This document shows positions 1 to 64,000 of a DNA stretch of 64,000 bases, in pieces. This stretch comes from Macrostomum hystrix. Taxonomy: Eukaryota > Animalia > Platyhelminthes. The notes beneath the pieces are model-generated. The model saw nothing but the letters and a program-made list of their open reading frames with translations. It was not told where the DNA came from and searched no databases. Both the position numbers and the translations under genes were made by a program. Position 1 is the stretch's first letter. Each line of letters opens with the position of its first letter. The DNA lies in assembly GCA_950097015.1 (NCBI GenBank), contig CATNEN010000015.1, positions 1,612,001-1,676,000 on the forward strand. Reading direction: 5' to 3'.

Positions 1-15
1 GTTCTCTAGTGGAAG

Positions 16-2362
16 ATGTCACACACAAGAACCTATAACCCATCCGTACGGGTGGGAAATTGGTTTGAGGACTGCAAACTGGAAGAGGTATGACTTTATG
101 AGATTGGCGATTGCCGCTAAATCACTTTAAAATTTTTTTTTTATTTTTTCTCTCTATTGAATCGAAACCTCAATTAAAAAGTATAATAGTAACTAGCTAA
201 TAATGAAGATATTATATCATTTGACACATAGAATATAGTTACTCTCGAAGCAGATTGACAATTAGTTGTGAATATGATTTTTTGTTTTTTGTTTTCCTCT
301 TTTTAGGTAATTAAAATAAATAATTTTTTGCTCAATTTTAAAGGAATTTATATTGACCGAATAGTTTGCTTGACATTTGAAATTAACTTAATAAATTTAT
401 AGGACACCATCAAGAACTTTCTAGAGAAGAAGGAGCGCGGAGAGCTTTTATCACAGAAGGTTGGCAATCTATACAAGTCTGTGTCTTCAACATCAGCTTC
501 CGGTACAGATGTGAGCAGAACTTTCATGGCATTTTTATCAAACTGGGGCAGAAAGTCAATGGATTTGTTGGAAAGTCAGAGTTGGACAGCTCATGTCAAG
601 TAATTAAACGCACCTGCAGACCAGCGCCGCCCTGAGCACTTCCCACGACGGCCTGCTCCACTTCGGCGATCGAATTCAGCTGCGAAATCCTGGCGCCGAT
701 GCCGCCCTCGTCCGGCTCGGCCGCAGCCAGACCCGCTGCCCGTCCGTGCTGAGCGTCTCCATTGGCGAGGAGGTGCTGAGCAGCCCTGCCGGGGCCCTGC
801 CCGACCCGAGTCCCGCCTCCGCTGCCCAGTCCTGCCAGGCAATGGGCCGCAACGTCTTCACCGTCGTCAGCGTTGACGGCACACCGGAAGGCAAGCCGGT
901 GGCCTTCAACCAGCCCTTCCAGCTGATGACGCACTCCAGTCTTGGAGCGCCGGTGTGTGCTGCTTGAGAAATTCGTTTTTTGGGGGATCTGCCGACCCAC
1001 AGGGGACCCACCGGTTAGAAACTAATTGAGGCTGAGGCTAAAGGATTCAATATTCACTAAATTATCAGGGGCTGACCCATCAGTAAGTCTCTGAAGTGGC
1101 TGACCAGAAAGTTACTAGAGGCTGACACACAGAAGTTACTAGAGGCTGTCTCACAGAAGTTACTAGAGGCTGTCTCACAGAAGTTACTAGAGGCTGACAC
1201 ACAGAATTTACTAGAGGCTGACACACAGAAGTTACTAGAGGCTGTCTCACAGAAGTTACTAGAGGCTGTCTCACAGAAGTTACTAGAGGCTGTCTCACAG
1301 AAGTTATTAGAGGCTGACACACAGAAGTTACTAGAGGCTGTCTCACAGAAGTTACTAGAGGCTGACACACAGAATTTACTAGAGGCTGACACACAGACGT
1401 TACTAGAGGCTGTCTCACAGAAGTTACTAGAGGCTGTCTCACAGAAGTTACTAGAGCCTGACACACAGAAGTTACTAGAGGCTGACACACAGAAGTTACT
1501 AGAGGCTGACACACAGAAGTTACTAGAGGCTGACACACAGAAGTTACTAGAGGCTGACACACAGAAGTTACTAGAGGCTGACACACAGAAGTTACTAGAG
1601 GCTGACACACAGAAGTTACTAGAGGCTGACACACAGAAGTTACTAGAGGCTGACACACAGAAGTTACTAGAGACTGACACACAGAAGTTACTAGAGGCTG
1701 TCTCACAGAAGTTACTGAAGACTATCATACTGATATAAGTTTATTCTCTTTAGCCTCGATCCTGTCAATCATCAGAATGCAAAGCATTGCGAACCTCCAC
1801 ACCGCAGATGTACTTGTCTTCGGATCGTGTGAAGTTCGGCGACACGCCCCGCAAGCACGGCAAGCAGATTGTGCAGTTCACAGCCGAGAGCAGCTTCCTG
1901 ACTCACTGGCGGGCCGAGTACTTCAATCCACAGCTGCGCATGGAATACGAGGGCGCGCCGATTCCGGTAGGTCAATATAATCACTTTTGCAAGCCTCAAA
2001 GCCAAAGGCTATTTTTTGCGAAGTAATTAATTATTAGTTCTAACAAAAATATTAAATCTACTTTATAGGTTGGCGAGCCGCTGATTCTGAAGCACGTCAA
2101 GACCAACCAGAGTCTGGCTGTTGAAGACAAATACGTTATTAGGTAAACTTGAATAGCGTTAAAAATGGCCCTTTTAGTGTCGCCACGATCATTTGTTTCA
2201 CGCTTAAAATGACCGCATGAAAACAATTTCAGAGGCCTGATGGGCACAGAATTCGAGGTGTCGAGCCAGACCTACCTGACCGATCACAAAGCTGAGACTG
2301 ACGCCAATCACTGGGCTTTCGGTGTCAACTGCCCGCCTGGAGCCACCGGCGGTGCCTGCTAA
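16..2362 (+). CDS. CFAP161: Cilia- and flagella-associated protein 161 (C15orf26 family), 6 coding exons: 16-87, 403-~510 (donor uncertain: 459, 480 or 510), 620-952, 1808-1966, 2069-2142, 2233-2362
   Basis: Spliced translation gives MSHTRTYNPSVRVGNWFEDCKLEE/DTIKNFLEKKERGELL...LSTSHDGLLHFGDRIQL...GRNVFTVVS.../MYLSSD...FNPQLRMEYEGAPIP/VGEPLILKHVKTNQSLAV.../...TYLTDHKAETDANHW. This is colinear with recalled human CFAP161 motifs (VRIGNWNED, DFLEKRDKGKLL, YLSSD, DPQLRLEYEGFPVP, HTYLDSH). All introns are GT-AG and phase-compatible. Confidence 0.9.
1107..1716. repeat. 24-bp minisatellite (GTTACTAGAGGCTGACACACAGAA), ~25 copies, CFAP161 intron 3
   Basis: Direct tandem units with GACAC/GTCTC variants; explains the repetitive ORFs at 1057-1728. 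Confidence 0.95.
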
Positions 2363-2946
2363 ATGAGATTTTATAGCGGCGCGCGCTGCGCTAATTTTAG
2401 CACGCATGCCCGAACTCTCCTACTTAAAGTTAAAATGTACGAGTAGAAAAAATGTCACTTTAACTAATTTAAGTTTTAATGACGATGAAACATGAATTTT
2501 AGCATGAACAGAAACTAAACTGGTACTGTTTGAGAGGATCCAAAGTTTTTGATAATTAATTGTTGTATTTTTTCTCAATGCCGTGTTGTGTTTTATGAAC
2601 AAACGAAATATTTTATTCTATATATCTTATAAGTTTGTCATTATTTGCTTATCTACTCTCAATACCTTAATTTTTGACAAGCGCAAATTAAATAAGTCAC
2701 TAAAGACAGACAAAAGATATAGTCACAATGAGCTTTGATTGGGTATCCTTCATCATCATCCTTGATATAAATGTGTCAATATCCATTTAGGAAAACAAAT
2801 CGAATGTTTTAATTATCTTATTAAGATAATTAGCAATTCTAGCAATAAATCAATCACATTTATTGGCAATTCAACTTGTACTCGTACCATTGTGCAACAG
2901 TATATTTATGGAACAAAAAATTAAAAATTAAGTAGAAAAGTTAGTT

Positions 2947-3300
2947 GGGTCGGTGGCAGATCGGTTTAACGCGGTTGCCTCTCGCACAAAGGTCCCTAAG
3001 TTCGATTCCGCGGCGAGGCCACATTAATTTGGGGCGCAGCCGCGGAGAGAAGGCTTGGGGGCTTGTCGTGCAATTGACGCCCTAGATGGCCAACCTCCAA
3101 GGCACAGTGAAGTGTACACTGTCTGACGATGAGAAAGTCAGGGCAGATGTACACACCTGTGTGAGCGTGTGCCTGCGTACAGTATCCGTGTGCGTGTGTG
3201 CTCAGGAGTCAGCGGAATGGGCAGAATTGCCTCCTCGCTGGCTGCGGGTCTACTAACAACTGTTACCGAATAATGTGCCATTGCCCGCAGCCCTCCTGCA

Positions 3301-3347
<47 letters not shown>

Positions 3348-3351
3348 TATT
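2947..3351 (+). mobile_element. tRNA-derived SINE, copy A, with (ATT)n tail
   Basis: A-box-like TGGCAGATCGG, B-box-like GTTCGATTCC, ~350-bp body shared with 6 other loci in the window, long (ATT)n tail at 3301-3351. Confidence 0.9.
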
Positions 3352-3771
3352 TAGTAGAAAAGTTGTTCAAACGTAGAAGCTATGTAATAAATATAATGAT
3401 TTCTCGTTAAACATGAAATAAAAAAACGGTGATAATATTTATTGAGTAATGATCAGTGATACATAGAGCTAAAATTGGTCAAGAATTTAACATCTATATC
3501 TTTACAATAGAAACTGTTAATACAATGATTTCAGTAAACTGGCGACCGACATAAAATTCAAGGTGGCATAAACATAGACTTATATTATCGAGGCTGCGGA
3601 AATCCAATTTGTCATAATCATACACTGTTCTCCGTGAATTGATGTGCACTACATGCATTGTTATACAACTAACTAGCATAGGCTGATGCTTCACAAAGTG
3701 TGCAGTCAGATTTGTTAAATAGTTTATCTAAAACAAGGCGGTGTCTGGGGGGAACTCGCTGTGCTCAGAAC

Positions 3772-5902
3772 TCAGGCCACGCAGTTGACATTGTGTAGAG
3801 TGATCAAGCCGCGCATTGAGTCGTTGTCATCGGACGCGTTAACATCCGCGATGCTGGCAGCTCCGGGCACGTCTTCACCGGCGGGCAGTGCGGACAGTGC
3901 CGCGGCGCTGGACAAGTTCGAGGCGTCCTCAGTTGGCGATGAGTGCTGAAACTGGTGCAGCAGGAGCTGGTTCTCGTCATCAGTCGGAGATCCCAGCAGC
4001 TGGTCCTGCTGATGAGTCGGTTTGAGCAGCGATCTGCGGTACTTGGCTCGGGCGTTCTGAAACCAAACCTGCAGCACCCGCTTGCTCAGGCAGGTCTTCT
4101 GGGCCAGCTGCTTCAGATCCTTGGAGTCCGGGTTGTGATTCACTAGGAAGTAGGCCTTCATTGTACGCAGCTGGTGATGCTTGAAGCTGGTGCGGACTCG
4201 CTTCTGGCGCTGCTGCTGCTGCTGCTGGGGTGTCAGCTCGTGCTGGCGCTGGCGAGGCTGTCGATTCAGTGGCTGCTGGCAGCTCAACTCGGCTTCCGAT
4301 GGGGAATCAATCGACTCGAACCCATCGACAATGGAATTTGGGGCTCCTGCGTCTGAAGGATAAATCATCAGCGTTAGGCATGTTGTGTCTGCCGGCCATC
4401 CTTCAGCAGGCCATCCCTTTATCATTCAGCAGGCCATCCCTTCATCTTTCAGCAGGCCATCCCTTCATCATTCAGCACACCATCCCTTCATCCTTTAGCA
4501 GGCCATCCCTTTATCATTCAGCACACCATCCCTTCATCTTTCAGCAGGCCATCCCTTTATCATTCAGCACACCATCCCTTCATCATTTAGCACTCCATCC
4601 CTTCATCCTTGAGCACACCATCCCTTCATCATTTAGCACTCCATCCCTTCATCCTTCAGCACACCATCCCTTCCTCATTCAGCACACCATCCCTTCATCT
4701 TTCAGCAGGCCATCCCTTCATCCTTCAGCACACTATCCCTTCATCCTTCAGCACACCATCCCTTCATCCTTCAGCACACCATCCCTTCATCATTCAGCAC
4801 ACCATCCCTTCATCCTTGAGCACACCATCCCTTCATCCTTCAGCACACCATCCCTTTATCATTCAGCACACCATCCCTTCATCTTTCAGCAGGCCATCCC
4901 TTCATCTTTCAGCAGGCCATCCCTTCATCCTTCAGCACACCATTCCTTCATCCTTCAGCACACCATCCCTTCATCCTTGAGCACACCATCCCTTCATCCT
5001 TCAGCACACCATCCCTTCATCATTTAGCACTCCATCCCTTCATCCTTGAGCACACCATCCCTTCATCATTTAGCACTCCATCCCTTCATCCTTGAGCACA
5101 CCATCCCTTCATCATTTAGCACTCCATCCCTTCATCCTTGAGCACACCATCCCTTCATCATTTAGCACTCCATCCCTTCATCCTTGAGCACACCATCCCT
5201 TCATCATTTAGCACTCCATCCCTTCATCCTTCAGCACACCATCCCTTTATCATTCAGCAGGCCATCCCTTTATCCTTCAGCACACCATTCCTTCATCCTT
5301 CAGCACACCATTCCTTCATCCTTGAGCACACCATCCCTTCATCATTTAGCAGGCTGTCCCAAAATCCTTTATAGAATGAAAAAGAAATGCTTAAATCCTA
5401 GCAAAGAAATAGAACATAACTGTGCGCCCTAGAGTCCCTAGCAACAGTCGCACCATGCGAAGCGCGCGCATACCGCACCCAGCTAGACAAAGGCACAAGC
5501 CGCCCCGGAGGCTCCTAGAAGACTAAGTCTTGATATCTGAAGCCAAAGCCAGGGGGCGGAGCATTGACCCGGCGACAACAAAAACTGATAGAGACACTGC
5601 CGCCTGATAGCATCAAGAATAGCACACTCGAGCTCTATCAAGAGACATAGAGGCCGCATACACACTCGCCGAGGTCCGGCCCAGCTGTGAGAAACTCTCC
5701 CGCTGGGAATTCTGGGCCCTCCAACTCAACTGTGCGCGCGTGTTGGGCTGTGAGACGCGAAGGGACAGGCGGCTCCACTTCATCTTTGGTTTGGCCTCAG
5801 CGGGTGGCGCATCGGTTGAAGCATTTTTTCAATTGTGCCCGCCGACAAACAATCCCGAGAGGGTGTCGCGATACTTAATGCTATTTTTGCTACGGGGCTG
5901 GT

Positions 5903-5934
<32 letters not shown>

Positions 5935-8900
5935 CACACGCAATCCAGCGAGTGACGTGTTCACGTGTCCCGCCAGAGTCTATGGTCAGTCTCTACTCGT
6001 CGATACACAAAGGTTCCGCCCATTTCTGACAGCTAGCTCTTGTGTTAACTACTACACTTCTTGGTTGCTATGCTGCTGCTAGGGCCAAACGCCGCATAGA
6101 GACTTTGATGCCCTCGGGCCCTTGTACAGTTAAGTCACTGCTAGCAGTCGGTGTGGAAATATTTCCGATTTTGAACTCAACAGACTGGCATTGAGACTGG
6201 CATTGATTAATAGATTGAAATCTCACCATCAGCAGGCACAGGTGTCAAGCTCAGGTGATCAGCTTCTTGTTTCACTAATTCCCCTCTATTGCAGGCGGCA
6301 GTGGGCAAGTCGGGATCGTCAACAAACTGCTTGAAAAGCTGGGAGTTGGTTGCTGCTGTTGTCAAAGTTGTCAACTTACTCGGCTGGGGCGGGACTTTCA
6401 GCGAGCTGCTCTTCTGTTTCCTGGGACGACCTTTTTGTCGGGAAGATGTCTGGAATAATGAGAAACAATTGCACCGTAACTCCATGATCCCAATATTCCA
6501 TGATCCCAATATTCCATGATCCCAATATTCCATGGTCCCAATATTCCATGATCCCAATATTCCATAATCCCAATATTCCATAATCCCAATATTCCATGAT
6601 CCCAATATTCCATAATCCCAATATTCCATGATCCCAATATTCCATGATCCCAATATTCCATGATCCCAATATTCCATGATCCCAATATTCCATGATCCCA
6701 ATATTCCATAATCCCAATATTCCATGATCCCAATATTCCATGATCCCAATATTCCATAATCCCAATATTCCATGATCCCAATATTCCATAATCCCAATAT
6801 TCCATAATCCCAATATTCCATGATCCCAATATTCCATAATCCCAATATTCCATAATCCCAATATTCCATGATCCCAATATTCCATGATCCCAATATTCCA
6901 TAATCCCAATATTCCATAATCCCAATATTCCATGATCCCAATATTCCATAATCCCAATATTCCATGATCCCAATATTCCATGATCCCAATATTCCATAAT
7001 CCCAATATTCCATGATCCCAATATTCCATGATCCCAATATTCCATAATCCCAATATTCCATAATCCCAATATTCCATAATCCCAATATTCCATAATCCCA
7101 ATATTCCATGATCCCAATATTCCATAATCCCAATATTCCATAATCCCAATATTCCATGATCCCAATATTCCATAATCCCAATATTCCATAATCCCAATAT
7201 TCCATGATCCCAATATTCCATAATCCCAATATTCCATGATCCCAATATTCCATAATCCCAATATTCCATGATCCCAATATTCCATGATCCCAATATTCCA
7301 TAATCCCAATATTCCATAATCCAAAGAAGCCGCTGTAATGCTCAAATCACGGTACCTTAGTCCTAGCAGACTGAGCAGTAGCGGCAGTTGTCCCATCATC
7401 TCGCAGATTTGGCAGCAGCCGCATGTGCATCTCGCAGTACACCTCACCGTCGGCGTCCATACCGAAGGTGTCGCCAGTTGCGAACCGTCGCTGGCAGCCG
7501 CCGCAGGTGAAGCAGTCCAGGTGGAAGCGCCGGCTGCCGGCCCGCATCACCAGGTCGCTCGGGAGAAGGCGGCGCAGGCAGCGGGGACAATTCTGCGGCT
7601 GGCTGAACAGTCTGGCATGGAGGCGGAGACGAGTGAGGATTAGCGAGATGGGAGAAGGCGGCGCAGGCAGCGGGGACAATTCTGCGGCTGGCTGAACAGT
7701 CTGGCATGGAGGCGGAGACAAGTGAGGATTAGCGAGATGGGAGAAGGCGGCGCAGGCAGCGGGGACAATTCTGCGGCTGGCTGAACAGTCTGGCATGGAG
7801 GCGGAGACGAGTGAGGATTAGCGAGATGGGAGAAGGCGGCGCAGGCAGCGGGGACAATTCTGCGGCTGGCTGAACAGTCTGGCATGGAGGCGGAGACGAG
7901 TGAGGATTAGCGAGATGGGAGAAGGCGGCGCAGGCAGCGGGGACAATTCTGCGGCTGGCTGAACAGTCTGGCATGGAGGCGGAGACGAGTGAGGATTAGC
8001 GAGATGGGAGAAGACGGAAGAAGGGAGGGGTGGGTGGCAGACCGGTCTAACGCTAGTCTTGCAATTTACGCCCTTGAGGGCCAACCTGCAAGGCACAGTG
8101 AAATGTACACTGCCTGAGTCAGGGCAGATGTACACACCTGTGTGAGCGTGTGCCTGTGTACAGTATCTGTGTGCGTGTGTGCTCAGGAGTCAGCTTAATG
8201 GGCAGACTTGCCTCCTCGCTGGCTGCGGGTCTAGTGTCACCGAATGATGTGCCATTACCCGCTGCCCTCCTGCAGGTAACATTATTATTATATTAAGGGA
8301 GATAGGAGATGAAGGGGAGATGGAAAGTGAGAAGAAGTAGAGCTGATACCAGATATTTAGGAGGGAAAGTGTTAAGACATGCAGGGCCGCAACAAAAGCA
8401 ACGCAGCGCTAGTTTCCATGGCAACGAACAGGGCTTGGCTGTTTCCTGAGCCAAACGAAATACCGCAGACGGCCAAAGCGCAGACTTTGACCTCCAAATG
8501 CGAAAGTCAAGTTTCAAGCACTAAAGATGCCATGTCAGTCCTTGAAGCGGCCTGGGCCCTTAACAGGACTTCGATTGGAAAAGCGTGTAGCAAAATATGG
8601 GAAATATATATCAGATGGAGGTCCAGCTCTTTGTGGTTGAGTTTTTCAAAGCAGAAATGGCTTTGACGAAATGGCCAAGCATTTGACATCTTCTAAGATT
8701 AGTAGCTCCGGACAAAAGAATTTTAGGTTTGAACCATCCGTCAGTTAAAGCCATCCTGCTGTTTAAATGAACATTAAGTTTAAACCAACCCTCAGTTTAA
8801 ACCACCCCTCAGTTTAAACCACCCCTCAGTTTAAACCACCCCTCAGTTTAAACCACCTCTCAGTTTAAACCACCCCTCAGTTTAAACCACCCCTCAGTTT

Positions 8901-10279
8901 AAACCACCCCTCAGTTTTCTGAAGAAGACTTCTTGTTTGACTTGTTTTCAGAGCAGACGGGGTGTAAATTTCAGCAATTCGGGGATTAATGTTGTTAGAA
9001 AGTCTTCACCAATAAAGAAGAAATTGCACCCAAAGCTGACGTTATGAAACAGAGGGAGAAGAAAAATACGGAAAACATTAAAGGGCATTCATAGGAAAGG
9101 TATTCACAGGGTTCGCATTTCTGTGCACCCTCCCAACACACAGTGGGAAGGAGCTAAAAGCGTTGAATAGAAAGTTGTTGCGGGACAGCAGCAGCCTGTG
9201 CAGCACCTCCTTTGAGAGTATCTTAGAAAATGTGAAGTCAATAAGACGATGCCCCCCATTCACCACGTGCTAGCTATGCGAATAACAAGAACCTGCGAAT
9301 CGCTTGATTGGGAACAAGATTATTGCTAAGCAGGGCGCGAATTCTATACAATCCTTATCATTTCTGTCTTTATCCTTCCCGTCTTTATAATTCCTGTCTA
9401 TATCCTTACAGGTCTTTATCCTTTCTGTCTATATCCTTGCATGTCTTTATCCTACCTGTCTTTATCGTATCTATCTTAATCCTGCTAGTCTTTATCCTAC
9501 CTGTCTTTATCCTACTAGTCTTTATCCTACCTGTCTTTATCCTACTAGTCTTTATCCTACCATTCTTTATCCTACTAGTCTTTATCCTACCTTTCTTTAT
9601 CCTACCTGTCTTTATCCTACTAGTCTTTATCCTACCAGTCTTTATGCTACCTGTCTTTATCCTACCTGTCTTTATCCTACCTGTCTTTATCCTACCTGTC
9701 TTTATCCTACCTGTCTTTATGCTACCTGTCTTTATCCTACCTGTCTTTATCCTACTAGTCTTTATCCTACTAGTCTTTATCCTACTAGTCTTTATCCTAC
9801 CTGCCTTTATCCTACTAGTCTTTATCCTACCTGTCTTTATCCTACTAGTCTCTATCCTATCAGTTTTTATCCTACCTGTCTTTATCCTACTAGTCTTTAT
9901 CCTACTAGTCTTTATCCTACCAGTCTTTATCCTACCTGTCTTTATCCTACCTATATTTATCTTACTAGTCTTTATCCTACGTGTCATAATCCTAATTAGA
10001 TTTATCCTGTCATTATCCCAGCCATCTTTATCCCAGCCATCACACCTACCTGTAGTAGTCCTCCCAGCAGTACAGTCGGCCATCCCTGCAGTAACATTTT
10101 CCGGCACCTTCCAAGCACACGCCGCATTCGCAGCAGCTCAGGCAGCGACAGTGGAAGGCCGCTTCGCCAACCTGGAGGAAGAACCGCTCGATGATTGGCT
10201 TATCGCAGCGCTGACAGCGGGGCAGATTGTGATTCAGCGGAAACTGCAGCGATGGTGTCGGTGGCGGAGGCAGCGGTGG
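3772..10279 (-). CDS. LHX2/9: LIM-homeodomain transcription factor, Lhx2/9 (apterous) class. Exons: ~10279-10050 (LIM1), 7611-7356 (LIM2), 6449-6227, 4352-3772 (homeodomain); 5' end/start codon unresolved (possible ATG at 10363)
   Basis: LIM1 CQRC...HCRCLSCCEC...YCWEDYY; LIM2 CPRC...FHLDCFTCGGC...YCEMH; linker QKGRPRKQKS; homeodomain KRVRTSFKHHQLRTMKAYFLVNHNPDSKDLKQLAQKTCLSKRVLQVWFQNARAKYRR, which matches the Lhx2/9 signature. Splice phases 2, 0, 1 are mutually consistent. Confidence 0.93.
4395..5352. repeat. Degenerate ~21-23-bp pyrimidine-rich minisatellite (CCATCCCTTCATCcTTCAGCACA) in Lhx2/9 intron
   Basis: Repeated CACCATCCCTTCATC cores over ~950 bp. Confidence 0.9.
6481..7322. repeat. 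16-bp minisatellite (TCCATGATCCCAATAT / TCCATAATCCCAATAT), ~52 copies, filling most of Lhx2/9 intron 6450-7355
   Basis: Near-perfect 16-bp periodicity. Confidence 0.97.
7562..8006. repeat. 89-bp tandem repeat, 5 copies, each containing the Lhx2/9 LIM2-exon splice acceptor and the first ~50 exon bases
   Basis: Units start at 7562, 7651, 7740, 7829 and 7918. The minus-strand unit contains GCTAATCCTCAC...CCATGCCAG|ACTGTTCAGC. Confidence 0.95.
8028..8295 (+). mobile_element. tRNA-derived SINE, copy B, internally deleted
   Basis: A box TGGCAGACCGG, then jumps to the body (TGCAATTTACGCCC...GCCCTCCTGCA) with a short ATT tail; B-box segment missing. Confidence 0.85.
8412..8425. promoter_or_regulatory. 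RFX X-box consensus match GTTTCCATGGCAAC in Lhx2/9 intron
   Basis: Matches GTHNYY-AT-RRNAAC exactly; function untested. Confidence 0.3.
8791..8916. repeat. 17-bp minisatellite (CTCAGTTTAAACCACCC), ~7 copies
   Basis: Direct tandem units at 17-bp spacing. Confidence 0.9.
9362..10040. repeat. 15-bp minisatellite (CTTTATCCTACCTGT / CTTTATCCTACTAGT), ~45 copies, next to the LIM1 exon donor
   Basis: 15-bp periodicity; explains the VFILP/IKTGR ORFs. Confidence 0.92.
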
Positions 10280-10406
10280 CTGAGGACCATTTCGGGTGAG
10301 CGAAGGATTTAGGTTATAATTAGTTTTACTGACTACACCTGTCTTTAAACAGATTGGAAACATGTTACGAAGTTCGGAGATATACGAGTAGCTCAGGCGC
10401 ATTAGG

Positions 10407-10828
10407 CAGTTTTAGAATCCTGTTAGACAGTTTTAGAATCCTGTTAGACCGTTTTAGAATCCTGTTAGACAGTTTTAGAATCCTGTTAGAAAGTTTTAGA
10501 ATCCTGTTAAACAGTTTTAGAATCCTGTTAGACAGTTTTAGAATCCTGTTAGACAGTTTTAGAATCCTGTTAGACCGTTTTAGAATCCTGTTGGACAGTT
10601 TTAGAAACCTGTTAGACAGTTTTAGAATCCTTTTAGACAGTTTTAGAATCCTGTTAGACAGTTTTAGAATCCTGTTAGACAGTTTTAGAAACCTGTTAGA
10701 TAGTAATGAAATCTGTTAGATAGTAATGAAACCTGTTAGATAGTAATGAAATCTGTTAGATAGTAATGAAATCTGTTAGATAGTAATGAAATCTGTTAGA
10801 TAGTAATGAAACCTGTTAGATAGTAATG
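10407..10828. repeat. Two abutting arrays: 21-bp (AGTTTTAGAATCCTGTTAGAC, ~14 copies) then 20-bp (TAGTAATGAAATCTGTTAGA, ~6 copies)
   Basis: Unit switch at ~10700; both share CTGTTAGA. Confidence 0.92.
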
Positions 10829-11292
10829 GTATGGTAGTGTTGCATGCTTGCATCATGTCTGATCAGTTTTTTTCGGGGAGAATTCGCTGATTAATTCTTT
10901 GTCCAACTGAAAATTTGGCACGTCAAGTCACGCAGAATCTGGCATCCCTTGCTCCTAGTAGAATTTTCTGCAAATTTTCTGCTTAGTTGGTTCCGAATGA
11001 CAAGAAAGTCACTCCTCACACAATGCCAATACTGATTCTTGGAGTCACGTTGCGCAAATTTAGGGAAAATTGTAGAGAAAAACTGCCAACTTATTGTCCC
11101 GCTAGCCAACACGAACTCAACAATTCTTTATCTCCTTTCGCTTCAGCGATGTCGGATAATAATCTTGTCGCAAACAGACTCATATTTGCTAGGCACCACA
11201 CACACTGGAGTCGATTTAGTGGATTCAGTTTTTTTCCGATGACATTTCTAACTTTCATCTTAGATTTCTTGATTGTTCCTAACTAGCTGGGT

Positions 11293-11629
11293 GGGGGTTG
11301 AGTGGCAGAGCCGTTAACGCGTTTGCATCTCGCGCCAGGTCCCTGAGCTCGATTCCGCGGCGAGGCCACATTTACTCGGGGGGGGCTTGTCGCAAATTTA
11401 CGCCATTGAGGGCCAACCTCCAAAGCACAGTGAGAGTGTACACTGCCTGACGATGAGAAAGTCAGGACAGATGTACACACCTGTGTGAGCGAGTGCCTGC
11501 GTACGGTATCTGTGTGCGTGTGTGCTCAGGAGTCAGCGAAATGGGCAGAATTGCCTCCTCGCTGGCTGCGGGTCTAGTGTCACCAAATGATGTGCCATTG
11601 CCCGCAGCCCTCCTGCAATTATTATTATA
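11293..11629 (+). mobile_element. tRNA-derived SINE, copy C
   Basis: TGGCAGAGCCG A box, GCTCGATTCC B box, shared body, ATTATTATT tail. Confidence 0.9.
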
Positions 11630-11639
11630 ATTGACTAAC

Positions 11640-11845
11640 TGGATCAGACTAGCAGAGAGCGGATATAGTCTGGTAGAGAGCGGATTGAGACTGGTAGAGA
11701 GCGGATTTAGTCTGGTGGAGAGCAGATTGAGACTGGTAGAGAGCGGATTTAGTCTGGTAGAGAGCGAATTGAGACTGGTAGAGAGCGGATTGAGACTGGT
11801 AGAGAGCGGATTTAGTCTGGTAGAGAGCAGATTGAGACTGGTTAG
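11640..11845. repeat. 21-bp minisatellite (AGACTGGTAGAGAGCGGATTG/TAGT variants)
   Basis: Tandem units immediately after the SINE C tail. Confidence 0.88.
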
Positions 11846-12296
11846 ATTAGAACAGATAAGAATTGGCAGAGGGCTGATAAAAACTGGTAGAGAGCGAAGC
11901 ACATGTGACATGACAGCCAGATAACTGTTACGCCAAACAAACTGAATATCGCATTCCAGTTAGGAGTAAAAAGTCTAAACCTGCGCTAAAGCCCTCCTTG
12001 CTCACGTCAGCGGGATTAAAGTTCTCAGCTTTCAGGTGGGGTTGGGGAAGAACCCCACACCACCCAGTTACCACTCAACACAGGCCTGGACCACAGCTCT
12101 AACAGCCCTGCTGACACTGCAGCAGATCCCCCGTAACCGTTTTTTTTCTTTGCCGCAGTAAAAAAATTTAAACCATTTTGGTTAGGCCTTCGATGGGTGC
12201 TGCGGGTTTTCTGGGCCCATCAATATTTTATTCTCAACCAGCAACTTTGCTAATTCTCAAGTTGAGACTTGAACAATGATGACAACAAACAACAGT

Positions 12297-12327
<31 letters not shown>

Positions 12328-12894
12328 GCAACAGCAGTCAGCTAGAAAACACACAGGCAGGCACAATGTAGCGGTCAGCGAACATCAATGAGGCGGAGAT
12401 CTGCTCTCCAGGGTTGGGGTGTGTGAGGGCAGCTGGACTGCACAGGTAGCAACAGACCCAGTCTGTGTTGAGTAGGGAACTGCTCCAACTTCAAGCGGCC
12501 TAAGAGAATGCTTCCGCTAAAACAGAGCAAGCATTGCTGCATTGCGCTGCCAGACCCCCCCCCAGTCATCCCCCCTCTGTCCCCTCCCGTCAAGGCCGCA
12601 GATCAGTCACATCACTTAGCCCCCAGGTATCAGAGATGCCGTTGAGCAGCTCCAACTGGCTAGTAGTGGTTAGTAGATGGGCCGGCACAGTGACGTGACC
12701 GCGTGCGGAGTTTCTATGCCTATTTTTTTATCTTGAGTTTTTTGTTTTGCTTAACTGCATATTTTACTACGAGCTACATTTTTTAACTTCATCTGTCCTT
12801 GATAGTATGGATAAATGACGGTCCATTGTCTTTTCCCAGGAAGAAAAAAACAGATTGGTCTATTGGTCTTTCTGTTGTTAATAGACTAGTGAAC

Positions 12895-12996
12895 TGAAGC
12901 AAAGCACAGTTAAGTTTCTTTTTTAAACGACACAAAGTTTTCTAGTGGAGTCGGGAATCGAACCACTGACCGACTCTCTAACCACATAGGCCACAA
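12895..12996 (-). mobile_element. Possible second tRNA-derived SINE family, head fragment
   Basis: Minus strand TGGCCTATGTGG (A-box-like) ... GGTTCGATTCCCG (B box) with no full cloverleaf. Downstream TGCTTCAGTTCAC recurs at ~49165-49180. Confidence 0.45.
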
Positions 12997-13430
12997 TTCC
13001 CCTTCAACTCGTGAACTTTTACCTCGATCCAGTTGATCCCACAGGAAGTTATTCATTAATAATAGTTTATTTAACGTGTCATTTCATTCATTCAAGGCTG
13101 TCACATTGGGACTAAGTCCCGACTAATTTTCACGGCAAGTATTGCGTTTCCAGCCCCGACAAGCTTGCGTGGTATCAGGTTAGATGGACAGGTACTATGC
13201 GGGATAATTTACTGTCAAATTTATTGATAAAGGCAGACAATTAGTGACACTATTACAGCACTTGCTAGCATATCGGTAACACGATTTAGCAAGGAATCAG
13301 TTGACACTCATGATGATGAGGTGACCTTACCAATCTTATCAATTGTTCTCTAACCATATAGGCTCATTAATTTGATTGAGAATCGCATTCTAGCGTAAGA
13401 GGGAGGCGAACTCACGTTCGGGCCATAATT

Positions 13431-14857
13431 ATAGAATCCTGACAAGAGAAATCTAGAATCCTGACAAGAGAAATCTAGAATCCTGACAATAGAAATCTAG
13501 AATCCTGACAAGAGAAGTCTAGAATCCTGACATGAGAAATCTAGAATCCTGACATGAGAAATCTAGAATCCTGACAAGAGAAGTCTAGAATCCTGACAAG
13601 AGAAGTCTAGAATCCTGACAAGAGAAATCTAGAATCCTGACAAGAGAAATCTAGAATCCTGACATGAGAAATCTAGAATCCTGACAAGAGAAGTCTAGAA
13701 TCCTGACAAGAGAAGTCTAGAATCCTGACAAGAGAAATCTAGAATCCCGACAAGAGAAATCTAGAGTCCCGACAAGAGAAATCTAGAATCCTGACAAGAG
13801 AAATCTAGAATCCCGACAAGAGAAATCTAGAATCCTGACAAGAGAAACCTAGAGTCCTGACAAGAGAACTCTAGAATCCTGACAAGATAAACCTAGAATC
13901 CTGACAAGAGAAATCTAGAATCCCGATAAGAGAAATCTAGAATCCCGACAAGAGAAATATAGAATCCCGACAAGAGAAATCTAGAATCCTGACAAGAGAA
14001 ATCTAGAATCCTGACAAGAGAAATCTAGAATCCTGACAAGAGAAATCTAGAATCCTGACAAGAGAAGTCTAGAATCCTGACATGAGAAATCTAGAATCCT
14101 GACAAGAGAAATCTAGAATCCTGACAAGAGAAATCTAGAATCCTGACAAGAGAAGTCTAGAATCCTGACATGAGAAATCTAGAATCCTGACAAGAGAAAT
14201 CTAGAATCCTGACAAGAGAAGTCTAGAATCCTGACAAGAGAACTCTAGAATCCTGACAAGATAAACCTAGAATCCCGACAAGAGAAATCTAGAATCCCGA
14301 CATGAGAAATCTAGAATCCCGACAAGATAAACCTAGAATCCCGACAAGAGAAATCTAGAATCCCGACATGAGAAATCTAGAATCCCGACAAGAGAAATCT
14401 AGAATCCTGACAAGAGAAACCTAGAGTCCTGACAAGAGAACTCTAGAATCCTGACAAGATAAACCTAGAATCCCGACAAGAGAAATCTAGAATCCCGACA
14501 TGAGAAATCTAGAATCCCGACAAGAAAAATCTAGAATCCCGACAAGAGAAATCTAGAATCCTGACAAGAAAAATCTAGAATCCCGACAAGAGAAATCTAG
14601 AATCCTGACAAGAGAAATCTAGAATCCCGACAAGAGAAATCTAGAATCCTGACAAGAGAAATCTAGAATCCCGACAAGAGAAATCTAGAATCCTGACAAG
14701 AGAAATCTAGAATCCTGACAAGAGAAATCTAGAATCCTGACAAGAAAAATCTAGAATCCCGACAAGAGAAATCTAGAATCCTGACAAGAAAAATCTAGAA
14801 TCCCGACAAGAGAAATCTAGAATCCCGACAAGAGAAATCTAGAGTCCTGACAAGAGA
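13431..14857. repeat. 22-bp minisatellite (CTAGAATCCTGACAAGAGAAAT), ~64 copies
   Basis: 22-bp periodicity with CCTG/CCCG and CAAG/CATG variants. Confidence 0.97.
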
Positions 14858-15284
14858 CATCGAGAAAGCCACAAAACTCACCACCTTAATAAGTCGGCTG
14901 GCCCGGGTGTTTCCATCCGTATGGCAACTATTCCCCAAGCAGTTGTGCTGAGCGTGAGTTGACTTGGCTTTTCTTTCAGGGTGCATGCTTTTGTTAAACA
15001 AAGAACAGTTTGCTTGGCAATGCTGGACCGAAAATGATTTCGTACTGTCAGAGAGTTCCAAGTTGGTCTGTTTTAGCACAGCCTGAAAAACGCAGACTAT
15101 AAAATCTCTCGCCGACCAGTTGGCAGTCCGCGCACCCGCGGACGCTCGCACCTGATTGGCTGGGGCAGGGGGGGTTCTAGTTCAGTGCCGCTATGCAATT
15201 ATAGACAATGGAAACTTTTGGGGCATGAGCCGGCCAGAGAGATTTTAACTTAAGACACGACAGTGAGCCAATTGAAAGTGAAGT

Positions 15285-15575
15285 GATGAGACAAGGGAGA
15301 GATGAGGCAGGGGAGAGATGAGACGGGGGAGAGATGGGGCAAGGGTAGATGAGACAGGGGAGAGATGAGACATTGGAGAGATGAGACGGGAGAAATGAGA
15401 CATGGGAGAGATGAGACAGGGGAAGGATGAGACAGGGTAGAGATGGGACATGGGAGAGATGGGACAGGGGTATATGAGGCAGGGGAGAGATGAGACGGGA
15501 AAGAGATGGGACAGGGGTAGATGAGACAGGGGAGAGATGGGACAGGGGAGAGATGAGACAGGGGAGAGATGAGAT
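15285..15575. repeat. Degenerate purine-rich ~15-bp repeat (GGGAGAGATGAGACA)
   Basis: Repeated GAGATGAGACAGGG cores. Confidence 0.85.
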
Positions 15576-15621
15576 GAAAGTTGGTTCATCGTAAAGGGCA
15601 GAAAATTTCATATCACGAAAA

Positions 15622-16370
15622 TCAGTGTGTGTATGTGGTAGCCCTTATGCGGTATGGGCCAGTCCCGGCACCGGGGAAGAGCGCTTCAATGAACCGGATG
15701 ACGTCGGTTGGACGGGCCCAAAGGTCGCGGATGGTGTAGGACGTCGGCCTCGTCGAGCAGTCGAAGAGGTGGTGAACGGACTTATCCGCCTCACCACAGG
15801 CAGAGCACAGGGCGGAAGAATTATGGTCGAGCTTGTGCCGGTAGCTCGCTAGGAGACGGAAGTGGCCAGACCGGAGCTGCGTGGGTTGGTGCGTTGCCAG
15901 CGATTAAAGGTTTGCTCCAACGGATGGATGGCAGGCGGCGCAGTGCCGAGGAAAGGATTGTGCGAGGAGAGGACGAGGTGACGATGAATGCAGAATGAAA
16001 GTGAGGTGCTCGCGCAGGTCATCAGTCACGAGGCTGATGGGGAGATCGTAGCCGATGCGGCGAAACAGATCGGCAACCAAGGAGCGGAGGTCTTCGCGAA
16101 TGTTGCGAGGCGAAGCCAGCGCCATGAGCAGCAAGTGATTCGGATGTTGAGGAACCAGACTTTCTAGCCAGAATTGACCGGAGAGAAGCTCCTTGACAGG
16201 CAGGACAGAGCATTAGCTGTGAAGGTGTTCAATTTGCGTGCAGCTGTGGCATCCGGTGATGGACCGCAACGCAGCATTTTGGGCACGATACAGGAGGCCC
16301 CAACTCGTGTTGCTTAGGAGCGGTGTCCAGACGGAGGCGCATATATCGTAACTAAGAAAGCTAGTTAATA
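15622..16370 (-). mobile_element. 5'-truncated non-LTR retrotransposon 3' end (I/Nimb/Ingi-like), degenerate
   Basis: Minus-strand frames give SYDICASVWTPLLSNTSWGLLYRAQNAALRSITGCHSCTQIEHLHS (post-RT thumb motif) and, after frameshifts, QLRSGHFRLLASYRHKLDHNSSALCSACGEADKSVHHLFDCSTRP...DLWARPTDVIRFI (C-terminal CCHC domain). Confidence 0.8.
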
Positions 16371-16730
16371 TAAATAATAATTGCAGGAGGGCTGCGGGCA
16401 ATGACACAGCATTTGGTGACACTAGACCCGCAGCCTGCGAGGAGGCAATTCTGCCCATTTCGCTGACTCCCGAGCACACACGCACACGGATACTGTACGC
16501 AGGCACACGCTCACACAGGTGTGTACATCTGCCCTGACTTTCTCATCATCAGGCAGTGTACATTTCACTGTGCCTTGGAGGTTGGCCCTCTAGGGCGTAA
16601 ATTGCACGACAAGCCCCCAAGCCTTCTCTACGCGGCTGCGCCCCAAATGAATGTGGCCTCACTGCGGAATCGAGCTCAGGGACCTTGGTGCGAGAGGCAA
16701 ACGCGTTAAACCACTCTGCCACTCACCCCC
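16371..16730 (-). mobile_element. tRNA-derived SINE, copy D
   Basis: Reverse complement of the full SINE: TGGCAGAGTGG A box, GCTCGATTCC B box, ATTATTATT tail. Confidence 0.9.
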
Positions 16731-16760
16731 GGCTCGCCTTAGTCTGAACACAATTTGCCT

Positions 16761-17421
16761 TCATAGGTAAGAGGAAACACAAGTCGTCATGGCAACTAAC
16801 GCACGCAGCAGCTGGGCCAGTTCGCATTTTCCGCTCTGAACTGCCAAATCAAGCGCGGTCCTACCCTCCCTGTCTTTCAGGCTCCAGTCACAACCAGCCG
16901 ACAGCAGAGTCCGACCAACTGCGGCGGCGGTTGTGGATGGTGCCTCTCTGGCTGCTGACAGAATCGGCGTGGACTCTCCCTTTCCTCTGGCATTGGACGA
17001 GGCTCCGGCTTCCAGTAGAGCGGACAGCGCCGCTGAGTTGCCGCCGATGGCTGCGAAGTAGCTCCCAGTCAGTACATAGTCACACGTGGCATCGGTGAGC
17101 TGCAGCAGGTCTTGCCACAGGGTCGCATTATTGAACTTGCTGTTCTGAGCTGCGTAAATCACAGCCATGAGTCCGTACTTGTCTGGCAGGTTGCAGTTGT
17201 CGCGGGTCACCGCTCGTCGCAGTCCCGCCGTGTCGCCCGCTTTGGCCAGACGAAACAGCTTCTCTCGCTCGTTCTCCTCCTGAAAAGTTGAGCATGTGAC
17301 CTGAGCATTTGAAGCTAAATGGGCTAAACCGTGAGCCACATACCACTGCTGTGAGGCCGCTGATGAAGCCATCTGCATCCACAACCAGACGCATTTCCCT
17401 GGAGAACCAAACTTGAGGCAT
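16761..17421 (-). CDS. Small ankyrin-repeat protein (~198 aa), exons 17421-17344 and 17279-16761
   Basis: ANK motifs DKYGLMAVIYAA, GNSAALSALLEAGASSNARGKGESTPILSAA, KDREGRTALDLAVQSGKCELAQLL. The proposed 64-nt GT-AG intron is in phase 0; the first exon is tentative. Confidence 0.75.
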
Positions 17422-17479
17422 TGCTATTTTTCATTGTCGGTCGTGCAAGGGAATTTCAACAAAAATGTCACAGAAAATG

Positions 17480-17990
17480 TTTGATTACCGTTCGATTTCC
17501 CTGGCAAGTTCTACTCGTAGATAGCCGGCAAGTCGCCAAGTCCATTGCGGTTCGACCCTGCAAACCTGTCAGTTGCAGCAGCTGCAACCGCTTGCTGTTA
17601 TTCTTGCCATTCTACCGCGTCTCCCTCAGCAGGTGCAGCAGGTGCTTGGCGCATCTCCAAGAGCCGTTTCTCGCAGCCTCCATTAGCGGGGTCGCGCCTG
17701 ATGAGTTGCGCAGCCACTACGCATCGAACAGCAGCAGCGCCATCACTCGAAGGTGGTCTTGTCTGGCTGCTACGTGCGCGGCCGCTTTGGGGTTGGCGCC
17801 CAGTTTAAAAAAGTACAAAATGCACTTTTCGGCGCGCACAAATGTGTCACGAACGGCGGCCACCAGCATGAGAGCCGTCTGATCGTTTTGATCAGTTGCG
17901 GTCACGAGTTCGCGCGTTGCAAGCAGCTGCACTTGCTTGAAGTCCGCTTGGACGTACAGCTGTGACAGTTTGCCATATCAGAAGGGGTGG
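17480..17990 (-). pseudogene. Ankyrin-repeat pseudogene, tandem upstream of the intact ankyrin gene
   Basis: DQNDQTALMLVAA...AAHVAARQDHLRVMALLLFDA*WLRNSSGATPLMEAARNGSWRCAKHLL...ETR*...GRTAMDLA: ANK motifs interrupted by two in-frame TAG codons and apparent frameshifts. Confidence 0.65.
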
Positions 17991-18530
17991 CGCCATTATC
18001 GGTTTAATATAATGCACGAAAAAATCGCACACTTTATTTACTACTGAGTTGGAGGTACGAGTAGAATAATGTGCATTTTGTTTTTTAATATAAATTCCTA
18101 AACTGGTCAAATTGTGTAGAACTGTACGATAGAGAAGAATCTAAAATCCAGCTACAATGCATCACTTATAAGCAAACTATAAATTAATCGTAAGGAGCTC
18201 TCAAAATATTCCAAGTGTTTATGCCCCGAAATTAGGAGCTCCCTATCCGACTTTTGTCTGCGAAATCACAATTCATCATGCGAAAAATGACGTACTCTAA
18301 GACCTAGAATTCCCTCCCATGATATGATCTGGCTCAGCAGTAGAAAACGAAGTCCATTTCTCTCAAAGTGTCTCTAGAGTCCACACAGTTCTATCAGGGA
18401 GACATTTTTACTAGAAATATCGGCCAAACTCACTCAAAAAACCTCACTGAAAATGGATTAATGCATATACCTAATGGTACAAGAAAGTAAAGAACTGACA
18501 GAAATATTGGCGTTGTACATAAAAACTATA

Positions 18531-19441
18531 CCTTTTCAACTTCGGATTCGTCAAAAGTGAGTTCGAATTGTTCAGCCTATATAAAACTATAGAGCGCTCA
18601 AGGGAATGAGAAGGGTGTCTATGGTAATTTCTTTCGAGAAAGTGACTTCGAATTCGTCAAAGTAAGTGAAATTCGTCAGTGCAAAAGCAGCCTGATCAGA
18701 AAGTGTCTTCGCTTCGTCTATGGCAAGAAAGCAAAGTGCCCAGTGTAGAGAGGTTTCGTGAGTTTATGATTGAAGTCGGGACCCTTGTTGATGACGAGTT
18801 CACGGTACTTGCTGACAACGCCAGGACACATGGAGTCGTGAATTTTGGGCGTCCTGACCAAAGGCTTCAGTTTCTTCCAACTTTCTCGCCTTTCTTGAAC
18901 GCCACTGAAATGGCATTTTGAACAGGCACTGGAATTTTTTGCATGAAGGCGGCCCTGAAACGGCGCATGACCGACCCTGAAGTTGTCTTTGAAGTGCGTG
19001 ATCGTCAGGCGGCTGTAGCAGCAGGTGAGACACTTCAGAACTGGCGTCTTCGCATTTTGAGTCGAGAAGTGGAAGCTGCGATGGTTGCGATCACGGAGGA
19101 GAAATGCCGACAATGGCACGAATTCACACTTCGGTACGGACCGCGGTGTCTGGCACACGGAGACATCTTGGACTGACTACAGCGTGTTAACCTGTTCAAG
19201 CGACTTTAAAGCGTGATTTGATGCGTCTGTTTTCCTGTTTTGTTTGTTTAGTTGCTGTTTTACTTCACGATTGACAATATATACTGGTTGCACTGACGAA
19301 TTTCACTTACTTTGACGAATTCGAAGTCACTTTCTCGAAAGAAATTACCATAGACACCCTTCTCATTCCCTTGAGCGCTCTATAGTTTTATATAGGCTGA
19401 CGAATTCGAAGTCACTTTTGACGAATCCGAAGTTGAAAATG
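18531..19441 (+). mobile_element. Internally deleted Tc1/IS630-superfamily DNA transposon (911 bp), 154-bp TIRs, TA target duplication
   Basis: TIRs at 18531-18684 and 19288-19441 (~4 mismatches), flanked by TA on both sides. Interior encodes the DDE C-terminal half (VLADNARTH...LQFLPTFSPFLNATEMAF*...ITEEKCRQW) with one stop. Confidence 0.9.
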
Positions 19442-20057
19442 TATATTTGAAACTATAGAAATTGCCCAACTGCTCTGAGTTGACTTTGGCAGCTATTTAA
19501 CGCTGCTCTAAATCAATCGTAATTGGTTGAGCACATTTGTTCATCAAACTGAAATACAAGCTAAATAGGACCAATGCTGCATGCGTTTTTACTTCTTAAC
19601 CACATTAGTAGAGCAGATTGATTGTATTCTTGCTTTATAAGTCTTTTTTTCTCTACCGAATCGAATAGAATAACAAATTCACTGTGTAGCGCTGGTCTAA
19701 GCGAGTGAATAAAATGAATTGTTCGGCAGGTCTCACCCAAAGCCGAGGCCTCTGTGAGCCCCTCAGACACTTAGCCCCGCTGCGTACTCGGCATGTCTAG
19801 CAAGTGCGGCAAGAAACGGCAGCGGCACACAAAAAGAGCGCGTTAATACAATGAGTCTGAACTGAGAAGGACAATGTGCAAACGGGGGGCAGAACTGGTA
19901 GGGTCACGAGATTTCGAAAGAAGAGACTGGGGCAGAGAGCGCACACAAACAGTTCCCATGCCAACAGAGCCCTGAGCCTGTGGTACGACCTGTCTATTTT
20001 AAACACCTGGCCGAAAGCTTCAACTGCACAGAGACTGGACACAGTTTGACAGAGCAC

Positions 20058-21300
20058 ATGACTTCGCGAGATCCTCGCCCGGCTTCGGCCGTCGATGAGG
20101 ATGACGTCATCGAATTCAGCGTGCGCGGCTTCCTGGGCCAGAAGCGGCAGGTGAAGCTGCCGTTGACTTCATTAGTGCAGCACATTTCCCTGCAGGTGCC
20201 GGCCCTCGAGCGAGTGCCCCCGGCTCTGCAGTCGCTGAGGCTAAACGGCTTGCTTTTGGATCCGGGAAAGACGCTAGACGAGTCCGGCCTTCGCCCAGGC
20301 GCGGAGCTTCAGCTGATGCTGCGCGTCACCGAGTGGCAGGAGGTTTTTATCCGGCATCCGCAAGGCGACCGGTGCAGCCTCTTCCTGGAGCCCAGCAACA
20401 CCGTGCTGGACATCAAACAGCTCATCGAGTTCTACGATGGCATTCCAGCTCACGCGCAGACTCTGAAGGCACCGGGGAGTGATCAGCCATTGCGAGACAG
20501 CCTGACTGTAGCGAACCTCGGCCTGCTAGATGGCGACGAGCTGCGGCAAGAGTTGTCAACGCCAGAATATCGCTGCAGTCAGGAGGAGCCGCCACCGCCG
20601 CCGGCGCAGCCGCTGCCAGTGCCAGTGCCAGTGCAGCCACCGCAGAAGCGATCAGACACTCCGGGAAAAAAGCGAAAGACCGGAAATGAAAATTTGGACG
20701 ACGAAACAGCGTCTGACTTTAGCGACGAACATGACTTTGGACTGCCGCTGATGTGGCCGCATGCTCCGCCAGCGAATCGACTCATTAGCATTGGCGGATT
20801 TGGTGTGCATGGCGATGATGAACACGGTGGTGGCGGAGATGGCGGTTCAGGAGGAGGGGACAGGTATCACGAGTTCTATCCGTTGCCCAGAAGTGGCGGA
20901 GGCAGCGCTTCTTCGGAGAGTGGAGATAATGATGGTCCGGGCCACGGAGGTGCTAGTTACATAGTCATTTCAGGTGGCGGTGGCGGCGGTGATAATGGTG
21001 GCGAGGGTGGTGACGGTGATGAAGGCGGCTTACTTCCTGGCAGTAAGGATGGGCCAGCGAGCGATGCTGGAGACGATTCTGGAGGAGATGGCGGTGGTGG
21101 CTTTAACGGTATAAATGACGATGAAGGTGGCGATATTCCTGGAATGGGTGACGATCAGCCCGGAGGAGATGCGGATGATAAACCGGAGGGGGGTGGTGGC
21201 GGTGGTGCCAATGGTGGCGGCGAAAATGACGATCCTTTGGCTCCAAAAGCGGCTAGTGACGACCCTAAGCCGGAGGACGAACCTCAACAAGATGATGACC

Positions 21301-21351
<51 letters not shown>

Positions 21352-24300
21352 GAGGCAGAGTCGCTGAAGGTAGTGAGCATTCAGAGGAGCCGCAGCCAGA
21401 AGGACCAGAAGAACCGAGAGATAAAATAAATGAAGGTGGTGGTGGAGAGGGCGGAGGCGGAGGCGATGGTGGAGTTTCTCCTTTTAATCCTGCCGCCCCG
21501 GCTCGGAGCGATGACGGCGGCGGTGGCGTTGAAGACGGCGGAGGAGGCGCAGCAGATGTCGGTCCCCCAGGACCGCAGAGCAGTGGTGGCGGTGCTGGTG
21601 GTGGCGGCAATAGAGGCGATGGTACCGGTGGTAGTAATCAAAATGGTGGCGGCGGAGGTGGCCAAGCAGGCCAGGTGACATCAGGTGACCAAACTGGGGA
21701 CGGTGATGCAGCTGAAGGAGCGAGCGGTGGAACTGGAGGTGGAGGAAGTGCCACAGCGCAGGATCCTACAGGAACTGGCGGAGGCGGAAGTGGAGGCGGA
21801 AGTGGAGGCGGCGCTAGTGTTGATCCAGCAGCACCGCAGCCAGACATCAGGAGTCCGGATGGAGGTGGAGGAGGTGGTGGTGGTGGACTGGCCGGAGTCG
21901 CAGGAGCCGCAGCTGCTGGTGGGCTTGCGGGCGCTGGCGGCGCTACTGCCATTGCCGTAGCTGGAGGCAGCGGAGGGCAGCAGACGCAACAGCAGCAGCA
22001 GGAACGCGATGAACGGCGCTCCAGAGATCGACGAGGATCGGATCACAGCCACCGAAGCCGGCGCAGCCGACATAGCCGTAGTTCCAGCCGCAGCCACCAT
22101 GGTCACCACAGACACCATAGCCACAGCAGCTACAGCTCACACAGCCACAGCGGTCACGGAGGACACGGCGGACATGGTGGACACGGAGGACACGGCAAAA
22201 AGCACAAGAAACACGGAATTTTGAGGAAACTTTTACCAGCAGCACTCGGCGGCCTGGCTGGAGCGGGAGCAATGTATGTGGGCAGCAAGCTGCTCGGCAA
22301 GAAGAAGGAAACTGGAGCAGCGATTCAGGCAGTTCCGGCACCTGTTCAGATTGTAACGCAGCAGCAGCAGCAGGGTGGAGGTGGGACCGGTGGCAGCGGT
22401 GGAGACGGCGGAGATGCAGGAGGAGGCGCAAAGGCTGGCAAGCTGGCTAAATTTGTGCCCAAAGTTGTGCAGCGCGGCAAGAAAGGTGTCGGTGGTCTGG
22501 CCGGAGTTCTCGCAGGTGCCGCTGGTGGTGCCGGCGCCGGAATCGGTGGTAAGATGTTGTGGGACGCATACAGGCGCAGGCGAGGCGGCAAGGCAGACGG
22601 CGCGGCTGCTGCCGCGTCAACAGAGCCACGAAAGGAGACGGAGCACCGGCAAGGAGGCAAAGAGCTTGACGACAACGAGGCGCCCGCATCTTCGCCGATC
22701 GATGAGGACGAGGTGAAACCAAGGCCAGGCGGACTGAGGACTGAGTCGGAGAAAGAGGGAGAGTCAGATCATGGCGGCAAAGTGGTGGCTGGTGTGGCTG
22801 CAGGAGGCGCTGCCATTGGTGTGGCAGCAGCGGCAGCGGCAGTTGCTCCGCGCCCGGCCAAGCGGACGAAAGCTGCTGGCGCGGACATCGCATCAAAAAC
22901 TGATCAAGAAGCGAAGCAAGTCGGCCAGGAGCTCCCTGATGAGGCACCGATTCCATCGGGAAGGAAACTTGTCCCGCAGCATCCGGTGCCAGCTCCACGC
23001 GGACCTAGCCCCACCCCCAGGCTGCGTAGGCATCGGGCTGAAGAACCGAACAAAGAAGCAACAGCCGAGGTTGACCAGCAGCAGGGCGGAAAGGAGAAAG
23101 AAACTGGGTCCGACAATGATACTAGGCTTCCGCCTGCTGCATTACCGAGGAGTCGAGCTGCTGCAGCCACAGACGTCAAGGGCAACAGTGGAAAAGATAT
23201 CAGCGGTGGTCCTCTAGTGCCAGTAACAATTTTCATTCCGTCCGACCCACACAGACGAGGCAAAGGGCCTTTACGCCCACCAACGTACCGCAGCAAACTC
23301 GGTGAAACCGAATCTCATCTAGAAGCTACGGCACCTCCCGACTCGGAAGGCGAAGCTAGCGATGCAAAGAAGAAACCGGAACTTCTCCAGTTGGACTCCT
23401 CAGAGGATGGCGATGCGCAGCACCGAAGAGGATTTTTGCCGCTCGACGATGACGATTCGGAAGGCGGTGGTGAGGGTGGCGGCAGTAGCGTAATCAACCT
23501 AAAGAGAAAGCCACACGTTAGCCGACAAGAAAGCCCTGGATCGAGGACGAGCAGATACAGTTCCGATTCAAGCCTCTCGAGCGGCTCAGGTTACCGAAGT
23601 TCCCGACAACGAAAATATCAGGACCGATGGAGAAGATGGAAAAAGTTTTTCGAACTTGTTCCTCCAACGCTATTGTACGGTGGCCGCACGAAAATTCAGC
23701 GGCGAGAGAAGAAACAATACGTGCACCGACACGCGGGCAAGCGGTTCACGCCCGCTCTCAGACTGGGGCCACATTACGGCGGCAGACGACGGAGCAAAGC
23801 AACAAAAGCAGCTGAACGACCTGCATCCGCTGCTGTGACTGTTGAAACTGGCGAAACAGACGACATTAGAGAACAGCAGAAGGAGCCACCGCGAAGCCTT
23901 CATGACAAATCTACCGATCCTGAACCAGTGAAGGAAGAAGACTCTCTTCAGCGCCACAAGGAGGCAGTAGTTACTCCAGCCGTTACCCCACCACGCCGAC
24001 CAGAACCTTCGCCATCGGTTGAGCCCTCGGCGAATGCTCTGCCAGCTTCACCGGCCAAGAGCTATATAACATCGGGAATTACGGCTCGTTCAGAAGATCG
24101 CGAGGCTGAGAAGCCGGTGGAATTCTTTTGCGATGTCTGTGGCATGCTTGGGCCGAGGCATTCTCATCCGGCTCGAGCCAGAGCGTCATCAAGAGAGGAA
24201 CCATCAACTGTGCCGAAAACTACAGATGGGGACACTTTCACGGACCGAGTCGTGAAGTCGCTTCCTCTGCCAGTTCCGCACAAAATCCTGGGCAGAGACA

Positions 24301-27300
24301 TGAAAGGGCAGCGGAGTGATGCGTTTGCCAGAACTTCTGACGTGCCCACCAACTACAGTCGGCATGGCTCTGTGCGGACTCACCTTCCAGTGAACGAAGT
24401 GGGTACCGAGACGGAGCCCAAACCTGGCGCAGAGAAGGGGCAGTCCGAGAAGGCTGAATCCCGAGATGTTCAGCCCGTAGCGAGTGGTTTCATTTCAGTG
24501 CCTTCTAAGGCTGAAGCTTCAACATCAACGGATGATTCGGTCAAGGAGAACGACACACTGAACAAAATAAAACAGCTGCCGAAGCCACCGTCGCGCAGTG
24601 ACAGCATGCGCTCACTGGTTGACGAAAAGTCCACGGCAGCTGACAAGAAGACCTGGCGCAAGGTGACCGATCCGGACGATCTGCTTGCCGGAGGCTGGAC
24701 TGCCCCTCTTCCGCCAGCGTCAACCAGCGACAGCAGCGCAGAGGCAGACGTTTCCGAACAGAAGCGAGCTGCTAGCTTGAAACAGATATCCGATGCTCAT
24801 GTGTGCATCGAGGAATCGCCAGATAGCGACATGCGCAGCAGACAAAGATCTCTGACCACGGCGACGTCGCAGACGGAGCCTCGGCAAACTAGCTCAGACC
24901 GCTGCACACAGACAAAATCTGAAGATGTTTCCGACTCGCAGTGGCTGAAGGGCGGGGACGGAAGAGATTCCCGAGATGAAAGGCACACGTTTCCTTATTC
25001 GAAAATTTACGATCGACCAGCGAGCTTACAGACAGCATCTGACATTTTGGATAGCGAGGTGGAGACACAGGAACTACCACTGCATCTCAAGTACTTCGAG
25101 GCGCCGGAAAGTTCGGATGAACCTGCGCAACAGAAACTAGGGCAGCCGCTGAAGATCCGTGAAAACCGATTGTCAGGCATTTTGGCACGAAATAGACTCA
25201 CGTCTTCAGAGTTGGACGAGGAGCTTGACGCTATCGAGGACGCTGTGGCAGAAGCTGCTCTTGAAAGCGAACTGATGGCTGAAATGCAAAGTCTGAGAAA
25301 TCTGCGATCGGATCTGAGGAGGAACACTAAATCACCCGAGCTGGACAATAGTTCACAATGGGTGCTGGCTGCAGATGAGCTCGACCTGCAAACTCCATCG
25401 GATCAGTACAGCGAGCATGAGCTGCTCGTCGACTTTGACGAGACGGAGGTGATAGATCCATATTTTCCAGCAACAGCCGGAACTGCCAGGGGTCGAGTTA
25501 GCAGCGCTCCGGTGTCGAGGCGGAGCCGAAGTCTTCTGCGCGACAGAGACCCGCCTTGGCCTAGCGAAGTTGAGCGACTCGAAAAATTCCTGGTAGCTGG
25601 CAGGCGCCCGAACTCGGCAAGCAGATTTCAGAGAAAGACTCCGCCAGATGACTCAGACAGTCAGAGCTTGGTGTCCGAGCCCCTCACGCCACCGAGACAA
25701 ACGAAGCAAGCGGCATCAAGTCTCGGCAGGCAGTTTCTGACAGATGATCTGGAACAGGCGGGATCTTCAAGGTTCAGTCGCATCGCGCTACCGGAAGGAC
25801 ACTCGACAAGTACAATACTGAGGCTGGCGGGACTCCTTTCGAATCGCGCCGAAGACTCTGATTCCGCTGCCAGTACACTGTCCAGTGTCCGCTCCATGGG
25901 TCCCCATAGGCCCGAGCGGATCACTGTCAACAGGCCGCCGGTATTGCCCAGCTTTCCAGCGGTGCCAAAGTCGTTGAAGCAGCCAATCATCACAGACCGC
26001 GAGCTCAGCGAGTGGTCCAACCGAGTCACTGGAAAGTCAGCTGACGTCAACTATGAGAAAGGCAAGCCTGCTGCAACTAAAGCAATCGTGTCGGAGGGAA
26101 CCATCTGGGACCTGGAACGTCTGGCAAGGCAAGCAAAGTCAGAACTAATTAGTTCGACGGAGCGAGCGAAAGCCATGCTTAGAGCGGTGACACCGCGAGC
26201 GAAGGGTGAACAGCGAAGCCACTTAAATGGTCACAAAGCGACCCAGACAGCGCATAAAACCACAAGATCGCAGGCAACGAAAACAGACGAGCAGCCAGCA
26301 TCCGGTGCTGCACCTCAGCCGAAATCCGATAGCACGTCTCAATTTGGGGATGACTCTAGGCCGGCTAGCACCAACAGCGTTCTTGGTGAACAACAGCAGC
26401 AGCAGCGAGTTCGCATCACCATTGATGTCAGTCGACTACGCGCCAAGCCATTATCTGCAACATTGGACGTTGATACGCGCGTAGAGCAGCTGCTGGCCAA
26501 GGTCGGGCGAGCCACCGGGCTGGATGAGCAGTGTCTGCGACTGAAGCACGGCAGCCGGCAGCTGAACCGCGGCCGGACATTGCGGCACTACGATCTAGGC
26601 GAGGCGTGCGTTCTGCGCCTGTGTGCGGATCAGCTAGTCAAATGTACCGTGCTGCAGAGGAACAACTTCCTGCCCGTGACAATGCCACGCCACGCGACGG
26701 TGCTGTCGCTTCGAACTAAACTGCAACGCAGCGGCAGCAGCGGCAAAGAAAAGCCTGTAAATTTTGATCAGCTACGCATTTCAATGGGCGACCGCTTGCT
26801 AGACGACAGCCGAGAATTGGCGCAGCTCGGACTGAGCAAAGATGACGTTCTGCAAGTTCTAGGGCCGAATCACTTTCCACTGCGAGTGCGCTCTACTGAC
26901 AGGACCTATGATCTGTTCGCAGAGCCGAACCTACTCGTGGGGACTCTGAAGGCCCTCATACATCGGCTAGGCGGCCCGAGGCCCTATGACCAAACCGTGA
27001 CTATGCGAGACCGAGTTCTCTACGATCGCTACAGTCTAGCGGACTACTCAGTGACTTCAACGACCAGCCTGGAGGTCGTCGGCACGGACCAGCCTGTCGT
27101 ACAGGTTGCTCTCCGGCCAGACTGCGACATCATTGTGCGGCTGCGACAAGGACTTACAGTGCGAGATGCGGCCGTGATGGCAAAGCGATTGGCTGGTCAA
27201 ATGGCCGATAAAGACATATCGATCTCCGACGCTAACGCAGCTGATGACGAAATTCCACGGTTGGCTTGGCTTCCACCGGCCCAGGACTCTGGCGATGCCG

Positions 27301-27665
27301 CATCCACGCCTGTGGTTCTCGAGCCGGAGACTTCCTTGCACAGCCTCAACCTTGGACTGAGCGGTGACGGTGGCAGCTTGCGACGGTTGCACGTGTTGCC
27401 CAATACGGCGGTGGATACAGAGTCAACAGTTTGCGTCTTCGTCCGAGACACGAACGGAGCCGTCAGGTTGTACACAGGCTGGCCGGCAGCGCTCAGCCTG
27501 GCCGACTTTCGCGACCATCTGGCAGCCCGACTGGGCACCAGCGGCGCCGGATTTAAGCTTCGTCCATCAGCATCGTCGGCAGCTGAACCTTCGACAGCTT
27601 TGGCCAGTCTCGCTGACGCTGGCGGCTTCGTGGTATTGCAGATGATGCCCGGCTTGACTCGCTGA
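20058..27665 (+). CDS. Giant intronless protein (~2535 aa from first ATG): 2 N-terminal and ~5 C-terminal ubiquitin-like domains around a Gly/His/Ser/Pro-rich low-complexity core
   Basis: Frame open from 19902 to 27665. UBL-like segments include LQSLRLNGLLLDPGKTLDESGLRPGAELQL, VFIRHPQGDRCSLFLEPSNTVLDIKQLIEFYDGIPAHAQTL, LRLKHGSRQLNRGRTLRHYDL, LRISMGDRLLDDSRELAQLGL and QTVTMRDRVLYDRYSLADYSVTSTTSLEV. The last two UBLs are weaker calls. Confidence 0.8.
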
Positions 27666-28495
27666 GTCGGCAGAGAACTACTGAGGTAGCTGAGGTGCCT
27701 CTGAATTTGTGCTTTGGAGCATCAAAAATGTAGAGCTTACCTGACAAACCTTAGAAATTGATAAATTTTCAGGTTTTATCTTAATGATAGTGTGGCCAAA
27801 GCGCGCGGTAAATGATTTAAAGTTTTTTTATACTAGTAGAAACACGTTTTCCTTCGATTTATTAATTTACAAGTAAATATTTCTATTTTTTCAACACTTA
27901 TTTTGTAAAAGTACACTCCTAAGATCGACTTTCTGTTACACTGAAATGTACTTTTAAGTGAACTTTTAACATGTCAAGTAAATATATTCTAGAGCGTTCG
28001 TAAATTGAGTTTAAACGGACCATAAGCGCTAAGGCGCAAACTGTCAAACAAATCAGGCCTTTGCATAAATCTGCAACAACAGAAAAAACTGTCCATACAC
28101 GCGCATTTGAATTCTAGTAATTCGCAGCTAGCTGACATTCTAACGAATCTTTTACAAGATTTTGTATTTCTCGGCTACAACAGATAATAATAAGGTTAAA
28201 AAGTAAAAAAGCAACAACAAAAATAGCAAGACTTGAGACCAGGGACTAGGAGCACTGAGTAGGGTGATTAGTGACTGCTCAATCAATCTCACCTGATGTC
28301 AGAGGTTAAAATAATCTGCAACTGAAAAAGTGAAAAATAAACAAAAATGCAGTCCTAGCAAAACAACATCACAATGCGTTAGTTGATGCGATTTCAACTT
28401 TTCAGTCTCGCTAAAGCAGAAGCTGACAAAAAAGCGAAGCTGTATCACACTACTAAAAGTAGGCAAAAATAGTGAAAAATATTGATCTCAGTAAT

Positions 28496-30133
28496 GCTCA
28501 GGTGTCATATCTATCTATATCTGTTTAACTGCTCAGGTGTCTTATCTATCTATATCTGTTTAACTGCTCAGGTGTCATATCTATCTATATCTGTTTAACT
28601 GCTCAGGTGTCTTATCTATCTATATCTGTTTAACTCGCTCAGGTGTCATATCTATCTATATCTGTTTAACTCGCTCAGGTGTCATATCTATCTATATCTG
28701 TTTAACTGCTCAGGTGTCATATCTATCTATATCTGTTTAACTCGCTCAGGTGTCATATCTATCTATATCTGTTTAACTCGCTCAGGTGTCATATCTATCT
28801 ATATCTGTTTAACTGCTCAGGTGTCATATCTATCTATATCTGTTTAACTCGCTCAGGTGTCATATCTATCTATATCTGTTTAATTCGCTCAGGTGTCATA
28901 TCTATCTATATCTGTTTAACTGCTCAGGTGTCATATCTATCTATATCTGTTTAACTGCTCAGGTGTCATATCTATCTATATCTGTTTAACTGCTCAGGTG
29001 TCATATCTATCTATATCTGTTTAATTCGCTCAGGTGTCATATCTATCTATATCTGTTTAATTCGCTCAGGTGTCATATCTATCTATATCTGTTTAATTCG
29101 CTCAGGTGTCATATCTATCTATATCTGTTTAATTCGCTCAGGTGTCATATCTATCTATATCTGTTTAACTCGCTCAGGTGTCATATCTATCTATATCTGT
29201 TTAACTGCTCAGGTGTCATATCTATCTATATCTGTTTAACTGCTCAGGTGTCATATCTATCTATATCTGTTTAATTCGCTCAGGTGTCATATCTATCTAT
29301 ATCTGTTTAATTCGCTCAGGTGTCATATCTATCTATATCTGTTTAATTCGCTCAGGTGTCATATCTATCTATATCTGTTTAATTCGCTCAGGTGTCATAT
29401 CTATCTATATCTGTTTAACTCGCTCAGGTGTCATATCTATCTATATCTGTTTAACTCGCTCAGGTGTCATATCTATCTATATCTGTTTAATTCGCTCAGG
29501 TGTCATATCTATCTATATCTGTTTAACTCGCTCAGGTGTCATATCTATCTATATCTGTTTAACTGCTCAGGTGTCTTATCTATCTATATCTGTTTAACTG
29601 CTCAGGTGTCATATCTATCTATATCTGTTTAACTGCTCAGGTGTCTTATCTATCTATATCTGTTTAACTCGCTCAGGTGTCATATCTATCTATATCTGTT
29701 TAACTCGCTCAGGTGTCATATCTATCTATATCTGTTTAACTGCTCAGGTGTCATATCTATCTATATCTGTTTAACTCGCTCAGGTGTCATATCTATCTAT
29801 ATCTGTTTAACTCGCTCAGGTGTCATATCTATCTATATCTGTTTAACTGCTCCGGTGTCATATCTATCTATATCTGTTTAACTCGCTCAGGTGTCATATC
29901 TATCTATATCTGTTTAACTGCTCAGGTGTCATATATATCTATATCTGTTTAATTCGCTCAGGTGTCATATCTATCTATATCTGTTTAACTGCTCAGGTGT
30001 CATATATATCTATATCTGTTTAACTGCTCAGGTGTCATATCTATCTATATCTGTTTAACTCGCTCAGGTGTCATATCTATCTATATCTGTTTAACTCGCT
30101 CAGGTGTCATATCTATCTATATCTGTTTAACTG
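28496..30133. repeat. 35/36-bp minisatellite (GCTCAGGTGTCATATCTATCTATATCTGTTTAACT[C]), ~46 copies
   Basis: Regular units; lies between the convergent 3' ends of the UBL gene and the FRMD4-like gene. Confidence 0.97.
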
Positions 30134-30268
30134 CGAGGCAGATTGCAAAAAAGAGGAAAAATTGAGGGTAAACTGTGAGCTCAAAAATGGAGATTGCTCA
30201 GCGCAGACTAAGCATATTAAGTCCGAGTGTAAAACCACTGGCTAGAGGGCGGAAGCTTTGGTGTCAGA

Positions 30269-33200
30269 CTACAAAAATGTACTTTTATCGGCGTCTTCGT
30301 TCTCGTCGAAGCAGCAGTCGTTGTCATCGCCGTGACCGTGGCCGATGGGACTGCCGACTTCGCCATCGGATGCCAGGAGGCCTCGGCGCCAGAGCTTTCG
30401 CTGCTGCTCTTCGCTAGACATCTGCAGCGCCTGCGGGGTAGTCAGCGGCTGCGGCGTCTGCGGAAGCGGCGAGAGCGGCTCCTGGAAGTGGCAGCCCGGC
30501 GGACGGATTGAGCGAGACGTCGAGCCGCTCTTTTTTAAGTACCGGCGCTGGCGCGGCTGCTGCTGGGTCGGAGACGGCGACAGGAACTCCGCGCTGCCGC
30601 TGTGGTCGCTGGAGGTGTCGTCGTTACTTCCGTATCTGCCCGATTTCATCAATAGTTCACGTCAGAGAACTCAAAGGTTTTTTGGCACTAAAATTAATAA
30701 ATCCATATAGTTTGACAGCGTTATATTTTTGGGATCAGAATAGGTGTTCCATCTAGGTGGACAGTGTTCTATTTTTAGCATCAGAAGGGTTTTCAATCTA
30801 GGCGGAGTGTTATATTTTTAGCATCAGAAGGGGTGTTCAATCTAGGCGGACAGTGTTCTATTTTTAGCATCAGAAGGGTGTTCAATCTAGGCGGACAGTG
30901 TTCTATTTTTAGCATCAGAATAGGTGTTCCATCTAGGCGGACAGTGTTCTATTTTTAGCATCAGAAGGGTGTTCAATCTAGGCGGACAGTGTTCTATTTT
31001 TAGCATCAGAATAGGTGTTCCATCTAGGCGGACAGTGTTCTATTTTTAGCACCTGAAAAGGTGTTCCATCTAGGCGGACAGTGTTCTATTTTTAGCACCA
31101 GAATAGGTGTTCAATCTAGGCGGACAGTGTTATATCTTTTAGAAGAATGGAACAAGTAGGTCAGCACAATATCCAGAGTCATAAATCAATATTTTAAGTA
31201 AAAACGTTAAAGGTTAGGAACTAAATAAATTTACTTCATTTAAACCACTCAAATTTCTTTCTTTCTTGCTCAGCCATCCTCAAAAGAATGCTTCCAATTG
31301 ATAAGAAGCAGTAGGTCCTCGTTTGCGTGACTTAAACGCAAAGTTTTTAAAGTAATTAATCCAAAAAGCAGGTAAAAATTAACTAGTAAATGCTAGGAAG
31401 AGAAATAACAACAGTCAAAGTGCATGGCCACATGTTTATAATGCAAACGTGCAAAACTGTGGTCGTTACGGCAAATTTGGCAATGCCAAACAACAGCAAA
31501 ATAGTATATGGTGCAAGGCAGTTAATATTGTGTTTGTATTTCCAATTTCACAGCTTTAGCTGTTTCTAAAACTTTGGAATGAAAATATGAAAATAGTTAT
31601 GATTTCATTGCCGAGCGAAAAAAATCGAGGCTTTATAAAAAGTCAATCTCTCCGCTAAATTGAAATTGAAAGATTTCAAATAAAAATATCACACTTAGCT
31701 GCATGAAATACTACTGATAAGGTGAGGCAAGTAGTCTGTTAAGTACGCGGAACAAAACTGCGCATGCATTCGCTTGACTCTGCTATTTAGTCTATGGTCC
31801 AAAGAGGTCCCGGAAACTATCAGCTACTCATCGTTTGTAAATAGTAAGAGCTGGAAAATATAAAAAGTGCATGCACGAAGCTAGCAACACTAAAAGTGCA
31901 TAGTGCTACCAGACATACAGTTAGTAAAGTGAGATGAGATGAGAAGTTAGGCAGGCTAGGATAAGTAATTAAGCACAACATCACCAAGGTTCTAGCAGGG
32001 ATTAGAGCTATTTTAATCTAGTGCATAATATATTTTATCTATTTAATTCACAACTTCGGCTTTTCTAATGTACTTTCAAAGATAAATGCAGCGCGAAGAT
32101 TGATTTCAAAAAATTGACTAGATTTTCTTGAACTTTATAAAAGTTCACATGGGTCGATTCCTGCTTGGTAAAAAATATTTTTTTTAATTATTATATTGAG
32201 TAATATCTAACTGATTGTACTGGATGGGATCTCAGAAATCCTAAACCCAGATTCTACTGGATGGGATCTCAGAAATCCTAAACCCAGATTCTACTGGATG
32301 GGATCTCAGAAATCCTAAACCCAGATTCTACTGGATGGGATCTCAGAATCTCAGAAATCCCAAACCCAGATTCTACTGGATGGGATCTCAGAAATCCTAA
32401 ACCCAGATTCCACTGGATGGGATCTCAGAAATCCTAACGATCTAACAATGGGATCTGAAAATACCACGCCATCCTATTGTAACAAACCAAAGGGAAATTA
32501 TGACGTTTCTAGGAAATACAACAACTCATAAGCGAGCAACGCTTAAATAAATCACGTAAACTTCTGAAATCCTAAAACGGAGCCTCCTCAGCTTACGCAT
32601 CGAATCTGTTGACAACAGGCAACGAAGCTGCTGCTGCTGCGGCGGCGGCGGCGGCGGCGGCGGCAGACACCGCGGGGAAGCTGGTGTTGACAGGCAGCGG
32701 TAGATTAGTGCGAAACAAATGATTGACAGGCCGCTGCGAAATCGCGGCCAAACTGTCAGCCGATTCTTCGGATCCGCAGCCAACTGTCAGCAGGTCGCCC
32801 AGACTGTTGGACCGGCGACCCAGCGACCCAGACTTGGCGGCCAGGCTGCCACCGCGACGCAGCGCCACAACAGACGAGGAAGCGTCCGTGGCATCAGCGA
32901 CGCCAGCGCGCGAGCCCCCCCAGTCCGGGACTTCCACGGCGTCGGACGCGGAGGCGGCCGGAGGTCGAGCGCGGAAACCGCTGGAGTTTTTGAAACAATA
33001 GGACGGTAAGATGATTCACGAACTGGAAGGCGCCGACACAGCCACCCGTAGTGGCTGATGCTGGTACCCATTTCACAGCTGAAGCATTATAAGTGCTGCT
33101 TAAAGGACAAAAATTAAATTCCCCCATGGGCTGAGATTCGAACTCCTGACGGCATATACCTGACAAAGGCCAAGCCAGCGCTGAGAGATTGTGATGAGGA

Positions 33201-36200
33201 GTCGCGGCTGATGTCAGATGACAAACTGTAGCTATCCGGGTGGGAGCGCTGGTGCTGATGCCGCTGCTGATGCTGCTGCTGCTGCGGACTCGGCGTGTGA
33301 TACTGCTGCTGATGCTGATGCAGAGAGTTCTAAAAAATTGAATTCAAGAGTAATTATATGATACCTCCAACATTTGAGAGCAGGCTGAGAGACTCCAAAA
33401 AAACATTTAAGACGCACAAGACGTCTGAAAAACACCCCAGAAACGTTAAATACACAACAGACATCTGAAAGACATCCCTAGCTAGTAGACACATGCAAGA
33501 CACCCCAGATACCCCTTGACACCAGTTAGACACCCCTAGACACCTGTTAGACACCCCTAGACACCTGTTAGACATCCCTAGACACATGAAAGACACCCCT
33601 AGACACCTGAGAACAGTCTGAGACACCCCAGAGATTCAGGTACTAACGCTGTAGATGTGCTCGAGGCTTCCGCCCGGGTTGGCCAGAGAAGCAAACGAAG
33701 CGCCCAGCCGGAAATCCGGGCAGGTGGCGTTGCCGCGCACCAGGCTGCCGCCCTCACGAGAGGCGGCCTCGGCGCGAAGCTTCTGGATGCGCCGATTCAG
33801 CTGCTGCAGCTGCAAGGTGCGAAATTTGAGCAAGTTGCGGCAATCTCAGTATCTCTCTCTTTCCTCCACTTTCCCTCCAATGGAGCCAGGCCCTCACCTG
33901 CTCCTGAGCTCTCTGACACTCGGCCACTCGGCGCTTCTTCAACTGCCAGCCGGCGAGTCTGGCCTCCTTGGCTTCGCGCAGCAGCCGCGTGTTGGCCTCC
34001 ACCTTGGCCTTCTGCACCGAGGCTTCCAGCTGCAGGGCGGCCAGCTGTCAGTGGCGGCGGGGTGAAGAGTTACATTTGAAGGTCAATTTCAGGGTACACT
34101 TAAAGGTCAATTTTAGCTTACAGTATAAGGTCAGGGGGTCAGTGGCAGAGCGGTTAGCGGGCCAAGGTCTCCGAGCTCGATTCCACGGTGAGGCCACATT
34201 TATTTATATCAGCCGCGGAGAGAAGGCTTGGCGGCTTGTCGTGCAATTTACGGCCTTGAGGGCCAACCTCCAAGGCACAGTGAAATGCACACTGCCTGAC
34301 GATGAGAAAGTCAGAGCAGATGTGCACAACTGTGCGAGCGTGTGCGAGCGTGTGCCTGCGTACAGTATCTGTGTGCGTGTGTGCTCAGGAGTCAGCGAAA
34401 TGGGCAGAATTCCCTCCTGTGTCACCACATGATGTGCCAGTGCCCGCAGCCCTCCTGCAATTATCAATAACTTTATTATTAAGGGTACAGTTGAAGGTCA
34501 AGTTAAGGGTGCACTTAAAGGTCAAGTTACGGGTACAGTTAAAGGTCAGGTTAAGGGTGCAGTTGAAGGTCAAGTTAATGGTGCAGTTGAAGGTCAAGTT
34601 AAGGGTGCAGTTGAAGGTCAAGATTAGGTTCAGCGTACCTCCCGCGCCAAGTCCTCATCCAAGCCGCTGCTGGCATCTCCGTTCAAACCACAGCCAATTA
34701 CGCCATGGTCACTGCCGCCAACAGAAGCCGTAGTCGGCCCGACGGCGACAAGAAACTGAGTCAGCTGAAACCGGTCTGCCGTGCTGCTGTTGCTGAGAGC
34801 CTGACAAAATTTCATTGTCAGATGCGCTTTGATGAGAATAAAACTAGTTTTGATTCAAATCTGCCGACACTTCTTTTAGCCTAGTCTACTGTAAGTAGAA
34901 ATGTGAAATTATTAAGCGGCTAATTTAATTTCAAAACTAAATAAGAGCCGATTCACACGAACCTTCTCTTCGGCCACCAAGCGCGCCAATTCGTTCTCCT
35001 TGCCGGCTTTCTGGGCGCGCAGGTTAGTCAGCAGATGGCGCAACTCCCAGTAGCGCTTGGTAAGGGCCGCTTTGCGCTCACGTTGCTGCAGCTCCAGCTG
35101 GTAACGCTGCCGATCGTCCAGATCATCGCTAGACCGATCACCGACTGTGGACGGACCGGCAGCCAGGCGAAGGTCAGCAGCGGAGCCGGAGCATTGATGC
35201 ATCAGCAGCAGCAGGGCCGCCGGGCCACGGAGAGGCAGCTGCCCGCGGCTGCGTCGAGAGGCTACAGCGGCTGCGGCTGCCGCGGCGGCGATGTCGGTGG
35301 AAGCCGAATGGCTGCTGTTCAAGCTGCCGCTGCTGCCGTGATGAAAGGGCAGCCGGTTGACACTCTGCGTACTCCGGACTGTGGGATGGGACCAGCTGCG
35401 GCTGTGGAACCAGCTTCCATCTATTCATAACCAGCTTACATCTATTCATAACCAGCTTCCATCTATTCATAACCAGCTTCCATCTATTCATAACCAGCTT
35501 CCATCTATTCATAACCAGCTTCCATCTATTCATAACCAGCTTCCATCTATTCATAACCAGCTTCCATCTATTCATAACCAGCTTCCATCTATTCATAACC
35601 AGCTTCCATCTATTCATAACCAGCTTCCATCTATTCATAACCAGCTTCCATCTATTCATAACCAGCTTTCATCTATTCAAAGTGAGTGGGGAAGATGGTG
35701 AGTGGGGAAGATTGTGAGTGGGGAAGATGGTGAGTGGGGAAGATGGTGAGTGGGGAAGATGGTGAGTGGGGAAGATGGTGAGTGGGGAAGAATGTGAGTG
35801 GGGAAGATGGTGACTGGGAAGATGGTGAGTGGGGAAGATGGTGAGTGGGAGATGGGAGATGCAGTACAATGGGAACTCACACGCGGGCAGGCGACCGCCG
35901 GATGAATTCATCCGCGGACTCGACCGGGCCTCGTCCAGTCCAGACAGCGAGGTCCGACCGACGCAGTCGCCTCCGTCGGTGACGTCGCTGAAGTTAGCAT
36001 AACCGGAACAGGCGGCAGTGGCGGCTGCAGCGGTGGCGGCGGCCGAGGCGAGCTGGGCGATGGTCGGGTGGCTGAAGCTCGCAGGGTCGGCAGCCGCTGA
36101 GGCCATGGAAGGCGCCGGGGTGGTGGGACTGGCGGGTCGGGAGTGGCATCCGCAGGAGCTGCCTGCGCTAGGTGAGGCCGCCCGCAGGGGCTGATGTAAC

Positions 36201-36565
36201 AGCCTGACCGGAGTAGCGCCTGCTGACACAGCAGCATCGGCTGATGAGGTTGAGATCTGCGGTCCGAGAGTTGGGGGCAGAGAGACGTAGATAGAGAAGT
36301 AGATAGAGAAGTAGATAGAGATGTAGGTTGAGTTAGAGAGGGAAGTATTTGAAATGGAGAAACTTATACTCAATTAATATAACTAATATTATTATACATA
36401 TTAGTAGCGAGAATTAGTTGCGTACTTGAATAGGCTAGCACTGAGAGGGAGCTTCAGGATTTATTTTGTCATATTTATATCTGCTTTCTGTTCGTAAAGG
36501 CTGTGTGCCTGGAGTAAGCGAGTCCTTAAATGCGCGCTCCGCATTCTCATTATCAAGATAAGAAG

Positions 36566-36596
<31 letters not shown>

Positions 36597-39500
36597 ACAC
36601 ACACACACACACGCCGAAACAAAAATGCGAATAGGCAAGCTGAGTAGATGTGCAATTCTTTGAGTAGATTGTTGCCAAATTTATGAAATTGCTGCATATT
36701 TGCCTTATAAGCTTGCCTTATCTAGCACTTCTCTATCTCACACTTCTCAGTCTCACAGTTCTCAGACTTACAGTTCTCAGACTCACTGTTCTAAGACTCA
36801 CAGTTCTCAGTCTCACAGTTCGCAGTCTCACAGTTCGCAGCCTCACAGTTCTCAGACTCACAGTTCTCAGTCTCACAATTCGCAGTCTCACAGTTCTCAG
36901 TCTCACAGTTCTCAGTCTCACAGTTCTCAGACTCACAGTTCTCAGACTCACAGTTCGCAGTCTCACAGTTCGCAGCCTCACAGTTCTCAGTCTCACAATT
37001 CGCAGTCTCACAGTTCTCAGTCTCACAGTTCTCAGTCTCACAGTTCTCAGACTCACAGTTCTCAGACTCACAGTTCGCAGTCTCACAGTTCGCAGCCTCA
37101 CAGTTCTCAGACTCACAGTTCTCAGTCTCACAATTCGCAGTCTCACAGTTCTCAGTCTCACAGTTCTCAGTCTCACAGTTCTCAGACTCACAGTTCTCAG
37201 ACTCACAGTTCTCAGTCTCACAGTTCGCAGTCTCACAGTTCTCAGTCTCACACTTCTCAGTCTCACAGTTCTCAGTCTCACAGATCTCAGTCTCACAGTT
37301 CTCAGTCTCACAGTTCTCAGTCTCACAGTTCTCAGTCTCACAGTTCTCAGTCTCACAGTTCTCAGTCTCACAGTTCTCAGTCTCACAGTTCTCAGTCTCA
37401 CAGATCTCAGTCTCACAGTTCTCAGTCTCACAGATCTCAGTCTCACAGATCTCAGTCTCACAGTTCTCAGTCTCACAGTTCTCAGTCTCACAGATCTCAG
37501 TCTCACAGTTCTCAGTCTCACAGTTCTCAGTCTCACAGTTCTCAGTCTCACAGTTCTCAGTCTCACAGTTCTCAGTCTCACAGATCTCAGTCTCACAGAT
37601 CTCAGTCTCACAGATCTCAGTCTCACAGATCTCAGTCTCACAGATCTCAGTCTCACAGATCTCAGTCTCACAGATCTCAGTCTCACAGATCTCAGTCTCA
37701 CAGATCTCAGTCTCACAGTTCTCAGTCTCACAGTTCTCAGTCTCACAGTTCTCAGTCTCACAGTTCTCAGTCTCACAGTTCTCAAGTTTATTATTTTCGG
37801 AATCAAATTTTTAGACTGGGCATCTGTGCAAGTACAACTCTGGTCATAAATTAACCGATAAAAGTGATCTATAAGATGTCGCAAAGCCATGAGTTCCCCC
37901 ACAACGCACAGGAACTCACAGGGTCATTGCTGGCAAACTGATCCAGATTATAGTGACCTCTGCTGCTGCTGCTAAGGACCTTAAAGAATCTCTTAGAAGA
38001 TTTCTGACTCTGTACCTCAGTTTGCTCACATTCCATCGCGATTCCTCTGAGCAATAATCTAAATCAAAAGGCTTCTCAAGCTCTGGAACATATTTTTTGC
38101 TTTCATTTTAAATATACGGTCCAACAGTACAGGGCTCGCTCTAACCCGACTCTTGTTGGCCAATAGTATTAGCTAAGAGAAACAGACTCAGAATGTACTT
38201 TTAGCTGCTCGTGCCTGCTCAGAAAGAAAACTAAACAAAATCATTTAAAATTCTCTTTCTTTTCTTCAATACGGATCTCTTGATTCAAAATTTTCTTACC
38301 GCTCCCAGGCTAACCGAGAATATTCTTTTGGGTGAGAGCGAAGGCACGACTAGCTGAGAAACAGAAAATTAGTAGCTCAGGTTGAGACTAGAAATATTGC
38401 CTTACGAGTAGATAAGATTGTTCTCATAGTTTGTGAGCTAAGAAAATTTAATAAACAAGCAATTCAAATTATATACTGTGCTTCATACTCGTATATTCTT
38501 CTCTACGGATCATAAATCCCGTTTTCAGTCATTAAACCAACCGCTCATAAATCTAATTTCAGTCATTCAATCAACAGCCGCTCATTAATCTAATTTCAGT
38601 CATTCACTTAACAGCCGCTCATAAATCTAATTTCAGTCATTCACTCAACAGCCGCTCACAAATCTAATTTCAGTCATTCACTCAACAGCCGCTCATAAAT
38701 CTAATTTCAGTCATTCACTCAACAGCCGCTTATAAATCTAATTTCAGTCATTCAATCAACAGCCGCTCATAAATCTAATTTCAGTCATTCAATCAACAGC
38801 CGCTCATAAATCTAATTTCAGTCATTCAATCAACAGCCGCTCATAAATCTAATTTCAGTCATTCAATCAACAGCCGCTCATTAATCTAATTTCAGTCATT
38901 CACTTAACAGCCGCTCATAAATCTAATTTCAGTCATTCACTCAACAGCCGCTCACAAATCTAATTTCAGTCATTCACTCAACAGCCGCTCATAAATCTAA
39001 TTTCAGTCATTCAATCAACAGCCGCTCATAAATCTAATTTCAGTCATTCAATCAACAGCCGCTCATAAATCTAATTTCAGTCATTCAATCAACAGCCGCT
39101 CATAAATCTAATTTCAGTCATTCACTCAACAGCCGCTCATAAATCTAATTTCAGTCATTCACCCAACAGCCGCTCATAAATCTAATTTCAGTCATTCAAT
39201 CAACAGCCGCTCATAAATCTAATTTCAGTCATTCACTCAACAGCCGCTCATAAATCTAATTTCAGTCATTCAATCAACAACCGCTCATAAATCTAATTTC
39301 AGTCATTCACTCAACAGCCGCTCATAAATCTAATTTCAGTCATTCACCCAACAGCCGCTCATAAATCTAATTTCAGTCATTCACTCAACAGCCGCTCACA
39401 AATCTAATTTCAGTCATTCACTCAACAGCCGCTCATAAATCTAATTTCAGTCATTCACTCAACAGCCGCTCATAAATCTAATTTCAGTCATTCACTCAAC

Positions 39501-42500
39501 AGCCGCTCATAAATCTAATTTCAGTCATTCACTCAACAGCCGCTCATAAATCTAATTTCAGTCATTCAATCAACAGCCGCTCATAAATCTAATTTCAGTC
39601 ATTCAATCAACAGCCGCTCATAAATCTAATTTCAGTCATTCACTCAACAGCCGCTCATAAATATAATTTCAGTCATTCACCCAACAGCCGCTTATAAATC
39701 TAATTTCAGTCATTCAATCAACAGCCGCTCATAAATCTAATTTCAGTCATTCAATCAACAGCCGCTCATAAATCTAATTTCAGTCATTCAATCAACAGCC
39801 GCTCATAAATCTAATTTCAGTCATTCAATCAACAGCCGCTCATAAATCTAATTTCAGTCATTCACTCAACAACCGCTCATAAATCTAATTTCAGTCATTC
39901 ACTCAACAGCCGCTCATAAATCTAATTTCAGTCATTCACCCAACAGCCGCTCATAAATCTAATTTCAGTCATTCAATCAACAGCCGCTCATAAGAAGTGG
40001 AAGTGGATAAAGTGAAAAATGTCAAGCCCCATACAAAAATGATAACGACATCCAAAATTTAGTTTAACCATTGTAGTTTAACAAGCATTCTGGGTCGTTT
40101 GAGAGCGGGCTCGATACAGAGTCGTTTGAAATTGTTAAAAGCACTTTCAGAAACTAATTTGACTACTTAAAGTAGATAACAAACATAAGATGACAGCCTA
40201 GATTTGATCTGAGCAGGCTGGTCAGGGCAGGCCTTACCCTGTCAAAGCTGCTTCGGTGGAGCAGGCTTGAGCCGCTGGTTCTACAACTGCAGCAGCCGCT
40301 GTCGGCGCCGCCAGCGTTCGACAACGTCGAGGAGTCGGCGGAGGTGGCGGCGCCGAACTCGAGCGTGAACCGGTGCTGCGAGACGGCGAACTCGAACAGA
40401 GCCCTAGCCGCAGCCGGGGAGTCGGCGCGCCAGAAAATCGACGTTGCGGACGTCGATGAGGCGGACGACGAATTGCCAGCAGCCGCTCGACCAGCTGACA
40501 GTCTGAGATGGCAGTTGAATGATTTTCAATCAGCTGCTGGCAACAGTAGGACTACCAAGCCATTCCACCTCCAGTTTTTATACCAATCCGCTGACAGTTA
40601 TTTTTGCCGCACCCGAAGGGAGCAACGCAAGCATACGAAGCTAAAGAACACGGGCCAACTTTTTGTTGCGCATCTTCTAAAACAAGAATCAAGTCGCCAG
40701 CCCTTCATACCGTCGAGATATTCAATGGTTCTGGCCGAAGGTCAGATTTTTCACATAAGAGCTAGTGTATTTCATACCCCCATACACAAACTCACACTGC
40801 GCCTCAGTGCGGCCTTGCCAGGCCTTCCAAACTTCATCAGCACGGCACCCGCATATGCCTACATCATCTACGACTTCGGTGGTCACCTAAATTTATCTAG
40901 ACGGAGCTGCTGGACCTTCAACAAGTGGCACCAGCCGAATATGGACACCCTGATGCAAATTTCTCCCATTTCGCTGATCAAGCCTTTATTTGGGGCAATT
41001 TTAACGCGTTTTCTTGAGTTTCGTGTGCTTGCGATGCTCCGTTCGGGTGCGGCACAAATAACTGTCATGGGGAAATTTATCCCCTTGGTAGTTCTAATGT
41101 TAAATTAGCTCTGTGAGATTTGTAACATAAGTATAAAAACGCGATCACGTTAGATGGATATTGTTAATAAACTATAGTTTATTAACCTGTTAGACAACCA
41201 GTTAGTATTCTTATAAAGTTTTAATTACAAATAAATATGTTAAACATATTTTCTAAATGTTATACAAATATCTTACCAGTAAAATTCCAATTCTTTTCCG
41301 TTCGAAACCTAATGAATAACAATGTTCAAAATTACTTATTTACTATATTTTAATACGTTTTAGTGGACTAAATTTACATGTTACAGTTATGTAATATAAT
41401 AGCCTAACAGTAGCGTCGAAAATTCCTTCAGTTAAATCACGTATTTTAGTAGATTGTTAGTGCCAAAATCACATCCAGTGCAATATAGTACATTGGCAAC
41501 TTTTGTACTCTCCAGATAAAAACAATGGCGGCGTTAGGGTGAAGCTTGGGATTATGGGATCAGTTTGGGATGATGGGATCAGTTTGGGATGATGGGATCA
41601 GTTTGGGATAATGAGATCAGTTTGGGATGATGGGATCAGTTTGGGATGATGGGATCAGTTTGGGATAATGGGATCAGTTTGGGATAATGGGATCAGTTTG
41701 GGGTAATGGGATCAGTTTGGTATGATGGGATCAGTTTGGGGTGATGGGATCAGTTTGGGATGATGGGATCAGTTTGGGATGATGGGATCAGTTAGGGATA
41801 ATGGGATCAGTTTGGGATGATGGGATCAGTTTGGGATAATGGGATTAGTTTGGGATAATGGGATCAGTTTGGGATGATGGGATCAGTTTGGGATGATGGG
41901 ATCAGTTTGGGATGATGGGATCAGTTTGGGATGATGGGATCAGTTTGGGATGATGGGATCAGTTAGGGATAATGGGATCAGTTTGGGATGATGGGATCAG
42001 TTTGGGGTAATGGGATCAGTTTGGTATGATGGGATCAGTTTGGGATGATGGGATCAGTTTGGGATGATGGGATCAGTTTGGGATGATGGGATGAGTTAGG
42101 GATGATGGGATCAGTTAGGGATGATGGGATCAGTTTGGGATGATGGGATCAGTTTGGGATGATGGGATCAGTTTGGGATGATGGGATCAGTTTGGGATGA
42201 TGGGATCAGTTTGGGATGATGGGATCAGTTTGGGATGATGGGATCAGTTTGGGATGATGGGATCAGTTTGGGATGATGGGATCAGTTTGGGATGATGGGA
42301 TCAGTTTGGGATGATGGGATCAGTTTGGGATGATGGGATCAGTTTGGGATGATGGGATCAGTTTGGGATGATGGGATGAGTTTGGGATAATGGGATCAGT
42401 TTGGGATGATGGGATCAGTTTGGGATGATGGGATCAGTTTGGGATGACGGGATCAGTTTGGGATGATGGGATCAGTTTGGAATAATGGGATCAGTGGATG

Positions 42501-45500
42501 TTTTCTATAATCAAGCAAATTTTCTGAGCGTGCAAAATTTAGCACTAATCAGTCACGGTCACAACTCTGCAGTGACAATAACAAGCAGCAGACAATCATT
42601 ACATAACTATATCAATGTCAGTATATAGGCATGCGTGCGAAAATTTCTGGAACACGAGAACTTCAATATACGTGCAATATACGGCCACGCGCTATCGTTT
42701 GATTCGTTTACACGGTGGTGGGGTCGCTCAGAGCGTCCAGAAGTTCTTTGTCGGCGTCATCGAGGAGGCTGAGGACAATGATCGAAGGTTTCAGGACGAG
42801 AATAGAAAATTTCAGACTGAATTTTATACACATTATCTGCAGTTGCAAGATAGTCAGTTGATAGTCAGCTGATAGTCAGCTAAAAAGACTATAAAACCAA
42901 ACAAGCACAGTCCACCAACCTCTGCTCATTGGTCAGCACAGTCCACCAACCTCTGCTCATTGGTCAGCACAGTCCACCAACCTCTGCTCATTGGTCAGCA
43001 CAGTCCACCAACCTCTGCTCATTGGTCAGCACAGTCCACCAACCTCTGCTCATTGGTCAGCACAGTCCACCAACCTCTGCTCATTGGTCAGCACAGTCCA
43101 CCAACCTCTGCTCATTGGTCAGCACAGTCCACCAACCTCTGCTCATTGGTCAGCACAGTCCACCAACCTCTGCTCATTGGTCAGCACAGTCCACCAACCT
43201 CTGCTCATTGGTCAGCACAGTCCACCAACCTCTGCTCATTGGTCAGCACAGTCCACCAACCTCTGCTCATTGGTCAGCACAGTCCACCAACCTCTGCTCA
43301 TTGGTCAGCACAGTCCACCAACCTCTGCTCATTGGTCAGCACAGTCCACCAACCTCTGCTCATTGGTCAGCACAGTCCACCAACCTCTGCTCATTGGTCA
43401 GCACAGTCCACCAACCTCTGCTCATTGGGCAGCACCAGGTCCACTAACCTCTGCTCATTGGGCAGCACAGTCCACTAACCTCTGCTCATTGGGCAGCACA
43501 GTCCACTAACCTCTGCTCATTGGTCAGCACAGTCCACCAACCTCTGCTCATTGGTCAGCACAGTCCACTAACCTCTGCTCATTGGGCAGCACCAGGTCCA
43601 CCACAAAGCGGCGGTCCTTGCAGTAAAGATTCTCCACGGACTGCCACGGGAAGAGCAGCTGGCAGGTCGTCAAGCAGCCGTCGCGATCCGGACCGTCCTG
43701 ATGAACGCCGATGCCGCGATCGCTGAGGCACAGGGTCTGGCGACACGAATCCGCCAAGCTGCCCGCCGCGGCGGACACGCTGAAGGTGCTGCAGCCGTAC
43801 TGGGGGAGTCGAGCCGAGGCGAGGTCCAAGAAGGCGCAGCTCGCGGCCGCCTGAGGGACGCCGAGCAGCTGCTGATAGCCCGACAGTGCGCGCAACTCGC
43901 TGTAAAGTAACGAAAAAAGTAACGCTAGTTTTGGCGGTTGAAATGAACAAGAGACTATATTTTAATTCTTTAAAAAGCTACAAAGAAGATCACAATGAAA
44001 CTCACAGGCAGCTGGGCGTTGCTGAAGTTTCAGTTTCCGAAATGCCTGTAGAGACGGGCAGTAGACCCAGCTGGCGCAGGTGATTGACAGCCTGAGCAGC
44101 TCTGTTCAGATAAGTCATCAACAGTTAGAGAGGATGTAAAACTAACCCTTGACATGTCAGAGGAAATTAATAATATAATATATGCCACACAACAGCAAGA
44201 ATTGCTTCAATTTAACAAGCAATTTGCCACATTATTACTTTTTGGCTAGAAGAAATTATAATGACAGCATGTACTGCAAATACACACACACACAATGGAA
44301 CCAGACACACACAATGGAACCAGACACACACAATGGAACCAGACACACACAATGGAACCAGACACACACAATGGAACCAGACACACAAAATGGAACCAGA
44401 CACACACAATGGAACCAGACACACAATGGAACCAGACACATACAATGGAACCAGACACACAATGGAACCAGACACACACAATGGAACCAGACACACACAA
44501 TGGAACCGGACACACACAATGGAACCAGACACACACAATGGAACCAGACACACACAGTGGAACCAGACACACAAAATGGAACCAGACTCACACAATGGAA
44601 CCAGACTCACACAATGGAACCAGACACACAATGGAACCAGACACACACAATGGAACCAGACACACACAATGGAACCGGACACACACAATGGAACCAGACA
44701 CACACAATGGAACCAGACACACACAATGGAACCAGACACACACAATGGAACCAGACACACACAATGGAACCAGACACACACAATGGAACCAGACACACAA
44801 AATGGAACCAGACTCACACAATGGAACCAGACTCACACAATGGAACCAGACACACAATGGAACCAGACACACACAATGGAACCAGACACACAAACAATGG
44901 AACCAGACACACACAATGGAACCAGACACACACAATGGAACCAGACTCACACAATGGAACCAGACACACACAATGGAACCAGACACACACAATGGAACCA
45001 GACACACACAATGGAACCAGACTCACACAATGGAACCAGACTCACACAATGGAACCAGACACACACAATGGAACCAGACACACACAATGGAACCAGACAC
45101 ACAAAATGGAACCAGACACACACAATGGAACCAGACACACAATGGAACCAGACACACACAATGGAACCAGACACACACAATGGAACCAGACTCACACAAT
45201 GGAACCAGACACACACAATGGAACCAGACACACACAATGGAACCAGACTCACACAATGGAACCAGACTCACACAATGGAACCAGACACACACAATGGAAC
45301 CAGACACACACAATGGAACCAGACACACAAAATGGAACCAGACACAAAATGGTACCAGACACACACAATGGAACCAGACTCACACAATGGAACCAGACAC
45401 ACACAATGGAACCAGACACACACAATGGAACCAGACACACACAATGGAACCAGACTCACACAATGGAACCAGACTCACACAATGGAACCAGACACACACA

Positions 45501-48362
45501 ATGGAACCAGACACACACAATGGAACCAGACACACAAAATGGAACCAGACACACACAATGGAACCAGACTCACACAATGGAACCAGACACACACAATGGA
45601 ACCAGACACACACAATGTAACCAGACTCACACAATGGAACCAGACACACACAATGGAACCAGACACATACAATGGAACCAGACACAAAATGGTACCAGAC
45701 ACACACAATGGAACCAGACACAAAATGGTACCAGACACATACAATGGAACCAGACTCACACAATGGAACCAGACACACAATGGAACCAGACACACAATGG
45801 AACCAGACACATACAATGGAACCAGACACACAATGGAACCAGACACACACAATGGAACCAGACACACACAATGGAACCAGACACACACAATGGAACCAGA
45901 CACACACAATGGAACCAGACACACACAATGGAACCAGACACACACAATGGAACCAGACACACACAATGGAACCAGACACACAAAATGTAACCAGACTCAC
46001 ACAATGGAACCAGACACACACAATGGAACCAGACACATACAATGGAACCAGACACAAAATGGTACCAGACACACACAATGGAACCAGACACAAAATGGTA
46101 CCAGACACACACAATGGAACCAGACACAAAATGGTACCAGACACATACAATGGAACCAGACACACACAATGGAACCAGACACAAAATGGTACCAGACACA
46201 TACAATGGAACCAGACACAAAATGGTACCAGACACACACAATGGAACCAGACACAAAATGGAACCAGACTCACACAATGGAACCAGACACACACAATGGA
46301 ACCAGACACATACAATGGAACCAGACACATGCAATGGAACCAGACACACGTACAATGGAACCAGACACACACAATGGAACCAGACACATACAATGGAACC
46401 AGACACATGCAATGGAACCAGACACACGTACAATGGAACCAGACACACACAATGGAACCAGACACACACAATGGAACCAGACACACAAAATGGAACCAGA
46501 CTCACACAATGGTACCAGACACACACAATGGAACCAGACACACACAATGGAACCAGACTCACACAATGGAACCAGACACACACAATGGAACCAGACTCAC
46601 ACAATGGAACCAGACACACACAATGGAACCAGACACATACAATGGAACCAGACACACACAATGGAACCAGACACACACAATGGAACCAGACACACACAAT
46701 GGAACCAGACTCACACAATGGAACCAGACACACACAATGGAACCAGACACACACAATGGAACCAGACTCACACAATGGAACCAGACACACACAATGGAAC
46801 CAGACTCACACAATGGAACCAGACACACACAATGGAACCAGACACACACAATGGAACCAGACACACAAAATGGAACCAGACACACACAATGGAACCAGAC
46901 TCACACAATGGAACCAGACACACACAATGGAACCAGACTCACACAATGGAACCAGACACACACAATGGAACCAGACACACACAATGGAACCAGACACACA
47001 CAATGGAACCAGACACACACAATGGAACCAGACTCACACAATGGAACCAGACACACACAATGGAACCAGACACACACAATGGAACCAGACTCACACAATG
47101 GAACCAGACTCACACAATGGAACCAGACACATACAATGGAACCAGACACACAAACAATGGAACCAGACACACACAATGGAACCAGACACACACAATGGAA
47201 CCAGACACACACAATGTAACCAGACTCACACAATGGAACCAGACACACACAATGGAACCAGACACATACAATTGAACCAGACACAAAATGGTACCAGACA
47301 CACACAATGGAACCAGACACATACAATGGAACCAGACACATACAATGGAACCAGACACAAAATGGTACCAGACACACACAATGGAACCAGACACACACAA
47401 TGGAACCAGACACATACAATGGAACCAGACACAAAATGGTACCAGACACACACAATGGAACCAGACACAAAATGGTACCAGACACACACAATGGAACCAG
47501 ACACACACAATGGAACCAGACACATACAATGGAACCAGACACATGCAATGGAACCAGACACAAACAGTGGAACCAGACACACAAAATGGAACCAGACTCA
47601 CACAATGGAACCAGACACATACAATGGAACCAGACACACAAACAATGGAACCAGACACACACAATGGAACCAGACACACACAATGGAACCAGACACACAC
47701 AATGTAACCAGACTCACACAATGGAACCAGACACACACAATGGAACCAGACACATACAATGGAACCAGACACAAAATGGTACCAGACACACACAATGGAA
47801 CCAGACACATACAATGGAACCAGACACAAAATGGTACCAGACACACACAATGGAACCAGACACAAAATGGTACCAGACACATACAATGGAACCAGACACA
47901 CACAATGGAACCAGACACATACAATGGAACCAGACACATGCAATGGAACCAGACACACGTACAATGGAACCAGACACACACAATGGAACCAGACACACAC
48001 AATGGAACCAGACACACAAAATGGAACCAGACTCACACAATGGAACCAGACTCACACAATGGAACCAGACACACACAATGGAACCAGACACATACAATGG
48101 AACCAGACACAAAATGGTACCAGACACACACAATGGAACCAGACACATCCAATGGAACCAGACACAAAATTGTACCAGACACACACAATGGAACCAGACA
48201 CATGCAATGGAACCAGACACACACAATGGAACCAGACACAGGTACTCAAACCCACCCCACAGTCTCCAAGTCGCCCAGTTCAGCCTGCAGGGCTATAGCG
48301 GCAAGTGCAGCTGCATCGTTTGCTGCCTCTCTTTGACACTGATCGCAGCGCCTGTTGAAGTC

Positions 48363-48408
<46 letters not shown>

Positions 48409-48695
48409 CGCTGCCGCCGCCGCTGCAGGCACTCCAGCATGAGCTGACGTCGCCAAGCAGAGTCGTCACTGTCGCGGTGTCTGCCAGCCGGCGGCAAGTG
48501 CTTCACTCGCAGCGCCAGAGAGCAGCTGCGTCGAACCTCCTCGTTGTCCAGGACGCGCGCGCCGGCCGCCGGAGACAGCCATGCTGTCGGATCGTCCGGC
48601 GCCGCGTCGGCCAGGCGAAGGGCGAGGCCGCGTCGGTCGCGGAGGCCCAGACGAGAGACGGCAAGGTCGAGCAGCTCGGAGACCTGCAGCTTTGG
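30269..48695 (-). CDS. FRMD4: FRMD4A/B-like FERM + CUPID-type coiled-coil protein. Exons: 48695-48256, 44101-44006, 43899-43573, 40502-40238, (tentative ~38010-37920), 36256-35881, 35378-34963, 34800-34639, 34044-33898, 33809-33648, 33329-33160, 32980-32597, 30635-30269; first exon not found
   Basis: FERM F1 PKLQVSELLDLAVSRLGLRD; F2 ALAAIALQAELGD; F3 ARLPQYG...LFPWQSVENLYCKDRRFVVDL and ARALFEFAVSQHRFTLE, matching recalled FRMD4A motifs PKLLAKELLDL, LPTYG, IFQWRQLENLYFREKKFSVEV and WAMAISQHQFYLD. Coiled coil LQLEASVQKAKVEANTRLL...KKRR...LQQLNRRI resembles the CUPID domain. Listed junctions are GT-AG and phase-consistent. Confidence 0.82.
30725..31140. repeat. 45/46-bp minisatellite (TCTAGGCGGACAGTGTTCTATTTTTAGCATCAGAAGGGTGTTCAA), ~9 copies
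   Basis: Tandem units in the last FRMD4-like intron. Confidence 0.9.
32218..32437. repeat. 37-bp minisatellite (TACTGGATGGGATCTCAGAAATCCTAAACCCAGATTC), ~5-6 copies
   Basis: Tandem units at 37-bp spacing. Confidence 0.9.
33420..33630. repeat. Degenerate AGACACCCCT-type repeat in FRMD4-like intron
   Basis: Repeated AGACACC cores. Confidence 0.7.
34070..34625. repeat. 24-bp minisatellite (GGGTACAGTTGAAGGTCAAGTTAA) split by SINE copy E
   Basis: Related units on both sides of the SINE (34070-34133 and 34481-34625). Confidence 0.85.
34134..34480 (+). mobile_element. tRNA-derived SINE, copy E (small 3' deletion)
   Basis: TGGCAGAGCGG A box, GCTCGATTCC B box, shared body lacking the CGCTGGCTGCGGGTCTA segment. 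Confidence 0.88.
35408..35850. repeat. Two abutting arrays filling a FRMD4-like intron: 21-bp (ACCAGCTTCCATCTATTCATA, ~13 copies) and 16-bp (GTGAGTGGGGAAGATG, ~10 copies)
   Basis: Unit switch at ~35680. Confidence 0.93.
36737..37785. repeat. 15-bp minisatellite (CTCACAGTTCTCAGT), ~69 copies
   Basis: 15-bp periodicity with ordered variants; explains the SHSSQ/LTVLS/TVRLR ORFs. Confidence 0.97.
38515..39992. repeat. 37-bp minisatellite (AAATCTAATTTCAGTCATTCACTCAACAGCCGCTCAT), ~40 copies
   Basis: Regular 37-bp units. Confidence 0.97.
41548..42495. repeat. 19-bp minisatellite (GATGATGGGATCAGTTTGG), ~50 copies
   Basis: 19-bp periodicity, two GGG runs per unit. Confidence 0.97.
42903..43590. repeat. 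31-bp minisatellite (GCACAGTCCACCAACCTCTGCTCATTGGTCA), ~22 copies, overlapping the FERM F3 exon donor
   Basis: The first unit on the minus strand is the exon end plus GTTAGT donor at 43572. Confidence 0.95.
44283..48239. repeat. ~19-bp (17-21) minisatellite (CACACAATGGAACCAGACA), ~210 copies, filling ~95% of a 4.15-kb intron
   Basis: Continuous array; source of all the MEPDTHNGTRHTQWNQTHT / CVWFHCVCLVPL ORFs. Confidence 0.97.
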
Positions 48696-48714
48696 CTGCG
48701 TGGAGGAGTGGGAA

Positions 48715-49085
48715 ATGGGAGGGAGAGAATAATGGGGTGGATAATTGGGGAGAGAGTGGGGTGGATAATGGGGAGAGTGGGATGGATAATGGGGAGAGAG
48801 TGGGGTGGATAATGGGGAGACTGGGGTGGATAATGGGGAGAGTAAGGTGGATAATGGGGAGAGAGTGGGTGGATATTGGGGAGAGAGTGGGTGGATAATG
48901 GTGAGAGAGTGGTGGATAATAGGGAGAGAGTGGGTGGATAATTGGGGAGAGTGAGGTAGATAATGGGGAGAGTGAGGTGGATAATGGGGAGAGTGAGGTG
49001 GATAATCGGGAGAGTGAGGTGGATAATTGGGTAGAGAATGGGTCGATGATGGGGAGGGAATGAGGAGGATAATAGGGAGACAATT
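48715..49085. repeat. Degenerate ~21-bp G-rich repeat (GTGGATAATGGGGAGAGAGTG)
   Basis: Repeated GGATAATGGGGAGA cores next to the FERM F1 exon acceptor. Confidence 0.88.
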
Positions 49086-51138
49086 GGGTTGCATAATGAG
49101 GAGGGACAAGTATTCAAATTTCTCAGTCAGCTAATTCAGGCACCTAGATTTCACAGCTGGGTGAACTGAAGCAACACAGAGCTATGTGCAGAGCTACAAG
49201 TTTATGAAGTCAGGAGTTAAGGCCTAAGACTGGGCTTGAATCCTGAGCAGTAAGCAATCAGAAATTGCCTCAAGCAAAGCAGAATTTTTTACCTGTCCAG
49301 GAATGCATATTTCAGATGTCTTAATTATGGGTTCACAGCTTTAATCTGCTAAATATAGATTGTTTTTAGGAAAAAAAAAATAATAATTTTTTTTTCATAA
49401 TGGTACTTACTGTGACAAATATTGGCAATTTTTCATTGTCAAGAAAAGTTATTTCAAACTTTTTTCTTTCAGCATTAGTGTACATTGCCGCTGCTGTTTC
49501 TGATGTTGAATAATGATGCTTTTCTTTGCAACACTAAATAATAAGTGTCTCTTTCTGAGAATCAAATTCACTTTTCCATAGCTGTTAAGCTTCTGAAATA
49601 AATTGAATGTTCTAATGCTATACCACTTTTGTCTATAAAACTTTTAGTTTATAAAAGAATAACTTTGGAATAAAAACTTTCTGCACATACATTCAATGAT
49701 TAAAGGATTGACAGGAAATCAATTGCTTATTGGTGCCACATAGGGCCTAATGATGATTTGCTCAAATTTAATAAATAATCTTGCTATAGGAACTTCAAAC
49801 TTCATTCACTGTCTTTATGACCCACTAGAAGACAGTGAGTCATTGAACCATTGTCTTTTGAGTTTTGTAGCTTACCTACAAGAGCTTTGTAAGAAATTAT
49901 ATGCAAATTAATTGGGACTTCTTGAACTTGAATACTTCAAAATTTTAGTTTCCAGTTTCCAGTAGGTAGGTTCATAAATCTGGTTCTAAAATTGTTTTTA
50001 TAGTGTGATGAGTTATAAAAAATACAATTTTGATCGATATTTAACCACTTTCTATGGAACTTTCTATGGTTTCAGTAACAGGAAATAAGAGTTTTAGAAG
50101 CAAGTTTTTGGTTAGGTATTTTATTTGTGGGAAAATGGCCAATAAATAGGATTAAACTTTATTGAAGAGTCAAGAGGACCTATTAAATATTACTTATGAT
50201 TATTATAGGATGGGCCTAACCTCTAAAGGCTTTTGTAGGTACCTCAATAACACAGGAAACACACTAAGTGGCTGGGACATGGTGACTAAAGAAGGGTTTG
50301 TGTCGTCTTTATGTGTAAATAAGAAACTTCAAAAGTTAAATCAAAAGGCATGGGGACCTATGGAAGATTAATCCTATTTATTGAGATAGGGCCCATGGCC
50401 ATGTAACATTTATTAGAAATTATTTCCAGCAAAAAATATTAATTTGTTTAACTACACATAAAATTTGTCTTAATGCATGGTCTATTTCTTTGGCTGTTCT
50501 TTGACATTCGCACTGGAAATAAAAATTTTAATGAAGTTGCAGAGATGAGGTAGAAAGGGAATTTTTAGCATAAATTATACACTAGAAAAAGGCTGATGAG
50601 AATCTTAAGGATTTTTAACATAACAATGTTCATTTCCGCCAATAGGTAAAATGTTTAATTGGCTACTTTAAGCAATCGTTAGAGTACGAAATCATCCCAA
50701 TTTGTGCGATGTGACCGGAAGCTCTATGTACTCTGCGATCGATAATTTCTAGTTTTAGTTAGCATTTTTGCGCGAGCCTATTGTAAGGCCAGGCATAAAT
50801 TATTCCGGGTCAAAATTAATCTTCTGTTCGCCCACCCCCAGCCCGCCCTTATCTATCTGTCTGGCTGAGGGCTCGGGACCACCGCGCTCCTTCCCTCCTT
50901 TCTCCGCTCGCTCTCCATTCCGCCGTATCCCACTTCCGCCGTAGTTAGTTTGCCAGGGTCAGTTAGTGCTGTCCTGTTTACCGTACAGCATTTTTAAGTG
51001 TCCAGAACCCATCGTGCCACGCCACCTATAGCCTTCTAGTCTCAGAAGTACACCGCCATACCATCCCGCCACGCCTTAGCCACCGGTATCTCAGCCTCTG
51101 TTATCCTCACTTTATCCTGTTTACTTTATCCTCTCAAT

Positions 51139-51363
51139 TTGTCCACCATCCTGCGCCAGCGGCGACTTCGACTAGCGGGCCACGTTATTCGGGCCGAGAG
51201 CTACTGCCGCCAGCCCGCTCAGGACATCCTGCTGCTCACCCTGCAGGGCCCGTTCAGGCGCGGCCAGGCTCGGACCCGCCGCTACGTCGACTGCCTGCTA
51301 AGCGACGCCGGGGCGCCCGACACTGCCACCGGCGCGGACCACGTTCTGACGCTGCCTCCCTGA
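51139..51363 (+). mobile_element. RTE-clade LINE 3' fragment (heavily 5'-truncated)
   Basis: LSTILRQRRLRLAGHVIRAESYCRQPAQDILLLTLQGPFRRGQARTRRYVDCLLSD matches the RTE C-terminal RRLRWAGHV.R...G.R.RG motif. Confidence 0.8.
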
Positions 51364-51559
51364 CTTTTAGGGCTAGCTTCTTTTGTTGTTGCTGTTTTTG
51401 TCACTTTATAATTGTTGCGCGCCGCAGTGCCAGAAGGGATTCAACCCTATCCTTTTGTTACCTACGCTAGTAACGCGCGAGCCTGTCTGTATACCTATAT
51501 CCGTTAACGTCGCCAATAATACTATTCGTCATCGCCCACTATTGCTGTCATTGTCTGAG

Positions 51560-51950
51560 TGCTACCGCTACACATATCTTCGCCGTGTTTGTCGTTAATT
51601 TTTCACCTGCGTCCACACCAAGCGCGTCACAGTCCCGTTGCTGCGTTGAAGATGTACCTGAAGTGCCTAAACGACCTCACATCGAGTCGCTTTTCCCGAA
51701 GCCATGTAACGTTTCGAATGGTACATCAGATAAGCGCTGGTACTGTCTCCCGTACGGTTGGCAAGAATGCGATCGATCAAATCATGAGTCAACTGTCGAA
51801 TATTCTCGATCTCTCTAAGCGTTTCACGAATCATTGTATTCGCGTTACCCACGTTTCGATTTTGAAAGAGCACTGATTTTCAAATTCAGCAGCACGGAAC
51901 ACAAGAACCCGGAGATTCATGGCCCGATGGACTATCTTACCAGAAGTCTG
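51560..51950 (+). mobile_element. Crypton-like tyrosine recombinase C-terminal relic
   Basis: SPVAALKMYL...VGKNAIDQIMSQLSNILDLSKRFTNHCIRVTHVSILKEH*, then frameshifted TEHKNPE. These correspond to the YR H-x-x-R and GH motifs as seen in animal Crypton/DUF3504-type proteins. Confidence 0.65.
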
Positions 51951-52129
51951 ATAGTTTCGATAATGAACTGCTAATAAGACAAACTTTTACTAACTGCTTG
52001 TTTATTTCATGCTTGTGAGAAAAAACTGCTGTCGCTGTTTGAATGCATATGTTTCTATGTTTAATCCATTTGTCATTTAAAATAAAATAACATTTACCAT
52101 ACAAAAAATTCAGTTCTCATTGACGCTCT

Positions 52130-53170
52130 GAAAAGTCATCGCAATGCCCACAAAAGTTAATGAAAATAGCTAGATAATTATTTAAACGGGCGGGCTTGCA
52201 TTAAAGAATAAATCCAACATCCTCTTCAATTGCATGGTAAACATATTTCATACTCTGAATGTCTTTCCACTGCCAGATGTTCATACAAAAATTCATCTGA
52301 AGTGACTCGGAATTGACTCATGATGATAAAACTTTATCTGACTACACGTCCAGTGAGTATTAAAGTCATTTGAATAGTCCATTTTTTCACCCAGGAAAAA
52401 AATGAAATACAATTTAGAATCTCGTCGGGACTCTAAATTCTCGTGTTTTTTGGGGATTTGCATAAGTCATTTTGGAACTAGTCTTGCACCCTTATATGTC
52501 TTATGTCTTGTGACCCTCGGAAAGTACCCTCTAGGCAAATTTAAAACCACTTCCCTTTTAATGCTACCTCTTATCTTCTCATAGATTGCAGGAGATCCAC
52601 ACTGTCTGGATTTGGAGCAAGTGGTTGAATCTCTGGGAGTGTTTCCCTTTCAGTTGCAGTATCCTTTATCTTTTTAGCCGCAGTAACAACACTGCCAACT
52701 GATTTTGCTGCATTCTTAATAGTGTCTTTGTTCTCACCATAGACACTAAAATAACTTATTATTATTATTATTATTAATCGTTATTTTAGTATCGTATATG
52801 GTTCTCATTAATAACCTTAACGATCCTAGCTCTCCGTGCAATTATATTAGCAAGACAATTAATTACCTGAGCGTTCTTTCCTAAGACAGTGGCCTGCTGG
52901 GAAATGTCCAGATCCCCGCTTAATTAGATTAATTTCTCTTTGTCACAGTACTTGTCAACGTCTTTTTCGAAAATAATTGGCAATTTTTATTAAGGAAAAT
53001 TTTTTTTGTTAAACGTGACAGTAAAAGTTCTATTGCTCTCTTGTCAATGTACTTCTTTTCTAACATTTTATCCAGGATATGAACAATTTCTTTCCTATTC
53101 TCATCCTTCATGCCTGTCTTTGATGCTCCAGACACTCGCTTAATGATGTTTGGGGTGTTATGATTCATGT
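52130..53170 (-). mobile_element. Probable degenerate Maverick/Polinton fragment (two small ORFs plus packaging ATPase N-terminus)
   Basis: Minus strand, in order: SKTGMKDENRKEIVHILDKMLEKKYID; ...KDTIKNAAKSVGSVVTAAKKIKD...KGSGFKFA*; HESIPSHFR*IFV*TSGSGKT (Walker A at 52260-52280). Assignment rests on recalled Maverick motifs. Confidence 0.5.
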
Positions 53171-53299
53171 TTCATATTTTGCAGGCACTATACTTGGGTT
53201 ATGTTTGCATGCCTGCAGGGGGATTGAAATGATTGGTCTGAAGATTGATCTGTGATGAAGGTGAATAGTTTTGTGGTGTCGGTCGCTTCATTCGCTCCG

Positions 53300-53995
53300 C
53301 TGTGAAGTTGGGACATTCCACTGGATCTCGTGTCGCCGAGGAGGCTGTCGACAGCCGCCTTCGCGTCCCCGACCTGCAGCACCTGATGATCGACCGTCGG
53401 TGGTGGTCCGATCCGCAGGATTTCCATTTGAGTGGCCGTCTGCCGATGATGGTGATGCCTCTGCCTTCGACAACGTGAAACGAGGCGACCGCCCGTCGGC
53501 CGAATAAGCGGATGGACATCGCCGCCTTGCCGATGAGTTGCATAGGCCGGTCCGAGCCGTACGCGAACAACCTGTCAGAGGCTGCTTGCAGACTCTCATA
53601 CGTTGCGCGGTTAATCACATTGCGAGCCGCCCCGCTGTCGATCAGCACTGACAGTCTGGTGCCGTTGATCTCAGCTACTGTGTGGGCCGATTGCTCCTCC
53701 TGATCGACCTTGAATTTGCCGGTGGCTGGGTCGTCCACCCTCTCGTAGCTGGTCTCACCTTGCAGCATCGCGACAGCATTCGAATTGCTTTGGGGCGCCT
53801 CCTGCCTGGACCTGCAAGCTCGGGCAAAGTGGCCTGGCTTTCCGCACTTTCTGCAGCTCTTGCCTTGCGCCGCGGCGCACGTGGAGTGCCCTGGCCTGCC
53901 GCACCGATTGCAGCGCACCTGCGGCCCTGGTGGCTGTTCGGCTCTCCGGATGGCTGCGAGTTGCTGCTGCGGCTCACCTGGCCTGTAATGTGTCA
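53300..53995 (-). mobile_element. Ty3/gypsy-type LTR retrotransposon fragment: gag zinc knuckles + aspartic protease
   Basis: CNRCGRPGHSTCAAAQGKSCRKCGKPGHFARAC (second knuckle is CX2CX4HX4C) followed by LSVLIDSGAARNVI and a frameshifted EILRIG linker; no RT follows. Confidence 0.85.
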
Positions 53996-53999
53996 GAGT

Positions 54000-54351
54000 G
54001 GGGATGAGTGGAAGAGTTGTCAAGCGTTGCCTCTCGCACCAAGGCCTCTCGATTTCGCGGCAAGGCACATTAATTTGGGGCGCAGCCGCGGATAGAAGGT
54101 TTTGGGGGCGTAAATTGCATTGTAGTGTAATTTACATCCTTGAGTGCCGACCTCCAAGGCACAGTGAAATGTACCCTGCCTGACGATGAGAAGGTCAGGG
54201 CAGAGGTATTTTCCTGTGAGAACGTATGCCTGCGTACAGCATCTGCGTGCGTGTGTGCTCAGGAGTCGGCGAAATGGGCAGAATCGCCTCCTCGCTGGCT
54301 GCGGGTCTGCTGTCACCAAATGATGTGCCATTGCCCGCGGCCCTCCTGCAA
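54000..54351 (+). mobile_element. tRNA-derived SINE, copy F (diverged, no ATT tail)
   Basis: Shared head (TTGCCTCTCGCACCAAGG) and body through GCCCTCCTGCA. Confidence 0.85.
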
Positions 54352-55170
54352 ACATGTTGTTTAAAGAGCGGCGAGAGCTTGGATATTGACTGGCTGCATG
54401 TCCCACCCATTAGAGCTGCCGAAGACCGCGTACAGCGTTTCAGCCCCCAGAACCTGCCGTCTATTGCCAGCACGATCGCCATAGTCCCGAGGAGAGGTCC
54501 CCCCGGCGTGGCCCACATTGTGCCGATCCTGAGGAAAGGCAAGACATCCGATGAGATTGGCTCCTTCTGGTCGATTGCCCTGACCTACAGCCTGGCTAAG
54601 CTAGCCGAGCGTTTGGTTCAAGCGCGGGACTCTACGGGTGGGCCGAGTCCCGGCACCTGCTGCACCCCACTCAGACCGGTTGACGCGCAGCAGCAGATTG
54701 CCCGGCTTACTCAGCTCATCAGTGACGGCCACCAGTAGCCACCCGTCGGATGGACGATTGACGTCTTGTTTGAGTTCTGTAGACCGTCTAGTATCAGGGC
54801 CTGTTGCACAAGCTGCACGCCGCCTGGATCTGGCCGCGGGCGTTCGCTGGCAAACAAGCCTCTTGGCTGACCGACGAGCTGCTGTCAAGGTGCATGGCGC
54901 ACTGAGCAGCTGGCGGCTCTTTCGCGAGGTCCTGCCGCAGTCACGTTTTCGCCCCACTCCTCTTCGCGCTGTACATCAACGACCGACCCGGCTGCTGTCA
55001 GAGTACGTGTATGCTTGACGCAGACGATCTCGCCGTCGCGGTGCAAGACTTGACTGCGGAGGAGGCCGAGGCGAAAGCGCAGCGGGCAATTGATGCGGTC
55101 ACCACCTGGGTGAATGTGCACGGCCCCCCTGTTCACCATCATCGTCAGCTTCACCTTTGGCTTATTAATA
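54352..55170 (+). mobile_element. Degenerate non-LTR reverse transcriptase fragment (I/Jockey-group-like)
   Basis: AHIVPILRKGKTSDEIGSFWSIALTYSLAKLAERLVQAR; VKVHGALSSWRLFREVLPQ; frameshifted PLLFALYIND; DADDLAV (YADD-like); multiple frameshifts. Confidence 0.75.
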
Positions 55171-56166
55171 TGCCTTTCGCGATAGAACGGCAGCGCGCTG
55201 TCTCGGCAGCATCCTGGATCGGCTGCGTAGCTTTATCAGCACGCTGCCAACGTTGTCGGCTGCTGCCGATCACTGAAATCGAGGTTTCCAGGCCGCCATC
55301 GGCGTCAATATTGCACCTGCCTGCCGTTTTTGTTTCGAGAGTGAGGAGAAAGCCTCTCACCTGTTTATTAACTACCCGGCCCTGTCTCTTCACCACTGCT
55401 GCTTCCAGGTACTCACAGTGACCTCGCACGGAGCCCGCGGCTGTGTTTTCTGAGCATTTCGTTGTGCTGAGTTTCCTCAAAGAAGTGAGCGTCCTCTAGC
55501 GTGACAGCCTCAGCAGATCTCGGATATCTCCTGCTTTTTCCTGTGGCAAACAGAGCGGTTGGGCGCTGGCCAGACATCCGTACTGAGCAGAGAAAGCTTG
55601 GGCGAAGCGAGGCAGCTCGCTCAGCTGCGCAGCGGGCTGTCTCCCCTCCTAGCCGGCTGCATGGCCCGCACACACACACACGCACACACACACAAACATT
55701 TTCAAAGTCCTTCAGGAAGAGCACAATGTCTTTAAATGCTTCTAGTTCTATAAATAGAACCATAGGCCTACGCGTTCTTATATTTCAAAACAAAATTGCT
55801 TCACTTTAACTTAGTCTTTCGTCGCTTCTTTCACTGAGAATTGCCCGAGTTGGAGCACAATTAATTTCTGGAATTCAGGAGCCAAAAAGAAAGCAAGCTA
55901 AAGCCATTTTACTTTGTGATTATTGATTGATTTTATACCTCTTTTTAGAAGCAAGAGGCAGGAAAATGTTTTGAGTCAGTTTTTCTGTAGAGTCAGAGAA
56001 ACGGGCAAAATGTGGAAAGTGGTGTTTTTTTTGCTGAGAAACTTGCCTGCGAAAGAATTTTATTTTCGACGAGTCGCATTTATTTCAATTTGTTTTTAAA
56101 GCAGTGAAAAGCTTCAGAGCTGGGAATCAAAATAGAAAGAAAGCACTGCAGAGGTGATTTAAGAAA

Positions 56167-57909
56167 ATGAATTTCCAGCAGCTTGTTTTTCGGTTGCTTC
56201 TTTTGCTTCCGTTGTTACACGACGATGTTGCTTCTGGCACCCGGATCTGCAAATCTTTGCTTATATTCGGCGACGGCTATGAGACCCACAGAAATGTTAG
56301 TCGCTTGCAGGCGGAGTTGACGGCTTATGTCGCTGGCTGCCAGCATGTTTTCGGCGACGTGACATTGAGCTATATAGGTACAAACCAATCAACGAACGAA
56401 CCGCTGGACGATGAAATTCGAGGCATGCAAACAGACTTTCTTGACTCCATTGTGGAGATCAGAGGAAAAATATGGATCGAGTACGTCAACCTTGAGCGCG
56501 TCACCTTCCGCAACTTGCGCACCATTCGAAGTCACGCTTTTGAAAAGTTTAAATGGTACACATTTGGAATATTCGAATCGCCGAAAATTAGTAAGCTGGA
56601 ATTGCCCAAGTTGACTGCTATCACATGGAGAAATGTTGGTCTAGTTGGTGTGAAAATGCAGTATAGCTTGTACTGCTACCTGTCCTACAGTATCAACTGG
56701 ACAAGCCTGTTTCAAGAACCAAACCAGCACTTTTTTGATAGAGTGTTTTCTGTTACTACTGAAGAAGGCCAAGTTCTTCAGAGAAGCTTGAACTCGGGTG
56801 TGATTGATAGGCATACCTGCAGTCGTCAGATTTCCTGTCACGCTAATTGTACTCAAACTCCTATTTATGGCCAAAAATGCTGGTCCGACGATGTTGATGG
56901 CTGCCAAAGTAATCATCTGTGTCGTAAGAGCAAGTGTAACTCTAAGAACCTATGCTTCCATAACCCGAGCACTGGCCAAGAAGACTGCTGCCACGACGAC
57001 TGCCTTGGCGGTTGTTCAAACCGGCTCAACGAGTGCTTCGCCTGTCGGAGTGGAGTATTGTTCAATGGTGTCTGTAGAGAATCCTGTCCGTCGAATACTA
57101 GTACCGCTAGTGGAAATGGCACTGGCGTGACTGTTTGGCGACAGATCGGCAACATCTGCGTAGAGAAGTGCTCACTGCCCTTTGTTGTTAGCTCTGACGG
57201 CAGGCGCTGTTTAATCGAGTGTCCGTCAGCAGAAGTCCCTATCAAAGGAGTTTGCACAAAGTGTATTGACAAAATTAGCTCTAGGCCCTGCAAATCGTGC
57301 AATGTCTCCGATTTAATGTCAGATAATTTAGCATACTTATTGAGGACTGAGCAGTGTTCGATTTGGAGGGCCCATTCTACTCTCTACTTTACTCTACGCG
57401 TGTATGCTGGTCAATTAAATAGCTTAGATAGCCTTAGAGCATTTGAGAATTTAGAGTACTTTTACGGCAATTTATTAATTTTGACATCTAAATACCTACC
57501 AGACTACTTCCGATCACTACGTAATATCAAACACGTCACAAAAACCCTTATTATTTCCTCGCTTAAGACGAGATACCTCGGACTAGCTAGCTTGGAATAT
57601 ACTCGTGACCTTCAGCTTAGGAATATTAGTGGTCTTTGCAGAGCCTGGTATCCAAGCAATCGAATCCGAGAAATCCAGGAAGTCACTAAAGAATTTCAAA
57701 TTACAATACTAAACCTGAGCTTTGATGACAGCAGCGAGATTTGCCGGAACGCTACCTGCGATGCTCAGTGCCAGGACGAATGCTGGGGACCCGGCCCAGA
57801 CATGTGCGTGGCGTGTCGGAACTTCAAAGTGAACGGCCGCTGCTATGCCACCTGTGCGGAGTCTGGCAGGATTGAAGTAAATGGGAATTGTGAACTGCGC
57901 CACAGCTAA
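56167..57909 (+). CDS. Intronless secreted EGFR-ectodomain-like protein (signal peptide, L1, furin-like CR1, L2, partial CR2), 580 aa, no TM or kinase
   Basis: Hydrophobic N-terminus MNFQQLVFRLLLLLPLL; L-domain motifs (IVEIRGKIWI, FRNLRTIR, LPKLTAI, FENLEYFYGNLLI); CCHDDCLGGC and CWGPGPDMCVAC furin-like repeats; many N-glycosylation sequons. L-CR-L-CR order is EGFR-type, not insulin-receptor-type. Confidence 0.85.
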   Translation: MNFQQLVFRLLLLLPLLHDDVASGTRICKSLLIFGDGYETHRNVSRLQAELTAYVAGCQHVFGDVTLSYIGTNQSTNEPLDDEIRGMQTDFLDSIVEIRGKIWIEYVNLERVTFRNLRTIRSHAFEKFKWYTFGIFESPKISKLELPKLTAITWRNVGLVGVKMQYSLYCYLSYSINWTSLFQEPNQHFFDRVFSVTTEEGQVLQRSLNSGVIDRHTCSRQISCHANCTQTPIYGQKCWSDDVDGCQSNHLCRKSKCNSKNLCFHNPSTGQEDCCHDDCLGGCSNRLNECFACRSGVLFNGVCRESCPSNTSTASGNGTGVTVWRQIGNICVEKCSLPFVVSSDGRRCLIECPSAEVPIKGVCTKCIDKISSRPCKSCNVSDLMSDNLAYLLRTEQCSIWRAHSTLYFTLRVYAGQLNSLDSLRAFENLEYFYGNLLILTSKYLPDYFRSLRNIKHVTKTLIISSLKTRYLGLASLEYTRDLQLRNISGLCRAWYPSNRIREIQEVTKEFQITILNLSFDDSSEICRNATCDAQCQDECWGPGPDMCVACRNFKVNGRCYATCAESGRIEVNGNCELRHS

Positions 57910-58302
57910 TCAGCTAATGTGATGAAGGCTGCGATGAACGGTCCAGGGCGTGATCAGTGTGTGAACTGAGAAGTTTCGTTAAGAACAAATCAGTGCTTCA
58001 TTGTAATGAGACTAAATTTGAGTTAATCAAAGTGTACCAAGATCCATATGATGCTTCTAAGATGAAATTTTGGAACAAGTTGTTTGTCTTCAATTAGTCG
58101 GTTAGCACATGCAGTGGCACACCATCAAGGCAAGCCATTGTGGCCATATTTGGTCCCCTGAGTTTGATTTCGCCTTTTATTGAAGCCAGTTAGGAAAATA
58201 CCTTCAGCACTTGAGTGCTCATTGTTTTTTCTATACCTAAATAAAATAGCAAATTGACTTGTACTTTAAAATCAAATACTACTACTTACAGTAGTATTTG
58301 TC

Positions 58303-58345
58303 CTACTGTCACCAAATGATGCGCCATTTCCCACAGCCCTCCTGC
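58303..58345 (+). mobile_element. SINE 3'-end fragment (copy G)
   Basis: CTGTCACCAAATGATGCGCCATTTCCCACAGCCCTCCTGC matches the SINE 3' terminus. Confidence 0.75.
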
Positions 58346-58894
58346 GAAATAAAAATGGCCTTCATTTGACTGCCATCAATTCGCTAAAAACAGTCTTAAA
58401 CAGCATCTTAATAAGAAATTACACTTTTTCATACCTATCAATCAAGCGGCTTAACTTTACACATATCTTTCTGGATTGTGTAGAAATGGATGAATTAAAG
58501 GGCTAAATTGTACAGTTCTCGCGAAGCGGGGGCAGAATAGCTAGTCTATTATACTAAAAATGAAAAGTGTCCATATAAAGATATATATTTCAATTAACTC
58601 AATGCAAAAAGTACTAATGTCGTTTTTCTAGCGAACGTGTTGTCCGATTTTTGAGATTTTTTCACTAAAAGATTTGCCTACCTAACGAGGTGGTACACGT
58701 TTATTATCTAAGCATTTGCTTTATTCTTGTGGCAATAAATATTCTAAAAAGCAGTTTTTTCTGCTATACTTTTAAGGTCTTTTTTTCTTTCGAATAGGGG
58801 CTGACACTGTCAGTTTTATTTGATTGGGCTCGATAATGCCAATTGAATTGGATTGCGGCACCTGTTTTTGTGAAGAAAAAAATTATCTAGGGTG

Positions 58895-61615
58895 CAGCAT
58901 GAATTAATGACGAAAAAGCATGATATTTCGAGGGAAAAGCATGAATTTTCTAGGGGGAAGCATGAATTATCAAGGTGGAAGCCTGAATAATCAAGGGAAA
59001 ACCATGAACTGTCGATCGGAAAGCAAGAATTATCGATGGGAAGCAGGAATTATCGGAAGGAAAAGCGTGAAATATCGAGGGGAAGAATAAGCTATCAAAA
59101 GAAAGCGCGACAAATTGAAGGGGAAGCATGAATTCACGAGAGAAAAGCATGAACTATCGAGGGATAGCATCAAAAATCGTAGAGGGAGTATGACATATCG
59201 ATGGGAATGTTAAAATACATGTAATTGTTAGCTTTATCTATAGGCTAGTTGTTCTAATTATAACCAAGTGGTTTTCCTTCTAGAACAATGATTCAGAGAT
59301 TTCCCAATCAGTTACAGTATACCTCTGTTGTCTATGACATAAACTGCCTATATTTTGTTGTCCAAGCTATGTTAACACTATCGCTCCTTATACCCCCTTT
59401 TTAAATACACTGCTAACACTGGAGAATCACAGTAGATTATAACAGGGAAACATGACATATTTAGGGAGTAGAATGAATAATCGAGGAAGGAGCATGAATT
59501 ATTGACGGAAGATTAAATTTACGAGGGGAAGAATAAATTTTCGAGGGAATGCATGTATTATCGATATGATATATGATATATCGAGGGGATAGCATAAATT
59601 ATGCAGGGGGAGCAAGAATTATAAAGGAGAAAGCCTGAACTATTTAGGGGAATGCATCGATTATCGATGAAAAGCATAAATATTGAGCGAAGCATCAATT
59701 CTAAAAAGAAAATCGCGTGAAATATTGAGGGGAAGAATAATTTATCGAGGGAAAGCATGAATTATCGAGGGGGAAGCATTAAATATCAACGAGGTAGCAC
59801 GAATTATTGAAGAAAAACATCAATTATCGAGGGGGTACTGTAGTGTCAGCTTGTTTGTACTTCTATCTCCCCGTGTTATTTTTCAGTGCTTAATTATCTA
59901 TTTTTAGACGCGTGTGTTTTTTGCTAAGAGTCACCCACGCCAAGCCGGGCCGGACCAGCTGGGGGAACGGACGCCCACCACCCCGCGAGCGCTACCCCTG
60001 GGCTACGGTCCCGGCCAATCAGCGAGCGACCTGGCCTCACTACCTGTCTACCCTCGGCAAGAAGCGACCCCGGGGCTCAGAACGGCGGTCGCAAGTCTAC
60101 TGTGATTTGTCACCTTGGCTCAAGCTACAGCCAGGCATCCACCTCGCCGATCGACCTAGTTTGGGGTTGAAATGACTCTATATAACGAAGCGTGTTTTTG
60201 TAGTCCAAAATTATCTTTTTCTGCAATCCGCCTCACACTGTGAGAAGCACGTGCAAATTATCGCTATCGGCAATTCGCCTCACACTGTGAGAAGCACGCG
60301 CCAGCAAATTAAGTCCACTTGTTTTGTCCCTCCCCGCCCGACCACGCTCCGCTTGTTCAGTTAGGTAGCTTTCGGCGCTACGCGTCTTGAGAGTGCGCCG
60401 CTGACAAGGGTGGTCTAGATAGGCGCTGGTTGTCGAAGTCAGTACGTGCTCTCTTCGGAGACTCCGCCGTCCGGCAGAAGGAGTGCCAACCGATAGGATT
60501 TGTCGGGGCAGCGCTGAAAGCAGAGACAACCGGAGCCTCTCGGGAAGAGTAGGGCGCGGATTAGGCCAGTTAGGTAAAATTGTTATATCCAAATTGTTAG
60601 GCCAGACTTGCTTCTTACTGTGAGCGCTCTATGATTTATTTCCGTGCGAACATCTATCTGTCAGTATAACTTTTAAGTCAAGTAAACTATATTCAAAGTA
60701 ATTCCTATTCGTATCTGGAATCTTAGTCACAGCTGATCCAATCACTTCTAATCAAATTATTCGAGTCTTGTGTTCACACTGTGTTATTCCTTTTTCATTG
60801 GGAGTTTCGCCGGGCCGGAGGACGACATTTCCTATTCCGCTTCGCTTGCTACCCTAGTACTCTAACGCTATTTAATTTCAGATTCCCTGCTGCTATTGAA
60901 ACGATTGGTAGGACACCGACCCCGGTGAATAGTGAATAGTCGCTAGCTTTAAAATTCCTCTCGCTCCAGCTAGGACATTCATTTTATTACAGTACCATGA
61001 ATTGTCGATAAAAAGGCATGATACATCTATGGGATGAATTTTTACAAATGTAAGCGTAAAATATCGAGAAGAAGCATGAGGTGAGGTGAGGTGAAGCATG
61101 AATTTTCAGAGGAAAAGCTGGGTTTTTTAAGGGAAGTCATGCATTTTCGAAAGGAAAGCATGAATTATCAATGGGAGAGCTAGTGTAGTGAAATAAAAAT
61201 TATCGAGTCAGAATCATAAATTCTTGAGAAGAAAGCATGAGTTATTATAAGGGGAAAAGATGACATTTTGATGAAAAAGCATGAATTTTGTCGTGTGAGT
61301 ATCATTATTTATCGAAATGTTTTAGAATGTATTATCGAAAGTGTCGCAATTATTTATCAAGGGGTAGCATGGTATTTTTAAAGCGGAAGCATGTTATTAC
61401 ATGGGTTTAGCATGATAAATTAAGGACGTAGTATAAATTATTTACGGGCAGCATAAGTTATCGAGGAAACAGCAAGTATAAGTGAGGGAGCTTCACCAAA
61501 TGTTGAGAGTGGCACGATTTACTGTGGGGTTAGCATAAATTATCGAGGGGTAGCAAGCTTTGTCGAGAGGTTAGCATACTTTGTCGAGAGGTTAGCATGA
61601 TATATCAAAGAGGTA
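58895..61615. repeat. Old degenerate ~20-bp satellite (GCATGAATTATCGAGGGGAA) in blocks ~58895-59210, ~59440-59835, ~60995-61615
   Basis: Recurring AGCATGAATT and ATCGAGG cores with high divergence, interrupted by unrelated inserts. Confidence 0.75.
59838..60992. mobile_element. 1155-bp non-coding insertion into the degenerate satellite, TA on both sides, short inverted ends CTGTA...TACAG
   Basis: Left junction GGGGG-TA|CTGTAG; right junction TTACAG|TA-CCATGAATT. Removing the insert restores a satellite-like unit. Confidence 0.5.
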
Positions 61616-61616
61616 G

Positions 61617-63690
61617 TGTGACGTTGTCACTTACTGCAAGAGCCCCAATGAAAAAATGGTCGGGAGGACGGCGTGGACAGCGAAGCACCCGACGTCGCAC
61701 CGAGCGGCGAAGGGAACGCAACCGGCGAGGGCGAATGAAAGGCCGCCTCCGCCAGTCTGCTGGCAACACTGATCTGCCGACCCCCGCCCAGTCGGCTCCG
61801 CCGGGTGGCGCCGGGGACCGTGAGGCCCACCAACATCGGGCCCCAGCCTTTACAAACCGCGCTCTAAGGCTAGCAACCTTTAACTGCCGAACGCTAAAGT
61901 CTGCCTGGAGAAGGGGCATGCTCGCAAAGCTGGCATCTGACCTGCGGCTGGACCTCGTCATGCTGCAGGAGGTGTCAATCACTGCTGAGTCTGGCCTACA
62001 CCGTGAGGATCTGGGGAGCGGCTGGACGCTGCACTACACATCAGCGGACAGCAGAGGCCGTGGAGGAGTCGGCGTGCTTGTCGGACCACGGCTACGCGAG
62101 AGCATCTGCTGCGTCAGCCTGTCAGCCCGACTGCTGCGCGTGGACGTGAGACTACGTCGCCGCAATGTGCGGCTTTTCTGTGCGTACGCTCCCACAGCTG
62201 CCCATCAGCAGGAGGCGCAGGAATTCTTCGAGTTCCTGTCAGAGCAGCTCGAGATGGTGGCGCATCGCGACGCTGTGGTGATGCTTGGTGATCTCAACGC
62301 CGTAGCGCCGCGGTCCCAGCGCTGCCCGTTTGTGTCGCCACGCCAGAACGCCAACACCGCCGCGCTTGCGGACCTGATGGCGAGGCTCGACCTGGTGTCA
62401 GCCAACACGCGCTTCCGCAAACCGCCCAACCGGCTGGCGACCTTCGCCGGCTGCAAGCGAAGGAGGCGGAACGCGCGAGGCCGATTCGCTACGACCCGCT
62501 TGGCGCAGCTCGACCACGTGCTGATTCGCCATCGCGAACGCAGCCGGCTGCAGAACTGCGACACAATGGAACCCCTGGCTGTCCGGTCCGACCATCGCCT
62601 GCTCTACTGCGACCTGAGGCTCTCTGATCCGCTGTACCGACCACCAAAACGCCCTAGAAGAAGGTACTTCCGCGCCTTGCAAGACCCAGGCACCCGCAGC
62701 AGGTTTGCGTACGCCTTCGCGACCGCCCTGGGATCAGCGCAGGCGCCGGACTACAACACAATTAGCTCAGCCATCGCCACTGCCGCTGCCAAGACTCTGC
62801 CGCTTATGGAACCCGCGTCACGGCAACTTCCAGTTTGGGCGAGCGACCCGGAGGTACGTGAGGCCCGCCGCACTGTCGAGCAGCTGCGGCGAGCCAGGCG
62901 ACCGACATCCGATGCCGAGAAAGCCCTGGCAGACGCCTACGCAAGTCGACAGAAAGCCGCTGTTGACGACGCGATCCGGGCTGTTACCTCTGTCGGGCCT
63001 GAACGGCAGAACAGGGTCGTCTGGCCCGTTGTGAACGCCCTCACCGGTCGCAAAACGAAAGCGGCGCTCAACCTGGCTGGCGATACTGCCGAGGAGCGCA
63101 GAAACGAGCTGCGCACCTTCTTCGCCGCCATTGTCAACGCGCCGCCGCCGACTCTGCCGAACGAGATGCCGCTGCCCCCCGAGGTGGCGCTACCGCGGCA
63201 GGAGGACTTCGACACCAGTCCAGTGACCAGCACCGACATCGTGGAATTCGCCCGCAGGGCACCGGGAGGCCGCGCCCCCGGTCCGGATGAGGTCCCCGTA
63301 GAGGCACTGCGAGTCACAAGGGTTGCCACCGAGGTGGCCCGCGTGATGAACGGCGTCCTGGCGGGAGGCCCTGCGCCCCGCGAGTGGACCCAGGCCACCA
63401 TCGTCGGCATCCCGAAGAAGCCGGGCACTACAAAGAAGGAGGAGCATCGCGGGATCTCGCTCATGTCCTGTGCCGCGAAGCTGTTCAACCGGGTGCTGTT
63501 AGCACGGTTACAGCCTGTGCTGGACTCGTTTCTGCGGTACGAGCAGAATGGGTTCCGGCCCCGTCGCGGCACGGTGACTCAGATCCTGGCCCTCCGTCGC
63601 ATCATCGAGGAGGCGCGCATCCACCAGTCAAGCCTTGTCGTCATCTTTGTTGACTTTCTCAAAGCTTTCGACTCGGTGGCCCGAGTCACC
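61617..63690 (+). mobile_element. RTE-clade LINE, 5' portion: Arg-rich leader, AP endonuclease, RT N-terminal part; 3'-truncated
   Basis: LRLATFNCRTL...LQEV...GGVGVLV...AYAPT...VMLGDLNA...LDHVL...SDHRLL (APE); APGPDEVP...IPKK...HRGISLMSCAAKLFNR...EQNGFRPRR...FVDFLKAFDSV (RT). The frame is intact up to an abrupt end. Confidence 0.92.
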
Positions 63691-64000
63691 GAATAATTCT
63701 CGGTGGCCCGAGAGCTATTGATTAGCTACAGTCAATGCAATTTTTTTAGCATTATTACTCTTCTCGCTCTGAGAATTTTTTTTTGCAGCAGCAAGTTGTA
63801 TTCGATACAAAACTGAGGAAATAATTTCGAGCATATCTGTCAGCGTTTTAGATTCTGAAATATTATAAGATTCTTTAAGCAAAGCTGTTAGTTTTTTTTT
63901 TAGTTGTAACGTTTTTTAAGCATTCTTGCAAGCAATACGAGTATTCAATAGGATTGAAGAATAAATGAATAATGTCGCATATATGTTGCTTTGAGCAATT

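What the first reader, a model, noticed from the sequence alone, without database searches (positions are those of the whole stretch)
20058..27665. Giant single-exon protein with ubiquitin-like domains bracketing a ~2000-aa disordered core
Seen: a 7.6-kb uninterrupted ORF with no large minisatellite, in a region where other long genes are intron-rich. Two tandem UBL-like folds lie at the N-terminus and about 4-5 at the C-terminus; none ends in a di-Gly, so they look integral rather than conjugatable. I recognise no characterised family with this 2+5 UBL architecture. Established: integral UBLs recruit proteasome, p97 or E3 machinery (Rad23, BAG6, midnolin). Inference: a multivalent scaffold or condensate protein coupled to proteostasis, possibly lineage-specific.
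Basis: partly seen in the sequence, partly recalled or inferred. Interest (0 to 1): 0.75.

Follow-up and report, generated by a model that had tools for sequence, protein, structure and literature searches.

The report
Flatworm giant protein capped by ubiquitin-like arrays
This is a real, expressed, intron-free flatworm (Macrostomum) gene for a 2,535-residue protein: strings of ubiquitin-like domains that cannot be cut off sit at both ends of a roughly 1,950-residue low-complexity middle, natural selection keeps it intact, it was found only in this genus, and its job is unknown and probably not the usual link to the protein-degrading machinery.

Summary
An ORF at 20058-27665 (+) encodes 2,535 aa with no internal stop; the other five frames carry 51-141 stops.

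- **Transcription:** contigs of three runs (very probably RNA) start about 20 nt before the ATG and show no splice joint up to 25399. Upstream flank 19400-19800 is uncovered.
- **Domains:** Pfam finds five ubiquitin-family domains, two N-terminal and three C-terminal. They lie head-to-tail, in register with linear polyubiquitin. A sixth (C5) is a beta-grasp by a moderate-confidence model. A seventh (C4) is only plausible.
- **Surface and tail:** none ends in Gly-Gly. All five replace ubiquitin's Ile44 with R/K/K/S/T.
- **Relatives:** the only ortholog found is a fragmentary Macrostomum lignano "hypothetical protein". Against it omega is about 0.17, synonymous sites are saturated, and the linker holds strictly conserved short motifs.
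- **Source:** the genome matches M. hystrix.

Verdict: a genus-restricted, non-conjugatable multi-UBL scaffold, probably descended from polyubiquitin-like repeats. The proposed proteasome/p97 coupling is unsupported and weakened by the lost Ile44 patch. This is a new architecture of a known kind and of moderate interest.

The parts
20038..27936 (+). Approximate extent of the unspliced transcript (5' UTR about 20 nt, 3' UTR about 170-270 nt)
   Evidence: Contigs of runs X2 and X4 begin at 20040 and 20038, and nothing covers 19400-19800. No joints are reported. The only gaps are at low-complexity stretches 21285-21364, 21856-21891 and about 22478-22530. A 5,431-nt contig starts at 22506, so it should end near 27936; the X3 and X4 contigs should end near 27836-27839.
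19995..20003 (+). TATTTTAAA, a TATA-like element about 35-43 nt upstream of the contig starts
   Evidence: Read from the sequence. Its role as a promoter element is inferred only.
20058..27665 (+). Coding sequence, 2,535 codons plus stop, single exon
   Evidence: The first ATG of the transcript is at 20058.
20100..20333 (+). UBL N1 (aa 15-92)
   Evidence: Pfam PF00240, 30.9 bits, E 2.3e-7. With N2 it aligns in register to linear di-ubiquitin, E about 2e-12. It ends ...LMLRVTE, with no GG.
20334..20567 (+). UBL N2 (aa 93-170), abutting N1 without a linker
   Evidence: Pfam PF00240, 31.6 bits, E 1.4e-7.
20778..21857 (+). Acidic glycine-rich block (aa 241-600; 30-47% Gly per 60-residue block, net charge about -50)
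   Evidence: Composition and charge profile. Small tandem repeats lie within it.
21990..22223 (+). Basic Arg/Ser/His-rich block with (HGG)n and KKHKKH (about aa 645-722)
   Evidence: Translation. Block 661-720 has 19 His, 16 Ser and net charge +10.
21879..21962 (+). Gly/Ala-rich hydrophobic segment 1 (aa 608-635)
   Evidence: Kyte-Doolittle 1.21. An approximate insertion-energy sum is positive, so this is a weak transmembrane candidate.
22230..22286 (+). Gly/Ala-rich hydrophobic segment 2 (aa 725-743), flanked by Lys-rich runs
22485..22544 (+). Gly/Ala-rich hydrophobic segment 3 (aa 810-829), flanked by K/R runs
22773..22838 (+). Gly/Ala-rich hydrophobic segment 4 (aa 906-927), the most hydrophobic of the four
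24111..24191 (+). Strictly conserved motif FFCDVCGMLGPRHSHPARAR (C-x2-C-x6-H-x-H), a possible small metal-binding knuckle (aa 1352-1378)
   Evidence: 20 consecutive residues, FFCDVCGMLGPRHSHPARAR, are identical between the window and M. lignano. Metal binding is inferred only.
24645..24698 (+). Conserved island KKTWRKVTDPDDLLAGGW (aa 1530-1547)
25326..25541 (+). Cluster of conserved islands (TKSPEL.NSS.W; TPSDQYSE.EL; RGRV.SAP.SRRSRSL; aa 1757-1828)
25818..26006 (+). Cluster of conserved islands (AGLLSNR.ED; ERITV.RPPVLPS; SLKQ.IITD.EL; aa 1921-1983)
26094..26186 (+). Longest conserved island, GTIWDLE.LARQAKSELISSTERAKAML (aa 2013-2043), probably helical, about 75 aa before C1
   Evidence: 27 of 31 residues are identical. 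The helix is inferred from the sequence only.
26403..26633 (+). UBL C1 (aa 2116-2192), the best conserved domain
   Evidence: Pfam PF00240, 25.5 bits. It is 82% identical to M. lignano, omega 0.09. C1-C3 align in register to tri-ubiquitin, E 5.5e-9.
26634..26873 (+). UBL C2 (aa 2193-2272)
   Evidence: Pfam PF00240, 23.1 bits, E 6.3e-5, just under the 25.4-bit cut-off when scanned alone. It is 73% identical, omega 0.05.
26874..27092 (+). UBL C3 (aa 2273-2345)
   Evidence: Pfam PF00240, 24.8 bits, E 1.8e-5. It is 71% identical, omega 0.16.
27093..27425 (+). C4 (aa 2346-2456): a possible seventh UBL with a ~35-aa insertion after the helix; unverified
   Evidence: There is no Pfam hit and hhalign probability is below 1%. 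The AF2 model shows a beta-beta-alpha...beta...beta order but pLDDT is only 30-52. Foldseek aligns two-domain ISG15 over 174-187 columns. The atlas gives a weak lead, 0.86, to two-UBL clusters.
27426..27662 (+). C5 (aa 2457-2535): terminal beta-grasp domain, ending ...VLQMMPGLTR with no GG
   Evidence: It is not detectable by sequence. In the AF2 model the 10-residue block means are 58-84 across C5 and the order is beta-beta-alpha-beta-(short helix)-beta. Foldseek matches ubiquitin, SUMO, ISG15 and the BAG6 UBL at TM 0.72-0.80 and about 2.5 A. In VIA-align all 50 top rows are ubiquitin-fold, Z 6.8-8.1. The tail is conserved in M. lignano (...VLQMLPGLPR*).

Best explanation
This is a functional, intron-less, single-copy gene of the flatworm Macrostomum (the genome matches M. 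hystrix). It encodes a 2,535-aa intracellular scaffold. Two arrays of integral, non-conjugatable ubiquitin-like domains cap a ~1,945-aa low-complexity linker: 2 at the N-terminus and, at the C-terminus, 3 shown by sequence, 1 by fold and 1 possible. The units lie head-to-tail without linkers, at the ~76-80-aa period of linear polyubiquitin, and each is closer to ubiquitin than to its sister units. The arrays therefore most likely descend from polyubiquitin-like repeats that lost the Gly-Gly cleavage and conjugation site and then diverged. Because all five have also lost the Ile44 surface, I infer that they act as non-canonical protein-binding 'beads'. On this reading they give the protein multivalency at both ends, while the linker supplies conserved short motifs and alternating acidic and basic blocks for further partners or self-association. 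Shown: the ORF, the lack of any splice joint across the part laid (20038-25399), coverage by contigs that are very probably transcripts, the domains, the lack of GG and Ile44, purifying selection, and restriction to Macrostomum in the databases searched. Inferred: the polyubiquitin origin, the scaffold role, the partners and the cellular location.
For: The ORF is real and far beyond chance. Contigs of three runs start at 20038-20040 and show no joints up to 25399. The upstream flank is uncovered. These contig sets are about 47 Mb, against a 220-Mb genome. Pfam ubiquitin scores E 1.4e-28 with five stretches, and each domain scores 23-32 bits alone. The arrays align in register to linear di- and tri-ubiquitin. 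C5 is a beta-grasp by model and by two structure searches. There is no GG, and Ile44 is replaced by R/K/K/S/T. Each UBL is closer to ubiquitin (z 5.4-12) than to its sisters (z -2 to 5.6). The gene is single-copy in its own genome. The M. lignano ortholog covers aa 1334-2535 with pN 0.26 against a saturated pS of 0.69. Omega is about 0.17 overall, 0.05-0.17 in the UBLs and 0.15-0.25 in the linker. Third-codon-position identity is 43% against 71-76% at positions 1 and 2. The linker holds eleven conserved islands and has a blocky charge pattern. No other domain is present.
Against: No partner, location or phenotype is known, so the scaffold role is a default reading of the architecture. The runs are not labelled as RNA, so transcription rests on the coverage pattern and contig-set size. 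Only one ortholog was found, and it is fragmentary with about six frame changes near homopolymers; it could be a recently decayed copy rather than a product of assembly error. The N-terminal 1,333 aa have no ortholog sequence, so the conservation of N1-N2, the Gly-rich block and the hydrophobic segments is untested. C4 is unverified. The structure models are shallow (1-3 sequences).
Confidence: 0.5

Rival explanations
1. One reading: a proteostasis adaptor. The integral UBLs dock the protein or its cargo on the proteasome (Rpn1/Rpn10/Rpn13), p97 or an E3, as in Rad23, Dsk2/ubiquilin, BAG6 or midnolin.
For: The domains belong to the ubiquitin family. The fold matches for C5 include the UBLs of BAG6, Rad23, midnolin, NUB1 and Dsk2. 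From established knowledge, most characterised integral UBLs act in this way.
Against: Ile44 is replaced by a charged or polar residue in all five sequence-supported UBLs, and Leu8/Val70 are mostly lost. This is the surface those receptors read. No UBA, UIM, BAG, UBX or catch domain is present. The fold matches are generic to all beta-grasp domains.
Confidence: 0.18
2. A membrane-anchored multi-UBL protein. The four Gly/Ala-rich hydrophobic segments (aa 608-927), each flanked by Lys/Arg runs, would be glycine-zipper transmembrane helices. An even number would leave both UBL arrays in the cytosol, as in HERPUD1 or TMUB1.
For: There are four segments of 19-28 residues with Kyte-Doolittle means of 1.2-1.45, basic flanks and GxxxG-like spacing.
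Against: The hydropathy is below the usual threshold of about 1.6. An approximate insertion-energy sum is positive for all four, +2.2 to +5.4 (the scale values were recalled from memory, so this is rough). There is no signal peptide. Their conservation could not be tested, because the ortholog contig starts at aa 1334. Gly/Ala runs are also common in soluble low-complexity proteins.
Confidence: 0.12
3. A genetically encoded, uncleavable mimic of linear (Met1-type) polyubiquitin. The head-to-tail arrays would engage or decoy readers, erasers or writers of linear chains.
For: The arrays have a linker-less, in-register head-to-tail arrangement like linear di-, tri- and tetra-ubiquitin. They have no cleavable GG. 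An earlier, unchecked note of this scan reports an array of at least seven HOIP-like genes in this genome.
Against: Linear-chain readers use the Ile44 and Phe4 patches and the Ub tail, and these are not kept. Identity to ubiquitin is only 18-27%. I did not verify the HOIP note.
Confidence: 0.07
4. Not a functional protein-coding gene: a chance or decaying ORF, or a secreted glycine/histidine-rich structural material.
For: The composition is very low in complexity. The M. lignano copy has frame changes. The protein is absent from the databases apart from one fragment.
Against: The frame is open for 2,535 codons, against a maximum of 442 in shuffles. Omega is about 0.17 with saturated synonymous sites. 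Contigs consistent with transcripts cover it. There is no N-terminal signal peptide, and UBLs are cytosolic or nuclear domains. The frame changes sit at homopolymers in a long-read assembly.
Confidence: 0.04

Closest known systems
Polyubiquitin precursors (UBB/UBC type) and linear Met1-linked ubiquitin chains
   Same: Both have ubiquitin-family units placed head-to-tail without linkers at a ~76-aa period. N1-N2 and C1-C3 align in register with di- and tri-ubiquitin. Each unit is closer to ubiquitin than to its sister units.
   Different: The units here are 18-27% identical to ubiquitin and differ from one another. None ends in RLRGG, so they cannot be released or conjugated. Ile44 is lost in all. 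The arrays are the ends of a 2,535-aa protein rather than a precursor.
ISG15, FAT10 and the C-terminal tandem UBLs of OASL
   Same: All have two abutting ubiquitin-like domains. ISG15 and OASL are among the best sequence and structure matches. OASL's pair is likewise integral and not conjugated (from established knowledge).
   Different: ISG15 and FAT10 end in GG and are conjugated. OASL carries an OAS domain. None has arrays at both ends or a ~1,950-aa linker.
BAG6 (large proline-rich protein) and Rad23/Dsk2-type UBL adaptors
   Same: These also have an N-terminal integral UBL followed by long low-complexity sequence. The BAG6 UBL (4dwf) is a top structural match for C5.
   Different: They have a single UBL with an intact Ile44 patch, plus BAG or UBA domains. 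None of these features is found here.
USP7/USP47 C-terminal HUBL array (five UBLs)
   Same: Both have a C-terminal array of about five integral beta-grasp domains.
   Different: There is no USP catalytic or TRAF domain here. Here three of the units still match the ubiquitin family model PF00240.
Rad60/Esc2/NFATC2IP (RENi) proteins
   Same: Both have a long disordered N-terminal part followed by C-terminal tandem ubiquitin/SUMO-like domains that lack GG.
   Different: The Rad60-SLD Pfam scores are 12-17 bits, against a cut-off of 23.8. RENi proteins have two SLDs and no N-terminal UBL pair.
Macrostomum lignano hypothetical protein BOX15_Mlig032073g5 (P0001; UniRef 'Ubiquitin-like domain-containing protein')
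   Same: It is the ortholog: 54% identical over aa 1651-2222. The contig continues in other frames to the same C-terminal tail.
   Different: It is annotated only as a 724-aa fragment that runs into a wrong frame. It has no paper or described function.

Membership tests
Ubiquitin family domain (Pfam PF00240) proteins, i.e. integral-UBL proteins | At least one domain scoring above the Pfam gathering threshold (25.4 bits) | tested here: met
   The whole protein scores 98.9 bits. N1 scores 30.9, N2 31.6 and C1 25.5 bits alone. C2 (23.1) and C3 (24.8) fall just under the threshold alone.
Ubiquitin family domain (Pfam PF00240) proteins, i.e. integral-UBL proteins | Beta-grasp fold | tested here: inconclusive
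   This is met for C5 in a moderate-confidence model. The single-sequence model of C1-C5 failed, with pLDDT 34. N1-N2 were not modelled.
Conjugatable ubiquitin-like modifiers (ubiquitin, NEDD8, SUMO, ISG15, FAT10) and polyubiquitin precursors | C-terminal Gly-Gly (or Gly) exposed or released by a protease at the end of the domain | tested here: not met
   The domain ends read RVTE, STPE, CADQ, GPNH, GTDQ...DTES and PGLTR*.
Conjugatable ubiquitin-like modifiers (ubiquitin, NEDD8, SUMO, ISG15, FAT10) and polyubiquitin precursors | Near-identical ubiquitin repeats | tested here: not met
   Identity to ubiquitin is 18-27%, and the units differ from one another.
UBL-UBA proteasome shuttle factors (Rad23, Dsk2/ubiquilin, Ddi1) | UBA domain(s) besides the UBL | tested here: not met
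   No UBA or any other domain appears in Pfam at E up to 1.
UBL-UBA proteasome shuttle factors (Rad23, Dsk2/ubiquilin, Ddi1) | Hydrophobic Leu8-Ile44-Val70 surface on the UBL | tested here: not met
   The Ile44 position holds R, K, K, S and T. The Leu8 position holds F, P, L, gap and gap. The Val70 position holds M, E, C, L and V (this depends on a MAFFT alignment).
BAG6/Scythe | C-terminal BAG-like domain and TRC35/UBL4A-binding region | tested here: not met
   There is no BAG domain and no relative of the linker.
USP7-type HUBL proteins | USP catalytic domain preceding the UBL array | tested here: not met
   There is no UCH/USP domain.
Rad60/Esc2/NFATC2IP (RENi) | Two C-terminal SUMO-like domains matching Rad60-SLD | tested here: not met
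   PF11976 scores 12-17 bits, against a cut-off of 23.8.
Membrane-anchored UBL proteins (HERPUD1, TMUB1/2) | Bona fide transmembrane helices | tested here: inconclusive
   There are four weakly hydrophobic Gly/Ala segments. The rough insertion-energy sums are positive. No dedicated predictor was available.

The most novel reading that the evidence does not exclude
The two arrays are fossilised, uncleavable linear-polyubiquitin modules that a flatworm lineage has re-purposed as 'stickers' at both ends of a ~1,950-aa blocky polyampholyte spacer. That would be a genetically encoded analogue of a protein carrying linear ubiquitin chains at both termini. It would nucleate a lineage-specific condensate, or engage or decoy linear-chain machinery, in a genome that an earlier unchecked note says has expanded HOIP-like ligases.
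Probability: 0.07. Interest if true: 0.75.

Novelty: new variant of a known kind. Interest (0 to 1): 0.36.

Why it matters
Integral ubiquitin-like domains are usually single and usually read by the proteasome, p97 or E3 ligases through the Ile44 surface. This protein differs on three counts: it has six or seven such domains in two polyubiquitin-like arrays, it has lost both the cleavage site and that surface, and selection still maintains it across the two Macrostomum species compared. It would be a natural example of polyubiquitin repeats recycled into a structural or multivalent binding module. It also adds to the several unusual ubiquitin-related genes already noted in this genome. In practice, the public M. 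lignano model of the gene is a frame-shifted 724-aa fragment, whereas the M. hystrix locus gives the full-length protein. The significance is limited because no function, partner or expression site is known and the family appears confined to one genus.

Tried and rejected
- **Homolog searches that came back blank.** These used the full-length protein scored on the C-terminal region and the N-terminal 300 aa scored on aa 1-175. The C-terminal 435 aa found only P0001. The length limits of that tool mean that longer or shorter kin may have been missed.
- **Exhaustive HMMER with the C-terminal 485 aa.** Apart from P0001, every inspected hit was a polyubiquitin or a giant near-canonical ubiquitin array, and listed best stretches mostly ended at C3, none beyond query position 343 (early C4). 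I rejected these as orthologs.
- **Single-sequence AlphaFold2 of C1-C5.** It failed with pLDDT 34. This also shows that a poor model of C4 is uninformative.
- **hhalign of C4 and C5 against a profile of the five UBLs.** It gave no support, with probability below 1%. MAFFT also misaligned C5.
- **Searches on the conserved linker.** The atlas search (best score 0.79) and the PDB sequence search found nothing.
- **Other negative searches.** Rfam on 15000-32000 gave no hits. The literature held no paper with Mlig032073 or with Macrostomum plus 'ubiquitin-like domain', and the supplements of PMC7336406 held nothing.
- **Ideas considered and dropped.** I checked the conserved helix at aa 2013-2043 by eye for a UIM or MIU motif, and the spacing does not fit. 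A secreted adhesive or structural protein is unlikely because there is no signal peptide and UBLs are intracellular. I sent no complex-prediction job, because I claim no specific binding pair.

Full report
**1. The observation**

The window holds an open frame from 19980 to 27665 on the plus strand. Its first ATG is at 20058 and it encodes 2,535 residues. The frame has no internal stop. The other five frames of the same stretch carry 51-141 stops, and the longest open frame in 200 shuffles of the stretch was 442 codons. Tandem Repeats Finder reports only four arrays of 32-56 bp, so the length does not come from a minisatellite.

The region is GC-rich, at 54-61% against 35-45% in the flanks. 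GC is highest at first codon positions, reflecting the many Gly, Ala, Asp and Glu codons.

**2. Source genome**

The assembly has 220,453,370 bases in 42 contigs. Wiberg et al. 2023 (PMC10468722) describe the Macrostomum hystrix assembly as about 220 Mb in 42 contigs. Earlier notes of this scan also call the genome Macrostomum, and the only ortholog found is from M. lignano. I therefore take the window to be M. hystrix. This is an inference from matching assembly statistics.

**3. Transcription and gene structure**

Four runs of one 2020 study hold 90-94% of the sampled words of 19700-27900. Their contig sets are only 47-50 Mb, a quarter of the genome. I laid three of them on 19400-25399.

- Their contigs begin at 20038, 20040 and 20086.
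- They leave 19400-19800 uncovered.
- They show no joint and no indel.
- They break only at low-complexity stretches: 21285-21364, 21856-21891 and about 22478-22530.

Contigs of 5,306-5,431 nt that start at 22506-22531 must end near 27836-27936, which is 170-270 nt past the stop.

The runs are not labelled as RNA. Even so, the pattern is what an unspliced 7.9-kb mRNA would give: sharp starts about 20 nt before the ATG, a silent upstream flank and small contig sets. A TATTTTAAA element lies 35-43 nt upstream of these starts.

A fifth run, from another sample, holds short pieces with five differences. Three are synonymous, one is E-to-D and one is G-to-E.

**4. Domains**

Pfam finds the ubiquitin family (PF00240) at E 1.4e-28 with five stretches, and no other domain at E up to 1 apart from weak ubiquitin-clan echoes. 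Scanned one by one:

| Domain | Residues | Pfam PF00240 score |
|---|---|---|
| N1 | 15-92 | 30.9 bits |
| N2 | 93-170 | 31.6 bits |
| C1 | 2116-2192 | 25.5 bits |
| C2 | 2193-2272 | 23.1 bits |
| C3 | 2273-2345 | 24.8 bits |
| C4 | 2346-2456 | no hit |
| C5 | 2457-2535 | no hit |

Against the PDB, N1-N2 align in register with linear di-ubiquitin (E about 2e-12). C1-C3 align in register with tri-ubiquitin (E 5.5e-9; 220 residues on 220). The units therefore abut without linkers at the period of a polyubiquitin.

Profile-profile comparison gives no support for C4 or C5. A single-sequence AlphaFold2 model of C1-C5 failed, with pLDDT 34.

A second model of C4-C5, using the M. lignano rows, reached 10-residue block means of 58-84 over C5, with the order beta-beta-alpha-beta-(short helix)-beta. 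Foldseek then returned only ubiquitin-fold proteins. Single domains superpose at TM 0.72-0.80 and about 2.5 A. In an independent all-against-all aligner, all 50 top rows for residues 105-190 were ubiquitin, SUMO, UBX or UBL domains, at Z 6.8-8.1, 2.0-2.9 A and 72-85 aligned residues. Z near 8 is not decisive alone, but the uniformity of the list is.

C4 keeps a beta-beta-alpha...beta...beta order with a ~35-residue insertion, but pLDDT is only 30-52. Two-domain ISG15 aligns over 174-187 columns, and the language-model atlas gives a sub-threshold lead (0.86) to two-UBL clusters.

The count is therefore five UBLs by sequence, a sixth by fold and a seventh possible.

**5. What kind of UBLs**

None ends in Gly-Gly. 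The junctions read ...LRVTE|WQE...LCADQ|LVK...LGPNH|FPL and ...VGTDQ|PVV, and the protein ends ...QMMPGLTR. They cannot be released or conjugated in the way ubiquitin, ISG15 or FAT10 are.

In the alignment to ubiquitin, Ile44 is R, K, K, S and T in the five domains. Leu8 is kept only as F or L in two of them. Val70 is M, E, C, L and V, and the chain-forming lysines are mostly gone. From established knowledge, the Leu8-Ile44-Val70 surface is what UIM, UBA, Rpn1/10/13 and many E3 sites read on ubiquitin and on Rad23/Dsk2-type UBLs. Its absence argues against the canonical docking mode, though not against other modes.

Each of the five is much closer to ubiquitin (shuffle z 5.4-12) than to its sister domains (z -2 to 5.6). 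Together with the linker-less register, this is what independent decay of polyubiquitin-like repeats would give. That origin is an inference.

**6. The core**

Residues 171-2115 have no family, solved relative or atlas neighbour. Several features stand out.

- Residues 241-600 are 30-47% Gly with a net charge of about -50.
- Residues ~645-722 are an Arg/Ser/His-rich basic block with (HGG)n and KKHKKH.
- Further acidic and basic blocks alternate up to residue 1860.
- Four Gly/Ala-rich hydrophobic segments (aa 608-635, 725-743, 810-829, 906-927) are flanked by Lys/Arg runs. Their hydropathy is marginal, at 1.2-1.45. A rough insertion-energy sum is positive, and I used scale values recalled from memory. 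I therefore treat them as weak transmembrane candidates.

**7. Relatives and selection**

The gene is single-copy in its genome. The only other matches are polyubiquitin genes at 24-32% identity.

Word-index searches and an exhaustive HMMER search of 1.84 billion representatives found one relative, a 724-aa M. lignano 'hypothetical protein BOX15_Mlig032073g5'. Every other inspected hit was a polyubiquitin or a giant array of 10-20 near-canonical ubiquitins.

The M. lignano contig (12,945 bp, GCA_002269645.1) starts inside the gene. It covers residues 1334-2535 in seven collinear pieces with about six frame changes, several at or next to short homopolymers (T5, C5, A4T3). It ends with the same tail and stop. 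Because protein similarity persists in every piece, I read these changes as long-read assembly indels. A very recent pseudogene copy cannot be excluded.

Over 1,085 aligned codons, pS is 0.69 (saturated) and pN is 0.26, giving omega of about 0.17. Third-position identity is 43%, against 71-76% at positions 1 and 2. Omega is unreliable in absolute terms at this saturation.

| Region | Omega | Amino-acid identity |
|---|---|---|
| C1 | 0.09 | 82% |
| C2 | 0.05 | 73% |
| C3 | 0.16 | 71% |
| C4 | not computable (pS saturated) | 60% |
| C5 | 0.17 | 58% |
| Linker | 0.15-0.25 | 55% |

The linker holds eleven islands with at least 10 of 12 residues identical. Among them are FFCDVCGMLGPRHSHPARAR (C-x2-C-x6-H-x-H, possibly a small metal site) and GTIWDLE.LARQAKSELISSTERAKAML. 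The 'disordered' linker is thus partly a string of conserved short motifs. The N-terminal 1,333 residues could not be compared.

**8. Surroundings**

Upstream on the minus strand lie an ankyrin-repeat exon (16761-17384) and a homeobox exon (3772-4425). Downstream lie a 19-bp minisatellite of about 210 copies (44286-48240), a gag/protease ORF and a LINE ORF. Rfam finds nothing in 15000-32000. Nothing nearby bears on function.

**9. Mechanism and rivals**

My best reading (confidence about 0.5) is a non-conjugatable multi-UBL scaffold. Two polyubiquitin-derived bead arrays with non-canonical surfaces give multivalent binding at both ends. The linker contributes conserved motifs and blocky charges.

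- A membrane-anchored form (about 0.12) depends on the weak Gly/Ala segments.
- A linear-polyubiquitin mimic (about 0.07) is the most interesting reading not excluded.
- A non-functional ORF or secreted material (about 0.04) is contradicted by selection, coverage and the lack of a signal peptide.

**10. Novelty**

The domain class is well known, and UniRef already labels the M. lignano fragment 'Ubiquitin-like domain-containing protein'. No paper mentions the gene. The full-length architecture matches no family I tested: polyubiquitin, ISG15/FAT10/OASL, Rad23/Dsk2, BAG6, USP7 HUBL, RENi or HERPUD/TMUB. I rate it a new variant of a known kind, of moderate interest.

Noticed in passing
window 44286-48240: A 19-bp minisatellite (ACACACACAATGGAACCAG) of about 210 copies at 92% match. 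It gives a strong AT skew (0.65-0.70) and spurious long ORFs in all three plus-strand frames. A second array of 21/44/65-bp units lies at 48733-49080.
   Followed up: partly
window 24111-24191 (aa 1352-1378): FFCDVCGMLGPRHSHPARAR is identical in M. hystrix and M. lignano inside an otherwise 55%-identical linker. Its C-x2-C-x6-H-x-H spacing suggests a small zinc-binding knuckle that matches no Pfam family.
   Followed up: partly
L016 (M. lignano NIVC01005265.1) 1-3551: The public M. lignano gene model BOX15_Mlig032073g5 (724 aa) is a fragment that runs into a wrong frame after about residue 588. The contig carries about six frame changes, several at or next to short homopolymers, and starts inside the gene, so the public annotation understates the protein.
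   Followed up: yes
window 53199-54068 (-) and 61597-63696 (+): Retroelement ORFs: a gag-like zinc knuckle with an aspartyl protease, and a LINE ORF with an endonuclease (Exo_endo_phos) and reverse transcriptase.
   Followed up: no
window 3772-4425 (-) and 16761-17384 (-): A homeodomain-encoding exon (PF00046, E 6e-19) and an ankyrin-repeat exon. They are probably parts of two spliced minus-strand genes upstream of the finding.
   Followed up: no
window 21879-22838 (aa 608-927): Four Gly/Ala-rich hydrophobic segments with GxxxG-like spacing and Lys/Arg flanks. They resemble glycine-zipper helices or the prion-protein AGAAAAGA core. Whether they are membrane or amyloid-like segments is open.
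   Followed up: partly

What the first reader, a model, noticed from the sequence alone, without database searches (positions are those of the whole stretch)
56167..57970. Secreted EGFR-ectodomain protein truncated exactly at a disulfide-module boundary, with a fossil continuation after the stop
Seen: a 580-codon open, intronless ORF ends ...CYATCAESGRIEVNGNCELRHS*. Past the stop lies an 8-bp duplication (CAGCTAAT x2, 57903-57918), then CDEGC and, in a shifted frame, GPGRDQCVN*, the decayed next furin-like module. Established: in EGFR domain IV the equivalent Cys pairs are 482-491, 486-499, 502-511 and 515-531, and the next Cys (534, in CIQCHP) pairs downstream. Here that Cys is Arg (CELRHS), so all retained domain IV cysteines are paired. 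Inference: several lesions after the stop and none before it, plus loss of the orphan Cys, point to selection for a soluble ligand trap or decoy (compare Drosophila SDR, nematode irld/hpa genes), derived from a full-length receptor, possibly by retroposition.
Basis: partly seen in the sequence, partly recalled or inferred. Interest (0 to 1): 0.75.

Follow-up and report, generated by a model that had tools for sequence, protein, structure and literature searches.

The report
Secreted EGF-receptor ectodomain gene family
This flatworm gene encodes only the outer, ligand-binding part of an EGF receptor; old mutations cut it short and left traces after the stop, and it is one of about twenty copies that stay intact and differ mainly on their binding faces, so it is probably one of a family of soluble binding proteins that I found described nowhere.

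Summary
Window 56167-57909 (+) is an intact, intronless 580-codon ORF: signal peptide, L1, furin-like CR1, L2 and the first two disulfide modules of EGFR domain IV. The DNA after the stop is a decayed copy of the next domain IV module.

It is not a lone gene. The genome (a Macrostomum flatworm) holds about 20 copies of a 2.4-kb unit, and 17 of the 18 full-length copies are intact. All share the same truncation and the same post-stop lesions. Intronless full-length kin with a kinase also exist here and in M. lignano.

Within the family all 38 cysteines are kept. Framework sites give pN/pS of about 0.25. Variable sites lie almost only in L1 and L2 and give about 1.0 (L1) to 2.4 (L2). L1 and L2 segments are exchanged between copies.

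Spread by retroposition is not supported.

No family member appears in public protein sets or in the papers searched, and the one word look-up in the scan's earlier notes found none. Expression, secretion and ligand are untested.

Verdict: a real, selected, lineage-specific family of secreted EGFR ectodomains, a new variant of the receptor-decoy theme.

The parts
55800..56166 (+). Conserved upstream part of the duplicated unit (putative promoter and 5' UTR). The TATA-like box lies at 56093-56101; this copy reads TTTTTAAAG where paralogs read TATTTAAAG.
   Evidence: Mean pairwise nt identity among 18 copies rises from about 0.5 to 0.77-0.88 here; alignment.
56167..56238 (+). Start codon and signal peptide (residues 1-24).
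   Evidence: Hydrophobic core LVFRLLLLLPLL; 97% nt identity among copies; helix 3-22 in the model. No signal-peptide predictor was available.
56239..56811 (+). L1 domain (residues 25-215), with 35 of the 62 hypervariable positions.
   Evidence: Pfam PF01030, E 1.1e-14. Region pN/pS 0.90. Variable sites alternate along beta strands.
56812..57306 (+). CR1, the furin-like Cys-rich domain (residues 216-380), nearly invariant in the family. Includes the arm-like loop 308-330 with two N-glycosylation sequons.
   Evidence: Pfam PF00757. From about 56830 on, 91-98% nt identity (96-98% over 56947-57306); region pN/pS 0.42. Sequons.
57307..57741 (+). L2 domain (residues 381-525), with 26 of the 62 hypervariable positions. 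This copy has a private 4-residue insertion (FTLR).
   Evidence: HMMER alignment to Drosophila EGFR covers residues 406-565. The model shows a beta-helix. Region pN/pS 1.03, local windows up to 2.5. L2 segment exchange between copies.
57742..57891 (+). First two disulfide modules of domain IV (residues 526-575).
   Evidence: Pfam PF14843 covers profile positions 1-38 of 132 only. 98-99% nt identity in the family.
57892..57909 (+). Short C-terminal tail ELRHS and the TAA stop. The tail is private to this copy because of a 4-nt deletion at 57898/57899; paralogs read ELPVPQLIG.
57903..57918 (+). 8-bp tandem repeat CAGCTAAT x2. It is an 8-nt insertion relative to full-length kin and is shared by the whole family as CAGCTAAT CGGCTAAT.
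57918..57969 (+). Fossil of the next domain IV module (CDEGC ... GPGRDQCVN, then TGA where kin have Cys). In this copy a private 4-nt insertion at about 57933-57936 splits it between two frames.
   Evidence: In a paralogue (L009) without this copy's indels, 58% nt identity to kin over the first 48 nt.
57970..58011 (+). Weaker continuation of the fossil. A Cys codon sits at the spacing expected from kin (x8 after the TGA).
   Evidence: Only 31% nt identity, so this part is tentative.
58012..58300 (+). Rest of the conserved 3' region of the unit (putative 3' UTR), with AATAAA at 58240-58245.
   Evidence: Identity falls from 0.90 to about 0.55; alignment.

Best explanation
The ORF is a working gene. 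It is one member of a lineage-specific family of about 20 genes in a Macrostomum flatworm. Each encodes a secreted EGF-receptor ectodomain with no membrane anchor and no kinase.

Origin: the family began when an intronless full-length EGFR-type receptor gene acquired a frameshift and stops right after the second module of domain IV. The truncated product ends on a closed disulfide, and the remains of the next module became 3' UTR. The 2.4-kb gene, promoter included, then multiplied by DNA duplication, and copies exchange segments.

Inferred mechanism: the protein is secreted and glycosylated. It lacks the distal domain IV that tethers vertebrate EGFRs, so it stays in the open form. It binds EGF-type ligands in solution through the L1 and L2 faces, as a ligand trap or buffer. 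Different paralogs would have different specificities or affinities.

Shown: the architecture, the truncation history, the family, and the pattern of constraint. Inferred: secretion, the open conformation in vivo, ligand binding, and the effect on signalling.
For: - Domain order and fold. The AlphaFold model has pLDDT 87 and pTM 0.83. Its best matches are the Drosophila EGFR and HER2 ectodomains. TM is about 0.6 against untethered or ligand-bound receptor ectodomains and about 0.36 against tethered forms.
- No TM or kinase homology anywhere in the 64-kb window or in the flanks of any copy.
- Family size: 18 full-length copies plus fragments; 20 loci hold the CR1 block. 17 of 18 are open.
- A neutral simulation gives P(no stop) of about 0.01-0.12 per copy.
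- All 38 Cys columns are kept in 17 of 17 copies.
- Sites invariant in one clade have pN/pS 0.25 in the other clade.
- The window copy has 3 private nonsynonymous and 7 private synonymous changes at framework sites.
- 61 of the 62 hypervariable columns lie in L1 or L2, alternating along beta strands.
- In an alignment with vertebrate EGFR-like proteins these columns fall on the equivalents of EGFR ligand-contact residues. The contact list is from my memory of the EGF-EGFR complex structures.
- Full-length intronless kin with a kinase exist here and in M. lignano.
- The post-stop DNA is homologous to the kin's next module.
Against: - No expression evidence.
- No signal-peptide predictor was run.
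- Whole-ORF dN/dS is 0.82.
- At the L1 variable sites pN/pS is 0.97 (CI 0.58-1.89). This fits relaxed constraint as well as positive selection.
- The L2 value of 2.4 may be inflated, because L2 segments are shared across the two clades used for cross-validation.
- A trap for conserved EGF ligands would be expected to keep its binding faces conserved.
- In this copy the TATA-like box differs from the family's.
- Synonymous divergence is very uneven (0.03-0.22), which points to gene conversion and blurs any rate test.
Confidence: 0.5

Rival explanations
1. Same secreted protein family, but not a trap for the animal's own EGF ligands. The EGFR ectodomain would be reused as a variable binding scaffold in an arms race. 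Examples are recognition of microbes or parasites, or seminal-fluid and partner-directed proteins in this hermaphrodite. L1 and L2 variants would be shuffled among paralogs to give many specificities.
For: - Variability is concentrated on the L1 and L2 faces on a fixed framework.
- pN/pS is 2.4 (CI 1.5-5.9) at L2 variable sites.
- Copies are mosaics. L010 and L011 are identical in L1 and 12% different in L2, and the nearest paralog differs between L1 and L2 for most copies.
- Signs of birth and death: one copy has a stop and about 4 are fragments.
- No family member appears in M. lignano's annotated proteins or any public set, as expected for a fast-turnover family.
- Reproduction-related genes evolve fast in this genus (PMC8662610; title and abstract only).
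Against: No target is known and no expression site is known. The L1 variable sites show pN/pS of about 1, not above 1. The positive-selection signal rests on pairwise counts, without a recombination-aware site model.
Confidence: 0.25
2. The family acts through its invariant Cys-rich domain rather than through ligand binding. The soluble ectodomain would dock onto full-length receptors via the domain II surface and block or modulate their dimerisation. The L1 and L2 faces would simply drift.
For: - CR1 is nearly invariant within the family (pN 0.005-0.05), although it differs from kin as much as L1 and L2 do (pN 0.38).
- The L1 variable sites look neutral.
Against: - The arm-like loop is shorter than in kin and carries two N-glycosylation sequons, which would hinder arm-mediated contacts.
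- Synonymous divergence in CR1 is also low. Much of the invariance may therefore be homogenisation by gene conversion rather than selection.
- The model has low confidence in that loop.
Confidence: 0.1
3. Dead relic: the ORF is an unexpressed pseudogene copy that has stayed open by chance or through recent duplication.
For: - The lesions after the stop show that the receptor gene was broken.
- Whole-ORF dN/dS is 0.82.
- This copy has private indels in the tail and an altered TATA-like box.
- There is no expression evidence.
Against: - 17 of 18 copies are open despite mean pairwise dS of 0.14; simulated survival is 0.01-0.12 per copy.
- All indels inside the ORFs are multiples of three.
- All 38 Cys are kept.
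- Framework pN/pS is 0.25.
- This copy's private framework changes are 3 nonsynonymous to 7 synonymous.
Confidence: 0.07
4. The ORF is only the first exon of a longer gene. Splicing, readthrough or frameshifting would bypass the stop and join a membrane anchor or kinase.
For: - In the paralogs the fossil module is in frame with the ORF, behind a single TAA.
- The 60 nt after the stop are 98% identical among copies.
Against: - No TM or kinase homology in the window (6 kb downstream) or near any copy; flanks beyond the 2.4-kb unit are unrelated.
- A second stop (TGA) follows 15 codons later in all copies. Frame-breaking indels occur in the fossil in two copies, this one and L015.
- GT..AG pairs near the stop that I checked by eye give no open continuation.
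- No RNA structure signal at the stop (z = +1.1).
Confidence: 0.03

Closest known systems
Soluble ErbB ectodomain isoforms of vertebrates (sEGFR, p85-sErbB3, herstatin) and the engineered high-affinity fragment sEGFR501 (from memory, not checked in a paper here)
   Same: Ectodomain only and secreted. Ends within or just before domain IV, so the tether is lost. Can bind ligand in solution and dampen signalling.
   Different: Those are alternative transcripts of the receptor gene, or laboratory constructs. Here the truncation is fixed in separate genes by a frameshift and stops, with the lost module still visible in the 3' UTR. The gene has also multiplied to about 20 variable copies.
C. elegans IRLD family, including hpa-1 and hpa-2 (PMC9262388, citing Dlakic 2002 and Iwasa 2010)
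   Same: An expanded, kinase-less family with receptor L domains. It varies between strains and species. Two members modify EGF signalling.
   Different: IRLDs have only weak homology to both insulin and EGF receptors. The flatworm family keeps the full L1-CR1-L2-start of domain IV order and nests inside a Macrostomum EGFR clade, so it arose independently.
Drosophila Sdr, secreted decoy of InR (PMC10140486, PMC7253209), and C. elegans DAF-2B (PMC7041946)
   Same: Receptor ectodomains without a kinase that sequester ligands. Sdr is a separate gene derived from a receptor.
   Different: They belong to the insulin-receptor branch, not EGFR. They are single genes or a splice isoform, with no hypervariable family.
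Full-length and membrane-anchored kin in the same genome (C9 and C41 receptors; C3 kinase-less forms)
   Same: Intronless, same ectodomain order, 35-47% identical in this genome, 47-51% to the M. lignano orthologue.
   Different: C9 and C41 kin keep the rest of domain IV, a TM helix and a tyrosine kinase. The C3 forms stop just after the TM helix. The family stops after domain IV module 2 and has no anchor.

Membership tests
EGFR/ErbB receptor tyrosine kinases | Ectodomain with L1, furin-like CR1, L2 and domain IV | tested here: met
   Pfam hits; HMMER hits to LET-23 and Drosophila EGFR; model matched to the Drosophila EGFR and HER2 ectodomains, Foldseek E about 1e-21. Domain IV is present only as its first two modules.
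EGFR/ErbB receptor tyrosine kinases | Single transmembrane helix | tested here: not met
   The ORF ends 5 residues after Cys575. There is no hydrophobic stretch after the signal peptide.
EGFR/ErbB receptor tyrosine kinases | Cytoplasmic tyrosine kinase domain | tested here: not met
   No PK_Tyr hit in the ORF. tblastn with the kin's C-terminal half finds nothing in the window or family flanks.
Secreted receptor decoys / soluble receptors | N-terminal signal peptide with no membrane anchor | tested here: inconclusive
   A typical hydrophobic N-terminus is conserved in all copies, and there is no TM and no long hydrophobic C-terminus. No signal-peptide or GPI predictor was available.
Secreted receptor decoys / soluble receptors | Binds the receptor's ligand and reduces signalling | not testable with these tools
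   Needs binding and signalling assays.
Processed retrogene (for the family's own spread) | Poly(A) tract at the 3' end and no parental promoter | tested here: not met
   The unit has about 370 nt of conserved upstream DNA with a TATA-like box and no poly(A) tract at its 3' edge. Intron loss predates the family, because the M. lignano orthologue of the full-length kin is one 3273-nt ORF.
Pseudogene | Neutral evolution and disabling lesions in the retained coding region | tested here: not met
   The lesions lie only after the stop. 17 of 18 ORFs are open, framework pN/pS is 0.25 and all Cys are kept.
C. elegans IRLD family | Common descent with the nematode irld genes | tested here: not met
   The family is monophyletic (SH-aLRT 100) inside a Macrostomum-only clade of intronless EGFR-type genes.

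The most novel reading that the evidence does not exclude
An EGF-receptor ectodomain has been turned into a repertoire of about 20 secreted binding proteins. Their two ligand-binding faces (L1 and L2) are diversified by positive selection and recombined between paralogs by gene conversion. This would make it an arms-race recognition family (immune or reproductive) built on a growth-factor-receptor scaffold. I found no such use of this scaffold in the papers and databases I searched, and I know of none.
Probability: 0.3. Interest if true: 0.8.

Novelty: new variant of a known kind. Interest (0 to 1): 0.62.

Why it matters
- Soluble receptor decoys are known, but mostly as splice isoforms or single genes.
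- Here the truncation can be read lesion by lesion, because the lost module survives in the 3' UTR.
- The truncated form was then kept and multiplied to about 20 copies that vary on the ligand-binding faces.
- The survey of flatworm EGFRs counted only sequences with a kinase domain (PMC4914847), so a family like this would have been missed.
- If the proteins are expressed, they are candidate extracellular modulators of EGFR signalling in a genus used to study regeneration and sexual conflict.
- Alternatively they are a new kind of variable binding scaffold.
- The family is also a clean case for studying how gene conversion and selection shape a young multigene family.

Tried and rejected
- Word-based protein search found only two distant vertebrate EGFRs, because the flatworm kin are too long for its length filter.
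Two runs failed on thread settings and one timed out. All selection estimates are therefore pairwise Nei-Gojobori counts.
- Exact-sequence look-ups of three family proteins, as a proxy for transcripts, found nothing.
- A PDB sequence search with L2 alone was too weak to give a residue-level map. I used the multiple alignment with vertebrate EGFR-like proteins instead.
- Splicing around the stop: I read the GT..AG options by eye. GAA|GTAAAT at 57877 joined to the AG at 57905 or 57913, and GTGAAC at 57890, all run into stops or give no meaningful continuation.
- RNA folding of the stop region showed no structure signal.
- An AU test could not decide whether the family arose before or after the split from M. 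lignano (p = 0.088).
- I considered a transposon-carried gene. I found no terminal repeats or transposon genes inside the unit, but I ran no dedicated repeat search on the unit's ends.
Full report
OBSERVATION

Window 56167-57909 (+) is an uninterrupted ORF of 580 codons that ends ...NGNCELRHS then TAA. Pfam finds a receptor L domain (residues 57-181), a furin-like Cys-rich region (226-369) and the first 38 of 132 positions of growth-factor-receptor domain IV (530-566). The best solved relatives are C. elegans LET-23 and Drosophila EGFR, E about 1e-15, aligned from L1 to domain IV.

CAGCTAAT occurs twice at 57903-57918. CDEGC is at 57918-57932 in another frame. GPGRDQCVN plus TGA is at 57940-57969 in the ORF's frame. 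The protein has 38 cysteines.

THE GENE IS ONE OF A FAMILY

A six-frame search of the window's own genome (220 Mb, 42 contigs) found 18 full-length intronless copies at 76-84% protein identity, each with an open frame of about 575-624 codons (ORFs from the ATG of 572-586 codons), plus several fragments. Most lie in clusters on contig C1; others are on C15 (the window's contig) and C39. A DNA search with the conserved CR1 block found 20 loci. Seventeen of the 18 are open from ATG to stop; one (L005) has an internal TAA.

The shared unit is about 2.4 kb, window 55800-58300. The sequences beyond it are unrelated. The unit includes about 370 nt upstream of the ATG with a conserved TATA-like box about 70 nt before the ATG. 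It also includes about 350 nt after the stop with an AATAAA. There is no poly(A) tract at its edge. The copies therefore spread as whole genes at the DNA level, not as retrocopies.

FULL-LENGTH KIN AND THE ORGANISM

The same search found more distant intronless genes.
- Contigs C9 and C41 hold ORFs of 1050-1112 codons with the same ectodomain, the rest of domain IV, a hydrophobic helix and a tyrosine kinase domain.
- Contig C3 holds three ORFs of about 700-750 codons that stop just after the helix.

An exhaustive search of 1.8 billion representative proteins gave only two strong hits, both full-length receptor tyrosine kinases of Macrostomum lignano. They are 72% identical to the C9 and C41 genes respectively. 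This confirms the genus suggested by earlier notes of the scan. The M. lignano gene is also a single 3273-nt ORF, so intron loss predates the truncated family. An intron-containing EGFR-like gene also exists here, seen as exon-wise hits at C39:4.45 Mb.

No protein close to the truncated family is present in the public sets searched. The published survey of flatworm EGFRs counted only sequences with a kinase domain (PMC4914847). One word look-up in the scan's earlier notes (several terms, all required together) found nothing on this family.

THE TRUNCATION, READ AGAINST THE KIN

The seventeen paralogs end ...NGNCELPVPQLIG then TAA. CDEGCNGPGRDQCVN plus TGA follows in the same frame. Full-length kin read C-LP-C-HSE-C-DGG-C-SGPSASE-C-ER-C at that place.

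At the DNA level the family differs from kin in four ways:
- One extra nucleotide lies just before the codon of the next cysteine. That TGC is still there, but is now read out of frame as part of Val-Pro-Gln.
- Eight extra nucleotides form the second CGGCTAAT. The net +9 puts the following module back in frame.
- A TAA stop has appeared.
- A TGA sits where kin have the Cys after C-x-x.

The 99 nt after the paralogs' stop match the kin's equivalent 99 nt at 44 positions. That is more than any of 11,995 other windows of the kin locus. The first 48 nt are 58% identical. Beyond that only a Cys codon at the expected spacing remains. The truncation happened once, before the expansion.

The window copy adds private changes. 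A 4-nt deletion creates the RHS-stop ending and the 'Arg in place of Cys'. A 4-nt insertion splits the fossil between two frames. A G-to-A change makes the 8-bp repeat perfect.

The retained protein ends after the disulfide that corresponds to the fourth pair of domain IV, so no cysteine is left unpaired. The pairing scheme is taken from the known EGFR structures, not tested here.

IS THE TRUNCATED FORM MAINTAINED?

Mean pairwise dS among the 17 ORFs is 0.14. A simulation of neutral substitutions on one ORF gives a chance of 0.01-0.12 of staying free of stops at per-lineage divergences of 0.03-0.07. Yet 17 of 18 copies are open, and all length differences inside the ORFs are whole codons. All 38 cysteine columns are kept in all 17.

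Whole-ORF dN/dS is 0.82, but it is very uneven:
- signal peptide 0.6
- L1 0.90
- CR1 0.42
- L2 1.03, with local windows above 2
- domain IV modules 0.42

To avoid circularity I defined site classes in one clade (10 copies) and measured substitutions in the other (5 copies). Columns invariant in the first clade have pN/pS 0.25 in the second. The 62 columns with four or more residues in the first clade have 1.49 in the second (bootstrap CI 1.01-2.44). Split by domain, the figure is 0.97 (0.58-1.89) for L1 and 2.42 (1.49-5.86) for L2.

The window copy itself has 3 private nonsynonymous and 7 private synonymous changes at otherwise invariant positions, like its intact relatives. The family, this copy included, is under purifying selection on its framework. 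Positive selection on the binding faces is suggested, mainly for L2, but is not established.

WHERE THE VARIATION LIES

Of the 62 hypervariable columns, 35 lie in L1, 26 in L2, one in CR1 and none in domain IV. An AlphaFold model built on 56 aligned sequences is confident (pLDDT 87, pTM 0.83). It matches the ectodomains of Drosophila EGFR and HER2 with TM about 0.6. It matches tethered EGFR, HER3 and HER4 forms only at about 0.36. That fits a protein lacking the distal domain IV that forms the tether.

On the model's secondary structure the variable positions alternate (i, i+2) along successive strands of each L domain. This is the pattern expected for one exposed sheet of a beta-helix. In the alignment with two vertebrate EGFR-like proteins they fall on the equivalents of human EGFR Tyr45, Leu69, Glu90, the Asp355/Phe357 stretch, Leu382, Gln384, His409, Phe412 and Ile438. 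I recall these as the EGF-contact residues. That list is from memory and is a lead, not a test, because I could not obtain the model's coordinates.

CR1 is nearly invariant in the family although it differs from kin as much as L1 and L2 do. This includes an arm-like loop with two glycosylation sequons.

MOSAIC COPIES

Neighbouring copies L010 and L011 are identical in L1, differ by 0.2% in CR1 and by 12% in L2. For most copies the nearest relative differs between L1 and L2. Segments are therefore exchanged between paralogs. This explains the uneven synonymous divergence (0.03-0.22). It probably also explains the 98% identity of the domain IV modules together with the first 60 nt after the stop. 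It also weakens the independence of my two clades for L2. No RNA structure signal was found around the stop.

AGE

Synonymous sites between family and kin are saturated (pS 0.7-0.96), and the family sits on a long stem (0.6 changes per site). In the tree it lies outside the clade that joins the M. lignano gene with the C9 and C3 genes (SH-aLRT 98). An AU test does not reject placing it inside this species' own genes (p = 0.088). Whether M. lignano once had the family is open.

RIVAL READINGS

- A longer spliced or read-through product is unlikely. No TM or kinase homology exists in the window or near any copy. A second stop follows 15 codons later. Two copies have frame-breaking indels in the fossil.
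- A dead relic is unlikely for the reasons given under maintenance.
- What the proteins bind is unknown: the animal's own EGF-type ligands, the full-length receptors, or foreign or partner molecules.
- I commit to soluble ligand binding through L1 and L2, with paralog-specific specificity, as the most likely mechanism. The arms-race version is the main rival.

COMPARISON WITH KNOWN SYSTEMS

- It works like the soluble ErbB isoforms of vertebrates. It also works like Drosophila Sdr and C. elegans DAF-2B, which sequester insulin-like ligands (PMC10140486, PMC7253209, PMC7041946).
- As an expanded kinase-less L-domain family it resembles the C. elegans irld genes, two of which modify EGF signalling (PMC9262388).
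- It is not an EGFR in the receptor sense, because it has no TM and no kinase. It is not related by descent to irld.
- New here are the fixed genomic truncation with its visible relic, the expansion to about 20 copies, and the variable, exchanged L1 and L2 segments.

LIMITS

- There are no expression data.
- No signal-peptide predictor was run.
- No site-model test was possible.
- No 3D mapping was possible.

Noticed in passing
G000:C3:4446720-4452348, 4784916-4790559, 4807943-4813613 (L024, L022, L023): Three intronless paralogs of the C9 receptors keep the ectodomain and transmembrane helix but stop a few residues after it. Homology to the kinase-bearing kin ends abruptly at a Lys-Tyr junction. 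They also carry a 52-residue N-terminal extension. This is a second, independent loss of the kinase in the same clade, giving membrane-anchored decoy-like forms.
   Followed up: partly
Protein P0093 (M. lignano PAA84175.1, 549 aa): An M. lignano copy of the full-length receptor type ends in a frameshifted reading of the first domain IV module, a few residues after L2. It could be an independent truncated ectodomain or an assembly or annotation error.
   Followed up: partly
Window 57907-57966 and the same stretch in L002-L018: The first 60 nt after the stop are 98% identical among 18 copies, as conserved as the coding domain IV modules and far more than the rest of the 3' region. Gene conversion is the likely cause. 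No RNA structure signal was found.
   Followed up: partly
G000:C1:27351562-27353286 (+) and 27361102-27362826 (-) (L002, L003); C1:26505334 and 26515315 (L010, L011): L002 and L003 are a near-identical inverted pair about 10 kb apart. L010 and L011 are a tandem pair about 10 kb apart that is identical in L1 and CR1 but 12% different in L2. These are recent duplications followed by segment exchange.
   Followed up: partly
G000:C24:5871399-5873529 (L026): Another EGFR-ectodomain paralog (39% identical) has a 512-codon ORF ending inside L2, and a further matching piece lies about 400 nt downstream. This could be an intron or a disruption.
   Followed up: no
Window 61597-63696 (+): A 699-codon ORF with endonuclease (Exo_endo_phos) and reverse transcriptase domains, i.e. 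a LINE element 3.7 kb downstream of the gene.
   Followed up: partly
Window 58881-59834: Arrays of degenerate 20-21-bp tandem repeats (about 14 and 18 copies) lie just downstream of the duplicated unit.
   Followed up: no
Upstream regions of L004, L008, L013 and L015: In some copies the DNA upstream of the unit repeats part of the unit's own 5' region (the GATTATTGATTGA stretch). This suggests a tandem duplication within the promoter region.
   Followed up: no
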